From Chloroflexota bacterium (GTDB taxonomy: Bacteria; Chloroflexota; Dehalococcoidia; SM23-28-2; RBG-16-64-32), in the NCBI GenBank assembly GCA_029262695.1, contig JAJCYV010000004.1, forward strand, positions 2,807-66,806: a stretch of 64,000 nt of DNA, written 5' to 3'. Below, one piece after another: positions 1 through 64,000 of the stretch. The notes beneath the pieces are model-generated. The model was given only the letters and a program-made list of their open reading frames with translations. It did no database searches and was not told the origin of the DNA. Numbering within the stretch: position 1 is the stretch's first letter; each line of letters opens with the position of its first letter. A program made the translations under genes and the position numbers.

Positions 1-1
1 C

Positions 2-913
2 TTCTACGGCTCGCAGGACGCCGACGAGGAGTTTTACAAGCTCCCGAAGGCGGAGCGTGAAGGCCACGACGAGCCTTACATCGACGCGACCTGTTACACG
101 AGCTGGAACGCGATGATGATCTCAGCCTTCTTCGAAGCGTCGTGGACGTTGGACAGGCGCGAGCTGCGCGATGAGGCGATCACCGCACTGCGCTTCCTGC
201 TCGACGAGTTGCGGCGGGACGGCGTCATGCACCGCTTCCGCGGCCAGGGCGGCGAGGCGCAGATGCCCGGCCTCCTCACGGATCAGGGGTTCACCGCCCG
301 TGCGCTGCTGGACGCCCACGAGGTGACCGGCGACCCGGCCTACTTCGACGACGCCGTCGCGCTGGCGGACTTCGTGGCCCAGCGCTTCGCCGACGCTGAC
401 GGCGGCGGCTTCTTCGATGTTTGGGACGGCGGCGACGATACTGGCCGCCTCAAGGACCGGCATAAATCGCTCCAGGACAACGCTTGCTTCGCCGACGTGC
501 TGATCCGCCTTCACTGCCTGACCCGAGATGAACGCTGGCAGACGCTCGCCCGGGCGACGCTGGAGGCGTTCGCCGGAACGTACGGCCAGATGGGCCACTT
601 CGCGGCAGCGTACGGCCGGCAGGCCGACCTCCTCCTCAACCCAGCGGCCGAGGTGAACATCGTTGGCGCGGACGATGATCTGCTCCGCGCGGCGCTGCGG
701 CTCGATGTGCCCGCGCGCGTTGTGCAGGTGCTCGATCTGGAGCGCGACGCCGGACGGCTGGCCGCCCTCGGCCTTCCCGCCCAACCGTCGCCAGCGGCCT
801 ACGCCTGCGCCGGCACGATGTGCTCGCCGCCGATCGCCGATGCCGGCCGGCTGGCCGAGACCGTTGCTGCCATGCAGTCCGGGCCGCGCGTTATCGAGCT
901 GCCGGGTGACTGA
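2..913 (+). CDS. Thioredoxin-domain protein, DUF255/YyaL-like family (COG1331); 5' end is outside the window
   Basis: The frame is open from position 2 (FYGSQDADEEFYKLPKAEREGHDEPYIDATCYTSWNAMMI...) and continues into the 113..913 ORF. The N-acyl-glucosamine-epimerase-like C-terminal region typical of the YyaL family is present. Confidence 0.7.
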   Translation, partial: FYGSQDADEEFYKLPKAEREGHDEPYIDATCYTSWNAMMISAFFEASWTLDRRELRDEAITALRFLLDELRRDGVMHRFRGQGGEAQMPGLLTDQGFTARALLDAHEVTGDPAYFDDAVALADFVAQRFADADGGGFFDVWDGGDDTGRLKDRHKSLQDNACFADVLIRLHCLTRDERWQTLARATLEAFAGTYGQMGHFAAAYGRQADLLLNPAAEVNIVGADDDLLRAALRLDVPARVVQVLDLERDAGRLAALGLPAQPSPAAYACAGTMCSPPIADAGRLAETVAAMQSGPRVIELPGD

Positions 914-1589
914 AGCCGAGCGCTACCTGGCGAAGGCGAAGGAGAGCCTGGCGTCCTCACGAGCGGACGTCCGGGCGCGGCGATACAATTCGGCGGCCAA
1001 CCGCGCCTACTACGCGGCGTTCCAGGCGGCCGTCGCCGCGCTCATCCAGGCCGGCATCCGCCCGGAGAACGACGATTGGGGTCACCGCTTCGTGATGAGC
1101 CAGTTCTCCGGTAAACTGATAAGGCGGCGCAAGCTGCTGCCGGGAGTGGTCAGGTCGATTCTTCCGGACTTATTCAACCACCGCGTCAAAGCGGACTACG
1201 GCTCCGAGAACGTATCGGTGCGACACTCCAGAGGCGCATCCGAGCGGGCGGCACGACTTGTCGCGGAGGTGTCCGCGGCTTTTGGACTAGGAGCCATTCG
1301 CGAGGCGAGATCCGCATGCGGGAGTGAACAGATGAAGACCACAAGGGCAGTCAGGGCCAAGGCTAGAGAGCTTATTCAGGAGGTAGAGCAGGCGATCCTC
1401 CGGGAGTATCCCGACTGCGAATTCAAGGCAATTGAGCGTGGCCCAAAGGACTATCGCCTCATCGTCCGCAGCGACCGAGCAGACCTCGACGACATCCACC
1501 GGATTCTGGACGGGCGCACCGCGGACATCCTCGTCGATCACGACATCTGGATCGTCATCCTGGCCGAGAGCACACGGCAGGCAGCCTAG
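906..1589 (+). CDS. HEPN-domain protein with an uncharacterised roughly 100-aa C-terminal domain
   Basis: A GTG at 906 lies in the frame of ORF 663..1589 and overlaps the upstream stop (GTGA). The N-terminal roughly 125 aa (RYLAKAKESL...NRAYYAAFQAAVAALIQAGI...HRFVMSQF) looks HEPN-like. The C-terminal part (MKTTRAVRAKARELIQEVEQAILREYPDCEFKAIERGPKDYRLIV...DILVDHDIWIVIL) is not recognised. Confidence 0.5.
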   Translation: MTEAERYLAKAKESLASSRADVRARRYNSAANRAYYAAFQAAVAALIQAGIRPENDDWGHRFVMSQFSGKLIRRRKLLPGVVRSILPDLFNHRVKADYGSENVSVRHSRGASERAARLVAEVSAAFGLGAIREARSACGSEQMKTTRAVRAKARELIQEVEQAILREYPDCEFKAIERGPKDYRLIVRSDRADLDDIHRILDGRTADILVDHDIWIVILAESTRQAA

Positions 1590-2116
1590 TGTTCACGGAC
1601 GAAATCGAGCGCGTGATGCACGAACTCCCGTATGGCCTTTACATAATCGGCTCGCGCGAGGAAGACGAAGGCAAGGTCAACGGCATGATGGCCGACTGGG
1701 TGATGCAGGTCTCCTTCGAACCGCGCCTGGTCGCAGTCGCCTTCGAGGGCGACTCGCACACTCTGGCGAACATCCGGGCGCGCACGTTCTTCACAGTGAA
1801 CCTCCTCTCGCAAGACGAGGAGAGCATGGATCTGGCGCGCCGCTTCGCCCAGCCTCACAGCGGTGAGAAGGTCAAGGGCCGCCAGGGCGCCGAGGCGACG
1901 GCAGTCCACTACAAGCTCGATGGCCTGCCGTACGGCCTCACGGACAACGGTGGCCCGGTGCTGGAGGCCGCTATGGCCTGGTTCGAGTGCCAGGCGCAAG
2001 AGTTCGTGCCGATCGGCGACCACATCCTCGCCGTCGGCCGCGTCCTCGGAGGCGCGATGGTGCGGGAAGCGGAGCCCCTGACCTCCACCTACACCGGCTG
2101 GACCTACAGCGGCTAG
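1589..2116 (+). CDS. Flavin reductase-like, FMN-binding split-barrel protein (NADH:flavin oxidoreductase family)
   Basis: A GTG start overlaps the upstream stop by 1 nt. The protein contains LYIIGSREEDEGKVNGMMADWVMQVSFEPRLVAVAF, typical of the flavin reductase domain. Confidence 0.75.
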   Translation: MFTDEIERVMHELPYGLYIIGSREEDEGKVNGMMADWVMQVSFEPRLVAVAFEGDSHTLANIRARTFFTVNLLSQDEESMDLARRFAQPHSGEKVKGRQGAEATAVHYKLDGLPYGLTDNGGPVLEAAMAWFECQAQEFVPIGDHILAVGRVLGGAMVREAEPLTSTYTGWTYSG

Positions 2117-2661
2117 CGAGGGCCGTCGTCGCGGTCGTTCGCCGCCTCGGCCAGCGCGTGCTTCAGGCGCCGCACCTGCCACAGGTGCTCGAGGTCGTGC
2201 TGCGCAAGCTCTCGCGCGATCATTTCGATCGTGATCTCTCCGCGGTAAGGGTGCCTGACTTCGCGCCGCCAGTCCCAGTCGCGCAGCATCCAGAGGAGGG
2301 CGGTCGTCTGTCGGCGCAGGTTGCGGACCTCACTGAGCAGGCCCTGCAGGTCTGCGTTGCGATAGTCGCGCTCGTACGGCAGCACGTCGACGTCCCAGAC
2401 CGGCAGCCGTTTGTCGGGCTCCTCGCTCGCCGACGTCAGCTGGCGCAGCGCTAGCTCCTCAGCGTCGCGCAGGTGCGCTGCGATCTCCTTCAGCGAGAGT
2501 TCGTCCTCGACCGGACGGTGGCGCAGCATCGTCTCGTCGAGGCCTGCGAACTCCGAGAAGAGCGTGCCGCCGGCCTCGCGCAGCGCCTTCATCGCCCAGC
2601 CGGATGAGTCCCTTTCCTCCAGTTGCACGCGGCCATTGTACGCTGTTGCCGCTGCCTGCAA
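2113..2661 (-). CDS. DinB/YfiT-like family protein (DinB_2 four-helix bundle)
   Basis: The translation has conserved His/Asp positions (IAAHLRDAEE...LAQHDLEHLWQVRRLK). It overlaps the flavin reductase convergently by 4 nt. An internal start at Met24 is possible. Confidence 0.6.
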   Translation of the reverse strand: MQAAATAYNGRVQLEERDSSGWAMKALREAGGTLFSEFAGLDETMLRHRPVEDELSLKEIAAHLRDAEELALRQLTSASEEPDKRLPVWDVDVLPYERDYRNADLQGLLSEVRNLRRQTTALLWMLRDWDWRREVRHPYRGEITIEMIARELAQHDLEHLWQVRRLKHALAEAANDRDDGPR

Positions 2662-2687
2662 GCCGCCCTAACATCTAGCCTGACCCC

Positions 2688-3512
2688 ATGAGTCCCGAAT
2701 CACTGCCCTACGCCCTGCTCATCTTGCTCGTTGAGCTTACTGTCGGTGGCCTCTGGGTGCTCTACTTCTCGCAGTTCCGCGGGGAGTCCGCGTTGTCGTT
2801 CGTCAAGTTTGGCGCGGCGACGGTGGCAGTCGTCGCCGTCATCACGCTGCTGGTCGCCGCCGAAATCGACGTTGGAGATGACGTCGACGGCTACCCGCTC
2901 GACGGTTCGTACGCGGGCGAGCTGCGATGGGCGCTGGCGGCCGTCTTCGGGCTCACCGTCCTGCACGCGGCGGCAACGATGCGCGAGCATCGCATCCCGG
3001 CGCTGGCGCTCGGCGGCGCCGCCTCGGTTGCCGGCGGCGCAGCGATCGCGTTCCTGGCGCAGGTGATCGCCGGGCCAACCTGGGGGTTCTCACTCGTCTT
3101 CGGCAGCCTGGTGATCGGGGCACTGGTCGTCGGCGCTGTCTCGCAGGGGATGGTCCTCGGCCACTGGTACCTGGTCACGCCGCGGCTGCCGGAGCAACCG
3201 CTGAGGGAGATGACGGGGCTCCTCGTCGTCGTGATCGCGATCCAGTTGGTGCTGCTCGCACCAGCCCTGGCGCTGCCACACGACACAGTGGTGACGAGCG
3301 TCGATACCGAGATCCTCTCGAACCCCTTCTTCTACCTGCGCGTGGGCGGCGGCATCGCCTTCCCGGCCCTGCTCGCCTGGATGGCGTTCGATGCCAGCGG
3401 CGCGCGGGCGATGATGTCGGCGACGGGGCTCCTCTACATCGCCATGGCGCTGGTGCTGGCGGGCGAGGTCGTGGGGCGCGGGTTGATGTTCGCCTCCGGC
3501 GTTCCGAATTGA
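2688..3512 (+). CDS. Polytopic membrane protein, function unknown
   Basis: The 274-aa ORF has 7-8 hydrophobic segments (LLILLVELTVGGLWVLYF, AVVAVITLLVAA, LVFGSLVIGALVVGAV, etc.). No family was recognised. Confidence 0.55.
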   Translation: MSPESLPYALLILLVELTVGGLWVLYFSQFRGESALSFVKFGAATVAVVAVITLLVAAEIDVGDDVDGYPLDGSYAGELRWALAAVFGLTVLHAAATMREHRIPALALGGAASVAGGAAIAFLAQVIAGPTWGFSLVFGSLVIGALVVGAVSQGMVLGHWYLVTPRLPEQPLREMTGLLVVVIAIQLVLLAPALALPHDTVVTSVDTEILSNPFFYLRVGGGIAFPALLAWMAFDASGARAMMSATGLLYIAMALVLAGEVVGRGLMFASGVPN

Positions 3513-3676
3513 GGTAGAACCTGAAATCGCCGCTCTTTGCCAGCCTGGGCGGCGTGCCCCTGTCCGTCACCTACGCGCTGGACAGCGACTTCGCGGACGG
3601 AGAGCTGTCTCCGAAGCTGAAAGCGCGCGCCGGGGCCGTGATGCAGGGCGCCGTCAGCGCCGCGCGCGCCGGCTGA

Positions 3677-4123
3677 CTACTCGTCTGCCGTGATCGTGAA
3701 CTCGGTCCACATGCCCTGGGCGAAGTGCGACGTCTCCACACCGTCGACGTCCTTGACGATGTTGCAGAGGAGCACGTACTCGCCCGGGTCGAGCGTGTAG
3801 CTGCGGCTCGTCTCGTCGCCCTCATCGATGTCGTCGACGTCATGCTTGACGTCGACACCGCCCGCGTCGTCGTCGAAGGAGCCATTGTCCTTCGTGGGCA
3901 GTTCAGCACCGGCGGTTTTCGTCTTAACGATCAGCAGCTCGTGTGCTAGCTCGCCGTCGTTCTTGATATCGAACGTAATCGGGCCCTCCGGGAGCGAATC
4001 CACGTCCGTCACGACGGTGTATTCATCCAGAGTGATCTTGAGGTCGCCTCCCTCGCCGGTGCTGCCGCAGGCCGCGAGCAGAACCACGAGAAGAAGGGCA
4101 GCGGGAAGAACGAGAATCCTCAC
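3677..4123 (-). CDS. Secreted cupredoxin-like (blue-copper-type) lipoprotein
   Basis: It has a lipoprotein signal (MRILVLPAALLLVVLLAAC) and candidate type-1 Cu ligands: H in ELAHELL, C in LLCNIV, and H and M in SHFAQGMW. Confidence 0.55.
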   Translation of the reverse strand: MRILVLPAALLLVVLLAACGSTGEGGDLKITLDEYTVVTDVDSLPEGPITFDIKNDGELAHELLIVKTKTAGAELPTKDNGSFDDDAGGVDVKHDVDDIDEGDETSRSYTLDPGEYVLLCNIVKDVDGVETSHFAQGMWTEFTITADE

Positions 4124-4174
4124 GGGGCTCCTTTCGGGCTGAACGATGCGTGCCGGGCCGATTATAGCAGCCGG

Positions 4175-5026
4175 TTAGCTCAGGTTGCCCGTGCGCCGCG
4201 CGATTTCGTTGAGGCGCGCGATCCGCTTCTCCGTCGGCGGGTGCGAGGCGAAGAACGAAGCGAAGTCGATCTTGCCCAGCGGGTTGACGATGAACAGGTG
4301 CGAGACCGCCGGGTTGACCTCCATCGGCCGCACCTTGCTGTAGTCCTGCAGCTTCTGTAGCGCGCTCGCCAGCGACATCGGTGCGTGCGTGATCGCCGCA
4401 CCGGTCGCGTCCGCGCCGAACTCGCGCTGACGGGAGATAGCGCCGCGGATCACCGCCGCGGCCATCGGCGCCAGGATGAGCATCGCCAGCATCATGATGA
4501 GGCCGCCCATCCCTCGCCGCCCGCCGAAGAAGATCGCGAAGCGCCCTGCGAACGCCAGGAACATGATCGCCGTGGCCACCGAGGCGACGATAGCGTTGAC
4601 GAGGATGTCCTTGTTCTTGATGTGGCCCATCTCGTGCCCGAAGACCGCCAGCAACTCGCGGTCGTCCAGGATGCGCATGATGCCGGTCGTCGCGGCTACG
4701 GTCGCGTGCTTCTCGTTACGGCCGGTCGCGAAGGCGTTGGGCGAGTCGTTCTGCATGATGGCTACCTTGGGCTTCGGCATCCCGGCCATCGCGGCCGCCT
4801 CGTCGACGATCTTATGCAGCCTCGGCTCCTGCTCGGGCGTCACTTCTTTGGCACCCGTCATGCGCAGCGCCAGCTTGTCGGAGGACCAGTACGAGCCCAC
4901 GTTCATCGCCAGCGCCAGAACCAGCGCGACGATGAGCCCAACCTGGCCGAAGGTGAAGAAGCCAAGCGCCAGGAACACACCGGAGAGCAGGATCAGGAGA
5001 AATACTGCCTTTAAGTTATTGATCAC
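4175..5026 (-). CDS. htpX: Zinc metalloprotease HtpX (peptidase M48)
   Basis: There are two N-terminal transmembrane segments, a HEMGH motif (LAVFGHEMGHIKN) and a C-terminal FASHPPTEKRIARL region. Confidence 0.85.
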   Translation of the reverse strand: MINNLKAVFLLILLSGVFLALGFFTFGQVGLIVALVLALAMNVGSYWSSDKLALRMTGAKEVTPEQEPRLHKIVDEAAAMAGMPKPKVAIMQNDSPNAFATGRNEKHATVAATTGIMRILDDRELLAVFGHEMGHIKNKDILVNAIVASVATAIMFLAFAGRFAIFFGGRRGMGGLIMMLAMLILAPMAAAVIRGAISRQREFGADATGAAITHAPMSLASALQKLQDYSKVRPMEVNPAVSHLFIVNPLGKIDFASFFASHPPTEKRIARLNEIARRTGNLS

Positions 5027-5095
5027 TCAGGTCACCTTTGGCGGAACGGAACTAACGTTCCCCCGTACTTCCAGCTTAATGCAACCGATTTGGCC

Positions 5096-5911
5096 TCACA
5101 AGGAGAGGGCTGATCCCCAAACAATCTTTCGTATGCGGCGGAGCGCATCCGCGACTCGTGGGCCATACCAGCAAACATCCTTGCCATCTACCAGATAGAT
5201 ACGAGATTCGTCGATCCCGGGGATCGCCTTCGCCACTTCCTTCACGTGCTTTCGGGTGAAGTGATACGGCTCGTCCGGCAGGAGGACTACGTCTGGCCGC
5301 TTCGCCGCGACGTCCGCCAGTTCGATCTCCGGGTAGCGTTCTTTGCTCTCTTCGTAGACGTTCTGCAGGCCGCAGGACGAGAGGAAGTCGTGTACGTAAG
5401 TGTCCGGGCCGATCGTCATCCACTTGTCGCGCCAGATGGGGCAGAAGACGCGTAGGGGCGTGCGGTCGCGGTCCGCGGCGCGGGACAGTGCGGCCTCCGC
5501 CTCAATCGCGGCTACCACCGGCGCCGCGGCGTCCTTCGCCTCCGTGATTTCGGCCAGCGTGCGCATCATCGCCGTGGCGTGGATGATCGTGCGCGGAAAG
5601 GTCACGAACACCGTCAACCCCTCCGCCGCTAGAGCCTCGATATCCGCCTTCTCGTTCTCCTCGGCGTTGGCGATCACCAGGTCGGGCTTCAGCTTTGCGA
5701 CTGCCTCCACGTCGACGTTCTTCGTGCCACCGACCTTCGGCGCGTCCGCGACGCCGGCCGCTGGCTCGGTGCAGAACTTCGTGACACCGGCGATGCGCCT
5801 GCCAAGACCGAAGGCGAAGAACGCTTCCGTAATGCTCGGGACGAGCGAGACGATCCGCCGGGGCGGCCGTTCGATTTCAACCGACCGCCCCAGTGCGTCG
5901 GTCCAGTTCAT
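5096..5911 (-). CDS. ABC-transporter periplasmic substrate-binding protein, class III (TroA/BtuF-like; cobalamin or Fe-siderophore type)
   Basis: RRIVSLVPSITEAFFAFG...DLVIANAEENEKADIEALAAEGLTVFV is typical of PBP type-2 helical-backbone binding proteins. No cognate permease or ATPase is adjacent. Confidence 0.7.
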   Translation of the reverse strand: MNWTDALGRSVEIERPPRRIVSLVPSITEAFFAFGLGRRIAGVTKFCTEPAAGVADAPKVGGTKNVDVEAVAKLKPDLVIANAEENEKADIEALAAEGLTVFVTFPRTIIHATAMMRTLAEITEAKDAAAPVVAAIEAEAALSRAADRDRTPLRVFCPIWRDKWMTIGPDTYVHDFLSSCGLQNVYEESKERYPEIELADVAAKRPDVVLLPDEPYHFTRKHVKEVAKAIPGIDESRIYLVDGKDVCWYGPRVADALRRIRKIVWGSALSL

Positions 5912-5923
5912 ACGCCGCGCCCG

Positions 5924-7006
5924 TTAGAAGGCAGGACTCTCGGCGAGAGTGACGACAGTGGCCTCGGTGTCTCCATCACGTATGTAGCTTACATCGACTG
6001 TCTCGCCGGGGCCGTGTTCCAGCAGCGCCTGGTACAGATCCGTGATGTTGTCGACGCTCAGATTCTCGATCTCGACGATGACGTCGCAGTCCCTGAAACC
6101 GCCATCGGCCGCCGGCGTGCCGGCCTGAACTTCTGTCACCAGGACTCCGGCGTCGGCGTCGACGCTGCAATTGTTGTCGTGTGCGCGGTTCACGGCCGCG
6201 GTGCCGATGCCGATGTAGCCGCGGTTCACGACACCCTCCGCGATCAGCTTGTCGACGACGGGCTTGGCCAGGTCAATCGAGACGGCGAGGCCGATACTCT
6301 CGGCGATGCCGCCCTGGCCGCGCAGCACGGCTGTAGTGATGCCGACGACGCGGCCGTCAGCCGTCACCAGCGGGCCGCCAGAGTTACCGGGGTTGATCGC
6401 CGCGTCCGTCTGGATCGCGTCGGCGATGAACACTGGCGTCTCGTTGACGAGTCGGTTAACGGCGCTCACCACGCCCTTGGTGACGGTCGGCCCGCCCACA
6501 AGGTTCAACGCGTTGCCCATCGTTATCACTTCCTGGCCGACGCGAAGCGAAGACGACGTGCCCAGCGGGACCGGCGTCAAATCCGGGGCGTCGATCTTCA
6601 GGACCGCGACGTCAGTGCGCGCGTCCCGGCCGATGATCTCGGCGTCGAGCACGCGGCCGTCGCTGAGCGTGATCTCGATCTCGTTCGCCGCCTGGCCGTT
6701 GTCGCCTGTGATGACGTGGTTGTTCGTCACGATGACGCCCGCCTCGTCGATGATGAAGCCAGTGCCGACCCCCTGCTGCGTTCTGACGTGAACGACGGAA
6801 GGCCGCAACTGCTCGACGAGCTCAACGGTGTTCTCGATCACTGGATCGGCCGTTGCCTGACTGGTGCTCGTGGCGGCAGGCGAGGACGAGCTATCGGACG
6901 GTGTACCGGAGGCGTCGCCGCCGCCGTCGTCGCTGGTGCAGGCGGCCGCCAGAACGCCCACCACCAGGATGAGAGCGGCCGCGGCCAGGAATCCTTTGCG
7001 TTTCAC
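5924..7006 (-). CDS. HtrA/DegP-family trypsin-like serine protease with C-terminal PDZ domain (lipoprotein)
   Basis: A GTG start follows an AGGAGGT RBS and a lipobox (LAAAC). Catalytic motifs are present (TNNHVI..., D, GNSGGPLV), and a PDZ-like C-terminus follows. Confidence 0.85.
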   Translation of the reverse strand: MKRKGFLAAAALILVVGVLAAACTSDDGGGDASGTPSDSSSSPAATSTSQATADPVIENTVELVEQLRPSVVHVRTQQGVGTGFIIDEAGVIVTNNHVITGDNGQAANEIEITLSDGRVLDAEIIGRDARTDVAVLKIDAPDLTPVPLGTSSSLRVGQEVITMGNALNLVGGPTVTKGVVSAVNRLVNETPVFIADAIQTDAAINPGNSGGPLVTADGRVVGITTAVLRGQGGIAESIGLAVSIDLAKPVVDKLIAEGVVNRGYIGIGTAAVNRAHDNNCSVDADAGVLVTEVQAGTPAADGGFRDCDVIVEIENLSVDNITDLYQALLEHGPGETVDVSYIRDGDTEATVVTLAESPAF

Positions 7007-7155
7007 GGTACCTCCTATGGGACCGCCCCTCCAACGGTCGCACTCATCGTAGGCAGCCGAATATTAAGGAGGCATTAAGGCGCGCCCGTCGCCGTGTCCC
7101 TGTGCGCCCCGGTACGTTGTCTTAGAATGGAATCAAGGAAGGGGAATCTGCCCAA

Positions 7156-7767
7156 GTGACGCAAGACGTATCCCCAGACGAGGGGCTCTATGGCGACCTG
7201 AGCGACGAAGAGCTGATGCAGCGTCTCACCGTTCGAGACCTGGCTGCCTTCAGGACTTTGTACGCGCGCTATGGCAAGCTCGTGTACTCGGCGACCTACC
7301 GGGTATTGCGAGACTCGCACCTCGCTGAGGATATGGTGCAAGAAGTATTTCTGAGACTGTGGCGAAAGCCGGACAGCTACTCTTCGGCCCGCGGCCGGCT
7401 GACTACGTGGCTGACGTCCGTCTCGCGCAATCGTGCCGTGGACGAAGTGCGGTCGCGGAACCGCCGCTATCGCCACGAGACCGCCTCGCCCGAGGAGGCC
7501 GAGCGAGAGCTGGCGGCGCCTGAAATCGATGACCCGGGGCTGACCGCCGAGCTGTCTGACCAGCGGCGGATCATCGTCGCCGCGCTCTCGAAGCTCCCAG
7601 ACGAGCAGCGGAGGACCATCGAACTCGCCTACTTCGGCGGCTACACACAGCAGGAGATCGCCCAGATGCTGGAACAGCCGCTGGGCACCGTGAAGACGCG
7701 GATCAGGCTTGGCATGCAGAAGCTGCGCGTAGCACTGACACCCGAGCTGAGGCTGGAGCAGAGCTAA
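7156..7767 (+). CDS. ECF (extracytoplasmic-function) RNA polymerase sigma factor, sigma-70 family
   Basis: Region 2 (DLAAFRTLYARYGKLVYSATYRVL...AEDMVQEVFLRLW) and region 4 (LSKLPDEQRRTIELAYFGGYTQQEIAQMLEQPLGTVKTRI) are present. It sits divergent from the htrA-like operon. Confidence 0.85.
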   Translation: MTQDVSPDEGLYGDLSDEELMQRLTVRDLAAFRTLYARYGKLVYSATYRVLRDSHLAEDMVQEVFLRLWRKPDSYSSARGRLTTWLTSVSRNRAVDEVRSRNRRYRHETASPEEAERELAAPEIDDPGLTAELSDQRRIIVAALSKLPDEQRRTIELAYFGGYTQQEIAQMLEQPLGTVKTRIRLGMQKLRVALTPELRLEQS

Positions 7768-8594
7768 TGGACTGCTCCGAAGTCCGCGACATCATCGATG
7801 CCTACGCCCTCCGCGCTGGCGCTCCTGATGAGGCCGCCCGGATCGAAGCTCACGTCGCGGAGTGCGTCCGCTGCTGGGATGAGCTGGGCAAGGCTCAACG
7901 CACGGCCGCCCTGCTCGCGCTCTCTTCTCCGATGAAGGACGTCCCGGAAGGATTGGAAGAACGCATTATGAACATCGCCCGCCAGGAAGCGGCGGAGGAT
8001 GAGCGTTCCGGGCGCCGGCAACCGGTCTTGAAGCGCCTGCGCCTCTCGTGGGCATCGGCCGCCGCCGGACTGGGCGTCGCCAGCATCGCCGCGATCGCGT
8101 TTGCGGGCGTCCTGCAGGCTCAGGTCAACGACCTGCGCTCCGAAAACGACCGGATCGAATCCCAGATGAGCGGCGCAAACCAGGAGCTTGCGCGGCAGGT
8201 CCGCGACATGACCGACGTCGTCGAAGTACAGGGCGGCATGCTCACGACGCTTACGACTGGCGACGGGCAGAGCGTGGAGATGAAGCCCAACGGTCAGGCC
8301 CAGGCTTCGGTCTGGTACGGCTGGAGCTTGGACGGGCGCGACGGCTGGGTGATCTGCGGGAACGTCGCAGATGCCCCCGATGGCATGGTCTACCAGGTGT
8401 GGTTCAGGGAAGACACCGTGAACGTTCCGGCAGTCGCGTTTACTCCCGAGGGCGGCGACTGTTGGCTGCCCGTCGACCTGACGACGCTGCCGCTGGCGCC
8501 GACCGGCGTCGGCCTCAGCCTCGAAAAGTCGGGCGTTACGTCCGACGGCCCGACCCGCTGGCTCGACTACGCGCACTTCCCGGCCGGGAACTAG
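7767..8594 (+). CDS. Anti-sigma factor (zf-HC2 zinc-finger N-terminus, RskA-like C-terminal domain)
   Basis: The ATG overlaps the sigma-factor stop (TAATG). It has the CSEVRDIIDAYAL...HVAECVRCWDEL zinc-finger motif, one central transmembrane segment and an RskA-like periplasmic domain. Confidence 0.75.
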   Translation: MDCSEVRDIIDAYALRAGAPDEAARIEAHVAECVRCWDELGKAQRTAALLALSSPMKDVPEGLEERIMNIARQEAAEDERSGRRQPVLKRLRLSWASAAAGLGVASIAAIAFAGVLQAQVNDLRSENDRIESQMSGANQELARQVRDMTDVVEVQGGMLTTLTTGDGQSVEMKPNGQAQASVWYGWSLDGRDGWVICGNVADAPDGMVYQVWFREDTVNVPAVAFTPEGGDCWLPVDLTTLPLAPTGVGLSLEKSGVTSDGPTRWLDYAHFPAGN

Positions 8595-8635
8595 CGCACT
8601 TCGCTCCGACGCTTGACTTGGCGCTCCGCGGGCAC

Positions 8636-8667
8636 TGATACTTAATCTCACCTGAGACGAAGTATCA
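8636..8667 (+). promoter_or_regulatory. Candidate Fur/Zur operator: palindrome TGATACTT-N16-AAGTATCA overlapping a putative -10, immediately upstream of the Fur-family gene
   Basis: A -35 TTGACT (8613..8618) is followed by a 17-nt spacer and a -10 TGATAC(T). The 8-bp perfect inverted repeat spans the -10 and ends at the ATG. Confidence 0.45.
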
Positions 8668-9095
8668 TGTCCGACCTGCAACAGATCTCACTCGAACTCG
8701 AAGCGCGCGGCTATCGCGTCACGCCCTCGCGACGCGCCGTCATCGCCGCCATCCTGGCCCGCAAGAACCACTTCGCCGCCGAGGAGCTGGCGAAGCGCTG
8801 TCGCGGCGCCGGCCGCGCCACGGTCTTCCGCACGATCCGCCTCCTGAGCGATCTCGGCGTCGTCTGCCGCGTCCTGCTGGACGACGGCAGTCCGCGCTAC
8901 CTCGTCTCGCGAAGCGGCCACCACCATCACCTTGTCTGCACCGACTGCGGCGCCGTACGGGACCTCGACCAGTGCGCTGTCTCCGGCGCTCTCCGCGAAG
9001 TCGCCGACGCCTCCGGCTACGAGATCGAAGGGCACTGGCTCGAGCTGTACGGCCGTTGCGCCGCCTGCCGGGCGAGGACGGCGGTCCCGGCGTGA
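8667..9095 (+). CDS. zur: Fur-family metalloregulator, probably Zur given the downstream ZnuABC-type transporter
   Basis: It has an HTH-containing N-terminus and metal sites (HHHHLVCTDCG, CAAC). It is the first gene of an operon with the metal ABC transporter. Confidence 0.75.
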   Translation: MSDLQQISLELEARGYRVTPSRRAVIAAILARKNHFAAEELAKRCRGAGRATVFRTIRLLSDLGVVCRVLLDDGSPRYLVSRSGHHHHLVCTDCGAVRDLDQCAVSGALREVADASGYEIEGHWLELYGRCAACRARTAVPA

Positions 9096-10024
9096 CCCGC
9101 GCCCTTCCCTGGCGGGCGCTCGCGCTCTTCCTCATCGTCGCCGGCGCCGCCCTCGCGGCCGGCTGCGGCGACGACGCTGATGACGCCTCCACCGAGATCA
9201 ACGTCGTGACGACGCTGCCGCTGTTCGCCGACATCGTCTCGAACGTCGGTGGTGAGCGCGCCGCCGCTGACTCGCTGCTGCCGCCGGGCGCAGACCCGCA
9301 CACCTTCGAGCCGTCTCCCAGCGACGTGCGAAAGATCGCCGAGGCCGACGTCATCTTTGCCAACGGCCTCGGCCTCGAACCGTCAGTCCTGCGCGTGATC
9401 GGCGCCAACATCTCCTCCGACGCCGTTCTCGTCGAGCTCGCCGAAGCGGCGATCAGCGCCGGTGTGTCCACCATTCCGACGACTGGACCGGGGGGCCCGG
9501 ACCCGCACCTCTGGATGGACCCCCGGATCGGACGCGAGTACGCCGCTATCGTCCGCGACACGCTGACCCTCGCCGATCCCGGTGGCGCCGAGGCCTACAG
9601 CGCCAGCTACGAAACGTACGCCGCGACGCTGGACGACACGGCACAGAACATGCGCGACGCTACCGCCGGTGTCCCGCCGGCTGACCGCCTGATCATCGCC
9701 ACGCACGACGCCTTCGGCTACCTGGCGCGCGCGGTTGACTTCGAAGTCGCCGGTTTCGTCGTGCCGGGCCCCGGCCAGGACGCCAGCCCGGCGGAAATCG
9801 CCGACCTCATCACGACGATCGAAGACCTCGGTATCCCGGCCGTCTTCACGGAGCCGCAGACGTCCCTGGAGACGCGGACGTTGGAGCAGATCGCCTCCGA
9901 CGCGGGCGCCGAGGTCTGCCAGCTGTACAGCGATGCGCTGGATGACACCGTCCGGACGTACGTCGAGCTGCTCCGCTTCGACGCCGAAGAGCTGGCGCGT
10001 TGCCTCGGAGGCAGCGGTGGCTGA
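9092..10024 (+). CDS. znuA: Metal (Zn/Mn) ABC-transporter substrate-binding lipoprotein, ZnuA/TroA family
   Basis: A GTG at 9092 overlaps the zur stop (GTGA). It has a signal peptide with lipobox (LAAGC) and conserved NVVTTLPLFADIVSNVGGE...DPHTFEPSPSDV...DPHLWMDP motifs. Confidence 0.8.
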   Translation: MTRALPWRALALFLIVAGAALAAGCGDDADDASTEINVVTTLPLFADIVSNVGGERAAADSLLPPGADPHTFEPSPSDVRKIAEADVIFANGLGLEPSVLRVIGANISSDAVLVELAEAAISAGVSTIPTTGPGGPDPHLWMDPRIGREYAAIVRDTLTLADPGGAEAYSASYETYAATLDDTAQNMRDATAGVPPADRLIIATHDAFGYLARAVDFEVAGFVVPGPGQDASPAEIADLITTIEDLGIPAVFTEPQTSLETRTLEQIASDAGAEVCQLYSDALDDTVRTYVELLRFDAEELARCLGGSGG

Positions 10025-10793
10025 GCAGGCAGACAGCCCCACGGCCTGGGCGCTGGACGTCCGCGGCGTCTCGGCCGGCTACGATGCTGACAAAGCGTTG
10101 GACGGCGTCACGTTCCGCATCGAGCCGGGATGTCTCGCCGGGCTCGTCGGTCCCAACGGCGCCGGCAAGTCGACGCTGATCAAGATCATCCTCGGCATGC
10201 TCAAGCCGTGGTCGGGCGAGGTATCCGTCTTCGGACGGGCCGGCAGGCCGCGAGCAGGCCTCGTTAGCTACACCCCGCAGGTCGACCTCGTCGACTGGGA
10301 GTTTCCGGTGACGGTCCGCGACGTCGTCCTGATGGGGCGGTACGGTAAGCTCGGCCTCGTCCGGCGCCCCGGCGCCCGCGACCGCGAGATCGCGGCGTCC
10401 GCCCTCGAACGGGTGCGTCTCACGGAGATGGCAAGCCGCCAGATCGGCGAACTCTCCGGCGGCGAGCGGCGACGGGCGCTGATCGCGCGGGCGCTGACGC
10501 AGCAGGGCGATCTGATGCTCCTGGACGAACCGTTCGCCGGCCTTGATGCCGTGGCGCAACACGACCTGATCAGCCTCTTCCAGAGCCTGGTGGAGGAGGG
10601 TAAGACGCTCTTCATCGCAACTCACGATCTCTCCTGTGTGGACGAGGACTTCGACCACGCGGTGCTGCTCAACAAGCACGTGATCGCCTTCGGCCGTCCC
10701 GCCGACGTCTTCACGCCCGAGTATCTGAACGAGGCCTACGAGCGGCACCTGATGGTCGTGCGCTCGGACCAGTCGACCTATATCGGGATCTAG
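10017..10793 (+). CDS. znuC: Metal ABC-transporter ATP-binding protein (ZnuC-like)
   Basis: A GTG start overlaps the znuA stop. Walker A (GPNGAGKST), the signature (LSGGERRR), Walker B (LLLDEPFAGLD) and the H-loop are all present. Confidence 0.8.
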   Translation: MAEQADSPTAWALDVRGVSAGYDADKALDGVTFRIEPGCLAGLVGPNGAGKSTLIKIILGMLKPWSGEVSVFGRAGRPRAGLVSYTPQVDLVDWEFPVTVRDVVLMGRYGKLGLVRRPGARDREIAASALERVRLTEMASRQIGELSGGERRRALIARALTQQGDLMLLDEPFAGLDAVAQHDLISLFQSLVEEGKTLFIATHDLSCVDEDFDHAVLLNKHVIAFGRPADVFTPEYLNEAYERHLMVVRSDQSTYIGI

Positions 10794-10796
10794 GGC

Positions 10797-11651
10797 ATGG
10801 ACGAGATCGTCGACTTCTTCCGCGAGCCCTGGACGTTCGAGTTCATGCGGCGCGGCCTCCTCGCCGCCGCGATCGTCAGCGCCGTGGCGGCGGTCGTCGG
10901 TTCGCTGGTCATCCTGAAGGGGATGGCGTTCATCGGCGACGCGCTTCCGCACGCCAGCTTCGGCGGTGTCGCGGTCGCCTTCGCGATGGGTGAGAACCTC
11001 TACATCGGCGGGGGCATCGCGGCGCTGGTGACGGCGCTGGCGATCGGCTACATCAGCCGTCGCGGCGTTATCCGCAACGACACGGCGATCGGCATCATCT
11101 TCGTCGGCGCCTTCGCGCTCGGCATCCTCATCGTCTCGCGGCAGGACAACTACACCGGTGACCTCTTCTCGTTCGTCTTCGGCAACGTGCTAGCCGTCAG
11201 CTGGAACGACGTCTGGCTGACGGCGGCCGTCGCGGCAGTCGTCCTCCTCGTCGTCTTGCTCTTCTACAAGGAGCTGCTGTTCAACGCTTTCGACCCCACG
11301 ATGGCAGAGGCGTCTGGCCTTCCCGTCGCCTGGATCGAGTACGGCCTGCTGGCGCTGCTGGCGCTCGTTACCGTGATCGCTCTGCAGACGGTGGGTATCG
11401 TGCTCGTCGTCGCGCTTCTCGTGACGCCCGCTGCGACCGCCCAGCTGCTGACGCGCCGCCTTTCGACGATGATGCTTGTCGGTGGCGCCATCGGCGTCGC
11501 CTCGTCCGTCGTTGGGCTCTACGTCGCCTGGCACGCTGACGTTTCCGCCAGCGCGGCGATCGTCCTCACCGCCACGGGCGCGTTCATCGCCGCGTTCCTC
11601 TTCGCGCCGGGGCGGGGCGCTGTCTGGCGCGGCGGCGCCGGCGGGTCGTAG
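10797..11651 (+). CDS. znuB: Metal ABC-transporter permease (ZnuB-like, ABC-3 family)
   Basis: It starts 4 nt after the znuC stop and has 8-9 transmembrane segments, typical of ABC-3 permeases. Confidence 0.8.
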   Translation: MDEIVDFFREPWTFEFMRRGLLAAAIVSAVAAVVGSLVILKGMAFIGDALPHASFGGVAVAFAMGENLYIGGGIAALVTALAIGYISRRGVIRNDTAIGIIFVGAFALGILIVSRQDNYTGDLFSFVFGNVLAVSWNDVWLTAAVAAVVLLVVLLFYKELLFNAFDPTMAEASGLPVAWIEYGLLALLALVTVIALQTVGIVLVVALLVTPAATAQLLTRRLSTMMLVGGAIGVASSVVGLYVAWHADVSASAAIVLTATGAFIAAFLFAPGRGAVWRGGAGGS

Positions 11652-11663
11652 TAGACTGGGCGC

Positions 11664-12194
11664 GTGTTCAAGGACATCGAAGGTTACCTGCGCTACTATC
11701 GCGGCCTGCACAAGCGGACCCTGCGGGACGTCGGCGCGCTGCCACCGGAGGCCGAGTCCTACAGGCCGGAGACGGGCGAGGGAGAGAACGCCTGGAGCAT
11801 CGGCGAGGTCGTCCGCCACATGTCCGGCTCCCGCCTCTACTTCTCCCGTGCCTATCGTGACGAAGGCTGGTACTTCGGCGACTCGATCCGCGAGTGCGAG
11901 TCGCAGGACGATTGGCTACCGGCGCTGGAGGAAAGCTTCGAGCTGTTCACGGGCCGTCTCGAAGGGACGCCCGCCGAGTGGCTCGATCGCAAGATCCAGA
12001 TGATCGACACCGACGGGACGCTGTCCGGTTGGAGACTCCTCATGATGTGCCTCGAGCACGAGGTACATCACCGCTCGCAGCTCGACACGTACGCCGGTCT
12101 GCGCGGCTGGGAGGTGCCGCAAATCTACGGCCGCTCGGCCGAACAGGTCGGCCTCCAGCGTGAACGCCAGCAGAACTTACACGACGCCAGGTGA
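11664..12194 (+). CDS. DinB-family protein (DinB_2; damage-inducible / thiol-transferase-like four-helix bundle)
   Basis: It contains [16 protein letters not shown]...[18 protein letters not shown] with a conserved His triad. Confidence 0.65.
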
Positions 12195-12204
12195 GGAGTC
12201 AGAG

Positions 12205-12519
12205 ATGATCGTAACCACCACTCACGGAGTAGAGGGCAGGCCCGTCAGCGAGTACCTCGGCATCGTCGTCGGCGAGAGTATCATCGCCACCAACATCATT
12301 CGCGACATCGGCGCGACGCTGCGGGACGTCGTCGGTGGTCGCTCAGGAGCCTACGAGAAGAAGATGATCGAGGCCCGCGAGATCGCTGTTCGCGAGATGG
12401 AGGAGCTGGCCCAGGAGAAAGGCGCAGACGCGGTCGTCGGCGTTGATATCGACTACGAAACCGTCGGCAACAACATGATGATGGTCTCGGCCTCCGGCAC
12501 CGCCGTCAAGCTCGGCTAA
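12205..12519 (+). CDS. YbjQ/UPF0145-family protein
   Basis: The internal ATG ([26 protein letters not shown]...) is preceded by GAGGAG. The YbjQ family is typically about 105 aa. Confidence 0.7.
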
Positions 12520-12583
12520 GAGCCCGCTACCCGCCGCAGTCTCTCACAGCGCTCAGCCCGGCTTCTCAGCCCGTAGGGCAGCG

Positions 12584-12613
12584 CCGTCTTGACAGCGTGT
12601 GCTGGGCGGCATA
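12584..12613 (+). promoter_or_regulatory. Putative sigma70-type promoter (TTGACA-17-TAAGAC) with flanking inverted repeat (CCGTCTT...AAGACGG) upstream of the TetR-like ORF
   Basis: A perfect -35 hexamer sits in a GC-rich background. Coordinates are approximate. Confidence 0.35.
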
Positions 12614-12647
12614 AGACGGACTTGTCAGTACACCACAGAGCAAGTCC

Positions 12648-12875
12648 ATGCCTGAACAGACTACAGTGGCCCAGATTCGCGAACAGATCGTTGATGCGGC
12701 TATGGCATGCTTCACAGAGCGCGGATACGACCGAACGTCCGTTGATGACATCGCCGCCCGGTCAGGTCTCTCCCCGTCCGAGATCCACGATCATTTCGCG
12801 GACAAGGCCGAGATACGCCTGGCGGTGTCCAGCTTCATGTCGGAACTCCTCTCGGGATGGATGGCGTCGGCCTGA
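12648..12875 (+). pseudogene. Truncated TetR-family regulator: only the N-terminal HTH region (75 aa) is encoded
   Basis: VAQIREQIVDAAMACFTERGYDRTSVDDIAARSGLSPSEIHDHFADKAEI is a classic TetR_N. The ORF stops after 75 aa, whereas full TetR proteins are about 190-210 aa, so this is a probable remnant or a small HTH-only protein. Confidence 0.4.
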
Positions 12876-12909
12876 GGCCGGCCTCGCGCAGTCGTTCTCG
12901 GTCGGGTCG

Positions 12910-13923
12910 CTATTGTGGCTTCATCTCGCTGGAGTGGCCGGGGAACATGCGCGCCTCCGGGTCGATCTTCTGCTTGGCGGCGTTGGAGGCGATGGCTGCC
13001 TGCCCCAACCCCGTTACGATCAGGTTCAGCGGCACGCTGCCTTCGACGGCGGCGATGTCGCCGGCCGCGTAGACGCCCGGCAGGTTCGTCTCCATGAAGA
13101 CGTCCGTGCGGATGTGCCGCTTGTCCACCATCTCGAGGCCCCAGTTGGCGATTGGGCCCAGCGACGCCTTGAAGCCGATGTTGATGAGCACGATATCGAC
13201 GTCCAGCGTCCTTTCCTCGTTCGTGCGGTTCTCGTAGATCGTCGCCGTCTCAATGGCGTCGTCGCCGTCGATGCGCTTCAGTTCCCAGAACGTGTTGATT
13301 GGGATATCGGTCGCACGCAGCTCCGCCAGGTTGGCCTCGAGTGCGCGGAACCCGTCGCGGCGGTGGACGATCGTGATGCTGGCGGCCGAGTCCTTCAGGT
13401 TCAGCGCCCAGTCGACCGCTGTGTCGCCGCCGCCGATGATCAGGATCCGCTTGTCACGCAACGCCTGCTTATCCTCGACAAAGTAGTAGACGCCGTCGTT
13501 CAAGTACTTCTCGACGCCTGGCCGGTCCAGACGGTTGGGCTCGAACGCGCCGATGCCGGTGGAAAGAAGCACCGTGCGCGAGAGGTGTGCGTTCGAGGCT
13601 CCTCCGAGGCGCCAGACCTCCTCGCCGCGCACGTCCTGGCGGGTCAGCGTCTCCACGCATTCGTCAAAGACGTAAGTCGGCTCGAAGAACCGGCTCTGTT
13701 CGACCAGGAGCTTGACGAGGTCTTTCGCCAGCACCCCGGGGTGGCCGGGCACGTCGTAGATGAGCTTCTCGGGGTAGAGGACCGCCAGTTGGCCGCCGGC
13801 CTCGGGCAGCGCCTCGACGATCTTCGTCTTCATGCCGCGCATCCCCGCGTAGAAGGCCGCGAAGAGGCCGGTTGGGCCGGCTCCAATGATCGTAATGTCG
13901 TAGACGTTGTCGTCGTCAGCCAT
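12910..13923 (-). CDS. Thioredoxin-reductase-like ferredoxin--NADP+ reductase (YumC/FNR type 2 family), FAD/NAD(P)-binding
   Basis: It has YDITIIGAGPTGLFAAFYAG (the FAD GxGxxG), RILIIGGGDTAVDWAL (the NADPH site) and GVYAAGD. There is no CxxC redox pair, so FNR is more likely than TrxR. Confidence 0.8.
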   Translation of the reverse strand: MADDDNVYDITIIGAGPTGLFAAFYAGMRGMKTKIVEALPEAGGQLAVLYPEKLIYDVPGHPGVLAKDLVKLLVEQSRFFEPTYVFDECVETLTRQDVRGEEVWRLGGASNAHLSRTVLLSTGIGAFEPNRLDRPGVEKYLNDGVYYFVEDKQALRDKRILIIGGGDTAVDWALNLKDSAASITIVHRRDGFRALEANLAELRATDIPINTFWELKRIDGDDAIETATIYENRTNEERTLDVDIVLINIGFKASLGPIANWGLEMVDKRHIRTDVFMETNLPGVYAAGDIAAVEGSVPLNLIVTGLGQAAIASNAAKQKIDPEARMFPGHSSEMKPQ

Positions 13924-14025
13924 CCCTGTCCCCTTCTCTCATCGGATCGGTCCGGCCCTATCGTACCGATATGACGCGCTTGAGTCTGCCTTGCCGGATT
14001 CCCGCGCCGCTGTTACCTTCCGGGC

Positions 14026-14388
14026 GTGGACCCGATCGACAAGCTCCGCGAGATCTGCATGCAGTTCCCGGAGGCCCACGAGAAGGCGTTCGGCGGCCAC
14101 GATCCGCCTGCCTTCCGCGTCCGCGACAAGATGTTCGCGATGGTGTCGACGGGCGACGGCCACGTCTCCGTCTGGATGAAGGCGGGACCCGGCGCGCAGG
14201 ACGTGCTCGTCGGCGGCGACCCGGAGCGCTTCTTCGTCCCGCCCTACGTGGGCAAGAACGGCTGGATCGGCGTCCGCCTCGACGCCGGCGGCCTGCAGTG
14301 GGGAATGATCGAGGACCTCGTGAGCGACAGCTACCGCATGACGGCGCCGAAGCGGCTGCTCAAGCTGCTCGACGAGGCCGGGATCTAG
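14026..14388 (+). CDS. MmcQ/YjbR-family protein (predicted DNA-binding)
   Basis: It contains FGGHDPPAFRVRDKMFAMV...KNGWIGVRLD, characteristic of the YjbR family. Confidence 0.65.
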   Translation: MDPIDKLREICMQFPEAHEKAFGGHDPPAFRVRDKMFAMVSTGDGHVSVWMKAGPGAQDVLVGGDPERFFVPPYVGKNGWIGVRLDAGGLQWGMIEDLVSDSYRMTAPKRLLKLLDEAGI

Positions 14389-15938
14389 ATGGTGTCCATG
14401 TATTCGGCGATCGCGTCCAGGTGCACTCCCTTGACCGCGATCTCCGGCGCGTAGACGATCTCGTCCGCCGCCCAGACGAGCGTTGGCTTGCCCTCCCGCG
14501 TGACGCCGGTGACGTCGCCCAGCACTTTCATGATGTTGTCACTGATGCGCAGCGTGTTCGGCATGATCGGCTCGGCCAGGCGTCCGTCCTTGATCACGTA
14601 CGAATCAGCGATCACCGTGCCGGTGAAGTCGCCTGCTCGCAGGCCGTTCACCGGATACGTGTACCAGAGCCGCCCAATGTAGATCCCGTTGCCGGCGAGC
14701 CGGCAGATCGACTCCGTATCCGGGACGTCGCCCGGGATCAGGATGTTCGTCGCGTGGGCGCCGGGCTGCGTGTCGAAGTGGCGGCCGCCGCCCGTGCTGT
14801 AGCGGAAGCCGTTCCGCGGCGCGAAGGCTGCGGGCCAGTCTTTCGGGTCGGCGCCCAGCTTCGCCTTCGCGTCCGGGTCGTTCTGGATGCGCTGCGACTC
14901 GTACCAGTTCGAGAGCAGCCCCACGAGCTTGCCGTCCTTGACCAGCTCCGTGCGGCCCGTCGGCAGCCCCTCGCACGTGATCCCCTTCGAGCCCACGAGC
15001 CCGGCCGCGGCGCCGTCGTCGATGATCGAGAGCTTCGGCGAGGCGACCTGTCCCCCCAGCTTGCCCATGAACGGCGATGCCGCGGCGTAGAAGACGCCCG
15101 TGTCCAGCCCCGGCATCACGATGTGGTGGAGGATCTCCATCACCGCCTCGCGTCCGAAGACGACGTTGTAGTCGCCCGTCGGCAGCCGCACGCCGCCGAT
15201 TCCGGCGATCGCGTTCTGCGCCGCTTCCTTGCCGGCCTCGTCGGTGAAGTCGGCCAGCCGCGTCGCCGCCGCGTAGCCGCTGCCCTTCGCCTTCTCGCGC
15301 TCCACCATGGAGGTGATGAACGACATCACCATCGTCGTCTCGTCCGTCTGCGCCTCGGGCATCGCCGTCGAAACGGTGGCGATGCGCTCGCCGATCAGCG
15401 TCACGTCGCCGCCGACGATCAGGCCCAGCTCAGGCAGCTTCTCCGGCATGTCGACCAGCGTCGAGAGCGTCTCGGACTTCTCGAACACGCGCAGCGCCCC
15501 GTTGACGACCGTCCAGCCGGCGTCCGGCAGCGCGTCGTCCTTCACGTCCATGATCGCCGGGTCGTGGTAGTCCGTGAGTGTGCGCTTCTCGCCGGTCGGC
15601 CGCGGCAGCGACTTGAACTCAGGGTCGTCGGAGGCGCCGCGGCGGGCCTTCTCCAGCGCCGCGCGCACGCCGTCCGGGGTGATGTCGCTCGCCTCGGACC
15701 CGAAGCCGATCTTGCGCCGGCCGCCCTCGCGGAACACCGCCTGCACGCCGATCCCGAAGCTGACAACGGACTTCGGCTCCTCGACGCCGTTCGACGGGAT
15801 GTGCGAGGTGTAGTTGAGCCGCGCCAGCAGCAGGTTGTTCGCCGACGCAAACACCTCCGCCTCCTCGATGTCGTCCTCGCCGCTCAGCAGCGCCAGCCCT
15901 TCCTCGGCCGCCTTCTTCAGCTCATTCAGTGGGATCAT
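14385..15938 (-). CDS. TldD/PmbA-family metallopeptidase (peptidase U62), PmbA-like paralog
   Basis: The 517-aa protein carries the conserved C-terminal U62 region (GNGIYIGRLWYTYPVNGLRAGDFTGTV...). Confidence 0.8.
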   Translation of the reverse strand: MIPLNELKKAAEEGLALLSGEDDIEEAEVFASANNLLLARLNYTSHIPSNGVEEPKSVVSFGIGVQAVFREGGRRKIGFGSEASDITPDGVRAALEKARRGASDDPEFKSLPRPTGEKRTLTDYHDPAIMDVKDDALPDAGWTVVNGALRVFEKSETLSTLVDMPEKLPELGLIVGGDVTLIGERIATVSTAMPEAQTDETTMVMSFITSMVEREKAKGSGYAAATRLADFTDEAGKEAAQNAIAGIGGVRLPTGDYNVVFGREAVMEILHHIVMPGLDTGVFYAAASPFMGKLGGQVASPKLSIIDDGAAAGLVGSKGITCEGLPTGRTELVKDGKLVGLLSNWYESQRIQNDPDAKAKLGADPKDWPAAFAPRNGFRYSTGGGRHFDTQPGAHATNILIPGDVPDTESICRLAGNGIYIGRLWYTYPVNGLRAGDFTGTVIADSYVIKDGRLAEPIMPNTLRISDNIMKVLGDVTGVTREGKPTLVWAADEIVYAPEIAVKGVHLDAIAEYMDTI

Positions 15939-15971
15939 GCGGGTTCTCCTGTCCGGTTCGTTACATCCGTT

Positions 15972-16002
15972 CGCCCTGAGCGTAGTCGAAGGGTTTCGTC
16001 CG
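15972..16002. repeat. Repeat-family member (GCCCTGAGCGTAGTCGAAGGGTTTCGTCCGC) in the intergenic region between the PmbA-like and GIY-YIG genes
   Basis: It shares the GCCCTGAGCGT...AGTCGAAGGG string with the 37198..37278 unit. Confidence 0.4.
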
Positions 16003-16010
16003 CATCGCCC

Positions 16011-16301
16011 CTAATCGGTTTTTTCGCGGCTCCTGGCCAGAAGACGGACGCGATCCCAGTTCCCCATTATCATTGCTTCCTTCTTCGCCCTTGACCAGCC
16101 TTTGAGCTGCCGCTCGGCGGCAAGCGCCTCCTGTCGTGTCGGAAACTCCTCTGAGAAGACCAGCCGGACTGGCCTGCGGCCTTGAGTGTATCCGCTGACC
16201 TCGCCCGCGCGGTGCTGGGCCAGTCTACTCTCCAGGTCGTCCGTATGCCCAACGTAGTACGAGTAGTCTACGCAGCGGAGAATGTAGACGTAGAAGCTCA
16301 T
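16011..16301 (-). CDS. GIY-YIG nuclease-domain protein (UPF0213 family)
   Basis: FYVYILRCVDYSYYVGHTDDLESRLAQHRAG...GWSRAKKEAMI is the canonical GIY-YIG motif in a short standalone protein. Confidence 0.75.
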   Translation of the reverse strand: MSFYVYILRCVDYSYYVGHTDDLESRLAQHRAGEVSGYTQGRRPVRLVFSEEFPTRQEALAAERQLKGWSRAKKEAMIMGNWDRVRLLARSREKTD

Positions 16302-16362
16302 GTCTTGGCCCGCCGAGTCTGACGAAGCTCTTCGACAAGCTCAGAGCGAACGGCACGGGCGC

Positions 16363-18495
16363 TCATCGCGGCATCGCCTCCGCGCCGCCGCCGACTGTGA
16401 TCACGCAGCCGCTCGTGTAGGCCGAGGCGTCCGACGCCAGCCAGACCGCCGCGTCTGCGACGGCCTCCGGCGGCACCGTCGCCGTGCGGAAGATGCTGCG
16501 CTCGGCGTAGCGGGCCAGCGTCGCTTCCTCCGTCTCGCCGCGGCTCTCGGCGCGCTCCTTGACGAGCGAGCGGAAGAGCGGAGTGTCGATCGCGTCGGCG
16601 TTGATGTAGTTCGCCGTGATTCCGTGGCGGCCCAGCTCGTTCGCGGCGTTGCGCGCGTAGTGCACGAGCGCCGCCTTCGCTGCACCGTAGGCCGCAGCGC
16701 CCTCGCCCGGCGCGAACGCCGCCTTCGAGGCGTTGTAGATCAGCCGCCCGCCCAGGCCTGTCCTGAACCCGGCGCCAGCCGGAGTCGGAGTGGCTTGCGC
16801 GAGCATCACCTGCGAGGCGGCGCGTGTGGCGGCGACCGCGCCCTCATAGTGCACGCTCAGCTGCGCCCGCACCTCCTCGTCCGCCATCTCCGCGACCGGA
16901 TGTAGCCCCGGCGCTACTCCCGGCGAGTAGAACAGCACGTCGAGCCCGCCGAAGCGCAGGACAGCCTCGCGGACGGCGTTCTCCATCGCCGCCGGATCCG
17001 CGGCGTCGGCGACGACCGCGTGCGCTCGCTCCTCAGACGTCTCGTTGATCTCGTCCGCGGCGCTCTCCGCGCCTTCGAGGTCGAGGTCGGCGAGCGTCAC
17101 GTGCGCGCCCTCGGCCGCGAAGCGGATCGCCGTCGCCCGGCCGATGCCGCTCGCCGCGCCGACCACCAGCGCGACCTTCGCGTCCAGCGGCTTCGTTGCC
17201 TTGAGGCCGGTCGCGATCTTGCGCCTCTCCAGCGGCCAGTACTCCATCTCGCAGGCGTCGGCGTCCGATAGCGACTGGAACGCCTCGACCGCCTCTGCAC
17301 CGGCCATCGCCCGCAGCGTCGCCCTGTAGCACGTCGCCGCGACGAGCGCACTGCGCCGGTCCTTCCCCGCGAAGAACGCTCCGACGCCCGGCGCCGCGAT
17401 CACCTTCAGCCAGTCCGGGATCGCCTCGTCCTGCCCATTCGCGGCCAGGTAGCGTTCGTACTCCGCCCGGAAGTCGTGGAAGGCACTGGTGATTTCAGAG
17501 GGTCGGGCTTCAGCCCGACCGGCCTCCGCCGGAAGCACCAGCGGCCGCCGCCCGGCGCGCATGATGTGCTCCGGCGTCATCACGCCGCGCGCCGCCAGCT
17601 CCGCGAACCGCTCCGACGAGACCGCCTCCAGCACTTCCGGCGAATCGTCGAAGGCCAGCACCGTGCGCCAGGAGCCGGTGCGCTGCAGCTCGCCGCGGAT
17701 GATTGGGGCGAGGCGCGCGGCGGCGTCACGGCGTCCCGCGTCGTCGAGCGCGGGCCCAGCGCCGCCGAACGAGCGCTTGTCGCGCCCCGCCAGGTACTCC
17801 TCAGCGCGGCGGATGATCGATAGCAGGTTCGCGTAGCAGCCCTTCGCTGTGTCGCCCCACGTTGTCAGGCCGTGCTTCTCCATCACCAGGCCCGTCGCGC
17901 CCTTCGGGGGGCCGCCGGCGTAGCGTTCGGCCATGCCCGTCGCCAGCGGGAAGCCCGGGCGCAGGTACTCGAGGAACGCGACGTCCGCGCCGTAAACGCG
18001 CTCGACGTTCTCGCGCGCCGACGGCGTATCGCTGAGAGAGAGCGTGGCGACGTCGTGCGTGTGGGCGACGAAGCGCTGCGGGATGATCGAGTGCAGCGGC
18101 GTCTCGACGCTGGGCACCGGGTCGCGGTCCGCGAAGAGCATGCAGGCGCGCATGACCGCCATCATCTCTTCGTCCGAGACCGTCTCGCGTAGGGGCGACC
18201 GGCGGTCGCCCGAAACGGCGGTGGCGGTGCGGAGGGCCGTTGCTAGGCGGTCGCTGGAAAGGTGCGTGAACCCGGCCGCCGTGATCGTGCGCAGGTCCGT
18301 GCCGCTGCCTTTGACCGCCAGCGCCTCCACCCGCTCGCCGAAGACGTCGTCCTCCGCCAGCTTGACGGACGTGTTGCCGCCGCCCGGCTGTACCAGGTCG
18401 ACGTCGGCGCCGATCAGGTTCGAGAGGTAGACGACCTGCGAGATATCGTCCGGGCCGGCGTCATCGTCGCGCCAGAGGTCCTTCATGCGACCCAC
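16363..18495 (-). CDS. Bifunctional class II aldolase/adducin-domain plus short-chain dehydrogenase/reductase (rhamnulose-1-phosphate-aldolase/alcohol-dehydrogenase-like)
   Basis: The N-terminal roughly 440 aa is a class II aldolase-like domain. The C-terminal SDR domain has VALVVGAASGIGRATAIRFAAEGAHVTLADLD and the YNASKAA catalytic motif. The start may be the ATG 9 nt inside. Confidence 0.8.
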   Translation of the reverse strand: MGRMKDLWRDDDAGPDDISQVVYLSNLIGADVDLVQPGGGNTSVKLAEDDVFGERVEALAVKGSGTDLRTITAAGFTHLSSDRLATALRTATAVSGDRRSPLRETVSDEEMMAVMRACMLFADRDPVPSVETPLHSIIPQRFVAHTHDVATLSLSDTPSARENVERVYGADVAFLEYLRPGFPLATGMAERYAGGPPKGATGLVMEKHGLTTWGDTAKGCYANLLSIIRRAEEYLAGRDKRSFGGAGPALDDAGRRDAAARLAPIIRGELQRTGSWRTVLAFDDSPEVLEAVSSERFAELAARGVMTPEHIMRAGRRPLVLPAEAGRAEARPSEITSAFHDFRAEYERYLAANGQDEAIPDWLKVIAAPGVGAFFAGKDRRSALVAATCYRATLRAMAGAEAVEAFQSLSDADACEMEYWPLERRKIATGLKATKPLDAKVALVVGAASGIGRATAIRFAAEGAHVTLADLDLEGAESAADEINETSEERAHAVVADAADPAAMENAVREAVLRFGGLDVLFYSPGVAPGLHPVAEMADEEVRAQLSVHYEGAVAATRAASQVMLAQATPTPAGAGFRTGLGGRLIYNASKAAFAPGEGAAAYGAAKAALVHYARNAANELGRHGITANYINADAIDTPLFRSLVKERAESRGETEEATLARYAERSIFRTATVPPEAVADAAVWLASDASAYTSGCVITVGGGAEAMPR

Positions 18496-18524
18496 CAGAC
18501 GGTGTGCGCGTCGCCCTTCGCCAA

Positions 18525-18659
18525 TGTCATCCTGAGCGGCAAGTCCGCCGCCAGGCGGACGCGAGCGAAGGATCTAGCGCCCCGATCCTGCAGTCCGTTC
18601 CGCAGATTCTTCGGTCGCTCCGTCCGCTGCTGGCGGACTCCGCTCCTCAGAATGACAGG
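18525..18659. mobile_element. MITE-like 135-bp element with roughly 28-bp imperfect terminal inverted repeats (TGTCATCCTGAGCGGCAAGTCCGCCGCC ... GGCGGACTCCGCTCCTCAGAATGACAGG)
   Basis: It lies in the intergenic region between the aldolase/SDR gene start and the tldD stop. It contains the same TCCTGAG and GTCCGCC/GGCGGAC hairpin modules as the other repeats and has no coding capacity. Confidence 0.5.
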
Positions 18660-18661
18660 GA

Positions 18662-20227
18662 TCATCGCCCCGTGAGGCGCGCGCGGGAGCGCATCGTTGG
18701 GCCGCCGTTGGACATGCGCTTCGTCTGCATCGGCTGGCCCTTCCCGCAGTTGGGGATCGAGAACAGCTGAAAGTCGTCGCCCACAGCGTCGACGTTGAGG
18801 AAGAAGTCGCGCGTGTCGCTCATCAGGCCGCCGTCGCGGAACATCTCGCCGATCTCGCCGTTCTCGATCTTGTACACCTTCATCGCCGTGATGCGGAAGT
18901 TCTCCCGCGACTCGGCGATCGAGGGGATGCGGTGGCCGACGACGTAGTAACCGTCGGCCACGTCGCGGATGATGTCGTGGTGGTCGCTGTCGCCGGGCGA
19001 GAAGGCGGTGTTCGACATGCGGATCAGCGGCACGAGTGAGGCGTCCGTCGCCTTGTAGTGGCCGTTCGGCTCGGCGCCGACGATCCCCGCCGTCTGGCGG
19101 CTGTTCGAGAAGCCGTTGAAGATGCCCTTGTCGAGGTGATATACGCGGCGTGCCGGCGTACCTTCGTCGTCGTACATGTAGTGGCCGAAGCCGTCGATAG
19201 TCGGGTCGCTGAACGCTGTCACGAGGTCCGACCCGACACGCTTGCCGAGCTGGTTCTCCTTCATGTCGCGCAGGAGCCAGGAGCGCCCGGCGTAGCCGGT
19301 CTCGAACTTGAGCGCGCGGTCCAGCTCCGTCGGGTGGCCGACGACCTCGTGGCAGAGCAGCGCGTTGTAGTGCGGGTCGGTGACGACGACGACGTCTTTG
19401 TCCGTCGCCTTGAGCGGCTTGCAGGCGCAGAGGGTGACGGCGTCGCGCGCAAGCTCCAGCGAGAAGTCCATCAGGTGCTGGAACTGGATGAACTCCTCGT
19501 CGACGCCGTGCGTGATCACCTCCCAGCCGCGCTGGTGGCCGGTGTAGTCGTAAAGCTCCTGGTGCCCTTCGTCGCCCTGCGCGATGACGAACGTCGTCCC
19601 CTGCGAGACCGCGAAGGACTGCTGGATGTTCGCGCCCTCGCTGCTCGCGAAGAGATGGCGCTCTAGCTGCGTGAACGCCGAGACGTAGTTGTAGGCGACA
19701 GCGGAGTCCAGGTCCCGCACGCGCGTCGAGACGTCGCGCACGTACTCTACAGCGTCCTCAAGAGGCACGTCCCGTGGGTCGATCTCGGCCTGGAAGGGCG
19801 TCTCGTCCTGCCGCACGTCGACGGGCGCTAGATCGAGGTCGTACAGCGAGGAGCCGAGAGCGCCGTAGCGCGAACGCGCCGCGTCCTTGCCGCGGGCGTT
19901 GGCGACGGCCCGGCCGTAGGCGCTGTCCAGCGCGTCGCGCAGCCGCTCCTGCAGGCGGGGCAGGTCGGCCGTGCCGACGATCTCGCCGACGTATCCGGGC
20001 GCGGCGACGTGCTGTCCGGCCAGCACGCGGACGCCGAACGAAAAGCCGTAGTCCTCGGTGCTGAACTTGTCCATCCCGTTCTCGGCGACCGCTACCTTGC
20101 CCTCGCTGACCTCGATGCGCACGTCGGCGTAGCGGCAGAAGCGCTTGCTCTTCGGGTACGACGAGACGAGGTCGAATACGGCGTCGCGGATGCCGGGGAT
20201 GACGTCGATGCTAACTTTCTCGGGCAC
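18662..20227 (-). CDS. tldD: TldD-family metallopeptidase (peptidase U62)
   Basis: A GTG at 20227 is preceded by GGAGG with a 6-nt spacer. HEVVGHPTELDR is the TldD metal-binding motif, and GRSW...GTP... is conserved. Confidence 0.8.
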   Translation of the reverse strand: MPEKVSIDVIPGIRDAVFDLVSSYPKSKRFCRYADVRIEVSEGKVAVAENGMDKFSTEDYGFSFGVRVLAGQHVAAPGYVGEIVGTADLPRLQERLRDALDSAYGRAVANARGKDAARSRYGALGSSLYDLDLAPVDVRQDETPFQAEIDPRDVPLEDAVEYVRDVSTRVRDLDSAVAYNYVSAFTQLERHLFASSEGANIQQSFAVSQGTTFVIAQGDEGHQELYDYTGHQRGWEVITHGVDEEFIQFQHLMDFSLELARDAVTLCACKPLKATDKDVVVVTDPHYNALLCHEVVGHPTELDRALKFETGYAGRSWLLRDMKENQLGKRVGSDLVTAFSDPTIDGFGHYMYDDEGTPARRVYHLDKGIFNGFSNSRQTAGIVGAEPNGHYKATDASLVPLIRMSNTAFSPGDSDHHDIIRDVADGYYVVGHRIPSIAESRENFRITAMKVYKIENGEIGEMFRDGGLMSDTRDFFLNVDAVGDDFQLFSIPNCGKGQPMQTKRMSNGGPTMRSRARLTGR

Positions 20228-20316
20228 GTGTTGCCTCCGTCTGGCGGGTGAGGGCGGGCGTCGTCTGCCCACGGGGCGGGCACGAGCGAAATTGTAAGCG
20301 GGCGCGGCTGGCCGGT

Positions 20317-20763
20317 CTAGTTGCCGCTGACGAGCGATTGCCACTCGTCGACTCGAAGCGGGTCGAGGCGAGTGATGCCTTCGATGCGGTCGAAGTCGCG
20401 GTCCGCCGTCACTATGTGTTTGGCGCCGACGCGGTGCATGATGGCGATATGGATGAGATCGCGGGCTTCGAGCTTCGGGTATGACAGAGCAAGCGATCCT
20501 GCGTATTGTGTGTCCACGACCGTCATATCGGCGACGCGCAGCTCCATCAGATTGAAGACCAAATCAACGTATGGCTTCATCTCGCGCCAGCGCCCCTGGG
20601 ATGTGTACCTGTGGAGGACTTCCTGTGTAACTTCGGCGTTGGTGAAGAAGTCATCGCATGTCGCCGCTAGATCTAGGACTTGCTTCGAGGGCATCTTGAG
20701 CGTGTGCTCACGGCCCAGGACATACAAAAAGACGTTGGTGTCAAGGAAGATCGGACTTGTCAT
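20317..20763 (-). CDS. vapC: PIN-domain ribonuclease toxin VapC
   Basis: The N-terminus is MTSPIFLDTNVFLYVL, with conserved acidic residues (D...E...D...D). It overlaps the upstream antitoxin by about 23 nt. Confidence 0.75.
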   Translation of the reverse strand: MTSPIFLDTNVFLYVLGREHTLKMPSKQVLDLAATCDDFFTNAEVTQEVLHRYTSQGRWREMKPYVDLVFNLMELRVADMTVVDTQYAGSLALSYPKLEARDLIHIAIMHRVGAKHIVTADRDFDRIEGITRLDPLRVDEWQSLVSGN

Positions 20764-20995
20764 GGCCGGCAAGGATCTGGCGCTTTAGTTCATCCGGATC
20801 GGGCACATCTTCGATGTTCGCTTCAGACATACGCTTCACGATGTCCAGACGTTTCTGGATCATCATCTTCTCGTGAGCCTCATCGATCGCCCGGCGCAGC
20901 GCGTCGGATGCGGTCGTGCCGTACCGCTCCCGCAGTTCGGCGATCTTGCGCTTGTGCTCTTCGTCGACCCGAAGCTCAATTCGCTCGTACTTCAT
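20741..20995 (-). CDS. vapB: Antitoxin VapB (ribbon-helix-helix/CopG-like)
   Basis: MKYERIELRVDEEHKRKIAELRERYGTTASDALRRAIDEA is an RHH fold. It lies upstream of and overlaps vapC. Confidence 0.65.
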   Translation of the reverse strand: MKYERIELRVDEEHKRKIAELRERYGTTASDALRRAIDEAHEKMMIQKRLDIVKRMSEANIEDVPDPDELKRQILAGHDKSDLP

Positions 20996-21031
20996 GCCGT
21001 ACGCTATTGTACGGCACATTCACCCCGTACG

Positions 21032-22468
21032 CTAGTTGCCGGGCAGGGCTGTCTCGCCCATCAGGTAGCGGTCGATGCCGCGCGCCGCCGTGCGCCCTTC
21101 CTGGATCGCCCAGACGATGAGCGACTGGCCGCGCGTCATGTCGCCGGCCGTGAAGACGCCGGGCACGCTGGTCATCTTCTCGCGGTCACAGACAACGTTG
21201 CCACGGTCGTTCAGATCGACTCCAAGCTGGTCGAGCATGTAGCGCTCCGGGCCCAGGAAGCCCATCGCCAGCAGTAGCAGGTCGACGCGCTCCTCGAACT
21301 CCGTGTCCGGGAGCTCCTTCATCACCATACGGCCGTCCTCGCGCGCGAACTCGACGTGGTTGCCGTGGAGTCTCTGCAGGACGCCGTTCTCGCCCGAGAG
21401 GCGCGTCGTCTGCACGGAGTACTCGCGCTCGCCGCCTTCTTCGTGCGCCGAGGTCACGCGATAAGTGTTCGGGTATGTCGGCCACGGGGCGTCGGTCGGG
21501 CGGTGCTCCGGCGGGCGCGGCAGGATCTCCATCTGGATCACGGACTTCGCGCCCTGGCGGTGCGCCGTCCCCAGACAGTCCGCGCCTGTGTCGCCGCCGC
21601 CGAGGATGATCACGCGCTTGCCCTTCGCCGAGACGAACTGCGCCTCCGGTATTTCGTCGCCGGCGTTGCGCTTGTTCTGCAGCGGCAGGAAGTCCATCGC
21701 GAAGTACGTGCCCGTCAGCTCGCGTCCCGGCACCTGCAGATCGCGCGGGTGCGTCGCGCCGCCGGTCAGGCAGAGCGCGGCGTACTCCTTGCGCAGCTCT
21801 GCCGCGTCAATGTCCACCCCGACGTTCGAGTTAGGGCGGAACTCGACGCCTTCGGCTTCCATCTGCTCCACGCGCCGGTCGATGACCCACTTCTCCATCT
21901 TGAAGTCCGGGATCCCGTATCGCAGAAGCCCGCCGATCCGTGAGTCGCGCTCGAACACGGACACAGCGTGGCCGGCGCGGGCGAGCTGCTGAGCCGCCGC
22001 CAGGCCCGCGGGCCCGGAACCGATGACGGCGACGCGCTTGCCCGTGAGGCGCTCCGGGGGTTCCGGCTTGATCCAACCTTCCTCGCGGGCGTGCTCGATG
22101 ATCTCCAGCTCGATCTGCTTGATCGTCACGGCGTCGTCGTTGATCGCCAGCACGCTGGCCGATTCGCAGGGCGCCGGGCAGAGGCGACCGGTGAACTCCG
22201 GGAAGTTGTTTGTCGCGTGCAGACGGTCGATCGCCTCGTGCCAGAGGTCGCGGTAAGCGAGGTCGTTCCAGTCCGGAATGATGTTGCCCAGCGGGCAGCC
22301 CTGGTGGCAGAACGGGATGCCGCAGTCCATGCAGCGCGCGGCCTGCTTCTGCAGGTGCGAAGGCGGGAAGTCCTTGTAGACCTCCAGCCAGTCGTGCAGG
22401 CGCTTCTTCACGGGGCGCCTCTTCGGCACCTCCCGCGCGAACTCCATGAAGCCGGTAGGCTTACCCAC
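21032..22468 (-). CDS. gltD: Glutamate synthase (NADPH) small subunit
   Basis: It has an Fe-S Cys cluster ([14 protein letters not shown]...CPAPCE) plus FAD/NAD GxGxxG sites ([14 protein letters not shown]; [13 protein letters not shown]). Confidence 0.9.
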
Positions 22469-25400
22469 GAGCGCTCTTCTTCGCCCTGGCCTTCGCCGTA
22501 GCGGCCTTCCGCGGGCGGCCGTTTTTGCCGTTCCCGCCGTTGTTGCGCTTCGCCGCGGCCTTCACCTTGCGTGTCTCCTTCAGCTGCTCCTGGAGAACGC
22601 GCTTGTAGTCTTTCGGCATCACCTTCACGAACTTCTTCGCTATCTTCGGCCAGTCCTCCAGCACCCACTCGGCGACGGTGCTGCCCGTGTCCTTGCGGTG
22701 GCGCTCCAGCAGACCGCGCACCAGGTCCAGGTCCTCGTCGTCGTCCAGCTTTTCGAGATCCACCATCTCCTGGTTGCAGCGGACGTGGAAGTCGCCGTCG
22801 GGGTCGTAAACGTAAGCGATGCCGCCGCTCATGCCGGCGGCGAAGTTGCGGCCCGTGTGTCCGATGATGACAACGCGGCCGCCGGTCATGTACTCGCAGC
22901 CGTGGTCGCCCACGCCCTCGATCACCGCCATCGCGCCCGAGTTGCGGACGCAGAAGCGCTCGCCGGCGACGCCGCGCGCGAAGAGCATGCCGCTGGTCGC
23001 GCCGTACAGCGCCACGTTGCCGATGAGGATGTTCTCTTCGGGCACGAACGTCGAGGCCTTCGGCGGGTAGATGATCAGCTTGCCGCCGGAGAGCCCCTTG
23101 CCCGTGTAGTCGTTGGAGTCGCCCTCCAGGAACATCGTGATGCCGCGCGGGACGAAGGCGCCGAAGCTCTGGCCGGCCGAGCCGTTGAAGCGGATCGTGA
23201 TCGTGTCGTCCGGCAGACCGTCGATTCCGTACTTGCGGGACAGCTCGCTGCCCAGGATCGTGCCGACCGTCCGGTTCACGTTGCGGATGGGCATCTCGAT
23301 CTCGACCTTCTTCTTCTTGTTGAGCGCCGGCTTCGCGAGCGGCAGCAGATCCTGGTCCAGCGCCTTGTCCAGACCATGGTCCTGGTCCGTGATGCGGCGG
23401 GTGGCGACGTCAGGGCCGACATCGGGCCGGTAGAAGATCGCCGAGAAGTCGAGGCCGCGCGCCTTGTAGTGCTCAATCGCGCGGCGCATGTCCAGCAGGT
23501 CGCTGCGGCCGATGACCTCGTCGACGCTGCGGTACCCCATCGCCGCCAGGTACTCGCGAATCTCCCCGGCGACGAAGCGGAAGAAGTTGACGACGTGCTC
23601 CGCCTGGCCCGTGAACTTCTCGCGCAGCTGCGGGTTCTGCGTGGCGATGCCGACGGGGCAGGTGTCCATGTGGCAGACGCGCATCATGATGCAGCCCATC
23701 ACGACGAGCGGCGCCGTCGCGAACCCGTACTCCTCCGCCCCAAGCAGCGCCGCGATGATCGCGTCGCGTCCCGTCTTCATCTGGCCGTCCGTCTGGACGA
23801 CGATGCGGTCGCGCAGGTTGTTGAGGACGAGCGTCTGCTGTGTCTCCGCAAGGCCCAGCTCCCAGGGGATGCCGGCGTGCTTGATGGACGTTAGCGGGCT
23901 GGCGCCGGTGCCGCCGTCGTGGCCGCTGATGAGCACGACGTCGGACTTCGCCTTGGCGACCCCCGCGGCGACGGTGCCCACGCCGACTTCGGCGACGAGC
24001 TTGACGCTGATACGGGCCAGTGGGTTCGAGTTCTTGAGGTCGTGGATCAGCTGCGCCAGGTCCTCGATGGAGTAGATGTCGTGGTGCGGCGGCGGGCTGA
24101 TGAGACCGACGCCGGGTGTTGAGTAGCGCACGCCGGCGATCCAGGGCCAGACTTTGTGGCCCGGCAGCTGTCCGCCCTCACCGGGCTTCGCGCCCTGTGC
24201 CATCTTGATCTGCAACTCGTCGGCGTTCACGAGGTACTCGCTCGTCACGCCGAAGCGCCCGGACGCCACCTGCTTGATCGCGCTGCGGCGCCGGTCGCCG
24301 TTCTTGTCCGGCGTAAACCGGCGGCGGTCTTCGCCTCCTTCGCCCGTGTTGCTCTTGCCGCCGAGGCGGTTCATCGCGATCGCCAGCGTCTCGTGGGCCT
24401 CCGCGCTGATCGAGCCGAACGACATCGCGCCCGTCGCAAAGCGATGGAAGATCGCCTCCGCCGGCTCCACTTCATCGATCGGTATCGGCTCGCGGTCAGA
24501 GTTGATCTCGAAGAGACCGCGCAGCGTACACAGCCGCTCGGACTGATCGTCCACCATGCGGCTGTACTCCTTGAAGACGTCCGGCCGGTCGGAGCGCGTG
24601 CTGTGCTGCAGGCGGAACACCGTCTCCGGGTTGAAGAGGTGGAACTCGCCGTCGCGGCGCCACTGGTACTGGCCGCCCCAGAGTAGCTCGTCCAGACCGC
24701 CGTCACGCGCCGGGAAGGCACGCTCGTGGTGATAGAGCGTGTCGATGGCGATCTCTTCGGCGCCGACGCCGCCGATGCGCGACGCCGTGTACGTGAAGTA
24801 GTCGTCGATGAAGTCCTGACCCAGGCCGATCGCCTCGAAGATCTGCGCGCCGCGATAGCTCTGCACCGTCGAGATGCCCATCTTTGACATGATCTTGACC
24901 ACGGCCTTCTTGCACGCCTTGAGGTAGTGCTGGGCTGCCTCCTCGTACGAGATCCCGGACTCCATCAGGCCCTCGTCGCTCATGCCGGCGAGAGTGTCCA
25001 GCGCCAGGTACGGGTTAATCGCGTCGGCGCCGTAGCCGATCAGCAGCGCGTGGTGGTGGCCCTCGCGCGCCTCGCCTGTCTCCAGCACCAGCCCCACGCG
25101 CGTGCGCTTGCGTTCGCGGACGAGGTGGTTCTGCAGGCCGGCCGTCGCCAGGAGCGCCGGAATCGGAGCGTTCTTCCTGTCGACGCCGCGGTCGGAGAGG
25201 ATAAGGAAGCTCGCGCCGTTCTCGATCGCCTCGTCCGCCTGCTTGCAGAGCCGCTTCATCGCCCGCTCGAGGCCCTTGGGGCCTTCGCTGGCGGGGAAGG
25301 TTAGCGGCAGTACGCTGGTACTCAGCTTGCCGTTCCTGGCGGCCTTGAAGCGCGCCAGGTCACCGTTGTCGATGAACGGTGACTTGAGCTCTATCCGCCT

Positions 25401-27122
25401 GGCGTTCTCCGGCTGGGGCTCCAGGAGGTCGCCTTCCGGACCGACCAGCGAATTCACGGACGTCACGATCTCCTCGCGGATCGCGTCCAGGGGCGGGTTC
25501 GTGACCTGCGCGAAGAGCTGCTTGAAGTAGTTGTAGAGCGGCTGCGGCTTGTCGGAAAGCACAGCCAGGGGCGTGTCCGTCCCCATCGAGCCGAGCGCTT
25601 CTTGCCCGTCGCGCGCCATCGGCCCCAGGATGTACTTCAGGTCCTCCACCGTGTAGCCGAAGGCGATCTGACGTTGCAGGAGCCGATCGCCCTGGAGCGT
25701 CTTCGCCGGCCTGCCCTTCGGCAGGTTGTCAATCGTCTTCAGGTTCTTCGCGAGCCACTCCCCGTACGGGCGGCCAGACGCCATGCGGTGCTTCAGCTCC
25801 GCGTCGTCGATGATTCGCCCCTCGGCCATGTCCACCAGGAACATGCGGCCCGGCTGCAGCCGCCCCTTTTGGAGCACGTTCTCTGGTTCGATCGGCAGCA
25901 CGCCGACCTCGGAGGCCATGATCACGTAGTCGTCCTTCGTGACGTAAAAGCGCGACGGGCGCAGGCCGTTGCGGTCCAGCACAGCGCCGATCTTGTTGCC
26001 GTCCGTGAAGACGATGGAGGCGGGGCCGTCCCAGGGCTCCATCAGGCACGAGTGGTAACGGTAGAAGTCCTTCTTCTCCTGGCTCATCGATTCGTGGCCG
26101 TCCCACGGTTCCGGGATCATCATCATGACCGCGTGTTCGATCGGGCGGCCCGTCATCGTCAGAAGCTCAAGCGCGTTGTCGAAGCAAGCGGTGTCGCTGC
26201 CGGTCTCGTCGAGCACAGGGATGATGCGTTGGATGTCCGGGATCGAATCGGACTCAAAGAGGGCCTCGCGGGCGCGCATCCAGTTGATGTTGCCTCGAAG
26301 GGTGTTGATCTCGCCGTTGTGGGAGATCATCCGGTACGGGTGCGCGAGCTTCCAGCTGGGGAACGTGTTCGTGCTGAAGCGCGAGTGGAACATGCAGAGC
26401 GCGCTTGCCATCCGCGGGTCCGAAAGGTCCGGGAAGTACTCGCGGATCTGGGTCGCAATCAGCATCCCCTTGTAGATCAGCGTCTTGGCCGACATGCTCG
26501 GCACGTAGAACGACTGCGCTTCCTTGATATCGCCCCGGTCGAGCGCATTGCGGAAGACCCGGCGGATCATGAAAAGGCGTCGCTCAAAGGCGTCGAGGTC
26601 CGCGATGTGCTCGCCGCGGCCGATAAAGACGTGGAACATGTCCGGCTCGGCGGCGAGGGCAGTCGCGCCAAGCGACGAGTTGTCCGTCGGCACCTGCCGC
26701 CAGCCCAGCAGGTGCTGTCCGTCTCCCTCCACGATATTCTGGAGGAGCCGCATCGCTTCCTTCTGTGCCTTCTTGTTCTTCGGCATGAAGAGCAGGCCCA
26801 CGCCGTAGTGGTCCGGCGCCGGCAGGCGAATGCCCTCGTGCGCGCAGGCGTGGGAGAAGAAATCGTGCGGCACCTGGATGAGGATGCCGGCGCCGTCGCC
26901 CGTGTTCACCTCGCAGCCGCAGGCGCCGCGGTGCTCGAGGTGTTCCAGCGCCGTGATGCCGTCGTCGATGACCTTGTGCGACCGCCGGCCCTTGAGGTGC
27001 ACCAGAAAGCCGACGCCGCAGCTGTCATGCTCGTGGGCTGGGTCGTAGAGCCCGGCCGCGTTCGGCCCGGCGGCGCCGGAAGGTGCGGAAGGTATAGGTG
27101 AAGTGTGGTCGCGTGAGTTCAT
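22461..27122 (-). CDS. gltB: Glutamate synthase large subunit
   Basis: The 1553-aa protein begins with the N-terminal amidotransferase Cys ([11 protein letters not shown]). The FMN/3Fe-4S central domain and the GXGXG C-terminal domain are present. It overlaps gltD by 8 nt. Confidence 0.92.
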
Positions 27123-27159
27123 GAGCCCTCTCCTCGTTTGCCCTAGATGCGCGTGGGCG

Positions 27160-27176
27160 CCGCGCGTTTCGCGCGG
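27160..27176. promoter_or_regulatory. Perfect palindrome CCGCGCG-TTT-CGCGCGG 38-54 nt upstream of the gltB start; candidate operator
   Basis: This is a 7-bp inverted repeat with a 3-nt spacer in the gltBD 5' region. No regulator was assigned. Confidence 0.25.
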
Positions 27177-27465
27177 GAGAGTACCTTGCGGGTCCGTCGG
27201 AATGATCGGCAGGGGGCAACGGCCGGTGCGTCCGGAACGCCTGCAGTCGCTATAGATGTCTCGGGCTTGATCATCCGTACCTCGTCCCCGCCGCCGGAAA
27301 AAGAATGTGTGAAGTATACCGGCGGTCCCTGGAGTTGTCTACGCCGCCACGAACTGCGATCGCGGCGGCGTATGCCATAGACGTCTTCGATTGGGCCTCT
27401 ACATTAGCATAGGAGGCACGGGAGAGGCAAAGCCTGGCCACTGTCGGAACCGATGGCCAGCGCGC

Positions 27466-28146
27466 TCACGGCGACGGGGTAATCGGCGTTGGCTCGAAGG
27501 AGGGGGCCAGTGGCGCCGTGCTGGCAGGCGTCTCTTGCGCCTCTTGCGCCTCGGTTGGTGGTGGCGCTGCGTTTCCCGGCGTTCCCAGCGGCGAGGGAAA
27601 CAGCTCCACGTCCTTGCGGGCAACAATCAGATTGACTTGTGACACCCCGCCCGTTGACGGCGTCTCTTCCTTCGTAGTTCTACCGATGGGTATCTCCACG
27701 AGCAGCCGCATGTCGTCCTTCAAGAAAGCAAAGTATGTGGAAGTGGTTGCCGATCGTTCGCCTGTCCGAAGGTCCGCCACAGGACCTTCGACCGTGGCTG
27801 TCCAGACTGGCTTCTCCAACTGCCACCGGTCAGACGGCAGCACCTTCCCAAAGAAAGCGATCACGTCTTCTGCCGTTGTCTCTGGTGAGACTTCGAAACC
27901 ACCAAACACGATACCGTCGTTATGGTTTTCGATACGGTAGCTGCCGTCGGCCAGTGAAGCGGTCTTGGCCTTAGGGAACACCGGCACGGATGTGAGGGCG
28001 TTAGCCAGCGCGGCGTCCGGCTCTTCCCCTCCGCCGCCGCCGAAGCCGTCTGCACTCCCATCGTCCCCGCCACAAGACGAAGCGAGAAGCGGGAGCAGCA
28101 AGAGGGTCGCAAGGCCGAATGCCAGCGCCGTCGTCTTCACCGTCAT
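27466..28146 (-). CDS. Lipoprotein of unknown function
   Basis: It has a signal peptide with lipobox (LLASSCGG) and a Pro/Thr-rich C-terminus. Confidence 0.5.
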   Translation of the reverse strand: MTVKTTALAFGLATLLLLPLLASSCGGDDGSADGFGGGGGEEPDAALANALTSVPVFPKAKTASLADGSYRIENHNDGIVFGGFEVSPETTAEDVIAFFGKVLPSDRWQLEKPVWTATVEGPVADLRTGERSATTSTYFAFLKDDMRLLVEIPIGRTTKEETPSTGGVSQVNLIVARKDVELFPSPLGTPGNAAPPPTEAQEAQETPASTAPLAPSFEPTPITPSP

Positions 28147-28398
28147 CTTGCGTCACCCCTTCGATCCATCGGCACACTTAGCATTGCGAGTGAGTACTGC
28201 CATAGATGGTTCGTCCTAGATGGCTGTGGGTGAAGCACAAGTAGGGCGCCTGCTACAGTGAGTAGTGGGATCGCGAGCCGAAGTAGCTTCTTGAATGAGC
28301 CGCGCCTCTGGATCATGACCACCCCCTGCTTTGAGCGCCTTGATAATAGGAGATTGGAGGGGGGGCTGGTCAAGCGTCGTCAGGGGTGTCTTCAGGAC

Positions 28399-28428
28399 TT
28401 GCAATAAGCGCACGAGTTCGCTAAAAAT
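28399..28428 (+). promoter_or_regulatory. Putative sigma-A promoter of groEL (TTGCAA -35, roughly 18-nt spacer, TAAAAT-like -10)
   Basis: It lies immediately 5' of the CIRCE operator, the usual arrangement for HrcA-controlled chaperone genes. Confidence 0.4.
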
Positions 28429-28431
28429 GTC

Positions 28432-28458
28432 TTAGCACTCCGCCCCGGTGAGTGCTAA
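28432..28458 (+). promoter_or_regulatory. CIRCE element (HrcA operator) TTAGCACTC-N9-GAGTGCTAA
   Basis: It matches the CIRCE consensus perfectly, with a 9-nt spacer (cgccccggt), 63 nt upstream of the groEL ATG. Confidence 0.85.
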
Positions 28459-28490
28459 CGCCCACTCGCATGAAATGCCCAGACGGGTAA

Positions 28491-30143
<1,653 letters not shown>

Positions 30144-30156
30144 AGGGAACAGGGAA

Positions 30157-30229
30157 AACGGAGCAAGGGGCCTGGAACACGGAACAGGGGCTTGGCTCAT
30201 GTTCCAGGTTCTTTGCCCCAGGCTCCGTT
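30157..30229 (+). other. Extended nested stem-loop structure 3' of groEL, with no U-tract
   Basis: Outer stem AACGGAGC/GCTCCGTT (8 bp), inner CCTGGAAC/GTTCCAGG (8 bp) and GGGGC/GCCCC. It may be a processing or stability element or a Rho-dependent terminator region. Confidence 0.3.
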
Positions 30230-30331
30230 GCGCCTTCCACATCCAGCGTGCCGCCCGCGCGTCTGGAATAGAGGCGGCGGTCGTATAATGCATCGAGAGG
30301 AAGCGTAGAATTGTTTGCGGAGAGTGGTGAG

Positions 30332-30754
30332 ATGATCGACATTGATGAGCTGCGTAAAGTCGTTGACAACGCCGACGTATTCACGATCGGGTTCCGCATG
30401 TTCCCGGAGCGACTGATCATCGACACGCGGAGCGAGAGCGAGACGCCGCCGATGATCCGCGTCGTCGAACCGGTCAGCTCCGTCGAAGAGCGGTTCTTCT
30501 GGCTCGGCAAGGAGCGCCCCCAGTTCACCATGCCGGAGCGCTTTACATTCTTCGTCTGGCCGCACTCCATGCGCTTCTTCGAAGACTCCGGCCTCGGCGA
30601 CCTGATCCGCCAGCGCGTCTACCCCATCGACCCCGACTGCGGGCGCCAGATGGCGGAGAGCATCCACCGGCTCGCCGTCCTTGAGCGCCGGGCGGAACGC
30701 GACGCAATCACCGGCCGCAACCACGAGACGCTCTGGGAGCGCGCCGAAAACTAG
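30332..30754 (+). CDS. Hypothetical protein
   Basis: An ATG preceded by GGAGAG was chosen over the alternative TTG at 30311. No family was recognised (MIDIDELRKVVDNADVFTIGFRMFPERLIIDTRSE...). Confidence 0.4.
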   Translation: MIDIDELRKVVDNADVFTIGFRMFPERLIIDTRSESETPPMIRVVEPVSSVEERFFWLGKERPQFTMPERFTFFVWPHSMRFFEDSGLGDLIRQRVYPIDPDCGRQMAESIHRLAVLERRAERDAITGRNHETLWERAEN

Positions 30755-30867
30755 CCTCTCGCACAACGCAGACGAAGGCCGCCCACTTCGGGCGGCCTTT
30801 CCGCATCTTCCCGTCGCCCACGCGGCGCGGTAGTATCGCGCCAGACCTCAACCGCGAAAGGAGCCCC

Positions 30868-31257
30868 ATGGAACGACGAGCGATCAACCCCTGGAGCTGG
30901 CAGGACAGCTTCGGCTTCGTGCAGGCGAACGAGATCACCGGCGCGCAGAAAGTCCTCTACTGCTCCGGCCAGACGTCAGTCGACGAGAACGGCACGCCCC
31001 TGCATGAAGGCGACATGGCCGGCCAGGCAGGCAAGGCGCTCGACAACCTGGAGGTCGTGCTCAAGGACGCCGGCATGGACCTGAGCAACGTCGTGCGCCT
31101 GACGATCTACACCACCGACGTCGACGCCACGATCGCCAACTTCGGCGCCGTGGCACCGCGTCTCGCCCCGATCAAGGCCGCGCAGACTCTGATTGGCGTT
31201 GCCCGCCTCGCCTTCCCGCCGCTGATGATCGAGATCGAAGCCACGGCCGTCGCCTGA
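30868..31257 (+). CDS. RidA/YjgF/TdcF-family reactive-intermediate deaminase
   Basis: Conserved motifs are present (QTSVDENGT...DMAGQAGKALDNLEVVLKDAG...NVVRLTIYTTD...AR.AFPP..IEIEA). Confidence 0.8.
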   Translation: MERRAINPWSWQDSFGFVQANEITGAQKVLYCSGQTSVDENGTPLHEGDMAGQAGKALDNLEVVLKDAGMDLSNVVRLTIYTTDVDATIANFGAVAPRLAPIKAAQTLIGVARLAFPPLMIEIEATAVA

Positions 31258-31260
31258 CTC

Positions 31261-32220
31261 ATGCCGAATCTCTACGGCGCGATCGACCTCGGCGGCACCA
31301 ACGTGCGGGCGATCGTCGCCGGCCTCGACGGTAAGATCAGCGGCGACGACCGGCGCCCCTCACGTGCCAGCGATGGCCTCGACGAGACGATCGAGACGCT
31401 GCTCGCGTCGCTGGAGCAGGCTTGTTCGGAGGCCGGAATCGGAGCCGGCGGCCTCAGCGGCCTCGGCGTCGCCACGCCCGGCTGGGTGGACACGGAACGC
31501 GGCGTCGTGCCGGCGGCGCCACAGCTCATCGGCTGGTGGGACGTGCCGCTCGTGGAAATGCTGCAAGAGCGCCTCGGCGTCACCGTCCGACTGGAGAACG
31601 ACGCCAACGCCGCCGCGCTCGGCGAGAACGCCTTCGGGGCCGGCCGCGGTACGCGGCACATGCTCTACATAACCGTAAGCACCGGCGTCGGCGCCGGCAT
31701 CGTCGCCGACGGGCGGCTGTACGGTGGCGCGAAAGGCTCCGCCGGCGAGATCGGTCACACGATCGTCGACCCGTCCGGCCCGCGCTGCGGCTGCGGTAAC
31801 AGCGGCTGCCTCGAGTCGCTCTCCTCCGGAACGGCGATCGCCCGCCGGGCGACAGAGGCTGCCGACCGGGGAGACTCGGCCGCCCTCGCCGCTATCAAGG
31901 AGCGCGAAGGCCGCCTCAGCGCGCGTCTGGTCGCCGACGCCGCGCGCAAAGGAGACGCCGCGAGCGTTGCGATCTACGAAAAGGCGGGCCGATTCCTGGG
32001 GATCGCGCTGGCCAACGCCGTTAACCTCCTCAGCCCCGAGGCGATCGTCCTCGGTGGCGGCGTCATGCAGGCAAAGGACCTCTTCCTCCCGCGCGCGGAG
32101 GAAACGATGCGCGCTCTTGCGTTGGACGAGCCGCTGAAGCACATGCGCCTCGCGGAGGCCGAACTGGGCGACCGCGCCGGCGTCATGGGGATGATCGCCC
32201 GCCTCGGCCAGTCCGGCTAA
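31261..32220 (+). CDS. ROK-family sugar kinase / transcriptional-regulator-like protein (probable glucokinase)
   Basis: It has the IDLGGTNVR ATP-binding motif, and CGCGNSGCLE is the ROK zinc motif. Confidence 0.8.
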   Translation: MPNLYGAIDLGGTNVRAIVAGLDGKISGDDRRPSRASDGLDETIETLLASLEQACSEAGIGAGGLSGLGVATPGWVDTERGVVPAAPQLIGWWDVPLVEMLQERLGVTVRLENDANAAALGENAFGAGRGTRHMLYITVSTGVGAGIVADGRLYGGAKGSAGEIGHTIVDPSGPRCGCGNSGCLESLSSGTAIARRATEAADRGDSAALAAIKEREGRLSARLVADAARKGDAASVAIYEKAGRFLGIALANAVNLLSPEAIVLGGGVMQAKDLFLPRAEETMRALALDEPLKHMRLAEAELGDRAGVMGMIARLGQSG

Positions 32221-32226
32221 CGCGGC

Positions 32227-32745
32227 TCAGGCCCGAGCGCGGCGGCGGCGCGAAAAGCGGCCCGGACGGCCCTTCTTCGGCTCTTCCGCCTCCAGCGCCG
32301 GCGCGATGTTCGCCCGTTCGCGCTCGATGATCGGTTGGCACACGGCGATGATGCGCGACAGGCGCTCGGCGATCTCCGAGGCCAGCGCCGGCGACGGTGG
32401 GTCATACGGGACCGTCTGGTGCAGCCGCGCCCAGGACGCCGTCCACTCCTCAAGCTCCATCTGCGGCCCGAGCTGCGCCTGGATCTCCGGCATGTAAGGC
32501 GCCATCAGCTCCGCCCAGCGGTAGGAAAAGTCATGCGGCCCCTCGAAATGCAGGCCGATCTCGATGCGCTCCGTCTTGCGCGTCAGGCAGACTTCGTAGT
32601 GCACCTTCGGCGAATGGAAGTGCAACTGGAACCAGACGAAGCGGACGCGGTGCGTGCAGGCCTCGCGCAGCGCCTTCGGTAGCGCCGCCAGCGTCTCGTC
32701 TTCGATCTGGGCCATGAACTCGCTCACGCGCATGCGGGGTGGCAT
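32227..32745 (-). CDS. Hypothetical protein (start uncertain)
   Basis: The open frame is 221 codons. Met50 was chosen as the start, with Met54 and Met60 as alternatives. No family was recognised (FVWFQLHFHSPKVHYEVCLTRKTERIEIGLHFEGPHDF...). It sits divergent from lemA. Confidence 0.35.
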   Translation of the reverse strand: MPPRMRVSEFMAQIEDETLAALPKALREACTHRVRFVWFQLHFHSPKVHYEVCLTRKTERIEIGLHFEGPHDFSYRWAELMAPYMPEIQAQLGPQMELEEWTASWARLHQTVPYDPPSPALASEIAERLSRIIAVCQPIIERERANIAPALEAEEPKKGRPGRFSRRRRARA

Positions 32746-32867
32746 GCGACCAGATTGGCGGCACGGGCGGCGCTCGTCAAGCTGTCTCCAGCGCGCGCCC
32801 GCTGATACAATCGGGTCGATTCGTCCACCAACGCTAGAGGCCCGCAACTCTGGGTCGGGAGGTCTGG

Positions 32868-33536
32868 ATGGCAGCGCTGATCGTCGTCGCAATCATCATC
32901 GCCATCGTCGTCGTCGTCGTGATGGTGTTCATCGGGATGTACAACGGCCTTGTGCGGTCACGAAACCGCGTGAAGGAGGCCTGGTCCGGCATCGACGTCC
33001 AACTCAAGCGCCGGTCGAGCCTCGTGCCCAACCTCGTCGAGACCGTCCGCGGCTATGCTGCGCACGAGCGCGAGACGTTCGAAGAAGTGACCCGCGCCCG
33101 CTCGATGCTGGAGCAGGCGCAGCAGAGCGGCGGCCCGGCAGACCAGGCGGTTGCGAACAATATGCTCACGGGCGCCCTGCGCCACCTGTTCGCCGTCGCC
33201 GAGAACTACCCGGAGCTGAAGGCGGCCGACAACTTCCGCCAGCTCCAGACGGAACTCTCCGACATCGAGGAGAAGATCGCCTTCGCGCGCCAGTTCTACA
33301 ACTCGAACGTCCTCAGCTACAACAACCGCATCCAGGTTGTGCCCGCAGTCTTCATCGCCGGCATGTTCGGCTTCACCGCAGAGCAGTTCTTCGAGACGGA
33401 CGAGGACGGGCGCGCCGAGGTCAGCGTCGACTTCAGCCGCGAGCCGACGCCACCGCCGGCGCCACCCGCGGCGCCACCGGCCGGCGACGCTTCTGGCGGT
33501 GGGTCAGCCCCGGATCAGAGCGGGACACCCGGCTAG
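32868..33536 (+). CDS. lemA: LemA-family membrane protein
   Basis: It has an N-terminal transmembrane segment and LemA signature regions (YNGLVRSRNRVKEAWSGIDVQLKRR...ENYPELKA...FARQFYN). Confidence 0.8.
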   Translation: MAALIVVAIIIAIVVVVVMVFIGMYNGLVRSRNRVKEAWSGIDVQLKRRSSLVPNLVETVRGYAAHERETFEEVTRARSMLEQAQQSGGPADQAVANNMLTGALRHLFAVAENYPELKAADNFRQLQTELSDIEEKIAFARQFYNSNVLSYNNRIQVVPAVFIAGMFGFTAEQFFETDEDGRAEVSVDFSREPTPPPAPPAAPPAGDASGGGSAPDQSGTPG

Positions 33537-33548
33537 CGCGTCTGCCAG

Positions 33549-34520
33549 ATGGACGAATCGTCCCGGGCCCCGCAAGAGCGGGTGCTTATCTGGGACCGCA
33601 TAGACGCCAACAAGTGGCGCACGGTCCTCCTCATCCTGGGCTTCGTTATCTTCACCGCGCTCTTCTTCGCCGCCGTCGGCACGGTGATCTCCGTGTACGC
33701 GGGCGTTAGCCCGAGCGTCGATCCCACGCTCACCATTCAGATCGCTGTGGCGACGGCGCTCGTCGCCACGGCCATCGGCGTGATGATGTACTACGCCGCC
33801 ACAGCGACCGTGCTCGCAATCTCTGGCGCGCACGAGGTCACTGTCGCCGAAGAGCCGGAGCTGTACCGCGTCGTCGAGAACCTGAGCATCGGCTCCGGCC
33901 TGCCGATGCCCAAGGTCTGGGTGGTCGAGGACAGCGCGCCGAACGCCTTCGCCACCGGCCGTGACCCGGAGCGAGCACACGTCGCCGCCACGCGTGGTCT
34001 CATCGACAAGCTCGAGAAGCGCGAGCTGGAGGCCGTTATGGCGCACGAGATGTCGCACATCGGCAACTACGACATCCGGATCATGACGACGGTGGCGGTC
34101 GTCGTCGGCCTGATGGCGCTCTTCACGGACATGATGCTGCGCTTCACCTGGTACGGCGCCGGTGCGAGGCGGGGCAACCGCGGCAAGGGAGGCGGCGGGA
34201 TCGCTCTGCTCATCCTCGCCGTCGCGATCGTCTTCATCGTCCTCTCGCCGTTTATCGCCTCCGCGCTGCGTTTCGCCGTGTCCCGCCAACGCGAGTACCT
34301 GGCCGACGCCTCTGGGGCGCTCCTCTGCCGCAACCCGGACGCGCTGGCCGATGCGCTCGAAAAGATATCGGCCGATCCGGAGCCGCTGGAGGCCGCCAAC
34401 AAGGCCACTGCGCATCTCTACATCGAAAACCCGCTCAAAGAGCACAAGAGCTTCCTCAATAGCCTCTTCGCCACTCACCCGCCCGTGGACGAGCGCATCA
34501 AGCTCCTCCGCGCGATGTGA
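33549..34520 (+). CDS. M48-family zinc metallopeptidase (HtpX-like), partner of LemA
   Basis: It has a HEMSH motif (AVMAHEMSHIGNYD) and a C-terminal FATHPPVDERIKLL. It immediately follows lemA, a commonly conserved pair. Confidence 0.8.
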   Translation: MDESSRAPQERVLIWDRIDANKWRTVLLILGFVIFTALFFAAVGTVISVYAGVSPSVDPTLTIQIAVATALVATAIGVMMYYAATATVLAISGAHEVTVAEEPELYRVVENLSIGSGLPMPKVWVVEDSAPNAFATGRDPERAHVAATRGLIDKLEKRELEAVMAHEMSHIGNYDIRIMTTVAVVVGLMALFTDMMLRFTWYGAGARRGNRGKGGGGIALLILAVAIVFIVLSPFIASALRFAVSRQREYLADASGALLCRNPDALADALEKISADPEPLEAANKATAHLYIENPLKEHKSFLNSLFATHPPVDERIKLLRAM

Positions 34521-34990
34521 CGACCGTGCCGCCGCTACTGCGACCCGCCCGCGCGGAGGACATCGACGCCATCACTCGGCTCATCGCCTCCGAGACGTTG
34601 CCGGCGGTCGAGGTCGCGGAGTGGCTGGGGGGCTTCTGGGTGCTGGAAGAGGCCGGGACGCTCGTCGCTTGCGCGGGAATCGAGCGCTACGGCGAGGCGG
34701 CCGTCCTGCGCTCGGTCGTAGTGGCCGCGTCGCTGCGCGGGAGTGGCGAAGGTGCGCGAATGACGGAGCGTGCGCTGGCCTTCGCGCGGGACGACGGCGC
34801 CCGGCGCTGTTATCTGTTCACGATGGCCGCGCCGGAGTTCTTCGCGCGGTTCGGGTTCGAACGCTGTCGGCTGGACGACTTCGAGCCCGACGCGAGGGAG
34901 TCCTGGCAGTGGCGGGGCGTCTCAGGGAGCGAGGGTCTCGCCGGGCAGGTGATCCCGATGCGGGCCGACCTCCAGGCCCGCTCGTCCTGA
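34517..34990 (+). CDS. GNAT-family N-acetyltransferase
   Basis: The acetyl-CoA-binding region is VVVAASLRGSGEGARMTERALAFARDDGARRCYLFT. Its stop codon lies inside a palindromic repeat copy. Confidence 0.65.
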   Translation: MTTVPPLLRPARAEDIDAITRLIASETLPAVEVAEWLGGFWVLEEAGTLVACAGIERYGEAAVLRSVVVAASLRGSGEGARMTERALAFARDDGARRCYLFTMAAPEFFARFGFERCRLDDFEPDARESWQWRGVSGSEGLAGQVIPMRADLQARSS

Positions 34991-35010
34991 GGCTCTCGAA
35001 GGGCGAGCGG
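34977..35010. repeat. GC-rich REP-like palindromic repeat, copy A (CCCGCTCGTCCTGAGGCTCTCGAAGGGCGAGCGG)
   Basis: It has an 8-bp terminal inverted repeat (CCGCTCG/CGAGCGG) around a CCTGAGG core. It lies in the convergent intergenic region between the GNAT gene and selD, and is nearly identical to copy C at 37283..37317. Confidence 0.7.
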
Positions 35011-35025
35011 AGCACCTGCGCCCCG

Positions 35026-36069
35026 CTACGCAACCACTTCGACGCCGGCGCCCGTGACAACCTCGCCGATCGCCCAGGCCGAAAGGCCCGCCGCCTTGAA
35101 CCGCGCCTGCGCGTCACTCGCGCGGTCCTGCCCCACCGCCATCAGCAGCCCGCCCGACGTCTGTGGGTCGAACAGCACGCCCTGCATCGCCTCGCTGACT
35201 GCCTGGTCCAGGCGGACGTGCTCGCCGTAGAACTCGCGGTTCCGCCTCGCGCCGGCCGTGGAGATGCCGCCTTTCGCGTGCTCCAGCGCGCCCGGTAGCA
35301 CGGGCACAGCCGGCGCGATGATGCGCAGGCGAACGTCGCTCGCCGCGGCAACTTCGCGGGCGTGGCCCAGGAGGCTGTAGCCGGTAACGTCCGTCATCGC
35401 GTGGGCGCTGATCTCGCGCGCGATGTGCGAGGCGTGGCGGTTGAGCGTCGTCATGCTCTCGACCGCGGCCGCCAGTTGCTCCGGCGACGCCTCGTCGCGG
35501 CCCGCCGCCGTCGTGATGATGCCCGTCCCCAGCGCCTTCGTGAGGAAGAGCACGTCGCCCGGCTCCGCGCCCCCTTTGCGGAAGATGGCGTCCGGGTGCA
35601 CCAGCCCCATTGCGCAGAGGCCGTACTTCGGCTCGTCATCGAGGATCGTGTGCCCGCCGGCGATGACGCCGCCGGCCTCACGCACTTTGTCGGCGCCGCC
35701 CTGGATCACCTTCGCGATCGTCTCCGATGCCATGTCCTCCGGGAACGCCGCAACGTTCAGCGCCAGCACGACCTCGCCGCCCATCGCGTAGACGTCGCTC
35801 ATGGCGTTGGTCGCGGAGATCGCGCCGTAGTCGTAGGGGTCGTCCACCAGCGGCGCGAAAAAGTCGACCGTCAGCACGACGGCCTGCTCGTCGTTCAGGC
35901 GGTAGACGGCGGCGTCGTCCGGCGCGGTCAGGCCGACAAGCAGGTCAGGCTGATCGGCGGAAACGTCCGAGAGATGTCGCAGGACCTCTGACAGCTCTTG
36001 CATGCCAGCCTTGCCTGCGCAACCCGCGCAGGACGCCAGCTTCGTCAGCCGCTCCGTACCGCTCGCCAT
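35026..36069 (-). CDS. selD: Selenide, water dikinase (selenophosphate synthetase), Cys-type
   Basis: An ATG follows an AAGGAG RBS. The N-terminal LTKLASCAGCAGK is the SelD glycine-rich motif with Cys at the Sec/Cys position, and the AIR-synthase-like fold motifs (GGHT, DVTGYS) are present. Confidence 0.8.
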   Translation of the reverse strand: MASGTERLTKLASCAGCAGKAGMQELSEVLRHLSDVSADQPDLLVGLTAPDDAAVYRLNDEQAVVLTVDFFAPLVDDPYDYGAISATNAMSDVYAMGGEVVLALNVAAFPEDMASETIAKVIQGGADKVREAGGVIAGGHTILDDEPKYGLCAMGLVHPDAIFRKGGAEPGDVLFLTKALGTGIITTAAGRDEASPEQLAAAVESMTTLNRHASHIAREISAHAMTDVTGYSLLGHAREVAAASDVRLRIIAPAVPVLPGALEHAKGGISTAGARRNREFYGEHVRLDQAVSEAMQGVLFDPQTSGGLLMAVGQDRASDAQARFKAAGLSAWAIGEVVTGAGVEVVA

Positions 36070-36139
36070 GCCGCTCCTTTCGCTCGATTCGTACGTTGTC
36101 CAGTATAGACGCGTTCCGCCCGCGCTATTCTTACTGCAC

Positions 36140-37168
36140 ATGAGACCACCCGCCGCTCTCTCCCTGCTCCTCGTTCTACCGCTGGCCCTCGCCGCCTGCA
36201 GTAGTGGCGGCGAGCCGGCGCCCACCGGGCCGACCGCCACGCCGTTCGTTATCCTCGGCTCGCCGGACGGAAGCTCACCATCGCCTGGCGCGGGCACGGC
36301 GACCGACGATCCGACCATGACGCCCCAGCCGACCGGCGAGCTGGTCTCGCTCGACTGGCTGGCCGGGAGCGCCGCGTTCCCGGCTGTGCCGTCGCCGTTC
36401 GCCGCGCCGGTTGCCGACCCCGACCTGCTCGCCGCTGTCGAAGGAGCGCTGGACGGGCTCGACGGCGGGTTCAGCGTGATCGTCCACAACCTCGCCGACG
36501 GGCGCTACGCGGCGATCAACCCGAACACCGCGTACTATGCTGCGAGCCTGTTTAAGGCCCCCGTCTTGATCGAGACGTACCGGCAGCACGACCTCGGCAT
36601 CATCGACTTCTCGACCGAACTCACGATCGACGAGGAGGTCGCGCAGTACGATCTCGGAACGTTTGAGTATCTGGGGCTCGCGGAAGGCGATATCGTGCTC
36701 CTCGGCGAGGCTGTCGAAGCGATGGTCGTCGTCAGCGATACGGCGCTCGCGAACCTCGTGCTCGGTGAGGTCGGCTCCGGCAACGTCGACGCGACGCTCG
36801 GCGAGATCGGCGCCACGACGATGTCCGTCAGCACCCGCGACCTGCCGACGACCGCCGCCGACATGTACGCTGTCCTCTCCGCGATTGCGACGGGCGACGG
36901 CGTCTCGGAGGGTTCGCGGCAGGAGATGCTGAGCCTGATGGCGCAGGAGTGGTTCTACAGCGGCGTCGTCGCCGGCATTCCGGCCGGTACGCCCTTCGCC
37001 CACAAGACCGGCAGCTTCACAGACGCCACGCACGACGTCGCCGTCGTCGAAGGCCCGGAGGGGCCGTACATCATCGTCGTCCTCAGCGACGGCTCGTACC
37101 AGTGGGAGCCGATCGCCGGCGTCTCCGATGCCGTCTGGCGGCACTTCGCCGGCGAGCCCGAAGACTAG
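36140..37168 (+). CDS. Secreted serine-hydrolase lipoprotein, class A beta-lactamase-like fold
   Basis: It has a lipoprotein signal (LLLVLPLALAAC), a Pro/Thr-rich linker, an SxxK motif (YYAASLFKAPVL) and a later HKTG (KTG box). Confidence 0.55.
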   Translation: MRPPAALSLLLVLPLALAACSSGGEPAPTGPTATPFVILGSPDGSSPSPGAGTATDDPTMTPQPTGELVSLDWLAGSAAFPAVPSPFAAPVADPDLLAAVEGALDGLDGGFSVIVHNLADGRYAAINPNTAYYAASLFKAPVLIETYRQHDLGIIDFSTELTIDEEVAQYDLGTFEYLGLAEGDIVLLGEAVEAMVVVSDTALANLVLGEVGSGNVDATLGEIGATTMSVSTRDLPTTAADMYAVLSAIATGDGVSEGSRQEMLSLMAQEWFYSGVVAGIPAGTPFAHKTGSFTDATHDVAVVEGPEGPYIIVVLSDGSYQWEPIAGVSDAVWRHFAGEPED

Positions 37169-37197
37169 CGCATGCCGCACAAGCGAACGACGCCCCG

Positions 37198-37317
37198 CCC
37201 CGCTCGTCCTGAGGGGTCGAAGCCTGCCCTGAGCGTCCGGCGGACAGTCGAAGGGGAACGAGCGGAGCAACCAGCGCCTCGTCCCGCTCGTCCTGAGGTT
37301 CTCGAAGGGCGAGCGGG
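37198..37317. repeat. Tandem array of two or three related GC-rich palindromic repeat units (copy B variant 37198..37278; copy C 37283..37317)
   Basis: It shares the CCCGCTCGTCCTGAGG...TCGAAGGGCGAGCGG unit with 34977..35010 and contains a GTCCGGCGGAC sub-hairpin. It lies between the hydrolase gene and the likely nth start. Confidence 0.65.
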
Positions 37318-37357
37318 CCACCCACGTCCCGATACCCTCCTCGCACCCGCCGAGATC

Positions 37358-38005
37358 GTGCGCCGCCTCGCCCCGCTCTACGGCGAAGCGGCCTGGCGCC
37401 CTCACGGCGACCCGATGACCGAACTCGTCCTCACGGTCCTCTCTCAGAACACGACCGACACCAACTCCGGCCGCGCCTTCATGCGCCTGCGCCGGCGCTT
37501 CGATAGCTGGGACGCGCTGGCCGCCGCGCCCGTCGAGGAGATCGAGCGCGAGATCGCGGTCGGCGGCCTGGCGAAGCAGAAGGCGCCGCGCATCAAGGCC
37601 GCACTTCGCGCTATTCGTGAGAAGCGCGGCTCGTGGGACCTCGGTTTCCTGCGCGACCTGCCGCTGGACGAGGCGAAGGCCTGGCTGCGCGAGCTGAGCG
37701 GCGTCGGCCCCAAGACGGCCGCCTGCGTGCTCATGTTCGCGCTCGGCCTGCCCGCGCTGCCCGTGGACACGCACGTCCACCGCGTTTCGCAGCGCCTCGG
37801 CCTCGTTCCGCCGAAGGCCACGCCCGAGAAGGCGCACGACATCCTTCAGGACGCGCTAGATCCGGAGCTGGTCCACCCGCTGCACATCTCGCTGATCAAA
37901 CACGGCCGCCGCCTCTGCCGCGCCCGGAGCCCCCTCTGCGCCGGGTGCCCGCTGCTGGACGGCTGCCCGGCCGGTCAGGGGCTCGTGGGAGGCGCTGGAG
38001 ATTGA
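37358..38005 (+). CDS. nth: Endonuclease III (Nth) family DNA glycosylase/AP lyase with a 4Fe-4S cluster
   Basis: The HhH-GPD motif is present (LSGVGPKTAACVLMFALGLPALPVDTHVHRV), and C-x6-C-x2-C-x5-C is at the C-terminus. The start is set at the GTG just before the conserved N-terminus (IVRRLAPLYGE...); the upstream ATG at 37172 would add a 62-aa repeat-encoded extension. Confidence 0.65.
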   Translation: MRRLAPLYGEAAWRPHGDPMTELVLTVLSQNTTDTNSGRAFMRLRRRFDSWDALAAAPVEEIEREIAVGGLAKQKAPRIKAALRAIREKRGSWDLGFLRDLPLDEAKAWLRELSGVGPKTAACVLMFALGLPALPVDTHVHRVSQRLGLVPPKATPEKAHDILQDALDPELVHPLHISLIKHGRRLCRARSPLCAGCPLLDGCPAGQGLVGGAGD

Positions 38006-38039
38006 TCGCTGGCCACCCTCGAATCGGTAGGGACGACTC

Positions 38040-38258
38040 CTAGTCCGGCTTGCGCGTCGAGAAGTAGAAGAGGACGCCACCGAGCCAGCTGTTGCCGTCC
38101 TCTCCGATCGGAACGGGGACGGTCGACTCCAGCTGCCAACCCTCTTCAGCGTAAGCCTGTAGCAATACGCGCTGCCGTTCGATGTACTCGTTCCAGTCAC
38201 CCTCGCTAAGAGGATTGCCACCAAACCAGACCATCCCGACGTCGTACACGAGTGCCAT
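38040..38258 (-). CDS. Small hypothetical protein (72 aa)
   Basis: The ORF has a plausible RBS (GAAAGG). No family was recognised. Confidence 0.3.
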   Translation of the reverse strand: MALVYDVGMVWFGGNPLSEGDWNEYIERQRVLLQAYAEEGWQLESTVPVPIGEDGNSWLGGVLFYFSTRKPD

Positions 38259-38344
38259 TGCCCCTGCCTTTCGTCCGCCCCGGCGATTGTCGTTCTCCGT
38301 GGGTCGTCGCCCATTCTAGCCCAGGGCTGCGATCACCTGCTCGC

Positions 38345-38374
38345 TTGACACCACCGCTCGCTCGCCCGTAACAT
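38345..38374 (+). promoter_or_regulatory. Putative sigma70-type promoter of the arg operon leader (TTGACA - 18 nt - TAACAT)
   Basis: It has a perfect -35 hexamer and is followed by a short leader ORF and a terminator before argC. Confidence 0.5.
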
Positions 38375-38383
38375 CGCTCCATC

Positions 38384-38458
38384 ATGTTCCTCGTGCCTGA
38401 GAGCCGCGCCCGACGACCGCGACCCGTTGGTGGGGCGGTCTCGCACGTCTTTCGATAG
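38384..38458 (+). CDS. Candidate 24-aa leader peptide MFLVPESRARRPRPVGGAVSHVFR; Arg cluster encoded by rare CGA codons
   Basis: The ATG is 10 nt after the -10. Codons 8-13 are CGC-GCC-CGA-CGA-CCG-CGA, and the final sense codon is CGA. The ORF overlaps the sequence GGTGGGGC, which can pair with the terminator 5' arm. Confidence 0.35.
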   Translation: MFLVPESRARRPRPVGGAVSHVFR

Positions 38459-38493
38459 CGAGAACAGACGCTAGCTGCAAAGCAGTTCGTTGA

Positions 38494-38530
38494 GCCCCAC
38501 CGCTGATCAGTGGTGGGGGTTTTTTATTTC
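38494..38530 (+). terminator. Strong intrinsic terminator/attenuator hairpin (GCCCCACCGCTGA/TCAGTGGTGGGG) followed by TTTTTTATTT, 14 nt upstream of the argC ATG
   Basis: It is a roughly 12-bp GC-rich stem with one G-U wobble, plus a U-tract, on the + strand only. The upstream neighbour is on the opposite strand, so this is not a gene-end terminator. Confidence 0.7.
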
Positions 38531-38543
38531 TGGAGAAGCAAAG

Positions 38544-39584
38544 ATGGTCAAAATCGGAATCATAAACGTGACGGGGTACGCCGGCGCCGAACTGGCGCGC
38601 CTGCTGTACAACCATCCCGAGGCGGAGGTCGCCTCCGTCACCGGCCGCAGCGAGGCCGGCAAGAAGCTCGCCGAAGTCTTCCCGCACCTCGCGTCTTACG
38701 ATCTCACGATCGAGCCGGAACTCGCGTCGGGCGTCGACTTCGCTTTCTCGGCGCTGCCGCACGCCGCCAGCGCCGAGGCCTGCGCGCCGCTCGTCCGCGC
38801 CGGCGTGCCGGTCGTCGATATCAGCGCCGACTTCCGGCTCCACGACGCCGCCGTCTACAGCGAGTGGTACGGCGGCGAGCACCCGGCGCAGGACCTGCTC
38901 CCGGACGCCGCCTACGGCCTGCCGGAGCTCCACCGCGAGGCGATCAGCGGCGCGAAGCTCGTCGCCAACCCGGGCTGCTACCCCGAGAGCGCGATCCTGG
39001 CGCTGGCGCCAGCCGTCAAAGCCGGCATCATCGGCCCGGAGATCATCATCGACTCCAAGTCGGGTGTCTCCGGCGCCGGCCGCGGCCTGAAGCAAAATCT
39101 ACAGTTAGGCGAGGCCGGAGAGAGCGTCTCGGCGTACGGCCTCGATGGTCACCGCCACTGGCCGGAGATCCACCAGGAGATAACGGCGATCTGGCCGGAG
39201 GGGACGGCGCCGAAGATCACGTTCACGCCTCACCTGATCCCGATGACGCGCGGCATTCTGACCACGGCCTACGCGCCGATCGTTCCCGGCGCTCTGCCGG
39301 AGGGGGACGCCGGCAAGTCCGCCGCGCGCGACATCTACGACCAGTTCTACAACGACGAGCCGTTCGTACGCGTTGCCGGTTCGCCGCCGGCGACGAAGCA
39401 GACGCGCGGCAGCAACATGTGCCTCGTCTTCCCGACGGTCGACGTCCGAACCGGCCGTCTCGTCGTCGTGAGCGTCCTCGACAACCTGGTCAAGGGTGCG
39501 GCGGGACAGGCCGTACAGAACATGAACCTGATGCTGGGCATGCCGGAGACGACAGCGCTCGACATGCCCGCGGTATACCCGTAA
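38544..39584 (+). CDS. argC: N-acetyl-gamma-glutamyl-phosphate reductase
   Basis: The protein begins MVKIGIINVTGYAGAELARLL... and contains the catalytic Cys in GCYPE. It follows a GGAGAAG RBS. Confidence 0.9.
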   Translation: MVKIGIINVTGYAGAELARLLYNHPEAEVASVTGRSEAGKKLAEVFPHLASYDLTIEPELASGVDFAFSALPHAASAEACAPLVRAGVPVVDISADFRLHDAAVYSEWYGGEHPAQDLLPDAAYGLPELHREAISGAKLVANPGCYPESAILALAPAVKAGIIGPEIIIDSKSGVSGAGRGLKQNLQLGEAGESVSAYGLDGHRHWPEIHQEITAIWPEGTAPKITFTPHLIPMTRGILTTAYAPIVPGALPEGDAGKSAARDIYDQFYNDEPFVRVAGSPPATKQTRGSNMCLVFPTVDVRTGRLVVVSVLDNLVKGAAGQAVQNMNLMLGMPETTALDMPAVYP

Positions 39585-39607
39585 TGGGCCCCGAGATGGA
39601 GGAAGAA

Positions 39608-40843
39608 ATGGTTACAGCCAACGCACAAGCAACGAAGATCGAGATCATCGGAGACGGCGGCGTCACGTCGCCGCAGGGCTTCACGGCCGGCGGCGTGCAC
39701 GTCGGCGTCCGCAGCGACTGGACGAAGGTGGACGTCGGCCTCGTCTATTCGGAGGCGCCGTGCACCACGGCCGCCGTCTACACGAGCAACACGCTGAAGG
39801 CGGCGCCGCTGCTCATCACGCGGGAACACCTGAACAACGGCGGCGCGCAGGCGATAGTAGCCAACTCCGGCTGCGCCAACGCCGCTACCGGTGCGAAGGG
39901 CGCCGAAAACGCCGTCACGATGGCGAAGCTCGCCGCCGACAAGCTCGGGGTCGAGCCGGCCGACGTTGTCGTCGCCTCTACAGGCGTCATCGGCACGCAA
40001 CTGCCGATGGACCGCATCGCAAAGGGCGTCGCGGAGACGAAGCTGACCGGCGATGGCGGCGGCGACTTCGCGGTGTCGATCATGACGACCGATACCGTCA
40101 AGAAGCAGATCGCCGTCAAGTTCGGCGGCTGGACACTCGGTGCGGCCTGCAAGGGCGTCGGTATGATCCACCCGAACATGGCGACGATGCTCTGCTTCAT
40201 GTCGACCGACGCGCCCGTCGAGGGGGCGTTCCTTTCGTCGGCTCTGAAGGAGGCGGTGGACGTCTCGTTCAACATGGTCGATATCGACAACGACACGAGC
40301 ACGAACGACATGGCGATCGTCCTCGCCAACGGCCTCGCGGGAGGCGATCCGATCACCGGTGGGCACCCCGACGCGGAGGCGTTCCAGAAGGCCCTGACGC
40401 TCGTCTGCACGAGCATGGCGCGGATGATGGTGAGCGACGCCGAGGGTGGCACGAAGCTGATCGAGACGAAGGTGGAAGGCGCCGCCAGCCCCGCCGACGC
40501 CCGCAAGGCGGCCCGCGAAGTCGTGACGTCGATCGGCGTCAAGACCGCGATCTACGGCGAGGACGCCAACTGGGGCCGCATCCTGGCGGCGATCGGTAAC
40601 AGCGGCGCCGCCTGGTCCGAACCGGCGACGGCGCTCTACCTGGCCCACCCGGACGGCGGCGAGGTCTGCCTCTACCGCGAAGGCGCGCCCCAGGACTACG
40701 ACGTGACTGTGGCCAAGGCCTGCCTCGCGCCGGCCGAGGTGCTGGTGCGGATCGAGTTGGGTCAGGGCGCGGGCGAGGCCACTGCCTGGGGCTCCGACCT
40801 CACCGAGGAGTTCGTGCGACTCAACAGCGAGTACACGACGTAG
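39608..40843 (+). CDS. argJ: Bifunctional glutamate N-acetyltransferase / amino-acid acetyltransferase ArgJ
   Basis: This ATG follows GGAGGAAGAA; the alternative start at 39584 overlaps the argC stop. It has the conserved ATML autoproteolysis site (NMATMLCF). Confidence 0.85.
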   Translation: MVTANAQATKIEIIGDGGVTSPQGFTAGGVHVGVRSDWTKVDVGLVYSEAPCTTAAVYTSNTLKAAPLLITREHLNNGGAQAIVANSGCANAATGAKGAENAVTMAKLAADKLGVEPADVVVASTGVIGTQLPMDRIAKGVAETKLTGDGGGDFAVSIMTTDTVKKQIAVKFGGWTLGAACKGVGMIHPNMATMLCFMSTDAPVEGAFLSSALKEAVDVSFNMVDIDNDTSTNDMAIVLANGLAGGDPITGGHPDAEAFQKALTLVCTSMARMMVSDAEGGTKLIETKVEGAASPADARKAAREVVTSIGVKTAIYGEDANWGRILAAIGNSGAAWSEPATALYLAHPDGGEVCLYREGAPQDYDVTVAKACLAPAEVLVRIELGQGAGEATAWGSDLTEEFVRLNSEYTT

Positions 40844-40943
40844 CTGGTAGCCGGGGGGGCGTAGCTGCATGCCTTCAGGCTTGCCGGGGCGGGGTGGCAC
40901 GAAGAACGAACAAAGGACTAGAGGTTAGGAGACTAGGAGAAGG

Positions 40944-41723
40944 ATGACCGACATCATCGTCGCCAAGATCGGCGGCTCGACGCTGGGGGGCCACGACACG
41001 ACGCTCGACGACGTGGCGGAGCTGGCACGCCGTGGCGCGCGGCCTGTGATCGTCCACGGCGGCGGAGCGCTGATCAGCGACTGGCTGAAGCGCCTCGGCG
41101 TGCCGACGACGTTCGAGAAGGGGCTGCGCGTCACCGACGCCGCCTCGCTGGATGTGGTCGTCGGCGTGCTCTGCGGACTCGTGAACAAGGGGCTCGTCGC
41201 GGCGCTCCAGGGCCGCGGTGCCTCCGCGCACGGACTATCCGGCGCGGACGGCGGCCTCCTGCAGGCGGCCGTCCGCGATCCGGCGCTGGGCTTCGTCGGC
41301 GAGATAACAGCGGTCGATCCGACGGCCGTCCTGCGGATCATCGAGGGCGGCGCCGTGCCGGTGATCGCGCCCGTCGGCATCGAATACAGGGACGGCCGAG
41401 CGACCGGCCAGCTCCTCAACATCAACGCCGACACAGCGGCCGGTGCGATCGCCGCGGCCATCGGCGCCGGCGCGCTGGCGTTCCTCACCGACGTCCCCGG
41501 CGTCAAGTCCGGCGGGCGTGTCCTGGAGGCGCTCTCGGCGGCGGAGGCGCACGAGCTGACGGGCGCGGGCGTCATCGAAGGCGGTATGATTCCAAAGGTC
41601 GAAGCCTGCCTGCAGGTCGCGGCCGCCGGCAGCCGCGCGGTCATCGTCGATGGCCGCGAAGAGCACGCGCTCATCAGCGTCGCTGAAGGCGCGCAGGCCG
41701 GGACAAGCGTAGGCCAGGAGTGA
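40944..41723 (+). CDS. argB: Acetylglutamate kinase
   Basis: It begins with IVAKIGGSTLG, the amino-acid-kinase family signature, and follows an AGGAGAAGG RBS. Confidence 0.9.
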   Translation: MTDIIVAKIGGSTLGGHDTTLDDVAELARRGARPVIVHGGGALISDWLKRLGVPTTFEKGLRVTDAASLDVVVGVLCGLVNKGLVAALQGRGASAHGLSGADGGLLQAAVRDPALGFVGEITAVDPTAVLRIIEGGAVPVIAPVGIEYRDGRATGQLLNINADTAAGAIAAAIGAGALAFLTDVPGVKSGGRVLEALSAAEAHELTGAGVIEGGMIPKVEACLQVAAAGSRAVIVDGREEHALISVAEGAQAGTSVGQE

Positions 41724-41725
41724 AC

Positions 41726-42925
41726 ATGCAGACGGAAAACTGGATCGAGATCGAGCACGACTACTACCTGCAGACGGCGAAACGGCTGCCGGTGGTGCTC
41801 GAGCGCGGCGAAGGCACCATCGTCTGGGACAGCGACGGCAAGCAGTACCTCGACTTCGTCGGCGGCATCGCCGTCACCAGCCTCGGCCACGCCAACCCCG
41901 TGATCGTCGAGGCTCTGACGCGGCAGGCGCAGAAGCTCATCACAGTGTCGAACCTCTACTACACCGTGCCTCAGCTCAAGCTGGCGCAGCTGCTGTGCGA
42001 GAGCAGCGGCATGGACAAGGCGTTCTTCTGCAACAGCGGCGCCGAGGCCGTCGAGGGGCTGATAAAGCTCGCCCGCAAGTGGGGCAAGGAGAAGCGCGAC
42101 GGCGCCTACGAGATCATCGTCGCCGAAAACGCCTTTCACGGCCGCACCCTGGCGACGGTCGCCGCCTCCGCCAACGAGCGCTACCGCGCGCCGTTCACGC
42201 CGCTGCCGGAGGGCTTCGTCCGCGTCCCCTATAACGACGCCGAGGCGATCAAGGCCGCGACGACCGGCAAGACCGTCGCCGTGCTCCTGGAGCCGTTGCA
42301 GGGTGAGGGCGGCGTCAACGTCCCGGACGACGGCTACCTGACCGCCGTTCGTAGCTGGTGCGACGAGGCCGGCATCCTGCTCCTCCTCGACGAGGTGCAG
42401 ACCGGCGCCGGCCGCACGGGCAAGCTGTTCTGCTTCCAGCACTACGGTATCGAGCCCGACGCGCTGGCGGTGGCCAAGGCGCTCGCCGGCGGCGTGCCGA
42501 TCGGCGCCTTCATGACGAAGGACAGCGCTGCGCTCCTGGGCCCCGGCGAACACGGCACGACGTTCGGCGGCAACGCCCTGGCCTGCGAGGTCGGCTACTC
42601 CGTGCTCAAGCACATGATCGACAACGACTTGCCGGCGCAGGTGACGAAGCGCGGCCAGCACCTGGAGCGCCGCCTCAGCTCGCTCGCCGACCGCCAGCCG
42701 ATGGTCACGGAGGTGCGCGGGAAGGGCCTGATCTGGGCGATCGAACTGGACCGCCCGGCCGCGGAGGCCGCCGTCGGGCGTTGCCTGGAGGAAGGGCTCC
42801 TCATCAACGGCGTCAAGCCGACGGCGCTGCGCTTCGTGCCGCCGTTCACCGTGAGCGAAGAAGAACTGGACCGCGCCGTCAACATCGTCGAGCGTGTGCT
42901 GGGCGAGATATCCGAGGAGAAGTAA
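41726..42925 (+). CDS. argD: Acetylornithine aminotransferase (class III PLP aminotransferase)
   Basis: This ATG follows AGGAG; the alternative is a GTG at 41720. It has the PLP-lysine region (LLLLDEVQTGAGRTG...). Confidence 0.85.
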   Translation: MQTENWIEIEHDYYLQTAKRLPVVLERGEGTIVWDSDGKQYLDFVGGIAVTSLGHANPVIVEALTRQAQKLITVSNLYYTVPQLKLAQLLCESSGMDKAFFCNSGAEAVEGLIKLARKWGKEKRDGAYEIIVAENAFHGRTLATVAASANERYRAPFTPLPEGFVRVPYNDAEAIKAATTGKTVAVLLEPLQGEGGVNVPDDGYLTAVRSWCDEAGILLLLDEVQTGAGRTGKLFCFQHYGIEPDALAVAKALAGGVPIGAFMTKDSAALLGPGEHGTTFGGNALACEVGYSVLKHMIDNDLPAQVTKRGQHLERRLSSLADRQPMVTEVRGKGLIWAIELDRPAAEAAVGRCLEEGLLINGVKPTALRFVPPFTVSEEELDRAVNIVERVLGEISEEK

Positions 42926-44124
42926 TGGCTGAGAAGATCGTACTGGCGTACTCCGGCGGGCTCGACACGGCCGTTGCCATACGCTGGCTCAAGGAAGAAA
43001 AGGGATACGACGTCGTCGCGCTGACCGTCGACGTGGGCATGGACCGCCAGCGCGAGGAGTTGCAATCTCGGGCGATGGCCGCCGGCGCTGCGAGCTTCGA
43101 ATGGAGCGACGTGCAGGACGACTTCGTGCGGCACTTCGTCTTCCCGGCGGTGATGGCCGGCGCAAAGTACCAGGGCGTCTACCCGCTGGCCACCGCTCTC
43201 TCGCGGCCGCTGATCGCGCGTGAGATGGTCGAAGTCGCCCGCCGCGAGGGCGCAACCGCCGTCGCGCACGGCTGCACGGCCAAGGGCAACGACCAGGTGC
43301 GCCTCGACGTCTCCGTGCAGGCGCTGGCACCCGACCTGACGATCGTCGCGCCGCTCCGCGAGTGGGACATGGTCCGCGAGACTCAGATCGACTACGCCCA
43401 CGAGCACAACATCCCGATCAACGTCACCAAGAAGAGCCCTTACAGCATCGACGAAAACCTCTACGGCCGCAGCATAGAGGCCGGCTCCCTCGAAGACCCC
43501 TGGACGGAGCCGCCGGACGACGTCTGGCTCTGGACGAAGTCGCCCGCGGACGCCCCGGACGAAGCGGCTTACGTGGAGATCGGCTTCGAGCAGGGCGTCC
43601 CGACGACTCTCGGTGGCGAGGCGACGGATCCCGTCGGGCTGATCAACGCGCTCAGCGCGATCGCCGGTGAGCACGGCGTCGGGCGCATCGATACAGTCGA
43701 GGACCGCCTCGTCGGCATCAAGTCACGCGAGGTCTACGAAGCGCCCGCCGGCGTCACGCTGCTCGTCGCCCACGAGGCGATCGAGTCGCTTGCTCTGTCG
43801 AAGGAGCAACGGCGCTTCAAGGCGCAGGTCGCACAGGAGTACGCGGACCTCGTCTACAACGGGCTCTGGTACGGGACGCACCACCAGGACCTGCAAGCCT
43901 ACATCCGGAGCACACAGCGTCACGTCAGCGGCACGGCACGCCTCAAGCTACACAAGGGCGCCGTCACCGTCGTTGGGCGCAGGTCGCCGCGGAGCCTGTA
44001 CGACTTCGAACTGGCCACGTACGACAAGGCCGACCAGTTCGACCGCACAGCCGCCGTCGGCTTCATTGACATCTGGGGCCTGCCCGTAAAGGTGCAGTCG
44101 CAGGCGCAGCGCTCCGACGAATAG
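42925..44124 (+). CDS. argG: Argininosuccinate synthase
   Basis: The ATG overlaps the argD stop (TAATG). It begins IVLAYSGGLDTAV, the PP-loop motif. Confidence 0.9.
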   Translation: MAEKIVLAYSGGLDTAVAIRWLKEEKGYDVVALTVDVGMDRQREELQSRAMAAGAASFEWSDVQDDFVRHFVFPAVMAGAKYQGVYPLATALSRPLIAREMVEVARREGATAVAHGCTAKGNDQVRLDVSVQALAPDLTIVAPLREWDMVRETQIDYAHEHNIPINVTKKSPYSIDENLYGRSIEAGSLEDPWTEPPDDVWLWTKSPADAPDEAAYVEIGFEQGVPTTLGGEATDPVGLINALSAIAGEHGVGRIDTVEDRLVGIKSREVYEAPAGVTLLVAHEAIESLALSKEQRRFKAQVAQEYADLVYNGLWYGTHHQDLQAYIRSTQRHVSGTARLKLHKGAVTVVGRRSPRSLYDFELATYDKADQFDRTAAVGFIDIWGLPVKVQSQAQRSDE

Positions 44125-44133
44125 CGTCCGTGG

Positions 44134-44160
44134 TATAATTCCTCCGGATATATACGGAGG
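44134..44160 (+). promoter_or_regulatory. AT-rich promoter (-10 TATAAT) with an adjacent perfect palindrome CCTCCG-gatatata-CGGAGG; probable autoregulatory operator of the inserted vapBC cassette
   Basis: The consensus -10 and AT-rich loop stand out in a 70% GC background. The palindrome sits between the -10 and the antitoxin ATG. Confidence 0.5.
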
Positions 44161-44170
44161 TTTTCCAGCG

Positions 44171-44449
44171 ATGGCCAAAGACAAGCGAGTAGAGGTGCTA
44201 TTCGAGTCGCAGCAGTACAAGCGGCTGGAGGAGGTCGCCCAGCGCGAGGGCAAGGCCGTCGGCGCATTAATCCGCGAGGCGGTAGCGAAGTACGTCGTGG
44301 CGCCGTCGGAGGAGGAGCGGGAGCGCGCGTGGGAGCACTTTTTCTCGCTGGTGGGGAAGGGCGGCCCGTCTGGTTCGCCGGAGGAGATCAAGGAAGAGAT
44401 CTTGAAGGGCTACGACGAGGACGACGCGCGGCTGTATGAAGCTGATTGA
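44171..44449 (+). CDS. Type II antitoxin (VapB-like, RHH/CopG-type)
   Basis: It is 92 aa (KRVEVLFESQQYKRLEEVAQREGKAVGALIREAV), lies immediately upstream of a PIN-domain gene and overlaps it by 14 nt. Confidence 0.6.
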   Translation: MAKDKRVEVLFESQQYKRLEEVAQREGKAVGALIREAVAKYVVAPSEEERERAWEHFFSLVGKGGPSGSPEEIKEEILKGYDEDDARLYEAD

Positions 44450-44849
44450 CACCAACATTTTCGTCTACTCGCTCGGGTCAGAACATCCCTACCGCGAGCC
44501 GTCGCTGGCAACTCTCAAGCGGATCCGCGAGGGCGAAATCGACGCCAACATCAGCACGGAGATACTGCAGGAGTTGCTTCACGTCTATCGCCGGCGGAAT
44601 CAGTTGCAGCTTGGGGTCGAGCTCTTCGACGACCTGGTTGGTCAGTTTCCGCAGCCGGTTCCAATCGTGGCGGCAACGGCGATCATAGCGAGGGACGTTC
44701 TGGAGCGGTATCCTTCTCTCCAGGCCCGCGATGCCTTCCACGCGGCGGTCGTCTTCGAGCACAACCTCGAAGGCATTATCTCCGCCGATCGAGCCTTCGA
44801 TCGTATCGAAGGCCTGAGGCGTTTCGATCCGAAGGAGCTTGTAGCATGA
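44436..44849 (+). CDS. vapC: PIN-domain toxin VapC
   Basis: The N-terminus is MKLIDTNIFVY, with conserved acidic residues. Confidence 0.7.
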   Translation: MKLIDTNIFVYSLGSEHPYREPSLATLKRIREGEIDANISTEILQELLHVYRRRNQLQLGVELFDDLVGQFPQPVPIVAATAIIARDVLERYPSLQARDAFHAAVVFEHNLEGIISADRAFDRIEGLRRFDPKELVA

Positions 44850-45310
44850 GCGGCGAAGTCCTGCACATCCACATCGCGCCCACCGCCGAAGCGACCCCCA
44901 TGCGTGTGAACTCGGTCCGCGCCGAACCCGGCCGCGGCCTCGAAGGCGATCGTTACTACGCGCGCGCCGGCACGTACTCCGAGAAGGGCGGCCCCGGCCG
45001 CGAGGTCACCCTGGTCGCCAGCGAAGCGATCGAGGCGCTGGAGGCTGAGTTCGGCGTCAAGCTGGCGCCGGGCCAGTCGCGACGTAACATCACGACGCTC
45101 GGCATCGACCTGAACGACTTCGTGGACAGGGAGTTCCGCGTGGGCGGGGTCGTGCTGCGCGGCGTGAGGCTGTGCGATCCGTGCGACCACCTCGAGGGCC
45201 TCGTCGGGCAGGCGAACACGACGTCCGGTCTCGAGAACCGGGGTGGTCTCCGCTGCGACATCGTCTCCGGCGGCACCATTCGCGTCGGCGACGAAATCAC
45301 GCCGGTCTGA
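44846..45310 (+). CDS. MOSC-domain protein
   Basis: It has the GLEGDRY motif and the conserved Cys (CDPCDHLE). Confidence 0.7.
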   Translation: MSGEVLHIHIAPTAEATPMRVNSVRAEPGRGLEGDRYYARAGTYSEKGGPGREVTLVASEAIEALEAEFGVKLAPGQSRRNITTLGIDLNDFVDREFRVGGVVLRGVRLCDPCDHLEGLVGQANTTSGLENRGGLRCDIVSGGTIRVGDEITPV

Positions 45311-45330
45311 GGTACCCGCGTAGCTTCGTC

Positions 45331-46194
45331 TTGCGTTCCAACCGTCGGAGATCCGAACTGCCACGCGTTCTCGCCGCCGTGCTCCTCCTCCTGGCTGCGC
45401 TCGCCGCCGCCTGCAGCGATGACGGCGGCGACGGCATGCCGCCCTCTGACATATCCTCAGCGGCCGCCGCGCCTTCGCCGACGGGCACGCTCACTCCGCC
45501 GCCCACGCTGACACCGTCGACCGCTCCAACGCCGACTGAGCCGGTGCTCACAGAGACGCCAGTGGGCGGCCCGGCGCAGGTCATCCGCTACGGCGACACT
45601 TCACGCAAGGTCGTCGCCTTCACCTTCGACGCGGGCTCCGACGCTGGCTATACGGCGATGATCCTCGACACGCTCAGCGCCAATGGCGTCCGCGTCAGCT
45701 TCGGGATGACGGGCAAGTGGGCCGAGACGTACCCCGGCCTGCTTGAGCGCATCGTCAGCGAGGGCCACACGCTGATCAACCACACCGACGGCCACAAGTC
45801 GTTCACGGGCAACTCCACCGGGACCGACGGCCTTTCCGAGGCCGCGCGCCGGGACGAGCTGAACCGCACCGAGCAGATCGTCAACGACCTGACCGGCGCC
45901 ACGACAAGGCCTTACTTTCGCCCGCCGTACGGCGACTTCGACGAGTCGGTCAACGTTGATATCGGCGCTCTGGGATACACCTACAACGTCATGTGGGCAG
46001 TCGACTCCCGTGGGTGGACCGGGATTCCCGCAGCCCAGATCGCGCAGCGCTGCATCGACCTCGCTGAGCCGGGCGCCATCTATGTGTTCCACGTCGGGTT
46101 GGCGTCCGAGGACGGCCCGGCCCTCCAGTCCATCATCGACGGCCTCCGCGCTCAGGCTTACGAGATCACCGACCTCCCCGGAGTGTTGGAGTAA
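45331..46194 (+). CDS. Polysaccharide deacetylase (NodB-homology/CE4) lipoprotein
   Basis: A TTG start gives the signal/lipobox LAAVLLLLAALAAAC; the start is uncertain. TFDAGSD is the CE4 motif 1, and HT..H gives the metal-binding histidines. Confidence 0.6.
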   Translation: MRSNRRRSELPRVLAAVLLLLAALAAACSDDGGDGMPPSDISSAAAAPSPTGTLTPPPTLTPSTAPTPTEPVLTETPVGGPAQVIRYGDTSRKVVAFTFDAGSDAGYTAMILDTLSANGVRVSFGMTGKWAETYPGLLERIVSEGHTLINHTDGHKSFTGNSTGTDGLSEAARRDELNRTEQIVNDLTGATTRPYFRPPYGDFDESVNVDIGALGYTYNVMWAVDSRGWTGIPAAQIAQRCIDLAEPGAIYVFHVGLASEDGPALQSIIDGLRAQAYEITDLPGVLE

Positions 46195-46221
46195 GCCGGG
46201 CGAACCGTTTACATTGGGGAC

Positions 46222-47004
46222 GTGGCCCCCATCACGACCGTCCTCTTCGACCTCGGACACACGCTCTGGCACCTGCCGGACATGCCGCCGCCGCGCGCCA
46301 TCCGCGGCGAGACGATGCGCCGCCTGGAGGCGCTGATCACCGGCTGGGGCTTCGAGATGAGCGGCGAGCGCCTGATGATTGGCCGCGACATCCGCCTCGC
46401 CGTCGAGGAGGAGACGCATCGCGCCTTCCACGGCGACTGCGTCGACCCCGGCTATCCGGAGCTCTGCCGCCGGATCGCGAAGGAGCACGACATGGAGCTG
46501 ACGCCGGAGCAGGGCGATGAGCTCTGGGAGGCCTGGAACCTGGGCGGCATCTTCCTCAACCGCCGGCTCTTCCCCGACGTCCTCGCGTCGCTGACCGCGC
46601 TGCGCGATCGCGGGTTCCGGCTCGCCAGCGTTACCAACCGCGGCTACAGCGGCCCCGACTTCTGGGAGGAGGTGCGGCAGCTCGGCCTCGAAGAACTCTT
46701 CGAGGCAGTCGTCGTCTCCTGCGACGTTGGCTACATGAAGCCGCACCCGCGCATCTACCAGGTCGCGATCGAGCGGCTCGGCGTCGAGGCGGCGGAGTGC
46801 TTGATGGTCGGCGACAACCTGCGCGCGGACGTCGAAGGGCCGAAGACGCTCGGCATGATGGCCGTCTGGCGCAGGCCACCCGCAGCCGAGCCGTCTGAGG
46901 CAACTGCGGACGAGGTCGAAACCGAAGGCCCGATCAAGCCCGACTACGCGATCGACCAGATCGCCGAACTGCTCGCTCTGCCGCCGCTACAGCCGCGCGC
47001 CTAG
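46222..47004 (+). CDS. HAD-superfamily hydrolase (subfamily IA-like)
   Basis: A GTG start is used. Motif I is FDLGHTLW (DxG variant), followed by SVTNRG and the C-terminal GDNLRADVEG. Confidence 0.65.
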   Translation: MAPITTVLFDLGHTLWHLPDMPPPRAIRGETMRRLEALITGWGFEMSGERLMIGRDIRLAVEEETHRAFHGDCVDPGYPELCRRIAKEHDMELTPEQGDELWEAWNLGGIFLNRRLFPDVLASLTALRDRGFRLASVTNRGYSGPDFWEEVRQLGLEELFEAVVVSCDVGYMKPHPRIYQVAIERLGVEAAECLMVGDNLRADVEGPKTLGMMAVWRRPPAAEPSEATADEVETEGPIKPDYAIDQIAELLALPPLQPRA

Positions 47005-47981
47005 ACGTGTCCAAGCACCCTGTGCGGGACGTACGGCTGCTCCAACTGCCTCACCTCTTCGCCTGACAGGCTGACCTCGGAGGCTGCGATCGCCTCTTCG
47101 AGCTGGTACATCTTGCTCGCGCCGACGATCGGCGCCGTGATGCCGGGCTTGTGCAGCATCCAGGCCAGCGCCACCTGCGCCGGCTTCAGGCCGCGGCCCT
47201 CGGCCAGAGTCTGCACCTCTCTCAGCACCGCGAAGTCGGCCTCCGAGTAGTACATGTAGTGCGCCATGTCGTCGGTCTTCGCGCGTGCCGTATCGCCGCC
47301 CTTGTCCGGCGTGCGGTTGGCGGCCAGGAAGCCGCGCGCCAGAGGGCTCCAGGGGATGATGCCGACGCCCTGGTCAAGGCAGAGCGGGATCATCTCGCGC
47401 TCCTCCTCGCGGTAGATCAGGTTGTAGTGGTTCTGCATCGTCACGAAGCGCGCCCAGCCGCGACGGTCCGAGATGAAGAGCGCCTTTGCCATCTGCCAGG
47501 CGTACATGCTCGACGCGCCGATGTAGCGTACCTTCCCCATGCGCACCAGGTCGTTGAGCGCCTCCAGCGTCTCCTCGATCGGCGTCGTCGGGTCCCAGCG
47601 GTGGATCTGGTAGAGGTCCACGTAGTCCGTCTGCAGCCGCCGCAGCGAACCGTCGATCGAATCGAAGATGTGCTTGCGGGAGAGGCCGCGCTGGTTCGGG
47701 CCGCCGCCCATCGGGCTGAACACCTTCGTTGCGATCACCACGTCGTCGCGCTTCGCGTACTCCTTCAGAGCCCGCCCCGTGACCTCCTCGCTCACGCCCA
47801 GCGAGTAGACATCGGCCGTGTCGAAGAAGTTGATCCCGGCCTCCAGCGCCTTCTTGTAGAACGGCTTCGAGTCCGCTTCTTCCAGCACCCAGTCACGCCA
47901 CTTTGTCGAGCCGTAAGTCATCGTGCCGAGGCAGATGCGCGAGACGCGAAGGCCGGTTGTGCCGAGCTGGACGTATTGCAT
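47001..47981 (-). CDS. Aldo/keto reductase family oxidoreductase
   Basis: Conserved motifs are present (INFFDTADVYS, catalytic Y/K, IGASSMYAWQ). It is antisense to the arg genes. Confidence 0.85.
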   Translation of the reverse strand: MQYVQLGTTGLRVSRICLGTMTYGSTKWRDWVLEEADSKPFYKKALEAGINFFDTADVYSLGVSEEVTGRALKEYAKRDDVVIATKVFSPMGGGPNQRGLSRKHIFDSIDGSLRRLQTDYVDLYQIHRWDPTTPIEETLEALNDLVRMGKVRYIGASSMYAWQMAKALFISDRRGWARFVTMQNHYNLIYREEEREMIPLCLDQGVGIIPWSPLARGFLAANRTPDKGGDTARAKTDDMAHYMYYSEADFAVLREVQTLAEGRGLKPAQVALAWMLHKPGITAPIVGASKMYQLEEAIAASEVSLSGEEVRQLEQPYVPHRVLGHV

Positions 47982-48020
47982 GGGGCGCTCCTGACGTTAG
48001 AGGCGAGTTACGCCCGTATA

Positions 48021-49418
48021 ATGAATGGCACGATGGAAGAGGGCAAGGGAGCGCAGAGCCCCACCGCCAAGGGCCTCGATCGCCGCGCGCTGGACTACAG
48101 CGCCTCGGTCGGTTACGACCGGCGCCTGTACGCGCACGACATCGCCGGGTCGGTTGCCCACGCCCGCATGCTCGGCGCGCAGGGCATCATCCCGGCTGAC
48201 GACGCGACGCAGATCGTGCGCGGCCTGGAGGAGATCCGTGACGAGATCGAGGCCGGGAAGTTCGAGTGGCGCGAAGACCTCGAGGACGTGCACCTGAACA
48301 TCGAAGTCGCCCTGCGCGAAAGAATCGGTGACGCCGGCGCTCGTCTGCACACGGCCCGCTCCCGCAACGACCAGGTCGCGACCGACGTCCGCCTGTTCGT
48401 GATGGATTCGTGCGACCGCGCCGTAGACGGCGTGCGCGATGTGCAGCGGGCGCTCATCGGCATGGCCGAGGCCAACGCCGGCGCCATCATGCCGGGCTAC
48501 ACGCACCTGCAGCGCGCCCAGCCCGTGCTCTTCGCCCACCACCTGCTCGCCTACTTCGAGATGCTGGACCGCGACGCCATTCGCTTCGCCGCCGCCCGGG
48601 ACAGCGCCGACGAACTGCCTCTCGGCTCGGGCGCCCTCGCCGGCGTGCCATACCCGGTCGACCGCGAGGCCGTCGCCCGCGAACTCGGCTTCAGCCGCGT
48701 CTCGCGCAACAGCATCGACGCGGTCAGCGACCGCGACTTCGCCGTCGACTTCCACGCCGCTTCCGCCACGACGATGATGCACCTCTCGCGTCTCAGCGAG
48801 GAGATCATCGTCTGGTCGAGCGACGAGTTCGGCTTCCTGCGCCTGCCGGACGACTTCGCGACAGGCTCCAGCATCATGCCGCAGAAGCGCAACCCGGACA
48901 TCGCCGAGCTGGCGCGCGGCCGCACCGGCCGCGTCTACGGCAACCTCGTGGCGCTGCTCACGATGCTCAAGGGCCTGCCGCTCGCCTATAACCGCGATCT
49001 ACAAGAAGACAAGCAGCCGCTCTTCGACACCGTCGACGTGCTCCTGCCGACGCTCGAAGTGATGGCGGCGATGCTGCCGCGCCTCTCACTGGACGCCGGG
49101 CGCGCCGCCAACGCTGCCGCCGGCGGCTACCTGCTAGCCACCGACGTCGCCGACTACCTCGTGCGCAAGGGCGTGGCCTTCCGCGACGCGCACCAGGCCG
49201 TCGCCGATCTGGTGCGCCACGCCGAGGATCAGAGCAAGCCGCTCGCCGAGCTGACGCTTGACGAGTACCGCCGCTTCTCGCCGCAGTTCCAGGAGGACGT
49301 GCTGAGCCTCGACGCCCGCGCGTCCATCGACGCGCGCGACGTGCCCGGCGGCACGGCCTCCGGCCGCGTGGCGGACGCCCTGAACGAAGCGAAGAAGCGC
49401 CTCGAGGGCCCGGCATGA
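48021..49418 (+). CDS. argH: Argininosuccinate lyase
   Basis: It has the fumarate-lyase signature (GSSIMPQKRNPD) and overlaps the downstream rpe start (ATGA). Confidence 0.9.
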   Translation: MNGTMEEGKGAQSPTAKGLDRRALDYSASVGYDRRLYAHDIAGSVAHARMLGAQGIIPADDATQIVRGLEEIRDEIEAGKFEWREDLEDVHLNIEVALRERIGDAGARLHTARSRNDQVATDVRLFVMDSCDRAVDGVRDVQRALIGMAEANAGAIMPGYTHLQRAQPVLFAHHLLAYFEMLDRDAIRFAAARDSADELPLGSGALAGVPYPVDREAVARELGFSRVSRNSIDAVSDRDFAVDFHAASATTMMHLSRLSEEIIVWSSDEFGFLRLPDDFATGSSIMPQKRNPDIAELARGRTGRVYGNLVALLTMLKGLPLAYNRDLQEDKQPLFDTVDVLLPTLEVMAAMLPRLSLDAGRAANAAAGGYLLATDVADYLVRKGVAFRDAHQAVADLVRHAEDQSKPLAELTLDEYRRFSPQFQEDVLSLDARASIDARDVPGGTASGRVADALNEAKKRLEGPA

Positions 49419-50089
49419 GCGACGTCAAGATCGCGCCGTCCATCGTCTCGGCGGATCTCACTCGGCTGGCGGATGAGGTGCGCGAATGCGAGGCCGCTGG
49501 CGCGCAGATGATCCACATCGACATCATGGATGGCCGGTTCGTCCCCGCTATCACCATCGGCGCGCCCATCGTCGAGGCGATCCGTCGCACGACCGATATC
49601 ACGCTCGATATACACCTGATGGTCGTCGAGCCGGAGAAGCAGGTGGAGCGCTTCATCGAGGCCGGCGGCGACATCATCAACGTCCACTGGGAGGCCGCAA
49701 CGCACGTCCACCGCATCGTCCGCGATGTACAGCAGCAGGGCCGCCGCGCCGGCGTCTGCCTCAACCCCGGTACGTCCGAAGGCGTCCTCGACGCCCTGTT
49801 GCCGGACCTTGACCAGGTGATGGTGATGGCGGTGAACCCCGGCGCCTCGGGCCAGCCGTTCATCGCCTCCGTCCTGTCCAAGGTCGAGCGCCTGCGCAGG
49901 ACGATCGATGAGGGCGGCTACCGCGCGGAGATCGAGATCGACGGCGGTGTGAAAGTGGACAACGCGCCCCGCTGCGCTGCCGCCGGCGCCGACGTCCTCG
50001 TCGCCGCCAGCGCCGTTTTCAACGACCGCGCGCCGATCGGCGACAACATTCGCGCGCTTCAGGAATCAGTGGCGGCGTTACAGGCGTAG
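49415..50089 (+). CDS. rpe: Ribulose-phosphate 3-epimerase
   Basis: It begins IAPSIVSADLTRLADEV...HIDIMDGRFVP, a TIM-barrel protein with conserved metal His/Asp residues. Confidence 0.85.
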   Translation: MSDVKIAPSIVSADLTRLADEVRECEAAGAQMIHIDIMDGRFVPAITIGAPIVEAIRRTTDITLDIHLMVVEPEKQVERFIEAGGDIINVHWEAATHVHRIVRDVQQQGRRAGVCLNPGTSEGVLDALLPDLDQVMVMAVNPGASGQPFIASVLSKVERLRRTIDEGGYRAEIEIDGGVKVDNAPRCAAAGADVLVAASAVFNDRAPIGDNIRALQESVAALQA

Positions 50090-50118
50090 CTGCGGGATCG
50101 TCGGAGAAGGTGAGTCGC

Positions 50119-50328
50119 CTAGACGCGGTCTTTAGTCGTCGTGCGAATGCAGCGCGTGCAGATCTTGAGGCGGATGGGAACACCGCCGATGATGAACGTC
50201 TTTCTCTGGATGTTCGCCTTGAACTTGCGGTTCGTCCGCGGCGCCTTACGTTCCCAGCGCCCGGAGTGTTGGTGGCGTATATTGCGGCCGAAGCCTGTCT
50301 TCTTATCGCAAACCTGACACGTGGCCAT
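50119..50328 (-). CDS. rpmB: 50S ribosomal protein L28
   Basis: MATCQVCDKKTGFGRNIRHQHSGRWERKAPRTNRKFKANIQRK... has CxxC...CxxC zinc-ribbon spacing. The start was chosen at the internal Met of the 95-codon ORF. Confidence 0.75.
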   Translation of the reverse strand: MATCQVCDKKTGFGRNIRHQHSGRWERKAPRTNRKFKANIQRKTFIIGGVPIRLKICTRCIRTTTKDRV

Positions 50329-50454
50329 AGATACAAACCCTTTACGAGGAAAACGGGCGCTGCTAAAATTGCGCCCGCCATATGGTAGCATTCGCCGTTT
50401 TCCCAATCAACACGCGCACGCCGTGCACGAGCGGGCGAATCTGCTCGGCGTCAC

Positions 50455-52110
50455 ATGACTGATACCAACCTGGCTTCCCTCTCTGGTTCCGACATAACGG
50501 AGATGTTCCGTGCCGCCTCGCGCTGGCTTGATCTGAACAAGGAGCAGGTCAACGCGATCAACGTCTTCCCCGTACCGGACGGCGATACCGGCACGAATAT
50601 GCACCTGACGATGCGGAGCACGATGGAGGAGGCCGACCGCTGCCAGCAGCCGGAGGCAGGCGCCGTCCTCGGCGCGATGGCGCACGGCGCTCTGATGGGC
50701 GCGCGGGGCAACTCCGGCGTCATCCTCTCGCAGATCGTGCGCGGTCTGGCGCTGGCTGTTGCAGACGCGGCCGAGCTCGACCCGAAAGCGCTCGCGGCGG
50801 GCTTCCAGCAGGGATCGGACACGGCCTACAAGGCCGTCACGCAGCCGACAGAAGGCACAATCCTCACTGTGATCCGCGATGTGGCCTCCGCCGCCGATGA
50901 CAACACCAACGGCGACATTGGGGCGCTCATGACCGCCGCCGTCGATGCCGCACGTGAGAGCGTCGCGCGCACGCCGGACCTGCTGCCGGTCCTCGCCGAG
51001 GCCGGCGTCGTTGACGCCGGCGGCCAGGGCCTCTTCGTGCTCCTGGAGGGCATGCTGCGGCACCTGCGCGGAGAGACCGTTGAGGCCGGGGAAGCGGCGG
51101 CGACCGACGGCAGCCCCGAGAAGGAGTTCCTGGCCGTCGTTGAGCAGCACCACCAGGCCGAGGAGTCGCCGTACGGATATTGCACCGAGGTGCTGATCGA
51201 GGGTGACGCTCTGCCGGTCGACGAACTTCGGGAGCGCGTGCTCGCCATGGGCGACTCCGTACTCGTCGTCGGCGACGAGAGTCTCGTCCGTGTCCACGTT
51301 CACACCGACGACCCGGGTACGCTTCTGATGATGGGAACGGGCGCCGGCAGCCTCGTGCAGGTGAAGGTCGACAACATACGCCACCAGGCCGAGCGCTTCG
51401 TTGAGCTGCACCAGGAGCCGGACGAGGCCGCAGCGACCGCGCAGCCGCCTGCGTCGATGATCTCGTCCGTCGCCGTCGCCTCGGGTGAGGGCCTGGCCGA
51501 TGTCTTTCGCGACGTCGGCTGCTCGCGCGTCGTCTCCGGAGGGCCGACGATGAACCCAAGCACGCGCGACATCCTGGACGCGATCGAGTCCTGCCCCACG
51601 GACGACGTGGTAGTTCTGCCGAACGACAAGAACATCGTCATGGCCGCCAGGCAGGCAGCCGAGGCGACGCAGAAGCATGCCGTCGTCGTGCCTTCGCGGT
51701 CGGTCCCGCAGGGCCTGTCTGCGCTTCTCGCTGTGAACCCGGAGGAGGGCCTCGACGAAAACGCCCGCGCCATGGAGGATGCTCTCACGGCCGTCCGCAC
51801 GATCGAAATCACCACCGCAGTTCGTTCGACGGAGATCGGCGGCGTGGCGGTGAAGGAAGGCCAGACGATCGCCGTCGTCGACGACGAACTGAAGGTGGCG
51901 ACCGATTCGCCCGAGGATGCGCTGGACACCGCGCTTGACGACCTGACCGGCGGATCGACGAGCCTGATCACGCTCTACTACGGCGCCGGCGCGACGGACG
52001 AGCAGGCGCAGGCGACGGCCGGCCATCTGCGCGAGCGCTACGCTGGCCACGAGGTCGAGGTCGTCGCCGGCGGCCAGCCGCACTACGTTTACATAGTCTC
52101 GCTCGAATAG
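50455..52110 (+). CDS. DAK2-domain fusion protein YloV-like (Dak phosphatase-like N-terminus plus DegV-like C-terminus)
   Basis: It sits divergent from rpmB and upstream of recG, as in the yloV/recG neighbourhood. The DAK2 helical domain has DGDTGTNM. Confidence 0.8.
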   Translation: MTDTNLASLSGSDITEMFRAASRWLDLNKEQVNAINVFPVPDGDTGTNMHLTMRSTMEEADRCQQPEAGAVLGAMAHGALMGARGNSGVILSQIVRGLALAVADAAELDPKALAAGFQQGSDTAYKAVTQPTEGTILTVIRDVASAADDNTNGDIGALMTAAVDAARESVARTPDLLPVLAEAGVVDAGGQGLFVLLEGMLRHLRGETVEAGEAAATDGSPEKEFLAVVEQHHQAEESPYGYCTEVLIEGDALPVDELRERVLAMGDSVLVVGDESLVRVHVHTDDPGTLLMMGTGAGSLVQVKVDNIRHQAERFVELHQEPDEAAATAQPPASMISSVAVASGEGLADVFRDVGCSRVVSGGPTMNPSTRDILDAIESCPTDDVVVLPNDKNIVMAARQAAEATQKHAVVVPSRSVPQGLSALLAVNPEEGLDENARAMEDALTAVRTIEITTAVRSTEIGGVAVKEGQTIAVVDDELKVATDSPEDALDTALDDLTGGSTSLITLYYGAGATDEQAQATAGHLRERYAGHEVEVVAGGQPHYVYIVSLE

Positions 52111-52174
52111 CTGCCGGGCGCTCCCAACACATCTTCCGCGCACTGCTATACTGTGCCGTCAGGAGGTGCCTCAC

Positions 52175-53017
52175 TTGTCAATTCGCATCGTCACCGATAG
52201 CGTCTCGGACATGCCCCCCGAGATGGCGCAAGAACTCAAGATTCCGGTTGTTCCCCTGAGCGTCGTCTTCGGCGAGGAGTCGCTCAAAGAGGGAATCGAC
52301 ATCAGCCCCGACGTCTTCTACGAGAGGTTGGCTCGCGTCAAGGACCTACCGACGACGTCCTCGCCATCGGTCGGCGACTTCTTGGACACGTACCGCGATG
52401 TCCTGAAGGAGACCGACGAGATCGTCTCCCTCCACGTCTCGTCCAAGCTCTCTGCCACCTACAGTAACGCCACGCAGGCCGCCGCCATCCTGGCCGACGA
52501 GGGCGCACGAATCGAAGTCGTCGACTCGCGGACTATCTCGCTGGGCATGATGTTCCTATGCGAGGCCTCCGTGAAGGCCGCTTCCGCGGGCGCCAGCGTC
52601 GAAGAGATCCGCGAGATCATCGACGCCATGATCCCGCGCATCTCCGTGTACATCGCCCTCGACACGCTGGAATACGTGCGCCGTGGCGGCCGCATCGGCC
52701 GGGCGCGCGCTTTCCTCGGCACCATGCTTCGCGTCAAGCCGATCCTCTCGTTCGACGAAGGTGAGGTGCGCCCCGAAGAGCGCGTGCGCACCCGCTCCCT
52801 CGCCCTCGACCGCCTCTTCCAGCTTGTGACCTCGGCTCCCAACCTTGAGAAGGTCGGCGTCGGCTACTCGACGAACGCTGAGGAGGCGGAGGAGCTGAGG
52901 CGGCGCATAACGGACGCGCTGGGGGGCCAAAAAGTGCAGATGACGCGGATCGGGGCCGTCGCCGGCGTTCACGGAGGGCCGGGCGTCCTCGGGGTCGGCT
53001 TTCTGCGGGGGGAGTAA
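52175..53017 (+). CDS. DegV-family (fatty-acid-binding, FakB-like) protein
   Basis: A TTG follows an AGGAGG RBS; the GTG at 52166 overlaps the Shine-Dalgarno sequence. It begins IRIVTDSVSDMP, the DegV N-terminal motif. Confidence 0.8.
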   Translation: MSIRIVTDSVSDMPPEMAQELKIPVVPLSVVFGEESLKEGIDISPDVFYERLARVKDLPTTSSPSVGDFLDTYRDVLKETDEIVSLHVSSKLSATYSNATQAAAILADEGARIEVVDSRTISLGMMFLCEASVKAASAGASVEEIREIIDAMIPRISVYIALDTLEYVRRGGRIGRARAFLGTMLRVKPILSFDEGEVRPEERVRTRSLALDRLFQLVTSAPNLEKVGVGYSTNAEEAEELRRRITDALGGQKVQMTRIGAVAGVHGGPGVLGVGFLRGE

Positions 53018-53023
53018 CCGGAG

Positions 53024-55531
53024 TTGGCGGGGTCCTACGATGGGCTTCGCAGAGTGCTGGCGCTGGAGCGAGACAAGAAGTTCGGCGACGGCGCAGTAGT
53101 CGGCGGGCTCGACGAATACCTCCTGCGCTTCACCAGCGAGGCGAAGATCGACACCTCGCACCCGATTTCTCGCATCCTGCAGCAGCTCCCGCCCGGCGGC
53201 TACCGTGCCCTCCACCCGATCCAGCGGCAGCGCGTCGTCGACGAACTGCTGCGCTCGGCTGATGAAGGCGCGCAACGCGAAGCGGCAAAGGGGACGCCCG
53301 TAAGGCCGCCGCTTCCGCCGCCCGTGCCCGGGCCGGTCGCGCGCAAGCCCACCGCGCGCCCGAAGGCTGCAGTGAAGCCTGAAGCGAGGCCGGGCCCGGA
53401 CCTGACCCTCGATTCGCCGGTGTCCGTCCTGGCGAAGCGTCCGGACGTGACGCGTCTGCACAAGAAGGGCCTGGAGACGGTCCGCGACCTCCTCTATCAC
53501 TTCCCGAACCGCTACCATGATTACTCCGAGGTGCGCCCCATCGCCAGCCTAGCGTTTGGCGAGGAACAGACGGTGATCGCCGAGGTCTGGTCGGCCAAGG
53601 CGGTGATGATCGGCCGCAAACGGCGCGGCGCCGAAGCGATCGTCGGCGACGACTCGGGCACAATCCGCATCCTCTGGTTCGGCCAGCCGTGGGTTGCCAG
53701 GCAGCTCAAGACCGGGAAGAAAGTAGCGCTCAGCGGCAAGATCGGCTCGTTCAAGGGCCGAATGCAGATGGAGAACCCGGAGATCGAATCGCTTGACGAC
53801 GAGGCGATCTTCACGCGGCGCTTCGTGCCCGTCTACCGCAGCACCGAAGGCCTGTACATGAAGACGCTGCGCGATCTCGTGCGCCTCGCCGTCGATTCGT
53901 GCGCCGCCGATGTCCCGGAGACCCTCCCGGACGACGTGCGCGAGCGGAACGGCCTTATGGACGTCGGCCAGGCGTTCCGGCAGATACATGCACCGGAATC
54001 GCTCGAAGAGGCGGACGCCGCCAGGCACCGCTTCGCCTTCGAGGAACTGCTCTGGATCGAGATCGGTGTCGTCCGCCGCCGCCGCGAGTGGCAGATTGCG
54101 GGCGGCGCGCCTGTCCTCTCGCTCGAAGCTGCCGCACTCAACGCCTTCATAGACTCGCTGCCGTTCGCGCTCACGAAGGCACAGCGCAGGGCGATCGGCG
54201 ACGTGCTGGCGGATACGTCCGATGCCATACCGATGACTCGCCTGCTGGAGGGAGACGTCGGTAGCGGTAAAACGGTCGTCGCCGCGGCCGCCCTGCTCGC
54301 CGCAGTCGCCGCCGGCAAGCAGGGCGCGATCATGGCCCCGACCGAGATCCTGGCTGAGCAGCACATGCGGACGTTCATAAGCATCCTCGACCCGGACCGC
54401 GCCGCCCCGGAAGCGGACGGCCCGTGGTTCCGGGAATCCGGCGACGGCTTCCTCGTGCTGCGGCCGCCGTACCTGGAGCGGCCGCTGCGCGTCGCGCTGC
54501 TCACGGGCAGTCTCAAGGCGTCAGACAAGGCAGCCGTGCAGGAGGCGATCGCCCGCGGGGAGGTGGATATCGCCGTCGGCACGCACGCGCTCCTGCAGGA
54601 GTCCGTTGAGTTCGCAGACCTCGGTCTTGCCGTAATCGATGAGCAGCATCGCTTCGGTGTCGAGCAGCGCGCCGCCTTGCGGGAGAAGGGGGGCAGTCCT
54701 CACGTGCTCGTGATGACGGCGACGCCGATCCCGCGGACGCTGGCGCTCACCGTCTACGGTGATCTCGACATAACCGTGCTCAACGAGATGCCGCCCGGGC
54801 GCCCGCCGGTGAAGACGTACTTCGTGCCACCGCGGCGCCGCGAGGAGGCCACGCGCTTCCTCCAGAAGAAGGTCGAGGAGGGGCGCCAGGCTTACGTCAT
54901 CTGCCCGCTCGTCGAGGAGTCGGAGGCGATCGAGGCGAAGGCGGCCGTGCAAGAGTACGAGCGCCTGTCGCGGGACGAGTTCCCGGAGCTGCGGCTGGGC
55001 CTGCTGCACGGCCGCATGTCCGGCGGCGAGAAAGACGCCACGATGCGCGCCTTCCGCGACCACGACCTCGACGTCCTCGTCTCGACGTCGGTCGTCGAAG
55101 TCGGCGTCGACGTCCCGAACTCGACGGTGATCCTGATCGAGGGCGCGGACCGCTTCGGACTCTCCCAGCTGCACCAGTTCCGCGGCCGCGTGCGCCGCAG
55201 CGAGGAGCAGGCCTACTGCTTCCTCCTTTCAGACACGCAGTCCGAAGAGGCGATGGAGCGCCTGCAGATCATGGAGACGACGGACAGCGGCTTCGACCTG
55301 GCGGAGCACGACCTGCGCCTGCGGGGGCCGGGCGAATACTTTGGCAAGCGCCAGTCCGGCATGCCAGACCTGCGCGTCGCCCGCCTCACAGACGTTGAGC
55401 TGATCGAGGAGGCGCGGCGCGAGGCAACACGCATCCTCGACGAGGACCCGGAGCTGGAAGACACCTCTCACGCCGCGCTGCGCGAGAACGTGAGCAGGCT
55501 CTGGGACCGGCTGACGTCGGACGTGTCGTAG
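53024..55531 (+). CDS. recG: ATP-dependent DNA helicase RecG (with extended Pro/Ala-rich N-terminal linker)
   Basis: It has the wedge domain and SF2 helicase motifs (Walker A GDVGSGKT, DEQH, and the RGRVRR/QxxGRxGR region). It uses a TTG start. Confidence 0.9.
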   Translation: MAGSYDGLRRVLALERDKKFGDGAVVGGLDEYLLRFTSEAKIDTSHPISRILQQLPPGGYRALHPIQRQRVVDELLRSADEGAQREAAKGTPVRPPLPPPVPGPVARKPTARPKAAVKPEARPGPDLTLDSPVSVLAKRPDVTRLHKKGLETVRDLLYHFPNRYHDYSEVRPIASLAFGEEQTVIAEVWSAKAVMIGRKRRGAEAIVGDDSGTIRILWFGQPWVARQLKTGKKVALSGKIGSFKGRMQMENPEIESLDDEAIFTRRFVPVYRSTEGLYMKTLRDLVRLAVDSCAADVPETLPDDVRERNGLMDVGQAFRQIHAPESLEEADAARHRFAFEELLWIEIGVVRRRREWQIAGGAPVLSLEAAALNAFIDSLPFALTKAQRRAIGDVLADTSDAIPMTRLLEGDVGSGKTVVAAAALLAAVAAGKQGAIMAPTEILAEQHMRTFISILDPDRAAPEADGPWFRESGDGFLVLRPPYLERPLRVALLTGSLKASDKAAVQEAIARGEVDIAVGTHALLQESVEFADLGLAVIDEQHRFGVEQRAALREKGGSPHVLVMTATPIPRTLALTVYGDLDITVLNEMPPGRPPVKTYFVPPRRREEATRFLQKKVEEGRQAYVICPLVEESEAIEAKAAVQEYERLSRDEFPELRLGLLHGRMSGGEKDATMRAFRDHDLDVLVSTSVVEVGVDVPNSTVILIEGADRFGLSQLHQFRGRVRRSEEQAYCFLLSDTQSEEAMERLQIMETTDSGFDLAEHDLRLRGPGEYFGKRQSGMPDLRVARLTDVELIEEARREATRILDEDPELEDTSHAALRENVSRLWDRLTSDVS

Positions 55532-55570
55532 CGCTCGCGCCGCGCCTGGGCTAGAATTCTCACGTGAAGC

Positions 55571-55597
55571 GTCCGCCTCAGGCGGACGTTCGCGTTT
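55571..55597 (+). terminator. Hairpin GTCCGCC-TCA-GGCGGAC followed by a short U-rich tract (GTTCGCGTTTTG) between recG and argS; putative terminator, related to the repeat family
   Basis: It is a 7-bp perfect stem with a CCTCAGG core. Only a moderate U-tract follows. Confidence 0.35.
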
Positions 55598-55604
55598 TGA
55601 AGCC

Positions 55605-57272
55605 ATGATCAAAAACGAGATCGGGCAGCTGGTACAGGCCGCCGTACGCAAGGCTCAGGAGGCCGGCGACCTGCCCGCCGCCGCCATCCCCGACGCCCCC
55701 ATCGAGAGGCCGCAGCGGCCAGAGCACGGCGACTACGGCACGGGCCTCGCCATGCGTATGGCCCGCGCCGCCCAGATGAACCCGCTCGAAATCGCGAAGA
55801 TCGTCGCCAGGCACATCGAGGGCGACTCCCAGAACGGCGTCTTCGCCGCGATTGAGGTGGCGCCGCCGGGCTTCATTAACTTCCGCCTTTCCAGGGACTG
55901 GCTCGCCGCGCAGGTGGATGCGATCCTCGCCACCGGCCCGGAATTTGGCAACATCTCACTCGGCGCGGGCAAGAAGGTACAGGTCGAGTTCGTCTCCGCC
56001 AATCCCGTCGGGCCGATCCACGTCGGAAACGGCCGCGGGCTCGCCCTGGGCGACACCCTCGCGCGAGCGCTTGCCGCGGCTGGCTTCGAGGTCGAGCGGG
56101 AGTACTTCGTAAACGACGCCGGCACCCAGACCGACATCTTCGCCGAGACGCTCTACGTCCGCTATCAGCAGCTCTTCGGCCGCGAGGTGGAGATACCAGA
56201 GGGCGGCTACCCCGGCGAGTACATGCTCGACCTGGCGAACGCGCTCAAGGACGAGCTTGGCGACTCGCTCCTGCGGCCGGAAGGCGAGCCGAAGCCGCCC
56301 GAAGTACACGATCGCGGCGTCGCCCTGATGCTGGAGAACATCCGCCAGGACCTGGACGCGATCGGCGTGCAGTACGACAACTGGTTCTCGGAGCGCTCAG
56401 TCTACGACGACGGCACGTACAAGAAGACGATGGACCTGCTGCGCGAACACGGCTTCGTCTCGGAGCGAGAAGGCGCCGTGTGGTTCGTCTCCTCATCGCT
56501 CGGCGAGGAGAAGGACAACGTCCTCGTACGCTCAACCGGGGCGCCGACGTATTTCGCCTCCGACATCGCCTACCACTACGACAAGTTCGTGACGCGCGCC
56601 TTCGACCGCGTGATCAACATCTGGGGCGCCGACCACCAGGGCCACGTCCCGCGCATGAAGGCCGCTGTCACGGCGCTCGGCGTCGACCCTGACCGGCTGG
56701 AGATCATCATCTACCAGCTCGTCACATTGAAGCGCGGCGAAGAGGTGGTCCGCCTTTCCAAGCGCGCCGGTGACATCGTCACGCTGCGCTCCGTCGTCGA
56801 CGAAGTCGGCGCCGACGCCGCGCGCTACAACTTCGTGACGCGCGCCGCCGACTCGCACATGGAGTTCGACATCGAGCTGGCGAAGCGCCAGAGCGCGGAG
56901 AACCCGGTGTACTACGTCCAGTACGCCCACGCCCGCATCGCCGGCATCCTCGCGCAGGCCGCCGAGCGCGGACTCGACTTCGAGGGCGGCGACGTCGGCC
57001 TGCTCAAGGAGGACGCCGAGCTGGACCTCGTGCGCAAAATGCTACGCCTGCCTGAGCTGATCGAGCAGATCGCGCTCAGCAACGAGCCGCACCAGCTCCC
57101 GTACTACGCGACGGAGATGGCGACCGCCTTCCACGACTTCTACGAGAAGTGCCGCGTCCTCAGCGACGATGAAGCGCTGTCGCGGGCCCGCCTGAAGCTC
57201 GTCTCCGCCGCCAAGACCGTCCTCGCCCGCAGCCTGAGCCTCATGGGCATGAGCGCTCCAGAGCGCATGTAG
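55605..57272 (+). CDS. argS: Arginine--tRNA ligase
   Basis: It has the class I HIGH motif (PIHVGNGRG), a KMSK-like region and a C-terminal DALR anticodon-binding domain. Confidence 0.9.
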   Translation: MIKNEIGQLVQAAVRKAQEAGDLPAAAIPDAPIERPQRPEHGDYGTGLAMRMARAAQMNPLEIAKIVARHIEGDSQNGVFAAIEVAPPGFINFRLSRDWLAAQVDAILATGPEFGNISLGAGKKVQVEFVSANPVGPIHVGNGRGLALGDTLARALAAAGFEVEREYFVNDAGTQTDIFAETLYVRYQQLFGREVEIPEGGYPGEYMLDLANALKDELGDSLLRPEGEPKPPEVHDRGVALMLENIRQDLDAIGVQYDNWFSERSVYDDGTYKKTMDLLREHGFVSEREGAVWFVSSSLGEEKDNVLVRSTGAPTYFASDIAYHYDKFVTRAFDRVINIWGADHQGHVPRMKAAVTALGVDPDRLEIIIYQLVTLKRGEEVVRLSKRAGDIVTLRSVVDEVGADAARYNFVTRAADSHMEFDIELAKRQSAENPVYYVQYAHARIAGILAQAAERGLDFEGGDVGLLKEDAELDLVRKMLRLPELIEQIALSNEPHQLPYYATEMATAFHDFYEKCRVLSDDEALSRARLKLVSAAKTVLARSLSLMGMSAPERM

Positions 57273-57273
57273 C

Positions 57274-58086
57274 GTGGCTGACCTGCCCGTCGCGAAGTCG
57301 GGTGCCTCAGCACTGGACGTCGCCCGTCAGGCGGCCCGTGCGGCGGCTGACATCATGCTCGCGGCCTACAAACTCCCGGTCGAGAAGAAGACGAAGAGCC
57401 GCGGCAACTTCCTCACGAAGACCGATCTCGAATGTGAGAAGGCAGCGCTCGCGATCCTGGCTGCGGAATACCCGGACGTGCCGGTCCTCGCCGAGGAGAC
57501 GTCGGCGTCGGTGGGCGACTGGCGGAGCGGCCTCCTCTGGGTGGTCGACCCGATCGACGGCACGGCCAACTTCGCGCGCGGCATCCCGACGTTCGCGTTC
57601 AACATCGCCCTCTGCCTCGACGGCGAGCCGCTGCTCGGCCTGACCCTGCAGCCGGTGACCGGCGACGAGTTCGTCGGCGTGCTCGGCGACGGCCTGTCGG
57701 TGAACGGCGAGCCAACGCCGGTCTCGCGGGCGGAGACGATGGCTGAATGCCTGACGGGCTTCGGGCTCGGTTACCAGTACGACCGCTCGAAGCTAATCCT
57801 CGGCCTGCTCGCCGACATCTGGCCGGGTCTGCAGATGATGCAGAACGTTGGCAGCGCGGCGATCGCGCTGGCCTACACCGCCAGCGGCCGCTTCGACCTT
57901 TACGTGCACAGCTTCCTCGGGCCGTGGGACGTCGCCGCCGGCCTCGCCCAGGTGCGCGCCGCCGGCGGCCTCGCGCTCGACCGCGCGGGCGGTCACGCGA
58001 CGATCTTCAGCGAGGGCCTCGTTGCGGGCGCTCCCGGCCCCGTGCGCGAGTTCGTTGCCGCGACGAAAGACCGGCCCTGGCGCTGA
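57274..58086 (+). CDS. Inositol-monophosphatase / SuhB-family (FIG superfamily) phosphatase
   Basis: It has the metal-binding motifs EE..S, WVVDPIDGT and WD.AAG. Confidence 0.75.
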   Translation: MADLPVAKSGASALDVARQAARAAADIMLAAYKLPVEKKTKSRGNFLTKTDLECEKAALAILAAEYPDVPVLAEETSASVGDWRSGLLWVVDPIDGTANFARGIPTFAFNIALCLDGEPLLGLTLQPVTGDEFVGVLGDGLSVNGEPTPVSRAETMAECLTGFGLGYQYDRSKLILGLLADIWPGLQMMQNVGSAAIALAYTASGRFDLYVHSFLGPWDVAAGLAQVRAAGGLALDRAGGHATIFSEGLVAGAPGPVREFVAATKDRPWR

Positions 58087-58096
58087 CCGGTCTCGG

Positions 58097-58633
58097 CTAA
58101 GCGTCCCAGGCGCGCATCACGCGGTAGAGGGGCACTGGCTCCGGGATGCCCTTCATGATCGTCGGGCCGATCTCCTCGAACGTCACGCCGTCCAGAGGCG
58201 CCTCGATGCGCGAAGTGCACGCCTCGGAGACGAGCACTTCACCCGGTGCGGCGAGGTCGACGATGCGCGCCGCCACGTTCACGTCGTGACCGATGAAGTC
58301 GTTGCCGCGCAGGACGGGACTCCCGAAGTGGATGCCGATCCGCACCCAGAGCGGCTCGTCGTCCTCGCCCGAGGCCTCCTCGAACCGCTCCTGTAGCGCC
58401 ACGCTCACTTGCACTGCGGCCAGTGGTTCGTCGAACCAGAGCATCAGCCCGTCGCCCAGGTTCTTCACGATGCGCCCGCTGTCGCCCATCTGCTCGCGGA
58501 CGAGGCTTTCCTGCAGGTCGAGCAGCGAAAGGGCGGCGGCGTCGCCGCGCAGCGCCGTGAACTCGGTGAACCCGCTCAGGTCAGTGAACACGATCGTGCC
58601 CTCACGGGTCTCGATCGCCGTCGCCGGGGTCAT
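58097..58633 (-). CDS. Minimal class III adenylate/guanylate cyclase (catalytic CHD domain only, 178 aa)
   Basis: It has IVFTDLSGFT (the metal-binding Asp), KNLGDGLM, RIGIHFGSPV and GHDVNVAAR. The start was set at the internal Met; its ATG overlaps the upstream gene stop (ATGA). Confidence 0.7.
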   Translation of the reverse strand: MTPATAIETREGTIVFTDLSGFTEFTALRGDAAALSLLDLQESLVREQMGDSGRIVKNLGDGLMLWFDEPLAAVQVSVALQERFEEASGEDDEPLWVRIGIHFGSPVLRGNDFIGHDVNVAARIVDLAAPGEVLVSEACTSRIEAPLDGVTFEEIGPTIMKGIPEPVPLYRVMRAWDA

Positions 58634-59286
58634 CCCTCTTCGACCGTGATCGACCCCGATATCGTGCGCGCCTTGATCTTGAAGTCGGAGCCCCGCGGCA
58701 CTTCGATCTCCGTCTTGCCGGAGAGCGTCTTCAGGCGTGGGTCCGGGTGGCGCCCGGGGTCGACCGCCACCTCGATCTTGCCGGAGATCGAACGCAGCTC
58801 TACGTCCCCCTGGCCGGCGGTGCCCACCTCGATGTTGCCGCTCATCGTGTGTGCGCGGACTTCTTCGCCGACCCAGCCGATCTCGATACGGCCACTCTTT
58901 GTGTTCGCGCGACAGCGCCCTCCGCACCGCTCGACTTCAAGGTGCCCGCTGATGCTGCGAACGTCGACGTCGCCCTCGGTCTCGTCCACCTCGATGTGGC
59001 CCGAGACCGTGCTTACTTTGACGGTCCCGAAGCGTCCCTCCAGGCTCACGTTCCCGGAAACGGCGCCCACGGAAACGTTCGTGCCTTCCGGGACAGTGAT
59101 CCTGAGGTTCGTTGACCTCGTGCGCGTCTCGACCACGTGCTTGTCGTCGGAGACGTCTACTCGGTGGTCACCAGGCTCGATCTCGATGTCCTGGACGTCC
59201 TCGGCCTCGATCTCAATGCGGGCGGAGACGGAAAGCACGCGCAGCCGAGCGCCTTCAGGGAGCGGGAATCGCGTACCCATCGCCAC
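58630..59286 (-). CDS. DUF4097-like all-beta repeat protein (LiaG-type 'putative adhesin' domain), co-transcribed with the cyclase
   Basis: It shows a repetitive SG.IEV/TVSG.I pattern typical of DUF4097 beta-solenoids. No transmembrane segment or signal peptide is present. Confidence 0.55.
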   Translation of the reverse strand: MAMGTRFPLPEGARLRVLSVSARIEIEAEDVQDIEIEPGDHRVDVSDDKHVVETRTRSTNLRITVPEGTNVSVGAVSGNVSLEGRFGTVKVSTVSGHIEVDETEGDVDVRSISGHLEVERCGGRCRANTKSGRIEIGWVGEEVRAHTMSGNIEVGTAGQGDVELRSISGKIEVAVDPGRHPDPRLKTLSGKTEIEVPRGSDFKIKARTISGSITVEEG

Positions 59287-59337
59287 CTTAGTTTAGCCGA
59301 GAGTTGGGGTGCTCTGTATGACGGGCGTCACGGAGCC

Positions 59338-60858
59338 TCAATCGCGCGCCAGCTGGTATACGCCGTCCGCGTACGAGACGATCAGCAGCTCGCCGTTCGG
59401 CAGCTCCCCGAACGAGGCGATGAAGAGATCTTCGTTCGTGAGCAAGACGGCCGGACTATCGTCCAGCGTGTTGACGGCCCAGATGCGCCCCGTGTAGAAG
59501 TCGCCGTAGACGTACCAGCCGTAGAGCTCCGGCATCGCACCCCCGCGGTAGACGAAGCCGCCGGTCACAGCGAGGCCCAGGTTGTGGCCGTACACGGCGC
59601 GCGGCGGCGAGAACGTCTTGCCGGTGCACTGGTCGGGATCGCCCGGGATTTCGTACTCCGCGAACCCCTCGTAGCAGTCCCAGCCGTAGTTGCCGCCGCT
59701 GACCACGCGGTCGATCTCCTCCCAGAGTTCCTGGCCCACGTCGCCGAGCCAGACGTCGCCTGTGAGGCTGTCGACGGTCATGCGCCAGGGGTTCCGCAGT
59801 CCGTAGGCGAAGATCTCCTCACGGGCGCCCGCGACGCCGACGAAGGGGTTGTCGGGCGGGATCGCGTACGGCTGCTCCGACACGTCGATCCGCAGCACCT
59901 TGCCCAGCAGCGTGTCCAGCGCCTGACCGTTCTCGTTCGGATCGCCGCCGCCGCCCCCGTCGCCTGTCGAGAGCAGCAGGTAGTCGTTGTGGTCGAAGGC
60001 GATGCGTCCGCCGTTGTGGTTCGTCGCGAACTGCGGGATCGACAGCAACACCTCGGCGCTGCCCCCGTCGAGCGCGCTTGCAGTCGCGGAGTAGCGGGCG
60101 AGGACGGAGCGGTCCGGGCCTGTCGCCGTGTAGTAGACGTACACGCGCCCGTCCTGCGCGAAGGCCGGCGAGAAAGCGAGCGACAGCAGGCCCTCCTCGT
60201 TGTCGCCGGCGTCCACGATCCCGCTGACGTCGCCCCAGGCCTGCGCCGGGAAGCTCCCATCGAGCCATACGTGATACATCTGGCCGCTCTGCCGTACGGC
60301 GATCGCTTCCGTCGGCGCGCCGGGTATCACCGCCAGCTCGATCACGGCGCCGTTCGCCGCGCCGAGGGCGCCGCCGCTGATCACTGTCTCCAGGTGGTAG
60401 CCGCCCGCGGCCGGCGTCGCGCTGGGCGCCGGCGTGGCCGTCGCTGTGGTGGTCGGTGTTGCGGCCGGCGTCGCCGTGCCCGGTGGAGCGGATGTCGATA
60501 GCACGTCGAGCGGCTCGCCGATGGGCTGGCAGGTCCCGGAGACTGGCTGGGTGGGCTCCACACCGCCGCTGAACAGCAGCAGCAGCAACACATCGCCCGC
60601 GTTCACGTTGCTGTCGCAGTTCACGTCGGCGGCCTGCTCCACGCAGCCCGCGAAAGGCTCGACGTCGGCCGCAAAGCGCAGGCCGGCAAGCGCATCGAGA
60701 GAGTCGATCGATTCGCTGCAGTCGGCGTCGCCCTGCAAGACGCCGTCGGCGGACGAACCGCCCGACCACGGCGAGAGGGCCACGGCCGCAAGCGCGATGA
60801 GCGCCAGCGCCACGACCGCAGCGGCGCCGGCGACGCGGAGATACGTTGGCATCTTCAC
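59338..60858 (-). CDS. Secreted PQQ-dependent sugar dehydrogenase (soluble glucose/sorbosone dehydrogenase family) with N-terminal dockerin-like Ca-binding repeats
   Basis: A signal peptide is followed by DADCSESIDSLDALAGLR and DVNCDSNVNAGDVLLLL (dockerin type I-like), a Pro/Thr linker, and the SGDH beta-propeller (NHNGGRIAF...LLLSTGDGGGG...GLRNPWRM). Confidence 0.65.
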   Translation of the reverse strand: MKMPTYLRVAGAAAVVALALIALAAVALSPWSGGSSADGVLQGDADCSESIDSLDALAGLRFAADVEPFAGCVEQAADVNCDSNVNAGDVLLLLLFSGGVEPTQPVSGTCQPIGEPLDVLSTSAPPGTATPAATPTTTATATPAPSATPAAGGYHLETVISGGALGAANGAVIELAVIPGAPTEAIAVRQSGQMYHVWLDGSFPAQAWGDVSGIVDAGDNEEGLLSLAFSPAFAQDGRVYVYYTATGPDRSVLARYSATASALDGGSAEVLLSIPQFATNHNGGRIAFDHNDYLLLSTGDGGGGGDPNENGQALDTLLGKVLRIDVSEQPYAIPPDNPFVGVAGAREEIFAYGLRNPWRMTVDSLTGDVWLGDVGQELWEEIDRVVSGGNYGWDCYEGFAEYEIPGDPDQCTGKTFSPPRAVYGHNLGLAVTGGFVYRGGAMPELYGWYVYGDFYTGRIWAVNTLDDSPAVLLTNEDLFIASFGELPNGELLIVSYADGVYQLARD

Positions 60859-60918
60859 ATCAATAGTACGCGAGTTGTCACGGATGGGACTGCGTGGCCG
60901 GCGGGGAATGAGCTGTCG

Positions 60919-62106
60919 TTAGCTGCTGTGCCGCGAGGTAAAGCGCCCGATGCGTTCCAGCGCTTCTTCAAGCAGGTTGTACGGTGCCGCGTAGCACATC
61001 CGCACGTGGCCGCGGCCGCATTCGCCGAACGCAGAGCCGGGAATGACTGCGACCTTCTCTTCGTCCAGCAGACGCTCCGAGAACTCGACGTCGTCCATCC
61101 CCGTGGAGCGGATCGACGGGAAGGCGTAGAAGGCGCCGTGTGGTTCGCTCATCGCCAGGCCGATCTCCCCCAGGCCCTTCACCATTAGCCGGCGGCGCCG
61201 GTCGAACTCGGCGACGAAGCGCCGGACGTCCTCCTCGCCGTGCTGGATCGCCTCCAGCGCGGCGTACTGCGAAGGCGTTGGCGCCGACATCACGATGTAC
61301 TGGTGCACCTTCATCATCGCCTCAAGCAGGTCCGAAGGGGCGCAGACCCAGCCCACGCGCCAGCCTGTCATGGCGTAGGACTTGGAGAAGCCGCCCATGA
61401 GCACGGTGCGCTCCTTCATCCCGGGCAGCGAGGCGAAGCACGTGTGGTCCATGCCGTAGCTCAGCCGGTCGTAGATCTCGTCCGAAATGACGATCAGGTC
61501 GTGCCGCTCGGCCACGTCGGCGATGGCCGTCAGGTCTTCGCGCGACATCTGCGCGCCTGTCGGGTTGGAGGGATAGCCGAGCAGCAGCGCCTTGCTGCGC
61601 GGCGTGATCTTCGCTTCGATCTCCTCCGCCGTGACGCGGAAGCCGCGCTCCATCTCGGTCGGCACCGGTACCAGCTTGCCGCCGACCAGCGACACGCACG
61701 GCGGATAGGCAACGTAGTACGGGTCGGGGCAGAGGACTTCGTCTCCGGGGTCGAGCAGCACATGGCTGGCCAGGAGCAGCGCCTCGGACACGCCGATCGT
61801 GACGATGATCTCGCGCTGCGGGTCGTAGCGCACACCGTAGAGGCGCTGAATGTGGTCCGCGATCGCCTCTCGCAGCGGGGGGAGGCCGTAGTTGGACGTG
61901 TAGTGCGTCTCTCCGGACTCGACGGCTTCGAAGGCGGCGCGGCTGTAGCGCTCCGGCGTGACGAAATCGGGCTCGCCGACGCCCAGCGAGATCACGCCGT
62001 CAAGATTGGCGATAAGCTCAAAGAAGCGGCGTATTCCGGACGATGAAATCGCATCAATCCTGTGCGAAAATCGCTGATTCGCCTTTTTCCTGGTGCCTTC
62101 TTTCAC
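60919..62106 (-). CDS. PLP-dependent aminotransferase, class I (aspartate/aromatic aminotransferase-like)
   Basis: The PLP-lysine region is GFSKSYAMTGWRVGW, with the NPTG substrate motif. Confidence 0.8.
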   Translation of the reverse strand: MKEGTRKKANQRFSHRIDAISSSGIRRFFELIANLDGVISLGVGEPDFVTPERYSRAAFEAVESGETHYTSNYGLPPLREAIADHIQRLYGVRYDPQREIIVTIGVSEALLLASHVLLDPGDEVLCPDPYYVAYPPCVSLVGGKLVPVPTEMERGFRVTAEEIEAKITPRSKALLLGYPSNPTGAQMSREDLTAIADVAERHDLIVISDEIYDRLSYGMDHTCFASLPGMKERTVLMGGFSKSYAMTGWRVGWVCAPSDLLEAMMKVHQYIVMSAPTPSQYAALEAIQHGEEDVRRFVAEFDRRRRLMVKGLGEIGLAMSEPHGAFYAFPSIRSTGMDDVEFSERLLDEEKVAVIPGSAFGECGRGHVRMCYAAPYNLLEEALERIGRFTSRHSS

Positions 62107-62201
62107 AAACCCCTCCGCAAAGATAGTAACGCTAATGGTAGCAGAGGGGTGTCAGGCTGTCACCGACGGGGTTAGCGGCGATCACGTGCGCCCCGCGCTT
62201 G

Positions 62202-63293
62202 CTAGCGGCGCTGCTCGGCGTACCCACGCGCGGCGATTGGCCAGACGTCGGTCACTCGGTCGCCTTCGAGCACGTAGATCACGTCGTGCAGGTTGATCGT
62301 CGGGTCGGTGTGCGAGGGCACAAGGCGAATGCGGTCACCGACGGCGATCGCCGACTCCGGCGGCAGCGTGATCGAGGCGTGCTCATCGCTGAGGAAGAGG
62401 ATGCTCGCGCCCTCAACACCGTCGACGTCCGGGTTGCCGTGGTCCTCCGTGCAGGCCTTGTGTCCAGAGTCCGTCACGCAGAGTCCCGGGGCGGGCCGCG
62501 AAATCACAGTCCCCAGAACCCAGAACGCCTGCCGGAACGAGATGTCCAGCTTCTCGTACGCCCCGTCCATCAGTGTGTAGGAGCCGGCCTGGACCTCCGT
62601 GACGCCTCGGATGCGGCCCGTGATGTCGTAAGAGCCGGTCCCACCTGCCGAGACGATCTCGCAGGGCAGACCGGCGTCACGGACGGCGCTGACGGCGGAA
62701 AGCAGGCGGTCCACCGCGTCACGCGTGACCTGCTCACGCTTTTCCCGCTCCGGTATGCCGACGGCGTGGCCCTCGTAGCCCATGAGGCCGCGCAGGCGAA
62801 CGCCGGGCGTCTCCGCCACACGCGAGGCCAGCTCCGCGGCTGCGTCTGGCTGCACGCCGCAGCGCGGCATCCCCACGTTGACGTCGACGAGCACGCCGAC
62901 TTCGACTCCCGCGGTGGCGGCGGCCTCGCCGGCCATCGCCAGCCCCTCGTGTGAGTCGACCGCGATCTTGATATCGACGCCGCGAGAGGCAATCGTGGCC
63001 ACACGCGCCGTCTTGTCCGCGCCGATGACCTCGTTTGCGATCAGGATGTCGTCGCAGAAGTCCGCCACGGCCTCGGCCTCCGCGACGGTCGCGCACGTCA
63101 GACCCGTGCACGAACCGGCGGCGAGCTGGCGGCGGGCGATCTCCGGCGTCTTGTGCGCCTTGAAGTGGGGACGCAGCTTACAGGCGCCTTCGCGGAAGAA
63201 CTCCGCCATGCGCTCGATGTTCGCTTGCATGGCGGCCACATCGAGGATGAGCGCCGGCGTGGGGATGTCGGCAACGGTGTGGGGAGCGGTCAC
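62202..63293 (-). CDS. Alanine-racemase-N-terminal-domain protein, DSD1 family (D-serine deaminase / D-threonine aldolase-like)
   Basis: A GTG start is assumed (VTAPHTVADIPTPALILD...). The PLP Lys is in RPHFKAHKTPE, and the C-terminal domain is conserved. Confidence 0.6.
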   Translation of the reverse strand: MTAPHTVADIPTPALILDVAAMQANIERMAEFFREGACKLRPHFKAHKTPEIARRQLAAGSCTGLTCATVAEAEAVADFCDDILIANEVIGADKTARVATIASRGVDIKIAVDSHEGLAMAGEAAATAGVEVGVLVDVNVGMPRCGVQPDAAAELASRVAETPGVRLRGLMGYEGHAVGIPEREKREQVTRDAVDRLLSAVSAVRDAGLPCEIVSAGGTGSYDITGRIRGVTEVQAGSYTLMDGAYEKLDISFRQAFWVLGTVISRPAPGLCVTDSGHKACTEDHGNPDVDGVEGASILFLSDEHASITLPPESAIAVGDRIRLVPSHTDPTINLHDVIYVLEGDRVTDVWPIAARGYAEQRR

Positions 63294-63327
63294 GCCGTGG
63301 AGTATCGCGCGTAGTGGTGGACGCCGT

Positions 63328-64000
63328 CTACAGCGGCGGGAACTCGTCGTGCCAGGCGGTCGACTGCTCGTAGGCATGGGCGGCCTGGAACATCGTCGCC
63401 TCGTCGAACGGCCTGGCGATGATCTGCAGGCCGATCGGCAGGCGCGCGCCGTCGTCCGCCGTCGCGAAGCCACAGGGCACGGAGATGCCAGGCAGGCCGG
63501 CGATGCTGACCGGGATCGTGCAGACGTCGTTGAGGTACATCTGCAGCGGGTCGCCGATCTTCTCGCCGATCTTGAACGCCGGCGTCGGTGATACGGGCGC
63601 GACCAGCACGTCGTGCTTCTCGAACGCCGCGTCGAACTCGCGGCGGATCAGCGTCCGCACCTTCTGCGCCTTCAGGTAGTACGCGTCGTAGTAGCCGGAG
63701 GAGAGTGCGTACGTGCCGATCATGATGCGCCGCTTCACCTCCTCGCCGAAACCACGCTGACGCGTGCCCTCCATGTCGGCCCACATCGATCCGCCCTCGT
63801 CGTACGAGAATCCGTACTTCACGCCGTCGTAGCGCGCCAGGTTCGCCGACGCCTCCGACGGCGCGATGATGTAGTAGACCGAGACCGCGTGCCCCGTGGA
63901 GGGCAACGAGACGTCTGTGTCGATCTCTGCGCCAAGACTCTCCAGTTGCGCGATGGCCTTCTCCACGGCCTCACGAACGTCGCCGTCCATGCCCTCGATG
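63328..64000 (-). CDS. gatA: Glutamyl-tRNA(Gln) amidotransferase subunit A, C-terminal part (5' end beyond window)
   Basis: The amidase-signature-family C-terminus is conserved ([11 protein letters not shown]...[25 protein letters not shown]). Confidence 0.85.

Follow-up and report, generated by a model that had tools for sequence, protein, structure and literature searches.

The closest described counterparts of the element analysed here are the hairpin repeats of the Ssn system. Ssn proteins are single-domain GIY-YIG proteins of about 94 amino acids (CDD cd10448), and their genes are flanked by Ssn-related motifs (SRM), oriented hairpin repeats of 20–50 nt whose type is the Neisseria NTS, CGTCATTCCCGCGMAVGCGGGAATCYRG, with the arrangement CGTC|ATTCCCGCG..CGCGGGAAT|CYRG (Chenal et al., Nat Commun 2025, PMC11893778). 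SsnA binds NTS only in single-stranded form, and neither dsDNA nor RNA nor the reverse strand is bound; the nick falls a few nucleotides upstream of the motif. Cleavage needs the three nucleotides 5′ of the palindrome (GTC), binding needs the C that follows directly on its 3′ side, and the loop tolerates replacement or extension (PMC11893778). In N. meningitidis the Ssn system reduces transformation by NTS-bearing DNA (PMC11893778). Motifs are present in the flanks of 71% of ssnA homologues, and on both sides in 42%; the NTS-ssnA-NTS layout is IS-like, the authors compare it with REP/RAYT and offer mobility as a hypothesis, and the characterised enzymes show some cross-specificity among related motifs (PMC11893778).

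Here we describe a palindromic element in a 64,000-nt stretch of DNA (the window; GCA_029262695.1 JAJCYV010000004.1:2807-66806) from a Chloroflexota bacterium of a Dehalococcoidia-like lineage. Our reading, to which we give a probability of roughly 0.78, is that the element is a convergent pair of Ssn-related hairpin motifs, that is, of NTS-like repeats. The kind of element is thus known, and what is added here is a class with a tandem G.A mismatch, the breadth of its distribution, its bias towards doublets, and empty sites.

The doublet and its insertion between tldD and the aldolase gene

The initial annotation had described a 135-bp MITE-like element at 18525–18659 with near-perfect terminal inverted repeats of 28 bp. 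The sequences it quoted are where it placed them, but the palindrome as read from the sequence ends at 18657 and is 133 bp long, and the repeats shrink on inspection to an outer 12 nt that are complementary at 11 of 12 positions; over about 58 nt the arms agree in 44 of 64 aligned columns, with insertions and deletions. Each arm is instead an oriented hairpin unit in its own right, and the element is a doublet of two convergent copies of one unit of about 52 nt, TGTC|ATyCTGAG-[29–32 nt with a GTCCGCC/GGCGGAC-type hairpin]-CGAAGrAT|CT, with 28 nt between them. We refer to the TGTCAT...ATCT form as A-type, and as B-type to units with the flank G(C/T)TCG(C/T)C ahead of CTGAG, a loop of 5–6 nt and a stem that is often longer. 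The doublet and its surroundings have the following features:

16363–18486, minus strand: gene for a class II aldolase fused to a short-chain dehydrogenase (aldolase/SDR; Pfam PF00596, PF00106, PF13561), downstream of the doublet
18487–18661: tldD/aldolase intergenic segment of 175 nt, in which the doublet, 4 nt and 38 nt are inserted
18487–18524, minus strand: the 38 nt between the doublet and the aldolase ATG, with GGCGAAGGGCGACGCG, by eye like the 3′ half of a B-type unit, and a Shine-Dalgarno-like site, GGTGGG
18525–18575, plus strand: left A-type unit, TGTC|ATCCT-GA-G ... C-GA-AGGAT|CT, with a GTCCGCC/GGCGGAC extension hairpin at the loop position and the exact core (at 18529) plus 3 flanking base pairs
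18576–18603: 28-nt spacer between the convergent units
18604–18657, minus strand: right A-type unit, TGTC|ATTCT-GA-G ... C-GA-AGAAT|CT, with a GTCCGC/GCGGAC extension hairpin and the exact core at 18606
18662–20227, minus strand: tldD/pmbA-family gene (Pfam PF19289/PF19290), with its stop codon 4 nt from the doublet
18483–18665, minus strand: mechanical ORF of 60 aa over the doublet
18504–18770, plus strand: mechanical ORF of 88 aa over the doublet

The two mechanical ORFs overlap an element that had been described as free of ORFs; they are taken to be artefacts.

The stem of the unit consists of five Watson-Crick pairs (ATyCT/AGrAT), followed by a tandem G.A/A.G mismatch in which the GA of CTGAG lies opposite the GA of CGAAG, and then by a G-C pair that closes the loop position. 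Its polarity is given by the non-palindromic flanks, with GTC on the 5′ side and C on the 3′ side. In the single-stranded DNA minimum free energy structure of the left unit, ATCCT and AGGAT are paired around GA/GA internal loops and a 7-bp inner stem. The left and right units differ by a compensatory change from a C-G to a T-A pair at a position that covaries throughout the family, and both retain the family-invariant positions: TGTC, CTGAG, CGAAG, the compensated y-r pair and the 3′ C. With nearest-neighbour DNA parameters the single units are unexceptional (z = -1.4 and -0.6), and one strand of the whole doublet folds as a long imperfect hairpin, at -43.4 kcal/mol as DNA (z = -5.5) and at -79.2 kcal/mol as minus-strand RNA (z = -5.2), with no shuffle equalling either value. 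A hammerhead-like core (CUGA...GAAA), a kink-turn and a group II intron domain 5 were considered as descriptions of the fold and dropped by eye, as the helix is continuous and has no three-way junction or bulge.

The doublet is an insertion. Homologues of the 521-aa TldD protein at 88–92% identity come from Dehalococcoidia MAGs, and with the aldolase/SDR start fixed by alignment with these relatives, the distance from the tldD stop to that start is 6 nt in L201 (GCA_040876785.1), 4 nt in L202 and 4 nt in L203 (both JGI), and 7 nt in L204 (ENA). The corresponding segment in the window is 175 nt long, from which it follows that the doublet was inserted into a formerly 4–7-nt operon junction in this Dehalococcoidia-like lineage. 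Consistent with this, blastn homology with the relatives' loci ends at window position 18486–18489 and resumes at 18666. No target-site duplication is seen at the insertion in the alignment with the empty-site relatives, and a half-unit-like CGAAGGGCGA can be made out by eye inside the 38-nt flank of the inserted segment. Across 11.5 kb of orthologous sequence, L201 is free of units altogether. At the tldD/aldolase junction of a more distant relative, L205 (83%), there is an insert of another kind, 217 nt long and with family units; it aligns poorly with the insert in the window, and homology between the two is not callable.

Related units in the window and across bacteria

The window has six units with the exact core CTGAG-N(3-45)-CGAAG and at least three flanking base pairs, where shuffled sequence would be expected to give 0.45. 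Two of them form the doublet, which is the only A-type doublet in the 64 kb, and the copies elsewhere in the window belong to the B-type subtype:

15967–16000, plus strand (exact core at 15973): B-type unit CCGTTCGCCCTGAG-CGTAGT-CGAAGGGTTTCGTC, 10 nt past the stop codon of a GIY-YIG gene and convergent with the unit at 16321–16353
16011–16301, minus strand: gene for a single-domain GIY-YIG nuclease of 96 aa, ssnA-like (Pfam PF01541, E = 1.2e-20)
16321–16353, minus strand (exact core at 16327, spanning 16327–16347): B-type unit CCGTTCGCTCTGAG-CTTGT-CGAAGAGCTTCGTC, sharing the strand of the GIY-YIG gene and some 20 nt ahead of its start
34979–35009, plus strand (exact core at 34979): B-type unit CGCTCGTCCTGAG-GCTCT-CGAAGGGCGAGCG, after an M48 peptidase ORF and before the start of an opposite-strand AIR-synthase-related ORF
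37200–37315, plus strand: cluster of three units, with a composite at 37200–37266 and a unit at 37285–37315 (exact core at 37285)

As single-stranded DNA, the unit at 34979–35009 folds with z = -2.6 and the segment 37281–37319 with z = -3.9. Recurrence of the element had been proposed for four sites, three of which (15972–16002, 34977–35010 and 37198–37317) do carry the CTGAG...CGAAG core; at the fourth, 55571–55597, the GTCCGCC-N3-GGCGGAC hairpin is present but the core was not found, and the site is not a member. A minus-strand member at 16327–16347 had been overlooked, as had the GIY-YIG gene in the interval 15973–16347. Allowing one mismatch in the core raises the count in the window to 35, with 29 one-mismatch cores, against about 11 expected in total; these are mostly noise and were not used.

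The A-type form is widespread. A search of a one-genome-per-species collection (596 Gb) with the pattern TGTCATYCTGAG-N(15-45)-CGAAGRATCT, which specifies 22 bases, found exact matches at 120 loci or more, where chance would give about 8 in the whole collection by a rough estimate that assumes uniform base frequencies. More than 15 bacterial phyla are represented among the matches listed; the 80 that are listed include Chloroflexota, Acidobacteriota, Bacteroidota, Bacillota (Firmicutes), Actinomycetota, Nitrospirota and Verrucomicrobiota, as well as Candidate Phyla Radiation (CPR) lineages, several proteobacterial classes and others. A similar pattern is abundant in IMG/VR, the matches listed giving a lower bound. 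The flank TGTCAT accompanies 172 of 197 units that were retrieved at other loci by a regular expression for the core only.

The stem covaries, and the mismatch within it is conserved. At the Y/R position of the stem, which the pattern leaves free, the genome loci have C-G in 90 cases, T-A in 60 and other combinations in 2, counted across many phyla with relatedness ignored, and the viral loci have 79, 77 and 3, respectively. When hairpins near GIY-YIG genes are collected with the frame CTxxG...CxxAG, the two internal positions are GA/GA or its complement in 253 of 269 and are paired bases in one; Watson-Crick pairs virtually never take the place of the tandem G.A/A.G mismatch.

Units also occur singly and in tandem. 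Among 51 pairs of adjacent units no more than 100 nt apart, 34 are convergent, 7 divergent and 10 tandem; as the convergent form is dominant among close pairs, the doublet in the window represents the standard form of the family. The spacers of doublets elsewhere are typically about 6–80 nt. No target-site duplication accompanies 25 of the 34 other doublets, and the remainder mostly have 1 nt.

The interior of the loop can be as short as 3 nt or exceed 45 nt, and long interiors tend to have hairpins of their own (median z = -1.4, with 37% below -2). In about half of the short-loop A-type units the interior is CGNAG, which produces GCGNAGC, a sequence that we take to be a very stable DNA mini-hairpin of the GNA type. 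GNA-triloop mini-hairpins of d(GCGNAGC), with tandem sheared G.A pairs in DNA, were reportedly described by Hirao and colleagues in 1994, and they are like the units here in the GCGNAGC interiors and in having 5′-GA-3′ opposite 5′-GA-3′; theirs is a structural motif and not a genetic element, and its relevance to the units is one that we infer.

The GIY-YIG gene and the fit to Ssn-related motifs

The GIY-YIG gene, which is of the type that probably partners the doublet, lies 2.2 kb from it, between the convergent B-type units at 15967–16000 and 16321–16353. Its 96-aa product matches PF01541 over residues 3–74 and has no further Pfam or NCBIfam match, in keeping with the build of the Ssn nucleases, which are about 94 aa long and consist of a single domain without a further DNA-binding one. 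A search at E < 1e-5 gave 2998 homologues, and those most similar to it (70–93% identity) are from Dehalococcoidia, Anaerolineae and Anaeromyxobacter MAGs; among solved structures it is nearest to the UPF0213 proteins 1zg2 and 1ywl (BH0048, E = 4e-18, and EF2693).

The association of such genes with the units is general. At 80 metagenome loci picked by the GIY-YIG protein alone and scored for exact-core units within 250 nt, the upstream side carries a unit in 54 cases and the downstream side in 55, with 42 loci having both, and these counts closely mirror the published Ssn figures. The upstream units are nearly always on the gene's strand, typically 21–41 nt ahead of the ATG, and the unit at 16321–16353 in the window shares its position and orientation with the upstream units of these 54 loci. 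A-type units flank GIY-YIG genes at loci L053, L054 and L329, and the cultured Sphingomonas parapaucimobilis has a like arrangement around a GIY-YIG protein at 55% identity. The unit-gene-unit module is present in the window and in L202, L121, L123 and L124, and absent from L201, where there is an RNase H, and from L205, where there is HicAB. Next to the modules of L121, L123 and L124 there are duplications of about 70 nt of the 3′ end of the host gene.

The A-type class can be tied to the canonical motifs through the enzyme, since the GIY-YIG proteins of L327 and L328 are 58% identical to that of L054 and their genes are flanked by TGTCATCCCCGCGCAGGCGGGGACCTCG, a repeat of the SRM type. The local gene is less close: its protein shares 34% identity with that of L054, which is A-type-associated, and its flanks are B-type units, and the cognate enzyme of the doublet may accordingly be encoded elsewhere in the genome or be absent. 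A GIY-YIG gene is detectable (phmmer plus HMM) at 2 of 120 exact-pattern loci among the matches listed. In IMG/VR, a single-protein scan with the L054 nuclease gave no matches and an alignment-based scan did give matches.

The published search sequence for SRM is HGTCWYN(0-2)YYVSBRHN(0-5)WNVSBRGN(0-2)RNCYNB (PMC11893778). It matches NTS, NTSvar and the L327/L328 repeats, and it does not match the window units, the minimal A-type unit or the Sphingomonas units. For the window units the mismatch lies in the stem and loop part, and the flank parts fit: TGTCAT agrees with HGTCWY in the left unit by regular expression and in the right unit by eye, and the 3′ hexamers ATCTAG and ATCTGC agree by eye with RNCYNB. 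The flank positions that are critical in Neisseria, GTC and C, are conserved in both window units (TGTC|AT...AT|CT). The units also behave as 20–50-nt inverted repeats that form a hairpin on one strand, as indicated by the minimum free energy fold of the left unit and by the y-r position (150 paired against 2), and they flank small single-domain GIY-YIG genes, often on both sides, as seen in the window, at the 80 loci, at L053, L054 and L329, and in Sphingomonas.

In further comparison with NTS and the SRM, both are oriented hairpins flanked by (N)GTCAT on the 5′ side and by ATC(Y) on the 3′ side, repeated (for the units here, within the window), mostly intergenic, with a loop that tolerates extension; both occur in many phyla including Sphingomonas, and both enclose a GIY-YIG gene of about 95 aa in a motif-gene-motif arrangement. 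They differ in that the tandem G.A/A.G mismatch is obligatory here, whereas the stem of NTS is GC-rich and fully paired, and in that the loop here often holds a whole extra hairpin of 15–45 nt; the host here is a Dehalococcoidia-like member of the Chloroflexota, and the CTGAG/CGAAG class is known from sequence alone. The dominance of convergent doublets and the evidence from empty sites are seen here, and neither was found in the accessible portion of the text of PMC11893778. A literature search for the motif sequence, or for COG2827, YhbQ or GIY-YIG together with REPIN, RAYT or MITE, returned nothing relevant. Given that the SRM search sequence fails on the window units, that the local protein is 34% identical to that of L054, and that its nearest structures are UPF0213 proteins, we file the doublet as a variant class rather than a demonstrated substrate; it is best explained as a variant of the Ssn/SRM system and a putative substrate of it, and it behaves as a gene-less counterpart of the nuclease-bearing module at 15967–16353.

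Other explanations and a possible mechanism

The doublet might be a fossil, a member of the family that is no longer the substrate of any nuclease in this genome and survives as functionless intergenic DNA or as a fortuitous RNA hairpin in a tldD-aldolase transcript. The single A-type doublet in 64 kb, the diverged arms, the B-type flanks of the local GIY-YIG gene and the many pattern loci that have no such gene nearby would all suit an orphan of this kind. We nevertheless regard it as unlikely, as both units keep every family-invariant position and the published enzymes are partly cross-specific between related motifs (PMC11893778). The insert must give a strong hairpin in any tldD-aldolase transcript, and a structured small RNA had been suggested at the outset; equally, an mRNA hairpin between the two genes could be a target of RNase III, stabilise the message or exert a polarity effect. 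Such a role would draw on the strong fold of the minus-strand transcript and on the position of the doublet at what is an operon junction in the relatives, but it appears quite improbable. A search of Rfam 15 gave no match at gathering thresholds and, at E values up to 10, only chance-level plant miRNA-precursor hairpins; no promoter- or terminator-like site was found; and units occur in both orientations relative to genes with no clear bias (upstream, 86 'same' and 54 'anti' by crude gene calls). The GCGNAGC carried by half of the short-loop units, presumably a DNA-type mini-hairpin, speaks for DNA as well, and the characterised nucleases bind ssDNA and SsnA does not bind RNA (PMC11893778). 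Any effect at the RNA level would be a by-product of the insertion.

The proposal of a non-autonomous mobile or REP-like family keeps much of its force, in that the units are multi-copy, intergenic and hairpin-forming, are arranged as a REPIN-like inverted doublet and are absent from the relatives' orthologous sites, but a MITE with terminal inverted repeats and target-site duplications is not what the locus contains. A classical MITE, the deletion derivative of an insertion sequence with a DDE transposase and terminal inverted repeats, could account for the size of 133 bp, the outer inverted 12-mers and the presence/absence polymorphism. It is scarcely credible all the same, since the suggested check for target-site duplications came out negative both here and in most doublets elsewhere, the supposed terminal repeats are autonomous hairpin units that are also found singly and in tandem, and the 22 bases conserved across phyla are unlike IS ends. 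Mobilisation as a REP or REPIN by a RAYT (an IS200/IS605-type Y1 transposase), or by an IS110-type enzyme, is a further rival. The inverted doublet, the lack of target-site duplication and the small gene flanked by cognate repeats are all REPIN/RAYT-like, as far as the accessible part of PMC3116915 goes, and REP/BIME/REPIN-RAYT repeats (Nunvar 2010; Bertels & Rainey 2011) share with the units the character of short extragenic palindromes in which inverted doublets predominate, with recognition of a single-stranded hairpin presumed in both. Against this, the gene that is consistently flanked encodes a small GIY-YIG nuclease, and neither an HUH Y1 transposase nor the IS200/IS605- or IS110-type partner that had been anticipated; the units begin with TGTCAT or CCGTTCG, without the GTAG or CGTC tag that marks the two REP super-families (as given in the accessible part of PMC3733652); and the core is conserved across phyla, where that of REP is species-specific. 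Movement by such an enzyme is, in our assessment, highly improbable. The ends of IS200/IS605 elements themselves (TnpA Y1, ssDNA 'peel and paste') are likewise imperfect hairpins that are read on one strand, with offset cleavage and no target-site duplication, but they lie on the same strand, unlike the units of the doublet and the module, which lie on opposite strands.

If the doublet is a pair of Ssn-related motifs, its behaviour can be sketched by analogy with SsnA and NTS. The unit would be recognised only in single-stranded DNA, as during replication, repair or the entry of transforming or conjugative DNA, and each single strand of the doublet would present one forward unit. A small single-domain GIY-YIG nuclease would bind the mismatched hairpin and nick a few nucleotides 5′ of TGTC, so that one nick per strand is predicted, at the outer edges of both the doublet and the unit-ssnA-unit module. 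The complementary strand would show C.T/T.C in place of the G.A tandem, which makes the mismatch a plausible strand discriminator. Nicks at the outer edges would fit the handling of doublet and module as units, and would leave the copying itself to be explained. The host function could parallel that in Neisseria, where NTS-bearing transforming ssDNA is restricted.

We also entertain, tentatively and as possible rather than probable, a wider proposal, in which the doublet and the unit-ssnA-unit module would be the replicating unit of an unclassified kind of mobile DNA, moved by a GIY-YIG ssDNA nuclease and not by a DDE, HUH, serine or tyrosine enzyme, with nicks at the outer edges, one per strand, and with the unrepaired tandem G.A marking the forward strand. 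It could explain the 3′-end duplications of about 70 nt at L121, L123 and L124. To our knowledge, transposition activity has been shown for no Ssn protein.

Should Ssn-type nucleases act on the units, the CTGAG/CGAAG class would greatly widen the targets of the only family of site-specific ssDNA endonucleases, adding Chloroflexota, Acidobacteriota, Bacillota (Firmicutes), Candidate Phyla Radiation (CPR) lineages and others, and the published SRM definition would be missing an apparently very common class. The conserved tandem G.A mismatch offers a concrete and testable rule for strand discrimination. The empty sites and the excess of convergent pairs are the first sequence-level evidence known to us of gain as doublets, which bears on whether Ssn modules are, or were, mobile elements. 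For annotation, we note that insertions of these repeats can split operons, as at the tldD/aldolase junction here, and that CTGAG/CGAAG repeats give rise to spurious ORFs, such as those with ...FALSVVEG... and PFALSLSK...

Module and hairpin in the window

The window contains a complete GIY-YIG module, in which a small nuclease gene lies between hairpin repeat units, and a plain hairpin that follows a long open reading frame:

15967–16353, complete unit–GIY-YIG–unit module, with convergent B-type units (G(C/T)TCG(C/T)C before CTGAG) on both sides and the nuclease gene on the − strand
16011–16301, − strand, 96-aa GIY-YIG nuclease gene, inside the module
55571–55597, plain hairpin CGTCCGCC-TCA-GGCGGACG, after ORF 53024–55531

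The module has an aldolase/SDR gene on one side and a pmbA-like gene on the other; at the orthologous loci of relatives, its spot is instead occupied by RNase H (L201) and HicAB (L205). The plain hairpin has a stem identical in sequence to that of the extension hairpin found in the left unit (18525–18575) of the window's A-type doublet, the CTGAG/CGAAG core is absent from it, and the terminator scan did not score it as terminator-like.

Nested palindromes and tandem arrays

Two copies of an A-type doublet are present in one Acidobacteriota MAG (L035, 3216–3420; L045, 6246–6450), with likeness extending well past TGTCAT...ATGACA. The outer inverted arms GCTGCTGAAAAA / TTTTTCAGCAGC are common to both, so that genome's repeated unit is a nested palindrome of greater length. 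Compensatory changes distinguish the inner hairpins of one copy from those of the other. Elsewhere, units are arranged head-to-tail with fixed periods of about 135, 257 and 51 nt, indicating that the family expands by tandem duplication as well as through inverted doublets:

L064, 3512–4075, array in Pedobacter nototheniae
L093, 4798–5348, array
L151 and L162, arrays 3' of the GIY-YIG gene

Units and modules at other loci

At three loci with GIY-YIG modules, the final ~23 codons of an SDR gene (...TTGCVITVGGGxEGFPR*) are present twice, flanking repeat or GIY-YIG modules (L121, 42–769; L123, 850–1484; L124, 3' of the GIY-YIG gene), as if insertion or repair had duplicated ~70 nt of the host gene 3' end. 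In Sphingomonas parapaucimobilis (NZ_CP155752.1, 19850–21049 of locus L326), the GIY-YIG gene and the beginning of an RNA methyltransferase gene overlap, which probably explains the JGI name 'tRNA/rRNA methyltransferase' on several GIY-YIG homologues. This record is labelled a plasmid, yet carries the housekeeping genes topA, rpsD, glyA and nrdR.

A-type units are common in IMG/VR contigs classed as viral (L206–L325), where the matches listed include doublets as well as clusters that reach 6 units in a single contig; these contigs may be genuine phage DNA, the flanks of prophages or sequences wrongly classed as viral.

Repeats and gene calls

The repeats generate spurious ORFs in the window (15814–16014, +; 16225–16356, −; 16300–16905, +). 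Such repeat-born ORFs share recurring peptides (...FALSVVEG..., PFALSLSK..., ...LRQAQSERHG...) and probably give rise to hypothetical-protein annotations. For the HhH-GPD glycosylase, the longest ORF (37172–38005, +) starts within the repeat cluster at 37200–37315, and the real start is probably 3' of these repeats.

Follow-up and report, generated by a model that had tools for sequence, protein, structure and literature searches.

Results

Organization of the argC leader

The DNA analysed here is a stretch of 64,000 nt, referred to as the window, and all coordinates are counted from its first letter. It carries an arginine biosynthetic operon with the gene order argC-argJ-argB-argD-argG, of which argJ to argG span 39584..44124 on the forward strand (+). 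A compact leader region directly precedes argC; its elements are listed with the genes of the operon in Table 1. No tRNA genes were found in the 64-kb window.

Table 1. Elements of the arginine leader and the genes behind it
Feature	Position	Strand	Description	Basis
Promoter	38345..38374	+	−35 TTGACA 38345-38350, 18-nt spacer, −10 TAACAT 38369-38374	
Inferred transcription start and 5' UTR	38381..38383	+	A38381, 3-nt 5' UTR	−10 spacing
Leader ORF	38384..38458	+	ATG 38384; 24 codons + TAG (38456-38458); MFLVPESRARRPRPVGGAVSHVFR	
Regulatory Arg cluster	38405..38422	+	CGC GCC CGA CGA CCG CGA (R-A-R-R-P-R)	
Region 1	38406..38426	+	P1 5' arm, made of Arg/Pro codons	Folds, covariation
Region 2	38426..38448	+	P1 3' arm (38431-38448), overlapping the antiterminator strand GTTGGTGGGGC (38426-38436)	
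Hairpin TCTCGC/GCGAGA	38439..38463	+	Spans the stop codon	Stalled-state folds
C-terminal Arg codon	38453..38455	+	CGA, adjoining the stop codon	
Spacer hairpin P2	38467..38491	+		7/8 pairs covary
Region 3	38494..38504	+	Terminator 5' arm GCCCCACCGCT; partner region 2 or region 4	
Terminator loop	38505-38508	+	GATC	
Region 4	38509..38529	+	Terminator 3' arm AGTGGTGGGGG 38509-38519, T-rich tail TTTTTTATTT 38520-38529	
argC	38532..39584	+	Includes Shine-Dalgarno GGAG (38532-35); ATG 38544	TIGR01850, 388.7 bits
argJ	about 39584/39608-40843	+		Above curated cut-off
argB	40944-41723	+		Above curated cut-off
argD	41720-42925	+		Above curated cut-off
argG	42925-44124	+		Above curated cut-off

An earlier note on this DNA had placed three elements upstream of argC, namely a promoter, a leader ORF and a terminator, and all of them are present. 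The promoter TTGACA-18-TAACAT was found as described, at 38345-38374, and it is the sole sigma-70-like match within 37000-47000. The ORF has the 24 codons ascribed to it, and its Arg codons, said to be almost all CGA, read CGC, CGA, CGA, CGA and CGA in order, that is, four of the five. CGA had been presumed to be a rare Arg codon; among the 237 Arg codons of 12 genes called with confidence in the window it occurs 10 times (4.2%), and it is therefore rare here. The strong terminator was also seen, with its T-rich tail ending 14 nt before the argC start. Comprising a 10-bp G+C-rich stem followed by a T-run (38494-38529; about −20 kcal/mol), it is the only strong canonical terminator of the entire 64 kb. 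Several details had to be corrected. The argC ATG lies at 38544 and not at 38545. The motif GGTGGGGC does occur inside the leader ORF, but at 38429-38436 instead of 38427-38434, and it agrees with the terminator 3' arm in seven of eight bases without being identical to it (GGTGGGGG there); the final C of GGTGGGGC pairs with G38494. Likewise, a TCTCGC/GCGAGA hairpin lies over the stop codon, with a span of 38439-38463 in place of 38438..38463.

The gap between the T-rich tail and the argC ATG contains the argC Shine-Dalgarno sequence. Because no promoter fits between terminator and argC, expression of argCJBDG needs read-through. At the other end of the leader, only 9 nt separate the end of the −10 box from the leader ATG, implying a 5' UTR of ~3 nt, for which there are no 5'-end data. 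The leader ORF has no Shine-Dalgarno sequence and appears to be effectively leaderless; both the start site and leaderless translation are inferred only.

Conservation of the leader and its link to argC

Among 80 related species genomes, 31 (Dehalococcoidia/Chloroflexota) carry the device in front of argC, as do 20 metagenome contigs, and together they yield a collection of 51 distinct sequences with 44 distinct peptides. All carrier sequences are uncultured MAGs or metagenomes, and no experimental data exist for them. The pattern scan of metagenomes returned 120 stretches, and about 100 of these match by chance within GC-rich coding sequence; only 21 of the 120 combine a small ORF with the terminator 3' arm. 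Where downstream sequence sufficed, the gene following the metagenome copies is an ArgC match in 19 of the 20 scored. A covariance model of the leader (R1) identifies exactly one copy per locus, always preceding argC, with no further match across the 64-kb window and 638 kb of loci. Within the window, no second leader copy precedes argH or any other gene.

Across the 32 copies from the window and the genomes, the TTGAC sequence is kept, and the start codon follows 38-40 nt after the −35 box begins. The metagenome copies show the same promoter arrangement, but their start codon was placed using that spacing. The ATCATG context is nearly invariant, with A1, T2, T5 and G6 of the alignment invariant or nearly so. 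In the 51 distinct sequences the ORF is 21-33 codons long and begins with ATG (47) or GTG (4). The Arg cluster is kept in frame in every copy (variants RARRPRP, PRRARP, QPRPRR), a statement that rests on translated peptides and not on regex anchoring of CGA strings; for the 32 copies whose start was set solely from the promoter distance, the frame is kept in all 32. Three to five Arg residues fall within a 7-codon window in 49 of the 51 members, and the last leader residue is Arg in 41.

Codon choice within the cluster is strongly biased. CGA makes up 58% of the cluster Arg codons, compared with 8.7% in argC of the same loci. The first Arg is encoded by CGA in 43 of 50 members and the third in 47 of 50, and the second keeps CG with a free wobble base (A 20, G 13, T 6, C 6). 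In the P1 helix described below, the third-position A stays unpaired in both Arg1 and Arg3, and it is still 86-94% conserved. In a Salmonella his-leader assay, CGA was decoded more slowly than CGU or CGC (PMC4046918). The start-codon spacing, the in-frame cluster and the wobble-only variation are signs of translation, although translation itself is inferred from sequence, and conservation of CGA could instead reflect an unidentified constraint at the RNA level.

Alternative helices in the leader RNA

The leader together with its terminator folds with z = −3.8, which, with the conservation of the complete arrangement in 51 other sequences, exceeds what chance would give. Three helices, each of about −20 kcal/mol, exclude one another: P1 (1:2, 38406-38448; −20.1 kcal/mol), in which the Arg/Pro codon cluster, with the regulatory codons, pairs with the G-rich segment that comes after it; the antiterminator (2:3, 38426-38436 paired with 38494-38504; −20.6 kcal/mol); and the terminator (3:4). 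Per-sequence folds place P1 in the pre-terminator fold of nearly every member. In the model-based alignment, 90.8% of P1 cells are paired, as opposed to about 45% for slid controls, and 12 of 15 pairs have changes on both sides. The P1 covariation score of 0.238 compares with 0.10 for shuffles, none of 500 of which reaches it, and with 0.01-0.03 for slid partners. These covariation counts were taken from an alignment fitted to the model's own structure, and the QPRPRR subgroup (L019-L026) aligns poorly to the covariance model. When all 32 leaders, each taken as far as the stop codon, were simply aligned with MAFFT, RNAalifold gave an empty consensus, because the subgroups are not structurally aligned there; structures were instead compared by per-sequence folds, subgroup alignment and covariance-model alignment. 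In the closest subgroup alone covariation is weak, P1 being nearly invariant within it.

The terminator is present in all members, with a U-tract that is interrupted in many of them (for example, GCGATTTCATTT). Seven of nine stem pairs never vary, and GCCCCACC within region 3 is invariant throughout. Such a frozen stem is expected if region 3 has to suit two partners and region 2 has to suit region 1 as well. The 2:3 duplex is stronger than that of dinucleotide shuffles in 27 of 32 members (mean z = −3.0); covariation of the antiterminator cannot be assessed, since region 3 is invariant. The folds further indicate that the TCTCGC/GCGAGA hairpin forms only with P1 open and is located within the antiterminator junction.

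Search for other arginine control systems

Rfam 15 was searched with the whole window at gathering score and with 38200-38650 at E values up to 10. No family was recovered, and the only matches at E up to 10 are chance matches to the terminator hairpin. A T-box riboswitch was considered and rejected: there is no Rfam 15 match, the leader is only about 145 nt long and the antiterminator has no bulge. The ARG box TNTGAATWWWWATTCANW does not occur in the 64 kb at ≤3 mismatches, in keeping with the earlier observation that no ARG-box-like palindrome is visible. In the 300 nt upstream of argC at the 31 genome-derived leader loci, the best match has at least 5 mismatches. Both searches used TNTGAATWWWWATTCANW and not a lineage-specific motif. 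Searches with tblastn for ArgR, which used E. coli ArgR and B. subtilis AhrC, covered the window and the collected loci only and gave no match; ArgR could be encoded elsewhere in the carrier genomes.

The conservation of P1, P2 and the terminator, with covariation in P1 and P2, would also be compatible with a structured leader RNA in which a bound metabolite or protein decides between terminator and antiterminator and whose small ORF is incidental and untranslated. The ORF lacks a Shine-Dalgarno sequence, a 24-codon open frame is not unusual in GC-rich DNA, and the invariant G/C-rich segments could be the binding site. We nonetheless regard such an RNA as unlikely. Even at E values up to 10 it belongs to no Rfam family, and it has no conserved internal loop or junction of the sort typical of a ligand pocket. 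The RNA of the N-terminal half varies freely. The features expected of a coding sequence are maintained: the start codon keeps a fixed distance to the promoter while ATG and GTG exchange, no copy has its Arg cluster out of frame, variation of the middle Arg codon is confined to its wobble base and the third-position A of CGA is conserved though unpaired.

Predicted effect of ribosome stalling on the fold

We favour the reading that the leader is a classical ribosome-mediated leader-peptide transcription attenuator, which senses tRNA-Arg charging and controls read-through into argCJBDG; on present evidence we hold this to be probable. In silico, 11 of 51 members are predicted to form the antiterminator without a ribosome, and all 51 are when a ribosome footprint masks a cluster Arg codon. 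The last cluster Arg marks the end of the inducing stall positions, among which the fraction of Arg is 0.33, compared with 0.12 among the others. The earlier note had suggested a ribosome-mediated Arg-codon attenuator, and the comparative and folding evidence supports that suggestion. It had left the regulatory logic unresolved, however, on the grounds that a ribosome on the CGA codons would mask the antiterminator arm. For the first three cluster Arg codons this does not apply: with the A site at 38405, 38411 or 38414, region 1 is covered and the footprint ends at about 38417-38426, so that region 2 is free to pair with the terminator 5' arm. Only a stall at the last cluster codon (38420) starts, in part, to mask region 2. 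The logic is resolved because the Arg/Pro cluster (38406-38426) is itself the 5' arm of P1, whose 3' arm overlaps the antiterminator strand. Folding, proposed as a check for mutually exclusive structures, did yield the P1, 2:3 and 3:4 alternatives, and the ORF, Arg run, CGA bias and terminator, which were to be sought in relatives, occur in every member of the relative clade, so that this refuting condition of the note is not fulfilled.

With a ribosome at the C-terminal Arg codon, the antiterminator is predicted in 27 of 51 members, and with a ribosome on the stop codon equilibrium folding still gives the antiterminator in 21 of 51. Because of these stop-codon folds, the 'off' state depends on kinetics, either through formation of P1 first or through release of the ribosome; the kinetic order of folding is itself inferred. 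When the antiterminator is forced in full-length RNA, it is 5-7 kcal/mol less stable than the terminator fold. Classical attenuators likewise have a terminator that is more stable than the antiterminator in the full-length RNA.

On this attenuator model, transcription would start about 3 nt ahead of the leader start codon. With arginine plentiful, the ribosome would clear the slow CGA codons and reach or leave the stop codon; P1 would re-form behind it, region 3 would stay free, the terminator would fold and transcription would stop 14 nt short of argC. When charged tRNA-Arg is scarce, the ribosome is predicted to stall with its A site on one of the first cluster Arg codons, burying region 1 and leaving region 2 just beyond its leading edge. 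Region 2 could then capture region 3 as it emerges, while the hairpins at 38439-38463 and 38467-38491 would close the junction; with the terminator blocked by 2:3 pairing, argCJBDG would be transcribed. The slow, rare CGA codons, and probably also the interleaved Pro codons, may sharpen the sensitivity of the switch. The response to arginine in this scheme is an inference.

The same fold scan bears on a more general device, in which the leader would sense translation capacity or slow codons (ribosome availability, EF-P status or (p)ppGpp-linked slowing) without being specific for arginine. In the scan, the antiterminator results from stalls at any of about the first 12 codons, and CGA and Pro/Gly codon pairs are intrinsically slow, also in rich medium (PMC4046918). 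We judge a general sensor of this kind to be quite unlikely, since the element is linked to the arginine operon only, Arg is the only residue enriched in every subgroup and inducing stall positions are richer in Arg than the rest.

A sequence-specific arrest peptide of the fungal AAP, SpeFL or TnaC type, with arginine or a related metabolite in the exit tunnel, would make a different prediction: read-through should go up when the ligand is abundant, or the device should sense something else than tRNA charging. Recurrent Pro and Gly-Gly or Ser-Gly (R-R-P-R-P-x-x-G), the Arg that ends 41 of the 51 peptides and the intrinsic slowness of Pro-containing motifs (PMC4046918) could all be read in this way. 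Arrest peptides need a fixed sequence, however, and here there are 44 different peptides with free N-termini, in which order and spacing differ by subgroup (RARRPRP, PRRARP, QPRPRRSFGGGFPVP, RERRRARP, VLRRRARAG). The Pro and Gly codons are moreover explained by pairing, CCN with the G-run and GGU GGG as the antiterminator strand, and it would be physiologically senseless for excess arginine to induce its biosynthesis. Arrest of this type is thus very improbable as the basis of the switch, although participation of the Arg/Pro/Gly peptide itself, through arginine-dependent arrest or binding of its own RNA, is not excluded. It is scarcely credible that the promoter with its ORF and terminator is a small gene or sRNA in its own right, with argC expressed from elsewhere or mainly controlled by ArgR: termination would release a separate RNA of about 145 nt, and attenuator RNAs such as rnTrpL can act in trans (10.1101/606483), but the 14-nt gap with the argC Shine-Dalgarno sequence leaves no room for a promoter, placement directly before argC is conserved in all copies, neither an ARG box nor argR was found in the sequences searched, and competing 1:2 and 2:3 structures would be purposeless in a plain small gene.

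Discussion

Arginine biosynthesis is a textbook case of control by the ArgR repressor, and leader-peptide attenuation of the classical kind is known for Trp, His, Leu, Thr, Phe, Ile/Val and Cys. We found no report of a classical attenuator for an arg operon in Rfam 15 or in the full-text literature searched. The proposed arginine attenuator resembles the enterobacterial leader-peptide attenuators (trpL, hisL, leuL, thrL, pheL and ilvL) in its promoter-adjacent short ORF with codons for the operon's own end product, in its four regions with 1:2, 2:3 and 3:4 alternatives and regulatory codons in region 1, and in an intrinsic terminator just upstream of the first structural gene. Rare or slow leader codons are shared as well, a precedent being the rare CUA codons of the leu leader. 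It differs from the enterobacterial systems in its arginine specificity and in its phylum, Chloroflexota; it has no sequence similarity to them and matches no Rfam leader family; and its ORF is apparently leaderless, with an inferred UTR of about 3 nt and no Shine-Dalgarno sequence. About 20 nt separate region 2 from the stop codon downstream, so that, unlike in trpL, a ribosome terminating there leaves region 2 uncovered, and the 'off' state relies on P1 re-forming.

Actinobacterial leader-peptide attenuators have been predicted by comparative genomics for trp, leu, ilvB and cys (PMC1262725), and these share with the arginine leader a high-GC host, short ORFs, regulatory codons and terminator/antiterminator alternatives. 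The same survey explicitly gave no RNA regulatory structure for arginine operons and listed RNA-level regulation for arginine only as T-boxes in other species (PMC1262725). In mycobacteria, leaderless polycysteine short ORFs act as Cys-responsive attenuators and form the first cistron of a biosynthetic operon (bioRxiv 10.1101/834739). As is inferred for the arg leader, these are leaderless sensory ORFs in which stalling on cognate codons remodels downstream RNA, whereas the arg leader has a canonical intrinsic terminator with an antiterminator and would sense Arg.

Ribosome pausing at Arg codons is also used elsewhere. In Salmonella orf34, which precedes speF, pausing at Arg codons under low arginine alters the fate of the downstream mRNA (PMC6386406), and in S. 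aureus rbfL, which contains rare Arg codons, pausing under low arginine represses the target (PMC13009471). The arginine leader has in common with both the predicted pausing at consecutive or rare Arg codons when arginine is low. Their targets, by contrast, are polyamine and biofilm genes and not arginine biosynthesis, and they act through Rho termination, RNase G decay or by occluding a ribosome-binding site, without an intrinsic terminator/antiterminator switch. As with ArgR and its ARG boxes or with Arg T-box leaders, the outcome would be feedback control of arg biosynthetic genes, but the proposed mechanism is carried by the ribosome and not by protein-DNA or tRNA-RNA contact. The fungal AAP, encoded by the uORF of arg-2/CPA1, is a conserved peptide that arrests the ribosome at high arginine and represses translation. 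AAP likewise belongs to an upstream ORF that controls an arginine-pathway gene, the arginine response of the present leader being predicted; the leader peptides, however, are not conserved, and the predicted response is to low charged tRNA-Arg and acts on transcription termination.

The device is thus probably an attenuator of the classical kind with a new amino-acid specificity and in a new phylum, for which no experimental data are available. More tentatively, and with considerable doubt, the Dehalococcoidia clade may have swapped ArgR or T-box control for a leaderless Arg-codon attenuator with two sensing sites, the CGA cluster and the C-terminal Arg codon. If such a clade-wide replacement is true, arginine and Chloroflexota would both gain their first classical attenuator, and this would imply a family of leaderless 'ribulon'-type sensors in an uncultured lineage. 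The covariance model R1 provides a ready marker for annotating arg regulation in uncultured Dehalococcoidia, and the compact RNA (about 145 nt) is suited to in vitro tests of coupling between ribosome and RNA polymerase on a leaderless mRNA. A conserved Arg attenuator would lengthen the list of amino acids under this type of control and extend the mechanism to Chloroflexota. In CGA it would also offer a clear case from nature in which selection has favoured a rare and slowly decoded codon for sensing, and it would couple leaderless initiation to an intrinsic terminator switch.

An arginine-codon leader precedes argC

The genes that follow the leader are argC, argJ, argB, argD and argG, each scoring above NCBIfam cut-offs. 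The promoter, Arg-rich 24-codon ORF and strong terminator that the earlier note placed before argC are all present in 38340-38550; the argC start codon had been misplaced, its ATG being at 38544. The leader promoter is the only sigma-70-like match in 37000-47000, and its -10 box ends 9 nt before the leader ATG, a spacing from which we infer that the transcript begins ~3 nt upstream of the ATG and that the ORF is effectively leaderless, with no Shine-Dalgarno sequence. The five Arg codons of the ORF are CGC, CGA, CGA, CGA and CGA, and CGA is indeed rare, making up 10 of 237 Arg codons (4.2%) in 12 confident window genes.

Features of the argC leader and its surroundings (window positions)
Feature	Position	Strand	Details
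GNAT acetyltransferase gene	34517-34990	+	small
72-codon ORF	38040-38258	-	MALVYDVGMVWFGGNPLSEGDWNEYIERQ...
Promoter	38345-38374	+	TTGACA, 18-nt spacer, TAACAT; sigma-70-like match
Leader ORF	38384 (ATG) to 38458 (TAG)	+	peptide MFLVPESRARRPRPVGGAVSHVFR
P1 (1:2)	38406-38426 with 38431-38448	+	predicted -20.1 kcal/mol
Antiterminator (2:3)	38426-38436 with 38494-38504	+	GUUGGUGGGGC with GCCCCACCGCU; predicted -20.6 kcal/mol
Terminator (3:4)	5' arm 38494-38504, loop 38505-38508, 3' arm 38509-38519, tail 38520-38529	+	tail TTTTTTATTT
RHH antitoxin-like, PIN-domain and MOSC-domain genes	44171-45310		directly after argG
argH	~48040-49418		no leader copy

The terminator comprises 10 pairs, 7 of them G-C, with a predicted fold of about -20 kcal/mol. 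A scan of the other 54 kb of the window found none comparable, and terminator-like matches across the window do not exceed shuffled expectation. The single strong intrinsic terminator in 64 kb thus lies in a 5' leader and, since canonical ones are otherwise no more frequent than expected by chance, transcription at ordinary gene ends in this organism is probably terminated in some other way.

The 72-codon ORF lies between nth and the leader promoter, is divergent from the promoter and has no Pfam or NCBIfam match; in several relatives the end of nth is directly upstream of the promoter in its place. argH is 4 kb further on, beyond a toxin-antitoxin pair and other genes. The RHH antitoxin-like and PIN-domain (VapC-like) genes overlap by 14 nt and precede the MOSC-domain gene; the gap also holds a deacetylase-like ORF, a HAD-type ORF and an oppositely oriented aldo/keto-reductase-like ORF. 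The GNAT gene, outside the putatively attenuated operon, matches ArsN2 and amino-acid N-acetyltransferase models only below cut-offs and could encode a short N-acetylglutamate synthase tied to the arginine pathway.

The leader is conserved among relatives

Scanning a genome collection with ArgC yielded 80 loci, all from Chloroflexota/Dehalococcoidia MAGs. Thirty-one of them, with ArgC identity from 92% down to about 58-70%, share the same build upstream of argC: TTGAC(A) and a -10 box are followed by an ORF of 23-33 codons that contains an Arg cluster and starts 38-40 nt after the -35 box begins; then come a G-run, the terminator GCCCCACC...GGTGGGG and a T-rich tail. More distant loci (ArgC ~60% identity) are mostly without the leader, argC directly following a promoter or the nth gene. 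In one locus lacking it (L027:2700-3010), argC begins in a matching promoter-proximal CATCATG context (TATACT, 9 nt, ATG), pointing to a leaderless argC at this locus and to either insertion of the leader into such a promoter or its deletion from one.

A metagenome scan by degenerate leader pattern returned 120 stretches, ~100 of them chance matches in GC-rich coding DNA and 21 true leaders, one ended by a contig edge. With that copy left out, the downstream ORF matches ArgC in 19 of 20; the exception (L112), whose frame was mis-picked by the script, we read as argC too. A covariance model built from the closest leader subgroup found one leader copy in the window, its other match being the palindromic terminator on the opposite strand, and recovered exactly the 51 leaders from 638 kb of loci. 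The total set comprises 51 distinct sequences and 44 distinct peptides. The conservation check in relatives' argC upstream regions thereby came out in favour of the earlier proposal, small ORF, Arg cluster and terminator being kept in the 31 genome loci and the metagenome leaders.

Codon usage suggests that the ORF is read

Of the 51 leader ORFs, 47 start with ATG and 4 with GTG, within a nearly invariant ATCATG, and codons 2-7 vary freely. With the start codon of each of the 32 copies from the window and the genomes placed solely by its spacing to the -35 box, the CGN-rich cluster encoded Arg in the start-codon frame in every one (32/32). In a model-based alignment, CGA occupies the first cluster Arg in 43/50 leaders and the third in 47/50; the middle Arg keeps CG and varies at the wobble base (A 20, G 13, T 6, C 6), as would be expected of a codon and not of a plain RNA motif. 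CGA accounts for 69 of 118 cluster Arg codons (58%) versus 8.7% when argC itself is counted in these loci. Pairing in P1, the hairpin of the Arg/Pro codons (region 1) with the following G-run (region 2), does not explain this preference, since the consensus structure leaves the third-position A of both Arg1 and Arg3 unpaired. In a Salmonella his-leader assay CGA was significantly slower than CGU/CGC, and Pro-Pro and Pro-Gly were among the slowest pairs (PMC4046918).

The last sense codon (38453-38458 including the stop) is Arg in 41 of 51 leaders, and the closest subgroup never departs from CGA-TAG; a second sensing site may lie here, acting later, at the time when polymerase reaches the terminator.

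Covariation supports P1, and complementarity a predicted antiterminator

The minimum-energy fold of the window leader consists of a long hairpin (38385-38466), a small hairpin (P2, 38467-38491) and the terminator. The core of P1 pairs CGA.GACCGC..CCC with GGG GCGGUC UCG, and nearly every member, despite differing sequences, has a P1-type hairpin in its pre-terminator fold, with C-rich Arg/Pro/Ala codons paired to the G-run after them. In the covariance-model alignment, 90.8% of cells are paired versus 41-50% with partners slid, both partners change in 20 of 32 pairs, and the covariation score is 0.238 versus 0.10 for shuffles (reached by 0/500) and 0.01-0.03 for slid partners. Covarying pairs number 12/15 in P1 and 7/8 in P2 (for example 57:116, GC 23, CG 17). 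This alignment was fitted to the model and aligns the QPRPRR subgroup (L019-L026) poorly; RNAalifold on a plain alignment of all members gave no consensus structure.

The near-copy of the terminator 3' arm in the ORF, GGTGGGGC, was confirmed at the corrected position 38429-38436. Pairing of region 2 with the terminator 5' arm (region 3) is stronger than in dinucleotide shuffles in 27/32 members (mean z = -3.0). Seven of the nine terminator stem pairs are invariant; so nearly frozen a stem is unusual for terminators and would fit a strand bound to match two partners. The QPRPRR subgroup has GGCGGTGGG as its region 2, which pairs with the same terminator arm at a shifted position, so that a different sequence keeps the complementarity. 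The layout of these loci (for example L019:693-845) has the peptide MTAL..QPRPRRSFGGGFPVPAGSR and a region 1, GCCCAGCCGC, that resembles the terminator 5' arm apart from a one-base bulge. Judged by sequence, they appear to follow the same switch logic with different sequences.

A stalled ribosome is predicted to switch the fold

Folding the leader yielded P1, antiterminator and terminator alternatives that shift under footprint masking. The in silico footprint masked 15 nt 5' to 12 nt 3' of the first A-site base, and stall folds used transcript only up to the terminator loop, the 3' arm not yet being made. Without a ribosome, the window's terminator 5' arm is predicted to be unpaired; with the A site at 38405, 38411 or 38414, 8-9 of its 10 bases pair with region 2, in a three-way junction closed by the antiterminator and enclosing hairpins 38439-38463 and 38467-38491. 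The first is the TCTCGC/GCGAGA hairpin of the earlier note, its position now corrected, which these folds place in the read-through conformation.

Across the leaders, the antiterminator is predicted in 11/51 without a ribosome, in 51/51 when the ribosome stalls at one of the three leading cluster Arg codons (47 for both of the first two), in 27/51 with a stall on the last sense codon and in 21/51 with a ribosome on the stop codon. When the A site was scanned over all codons, the positions inducing the antiterminator reached, in nearly all members, as far as the last cluster Arg or its neighbouring Pro and no further, and Arg made up 33% of inducing codons versus 12% of others. The earlier concern that a stalled ribosome would mask the antiterminator arm holds only for the last cluster codon (38420), where region 2 is partly covered; at earlier codons region 1 is buried and region 2 is free. 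Scarcity of charged tRNA-Arg would stall the ribosome on early cluster Arg codons, burying region 1 and freeing region 2 for region 3.

Whereas in trpL the terminating ribosome covers region 2, here the ~20 nt between region 2 and the leader stop codon leave that region uncovered; termination of transcription would therefore require that P1 form first, either behind the ribosome or once it has been released. This 'off' state is not cleanly predicted at equilibrium, as the stop-codon count indicates, and rests on a kinetic argument that was not computed. When the full-length RNA is folded, the terminator structure is favoured over a forced antiterminator by 5-7 kcal/mol, so the choice must be kinetic, as in classical attenuators.

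Known families and precedents

A T-box or known leader family was ruled out by Rfam 15 scans, which gave no match at gathering score in the whole window and only chance matches to the terminator hairpin in 38200-38650 at E up to 10. The reported absence of ARG boxes stood, with no match in the window at up to 3 mismatches, and tblastn with E. coli ArgR and B. subtilis AhrC found no match in the window and fetched loci, the only sequences searched (no whole genomes).

Relatives, codon bias, covariation and the predicted fold switch support the reading as a ribosome-mediated arginine attenuator and supply its missing logical step. We consider this reading likely, with transcription start, translation and arginine response all inferred. 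The putative mechanism matches classical leader-peptide attenuation, every defining feature recognizable at sequence level being met.

No arg operon with an arginine leader-peptide attenuator turned up in full-text literature searches. An actinobacterial survey saw none for arginine, RNA-level arginine regulation elsewhere being by T-boxes (PMC1262725), and a 2010 survey had leader peptides in Proteobacteria, Actinobacteria and, newly, Firmicutes only (PMC2965389). Related precedents are Salmonella orf34 before speF, with pausing at Arg codons (PMC6386406), S. aureus rbfL, a uORF with rare Arg codons (PMC13009471), and mycobacterial leaderless polycysteine sORFs, whose effect is on translation (10.1101/834739). 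The argC leader would be a new family, new in its amino-acid specificity and phylum and in its leaderless start, without being a new mechanism: a compact, directly testable system that to a specialist is a neat, overdue example more than a shock.

Follow-up and report, generated by a model that had tools for sequence, protein, structure and literature searches.

Introduction

Ma1120 is a stand-alone class III adenylyl cyclase of Mycobacterium avium and functionally orthologous to Rv1120c, a pseudogene of M. tuberculosis. Rv1264 and Rv1900c/LipJ combine a regulatory and a catalytic domain in one polypeptide, and control of the geometry of the catalytic dimer by the regulatory module is established for Rv1264, with the inhibited and active states in PDB entries 1y10 and 1y11. 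At the level of transcription, the cyaA gene of E. coli, which encodes a cyclase of class I and not class III, is autoregulated by cAMP-CRP, and in class II CRP promoters the site is centered near −41.5 from the transcription start.

Regulation of a signaling enzyme by a neighboring gene product is represented by LiaF, which is an inhibitor of LiaS. The Toastrack domain, which comprises DUF4097, DUF2154 and DUF2807, is a single-stranded β-helix (Ravi et al. 2024), and the Toastrack/DUF4097 proteins LiaG, YvlB, LiaF and VraT are documented as interaction partners of other proteins in signaling systems (PMC9239133, PMC11237479). In the LiaF-LiaSR and VraT-VraSR "three-component" systems the Toastrack protein is encoded beside a signaling enzyme on which it is thought to act by direct contact (PMC11237479, PMC9239133). 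No molecular activity has been demonstrated for a Toastrack/DUF4097 domain, the scaffold role put forward in PMC11237479 is a prediction, and LiaG has neither an attributed function nor a deletion phenotype (PMC9239133).

The locus described here lies in a window of 64,000 nucleotides, the whole stretch of DNA that was analyzed, from an uncultured Chloroflexota bacterium. In it, a Toastrack gene is directly followed by the gene of a class III cyclase which resembles Ma1120 in that it has about the same size, consists of a catalytic domain only and carries the same ATP-specifying Lys/Asp pair. As in LiaF-LiaSR and VraT-VraSR, the Toastrack protein is encoded next to a signaling enzyme; here, however, a soluble protein is paired with a nucleotide cyclase, outside any envelope-stress context. 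In contrast to Rv1264 and Rv1900c/LipJ, the candidate regulator is a separate protein, predicted to be translationally coupled to the enzyme, and like cyaA the cyclase gene appears to be under CRP-type control, as predicted here from sequence, with the enzyme being of class III in this case.

Results

The Toastrack protein

The Toastrack (DUF4097) gene extends from position 58630 to 59280 on the minus strand and encodes a soluble β-helix protein of 216 residues. The initial annotation had placed a DUF4097 reading frame of 218 residues here; its location, on the minus strand, is confirmed, but the longer product would require an alternative GTG start at 59286. The true start is probably the ATG at 59280, since the homologues are 216 residues long and begin with MG(T/S)R, and since this ATG is fixed 9 nt past a conserved −10-like box. 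Against the Pfam DUF4097 model (PF13349) the protein scores 52.2 bits (E 7.2e-14; curated cut-off 22.9). A Kyte-Doolittle scan found no transmembrane segment, other hydrophobic segment or signal peptide (maximum 19-residue mean 0.69), which agrees with the earlier description of the protein as soluble and, as it has no transmembrane segment of its own, with the intracellular location predicted in PMC11237479. The AlphaFold2 model (pLDDT 95.2) is all-β with 22 strands. In a Foldseek search of the PDB the first-ranked match is 4qrk, followed among the best by 3pet, 3lyc and 4opw, the last with a probability of 1.00; 4QRK and 4OPW are both named as Toastrack exemplars in PMC11237479. The TM-scores to the PDB matches are modest (0.25–0.59), as is expected for repeat proteins that differ in length.

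Two cysteines, Cys119 and Cys123, form a near-invariant CxxxC motif and are kept in 96 and 100 of 105 family members, respectively. A second cysteine pair is present in most members of the family and absent from the clade of the window, which weakens the case for a universal cysteine-based sensing mechanism. Pfam and NCBIfam profile searches revealed no recognizable cNMP-binding domain in the protein.

LiaG and YvlB, which both belong to envelope-stress networks, carry a DUF4097 domain (PMC9239133, PMC11237479), and the initial annotation had by analogy with LiaG linked the locus to cell-envelope stress. The protein would then sense envelope damage as in the Lia and Psp systems and relay it to cNMP synthesis, and its C-terminal part indeed has a weak similarity to LiaF_C (E 8e-5, below cut-off). 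However, the protein scores 50.1 bits with the LiaG equivalog model NF049997, which has its cut-off at 285, it has neither a transmembrane segment nor a signal peptide, and in no context examined does PspA, PspC, LiaI-LiaF-TM, a histidine kinase, another membrane protein or another envelope-stress gene recur beside the pair. Likewise, of the usual Toastrack contexts, namely fusion to or a shared operon with PspC, LiaI-LiaF-TM, two-component systems, HAAS-PadR or ABC/GntR, none adjoins the pair in the contexts examined, although such contexts are usual for Toastrack domains and not a defining feature of them. The envelope-stress link is not supported, and we consider a role of this kind quite improbable. 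Identity of the protein with LiaG was also rejected, given its score, the missing N-terminal membrane anchor and a locus that is not liaIH-liaGFSR.

The cyclase

The cyclase gene occupies positions 58097 to 58633 of the minus strand and encodes a stand-alone class III nucleotidyl cyclase of 178 residues, as identified from Pfam, an alignment with Ma1120 and an AlphaFold2 model. The Pfam Guanylate_cyc model (PF00211) matches residues 11–165 with an E-value of 1.6e-12 (47.8 bits; cut-off 21.9). Both domain assignments of the initial annotation lie above the Pfam cut-offs, and the description of the cyclase as a catalytic domain only, with canonical motifs, is borne out. The metal-binding Asp18 and Asp61, the substrate-binding Lys57 and Asp112, and the transition-state residues Asn119 and Arg123 are invariant in 61 relatives, and the conservation of Lys161 is at least 90%.

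Ma1120 is the closest described enzyme both by sequence, where it is the best solved relative (E 4e-22), and by fold. The AlphaFold2 model of the cyclase (pLDDT 92.6) superimposes onto chain B of Ma1120 (4wp8_B) with TM-scores of 0.86/0.92 and an rmsd of 1.5 Å, TM-scores to Ma1120 ranging from 0.86 to 0.93 overall, and the top Foldseek matches are Ma1120, Rv1900c and Rv1264, with TM-scores of up to 0.93 and rmsd values of 1.4–1.8 Å; the catalytic domains of Rv1264 and Rv1900c/LipJ are the next best matches in sequence as well. The region of Asp18 and Asp61 aligns with the FTD and GDG motifs of Ma1120. The window cyclase has the canonical VNxAAR motif, where Ma1120 has RNVAMAAR with the asparagine two positions earlier. 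The two proteins share only about 32–35% identity, and the family of the window cyclase has motifs of its own, GFTEFTA (with EFTA at residues 24–27), PLWVRIG (with PLW at 94–96) and GPxxMKGIPEP (156–166).

Lys57 and Asp112 align with Lys101 and Asp157 of Ma1120, which mutagenesis has shown to determine the preference for ATP (PMC4215837). Because this Lys/Asp pair specifies ATP, the protein is predicted to be an adenylyl cyclase with cAMP as the product. Alternatively, the protein might be inactive or form a different nucleotide product, and a residual guanylyl cyclase activity of Ma1120 at alkaline pH (PMC4215837), as well as a weak similarity to a Pycsar cyclase model (38 bits), could be taken in this direction. 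Since the six catalytic residues are invariant with the Lys/Asp pair of the ATP-specifying type, the model superimposes at 1.5 Å onto Ma1120 with a bound ATP analogue, and the operator upstream is of the cAMP-receptor type, we give this alternative little credence.

The initial annotation had further held that minimal cyclases need a regulatory partner or dimerization. As regards the partner this appears overstated, as the assays of Ma1120 used the purified enzyme, with no partner protein mentioned in the available portion of PMC4215837, and a partner may likewise be dispensable for catalysis in the window cyclase.

Overlap and co-occurrence of the two genes

The ATGA overlap described in the initial annotation is read directly in the sequence at positions 58630–58633 of the minus strand, where in the junction ...GAAGAGGGATGACCCC... 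the start codon of the cyclase (58633–58631) overlaps the TGA stop codon of the Toastrack gene (58632–58630). Over 78 loci, which include a few redundant copies, the 4-nt overlap is found in 55 and a 1-nt overlap (TGATG) in 9; most of the remaining junctions also overlap, and a gap, of 1–58 nt, is present in just 4. Such overlapping stop and start codons predict translational coupling of the two proteins.

Co-occurrence in other genomes, which had been set beforehand as a test, was found in both directions. First, a cyclase gene lies directly downstream in all 23 inspectable relatives of the Toastrack protein, which comprise 17 species genomes, 4 distant homologues (37–43% identity) and 2 more loci; the genome scan used closer sequences as the query and covered the Chloroflexota branch. 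Three of the four distant homologues are in unrelated contexts, and all four are accompanied by the cyclase. Next, among metagenomic relatives of the cyclase, a Toastrack gene lies directly upstream in all 54 that score at least 173 bits and have upstream DNA available. The loci L001–L004 and L111–L113 also carry both genes. Finally, the pair is present in two phyla, Chloroflexota (Dehalococcoidia) and Actinomycetota (Acidimicrobiales), the latter assigned from a single NCBI label (P0259). The co-occurrence is thus essentially obligate in both directions and across contexts and phyla, and the pairing is no local accident.

The boundary of the paired family is sharp. Cyclases that score 136 bits or less on the paired-family HMM are unpaired, and Ma1120, for which no Toastrack partner has been reported, falls in their range with 113 bits. 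DUF4097 proteins with 33% or less identity are likewise unpaired. The plasmid collection contains only DUF4097 genes of 28–32% identity, and in the one neighborhood inspected there (Bradyrhizobium) no cyclase is found beside the DUF4097 gene, which is adjoined by a radical SAM gene. The family is of considerable size, with 392 clusters at 50% identity (E ≤ 1e-30), and the Toastrack/DUF4097 domain as a whole is pan-bacterial, its profile matching 39,179 clusters.

In the window, the neighbors of the pair are GSDH, an aminotransferase, inositol monophosphatase and ArgS. A single synteny block of housekeeping genes (ArgS, RecG, SuhB) holds 32 of the loci, among them the 17 species-representative genomes and a few duplicates, whereas 47 loci have none of these neighbors. 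All-against-all clustering of the flanking open reading frames did not find a conserved third gene; apart from shadow frames, what recurred was the set of Chloroflexota synteny genes, and the Toastrack and cyclase genes are the only two common to the different contexts.

A two-gene cassette found in differing contexts might also bring to mind anti-phage defense of the Pycsar/CBASS kind, in which the cyclase would generate the signal and the Toastrack protein would act as the effector. Pycsar is similar in having a small class III-like cyclase within a two-gene unit, and the cyclase has a weak match to the PADLOC PycC model (E 2e-10, 38 bits, residues 5–124). However, a match of this strength reflects general class III homology, the substrate residues point to a purine (ATP), and the Toastrack protein has no PADLOC match and no cNMP-binding, transmembrane, TIR or nuclease domain. 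Furthermore, the stable housekeeping block in 32 loci indicates vertical inheritance. A defense function is therefore exceedingly improbable, and identification of the pair as a defense system was rejected, the PADLOC match to PycC being only generic.

The partners co-diverge, with r = 0.84 over 47 non-redundant full-length pairs, and their mean identities over these pairs are 41% for the Toastrack protein and 55% for the cyclase. No natural fusion of the two was found among 519 collected proteins, and hence there is no Rosetta-stone evidence. It might then be that the two genes are merely co-regulated and that the Toastrack protein does not regulate the cyclase, being instead an effector or target of cAMP or having an unrelated function under the same CRP-controlled promoter. 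Co-occurrence and coupling attest to joint expression and not to binding, and the faster evolution of the Toastrack protein, the lack of fusions and the fact that enzymes of the Ma1120 type were assayed alone would all be compatible with such an arrangement. On the other hand, the pairing is one-to-one in both directions, in two phyla and many contexts, with the overlapping codons kept, and the Toastrack protein has no recognizable domain by which it would bind a cNMP, so that mere co-regulation is in our view unlikely. A strict one-to-one pairing with overlapping codons is the usual pattern for proteins that form a complex, as the Toastrack protein and the cyclase may do.

A candidate operator and promoter

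A CRP-type inverted repeat, CGTGACGCCCGTCATA, is located at positions 59317–59332 on the minus strand, where it starts 5 nt past the stop of GSDH, the gene upstream, and 52 nt ahead of the Toastrack start codon. The site lies outside the coordinates covered by the initial annotation, just upstream of them. It matches TGTGA-N6-TCACA at 8 of 10 positions, and by itself this degenerate palindrome does not reach significance in the window. In upstream alignments of 18 species-level sequences the invariant columns of the palindrome are GTGA..TCA.A. Across 24 related loci (179 kb) there are 23 occurrences of GTGA-N6-TCAC, in 23 of the loci and all at the position of the palindrome, compared to 2.0±1.3 occurrences expected, and in 12 related loci the TGTGA-N6-TCACA palindrome is perfect (10/10).

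Apart from the palindrome, the only conserved columns in the upstream spacer are those of a −10-like hexamer, TAAACT, at 59290–59295 of the minus strand, 9 nt before the ATG. The relatives mostly have TAAACT or TACACT at this place and one has TATATT; four of its bases, T, A, A and T, do not vary among the 18 sequences, nearly all of which also keep the 9-nt distance to the ATG. The 16-mer palindrome and the box are separated by 21 nt. If the TAAACT box is a −10 element at −12 to −7, the center of the palindrome would be at about −41.5, an arrangement in keeping with a class II CRP promoter and with a putative transcription start that would make the transcript almost leaderless. The palindrome is thus a probable operator of the pair and provides its strongest in-sequence link to cAMP signaling. 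A scan for consensus σ70 promoters and terminators found nothing, in the former case because there is no −35 box, and an Rfam scan gave one sub-threshold chance match only.

Among 26 non-syntenic loci a GTGA[CT] half-site is found at the same distance in 13, against a background of 3.4%, and a recognizable CRP-type site is missing in about half of the non-Chloroflexota loci. No gene of the CRP family was detected in the 64-kb window or the related loci with a recognition-helix regular expression and a tblastn search using an approximate E. coli CRP query.

Discussion

On balance, and with modest confidence, we favor a self-contained two-gene cAMP cassette in which a cytosolic adenylyl cyclase has a Toastrack protein as its regulatory subunit and CRP-type feedback controls the pair. 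Being a minimal class III enzyme, the cyclase would have to homodimerize to form two active sites. The Toastrack protein, made in step with the cyclase by way of the overlapping stop and start codons, is proposed to serve as a regulatory or scaffolding subunit with a gene of its own, the flat β-sheet faces of which could bind the cyclase and decide whether a productive dimer forms. A candidate input is the redox or metal state of the conserved cysteines. In the Chloroflexota lineage of the window, the pair would have a promoter of its own, with a class II-placed CRP palindrome, a −10-like box and a near-leaderless start, and given such a CRP-type promoter the cassette is probably switched by a CRP-family regulator, such that cAMP would feed back on its own synthesis. 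The analysis shows the domains, the catalytic residues, the coupled arrangement of the genes, their obligate co-occurrence and the conserved operator, whereas we infer that cAMP is the product, that the two proteins bind each other, in which direction regulation works, what the signal is and which DNA-binding regulator takes part.

A more specific and tentative version of the cassette, which is possible but which we would not presently count as likely, is a "split" class III adenylyl cyclase, in which a Toastrack sensor reads the cytosolic redox or metal state by its cysteine pair or pairs and gates dimerization of the enzyme, with CRP-type feedback acting on the leaderless promoter.

In comparison with the described systems, the cassette would share with class II CRP promoters the TGTGA-N6-TCACA palindrome and, if the box is the −10 element, its position. 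It differs from Pycsar in lacking an effector that carries a cNMP-binding domain, in its ATP-type substrate residues and in its stable housekeeping neighborhood. The literature searched yielded no description of the Toastrack-cyclase pairing and no earlier case of a Toastrack fold linked to cyclases, and the pair points to an undescribed, self-regulating cAMP signaling unit.

For the uncultured Chloroflexota lineage, the CRP-type operator and the leaderless promoter would represent a first regulatory motif. A soluble two-protein system with a readily measurable cAMP output would offer a simple route to what the Toastrack fold does to a partner enzyme, and cAMP biology, a field dominated by fused regulatory domains, would gain a separately encoded regulator. 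Should the split-cyclase sensor prove true, a Toastrack/DUF4097 domain would for the first time have an enzymatic read-out, and a nucleotide cyclase its first β-helix regulator.

Organization of the gene pair

The two open reading frames at 58097-59286 on the minus strand form a unit in which the upstream product matches the Pfam DUF4097 ("Toastrack") family (E = 7.2e-14, 52.2 bits, cut-off 22.9) and the downstream product, over residues 11-165 of its 178, the Guanylate_cyc family (E = 1.6e-12, 47.8 bits, cut-off 21.9). Both domain assignments of the initial annotation thus exceed the curated cut-offs, and the ATGA coupling that it had proposed is likewise present, the TGA of the Toastrack gene (58632-58630) being overlapped by the ATG of the cyclase gene (58633-58631) in the junction sequence GGATGACC. 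While the location of the Toastrack reading frame also stands, its length probably does not: rather than at a GTG two codons earlier, the protein most likely starts at the ATG at 59280, which gives 216 residues, since almost all homologues are 216 residues long with an MG(T/S)R start and a conserved box lies at a fixed distance of 9 nt upstream. Both proteins are acidic, of about 19-23 kDa, and devoid of any hydrophobic segment.

The pair is preceded on the same strand by an aminotransferase gene and, as its immediate neighbor, a GSDH-family dehydrogenase gene (59338-60858, minus strand), the product of which is PQQ-type sugar dehydrogenase-like with a hydrophobic N-terminus and a weakly matching dockerin-like segment; two to three tandem paralogues occupy this position in close relatives (locus L001, 2467-7176). 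Downstream lies an inositol-monophosphatase-family gene, convergent with the cyclase gene and with 10 nt between the stop codons, followed by the ArgS gene. The plus-strand reading frames at 58409-59296 and 59137-60501, antisense to or overlapping the pair, and a 276-residue extension of the cyclase frame from a GTG (58097-58927, minus strand) are most likely shadow reading frames and not genes. Long shadow frames are typical of DNA with 67% G+C, and homologous ones cluster only because the real genes beneath them are conserved.

Conservation of the pairing

A scan of species-representative genomes with the Toastrack sequence returned 17 Chloroflexota/Dehalococcoidia loci, all with a cyclase immediately downstream and 16 with the ATGA overlap. 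The entire neighborhood DSD-AspAT-GSDH-pair / SuhB-ArgS-RecG is common to them, so that taken alone they represent one lineage; the longer order DSD-aminotransferase-GSDH-pair / inositol monophosphatase-ArgS-RecG-DegV-FakA, found at 53024-63473 in the window and in the related loci L001 and L004-L021, persists in Dehalococcoidia-type MAGs whose Toastrack identity is as low as about 47%. Four distant Toastrack homologues (37-43% identity) each have a 173-186-residue cyclase directly downstream, three of them in wholly different neighborhoods, and two more look-ups agree, one of them on a contig that stops 31 codons into a gene encoding the N-terminus of the cyclase family.

In the reverse direction, more than 181 matches were confirmed when metagenomes were scanned with two cyclase motifs, and among the best 80 a Toastrack reading frame lies directly upstream of all 54 cyclases that score at least 173 bits on their own family HMM and have usable upstream DNA; the four exceptions in this score range begin less than 100 nt from a contig end. 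No Toastrack frame was found upstream of L095-L110, the cyclases with at most 136 bits for which the upstream DNA is usable and many of which are multidomain proteins. Likewise, no cyclase is near the remote DUF4097 genes of Gemmatimonadaceae, Bacteroidetes, Clostridia, Planctomycetia and Streptomyces, or in the one plasmid DUF4097 neighborhood inspected (Bradyrhizobium).

The pair is present in 32 loci of the Chloroflexota synteny block and in 47 loci without any of its neighbors, about 16 of which have at least 1 kb on either side, and clustering of the flanking reading frames yielded no third shared gene. The junctions of 78 loci (a few redundant copies included, start codons chosen heuristically) comprise 55 overlaps of 4 nt and nine of 1 nt, and the remainder mostly overlap as well, with a small gap in only four. 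A homologue search from a distant cyclase placed an Acidimicrobiales MAG within the branch (protein P0259, locus L111), and L112 and L113 provide additional contexts. The Toastrack subfamily amounts to about 392 clusters at 50% identity (E ≤ 1e-30) among 39,179 Toastrack-like clusters. The partners co-diverge (r = 0.84, 47 pairs), and the mean identities of 41% for Toastrack versus 55% for the cyclase show that Toastrack evolves faster. The co-occurrence on which the initial annotation depended therefore holds whichever of the two genes is taken as the starting point and whatever the context: the pair is co-inherited obligately across contexts and two phyla, the Actinomycetota assignment coming from one database label and all family members coming from MAGs or metagenomes. 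The two genes very likely constitute a real, conserved functional pair.

The cyclase

The canonical residues for metal binding (D18, D61), substrate recognition (K57, D112) and the transition state (N119, R123), together with K161 within the MKG motif, are invariant or nearly so among 61 relatives. The solved structure closest in sequence is that of Mycobacterium avium Ma1120 (E = 4e-22), also a stand-alone class III adenylyl cyclase, which on the family HMM scores 113 bits and falls in the unpaired range. The AlphaFold2 model of the window cyclase (pLDDT 92.6) matches the Ma1120 structure with TM 0.86-0.93 and an rmsd of 1.4-1.8 Å, Rv1900c and Rv1264 being the next fold matches. In the alignment K57 and D112 correspond to the Lys and Asp of Ma1120 on which, according to mutagenesis, the ATP preference of that enzyme depends (PMC4215837). 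The protein is probably an active adenylyl cyclase. A match to PycC might recall Pycsar-like anti-phage defence, but this is at a generic level, no effector with a cNMP-binding domain is seen, the substrate residues are of the ATP type and the pair sits in a stable housekeeping block, which makes such a role unlikely. Further multidomain class III cyclases occur less than 4 kb from the pair in two unrelated loci (L029, 1-861; L112, 7941-8534), one of them a 912-residue protein of Guanylate_cyc-AAA_22-HTH_77-TPR architecture.

The Toastrack protein

The AlphaFold2 model of the partner (pLDDT 95.2) is an all-beta repeat structure with 4qrk, 3pet, 3lyc and 4opw as best PDB matches, of which 4QRK and 4OPW are the two named exemplars of the Toastrack fold (Ravi et al., PMC11237479). 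The initial annotation had connected the protein via LiaG to cell-envelope stress; a Lia- or Psp-like module, however, finds no support, as the protein lacks a membrane anchor, Psp and Lia genes do not occur near the pair, and the score of 50 bits against a LiaG-model cut-off of 285 rejects a LiaG orthologue.

A CxxxC motif (C119-G-G-R-C123, codons 58912-58926) is near-invariant, its cysteines being kept in 96 and 100 of 105 aligned relatives. A CxC at positions 192/194 is found in 66-70 of the 105, including most members outside the window's clade, and a cysteine in a VRCP motif near position 63 in many members outside it; both are lost in the clade itself (at least 70% identity). Judged from this pattern, the conserved cysteines may form a redox or metal site. 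Some partners carry a His/Arg-rich insertion of 25-35 residues after the first strands, such as GRGRHRHRHGILGHLRSHEHDEGERQHR (L028, 4678-5412; L036, L037; proteins P0202-P0208 and P0214), which is absent in the window protein.

The upstream CRP-type site

Comparison of the 90-nt segments preceding the Toastrack starts of the related loci shows a CRP-type palindrome at a fixed distance. When 18 species-level sequences are aligned, the only invariant spacer columns are GTGA..TCA.A and TA.A.T, the latter being part of a box, TAAACT or TACACT, that precedes the ATG by 9 nt. The perfect TGTGA-N6-TCACA is present in 12 loci. Its core GTGA-N6-TCAC was counted 23 times over 24 related loci (179 kb), where chance would give 2.0 ± 1.3; no locus has it more than once, and its distance from the ATG is about 51 nt in every case. 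The window palindrome CGTGACGCCCGTCATA (59332-59317, minus strand) agrees with the consensus at 8 of 10 positions and begins 5 nt past the GSDH stop codon, and the TAAACT -10-like box lies at 59295-59290 (minus strand). Alone the palindrome is not significant, with 8 two-mismatch matches in 64 kb versus 12.4 expected, and it is accepted as a candidate operator because of the cross-species footprint. At the level of sequence, the predicted CRP-type operator is clearly conserved upstream of the pair.

In class II CRP-dependent promoters the site is centered at -41.5. The palindrome would have this geometry with the box taken as a -10 element (-12 to -7) and a 21-nt spacer between the two, and the predicted transcript, starting 2-4 nt ahead of the ATG, would have virtually no leader, which would explain why a sigma-70 consensus scan upstream of the pair found nothing. 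The conserved palindrome and box together predict a separate promoter for the pair within the 57-nt spacer.

Among the loci that lie outside the synteny block, 4 of 21 have strong sites, in three cases at -53 to -56, and a GTGA[CT] half-site lies within -62 to -43 in 13 of 26 loci versus a background of 3.4%. The Acidimicrobiales-type loci (L027, 4900-6220; L111, 3230-4552; L112; L113) share a TGCGACAAT box 6 nt ahead of the ATG and, farther upstream at about 50 nt, the variant motif sGTGACsrACGAC. In L027 and L111 the cyclase gene is followed at 2 nt by an APH-family (kinase-like) gene, which points to an operon of three genes in these loci. Neither the 64-kb window nor the fetched loci contain a CRP-family gene.

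Proposed mechanism

From what is established for class III cyclases, the window cyclase would be a homodimeric adenylyl cyclase whose two symmetric active sites form across the dimer interface. The Toastrack protein would bind the cyclase stoichiometrically and govern its productive dimerization, as proposed from gene linkage and by analogy with documented Toastrack/DUF4097 interaction modules near signaling enzymes, namely LiaF/LiaSR, VraT/VraSR, LiaG-LiaI/LiaH and YvlB-PspA (PMC11237479, PMC9239133). It could instead be co-expressed with the cyclase as an effector or in an unrelated function, in line with the lack of any Toastrack-cyclase fusion among the 519 proteins collected. For a regulatory partner, the cysteine pattern would be one candidate lead to the input signal. 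Given the operator upstream, a CRP-family regulator would switch the cassette, and cAMP would feed back on its own synthesis. A Toastrack-partnered adenylyl cyclase cassette under CRP-type feedback is, as a whole, a model that we favor by a slight degree.

None of the components is new in kind, the cyclase being a minimal class III enzyme like Ma1120, the partner a Toastrack domain and the upstream element a CRP-type site. The literature searched contains no description of the three together: "Toastrack" has no connection to any cyclase there, and where DUF4097/YvlB and cyclase occur in one paper the cyclase is mentioned only as the two-hybrid reporter; the words cyclase, cAMP and nucleotide are absent from the Toastrack-defining paper and its supplement (PMC11237479). 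What is new is the arrangement, with a Toastrack protein of its own gene as the candidate regulatory module of a class III cyclase.
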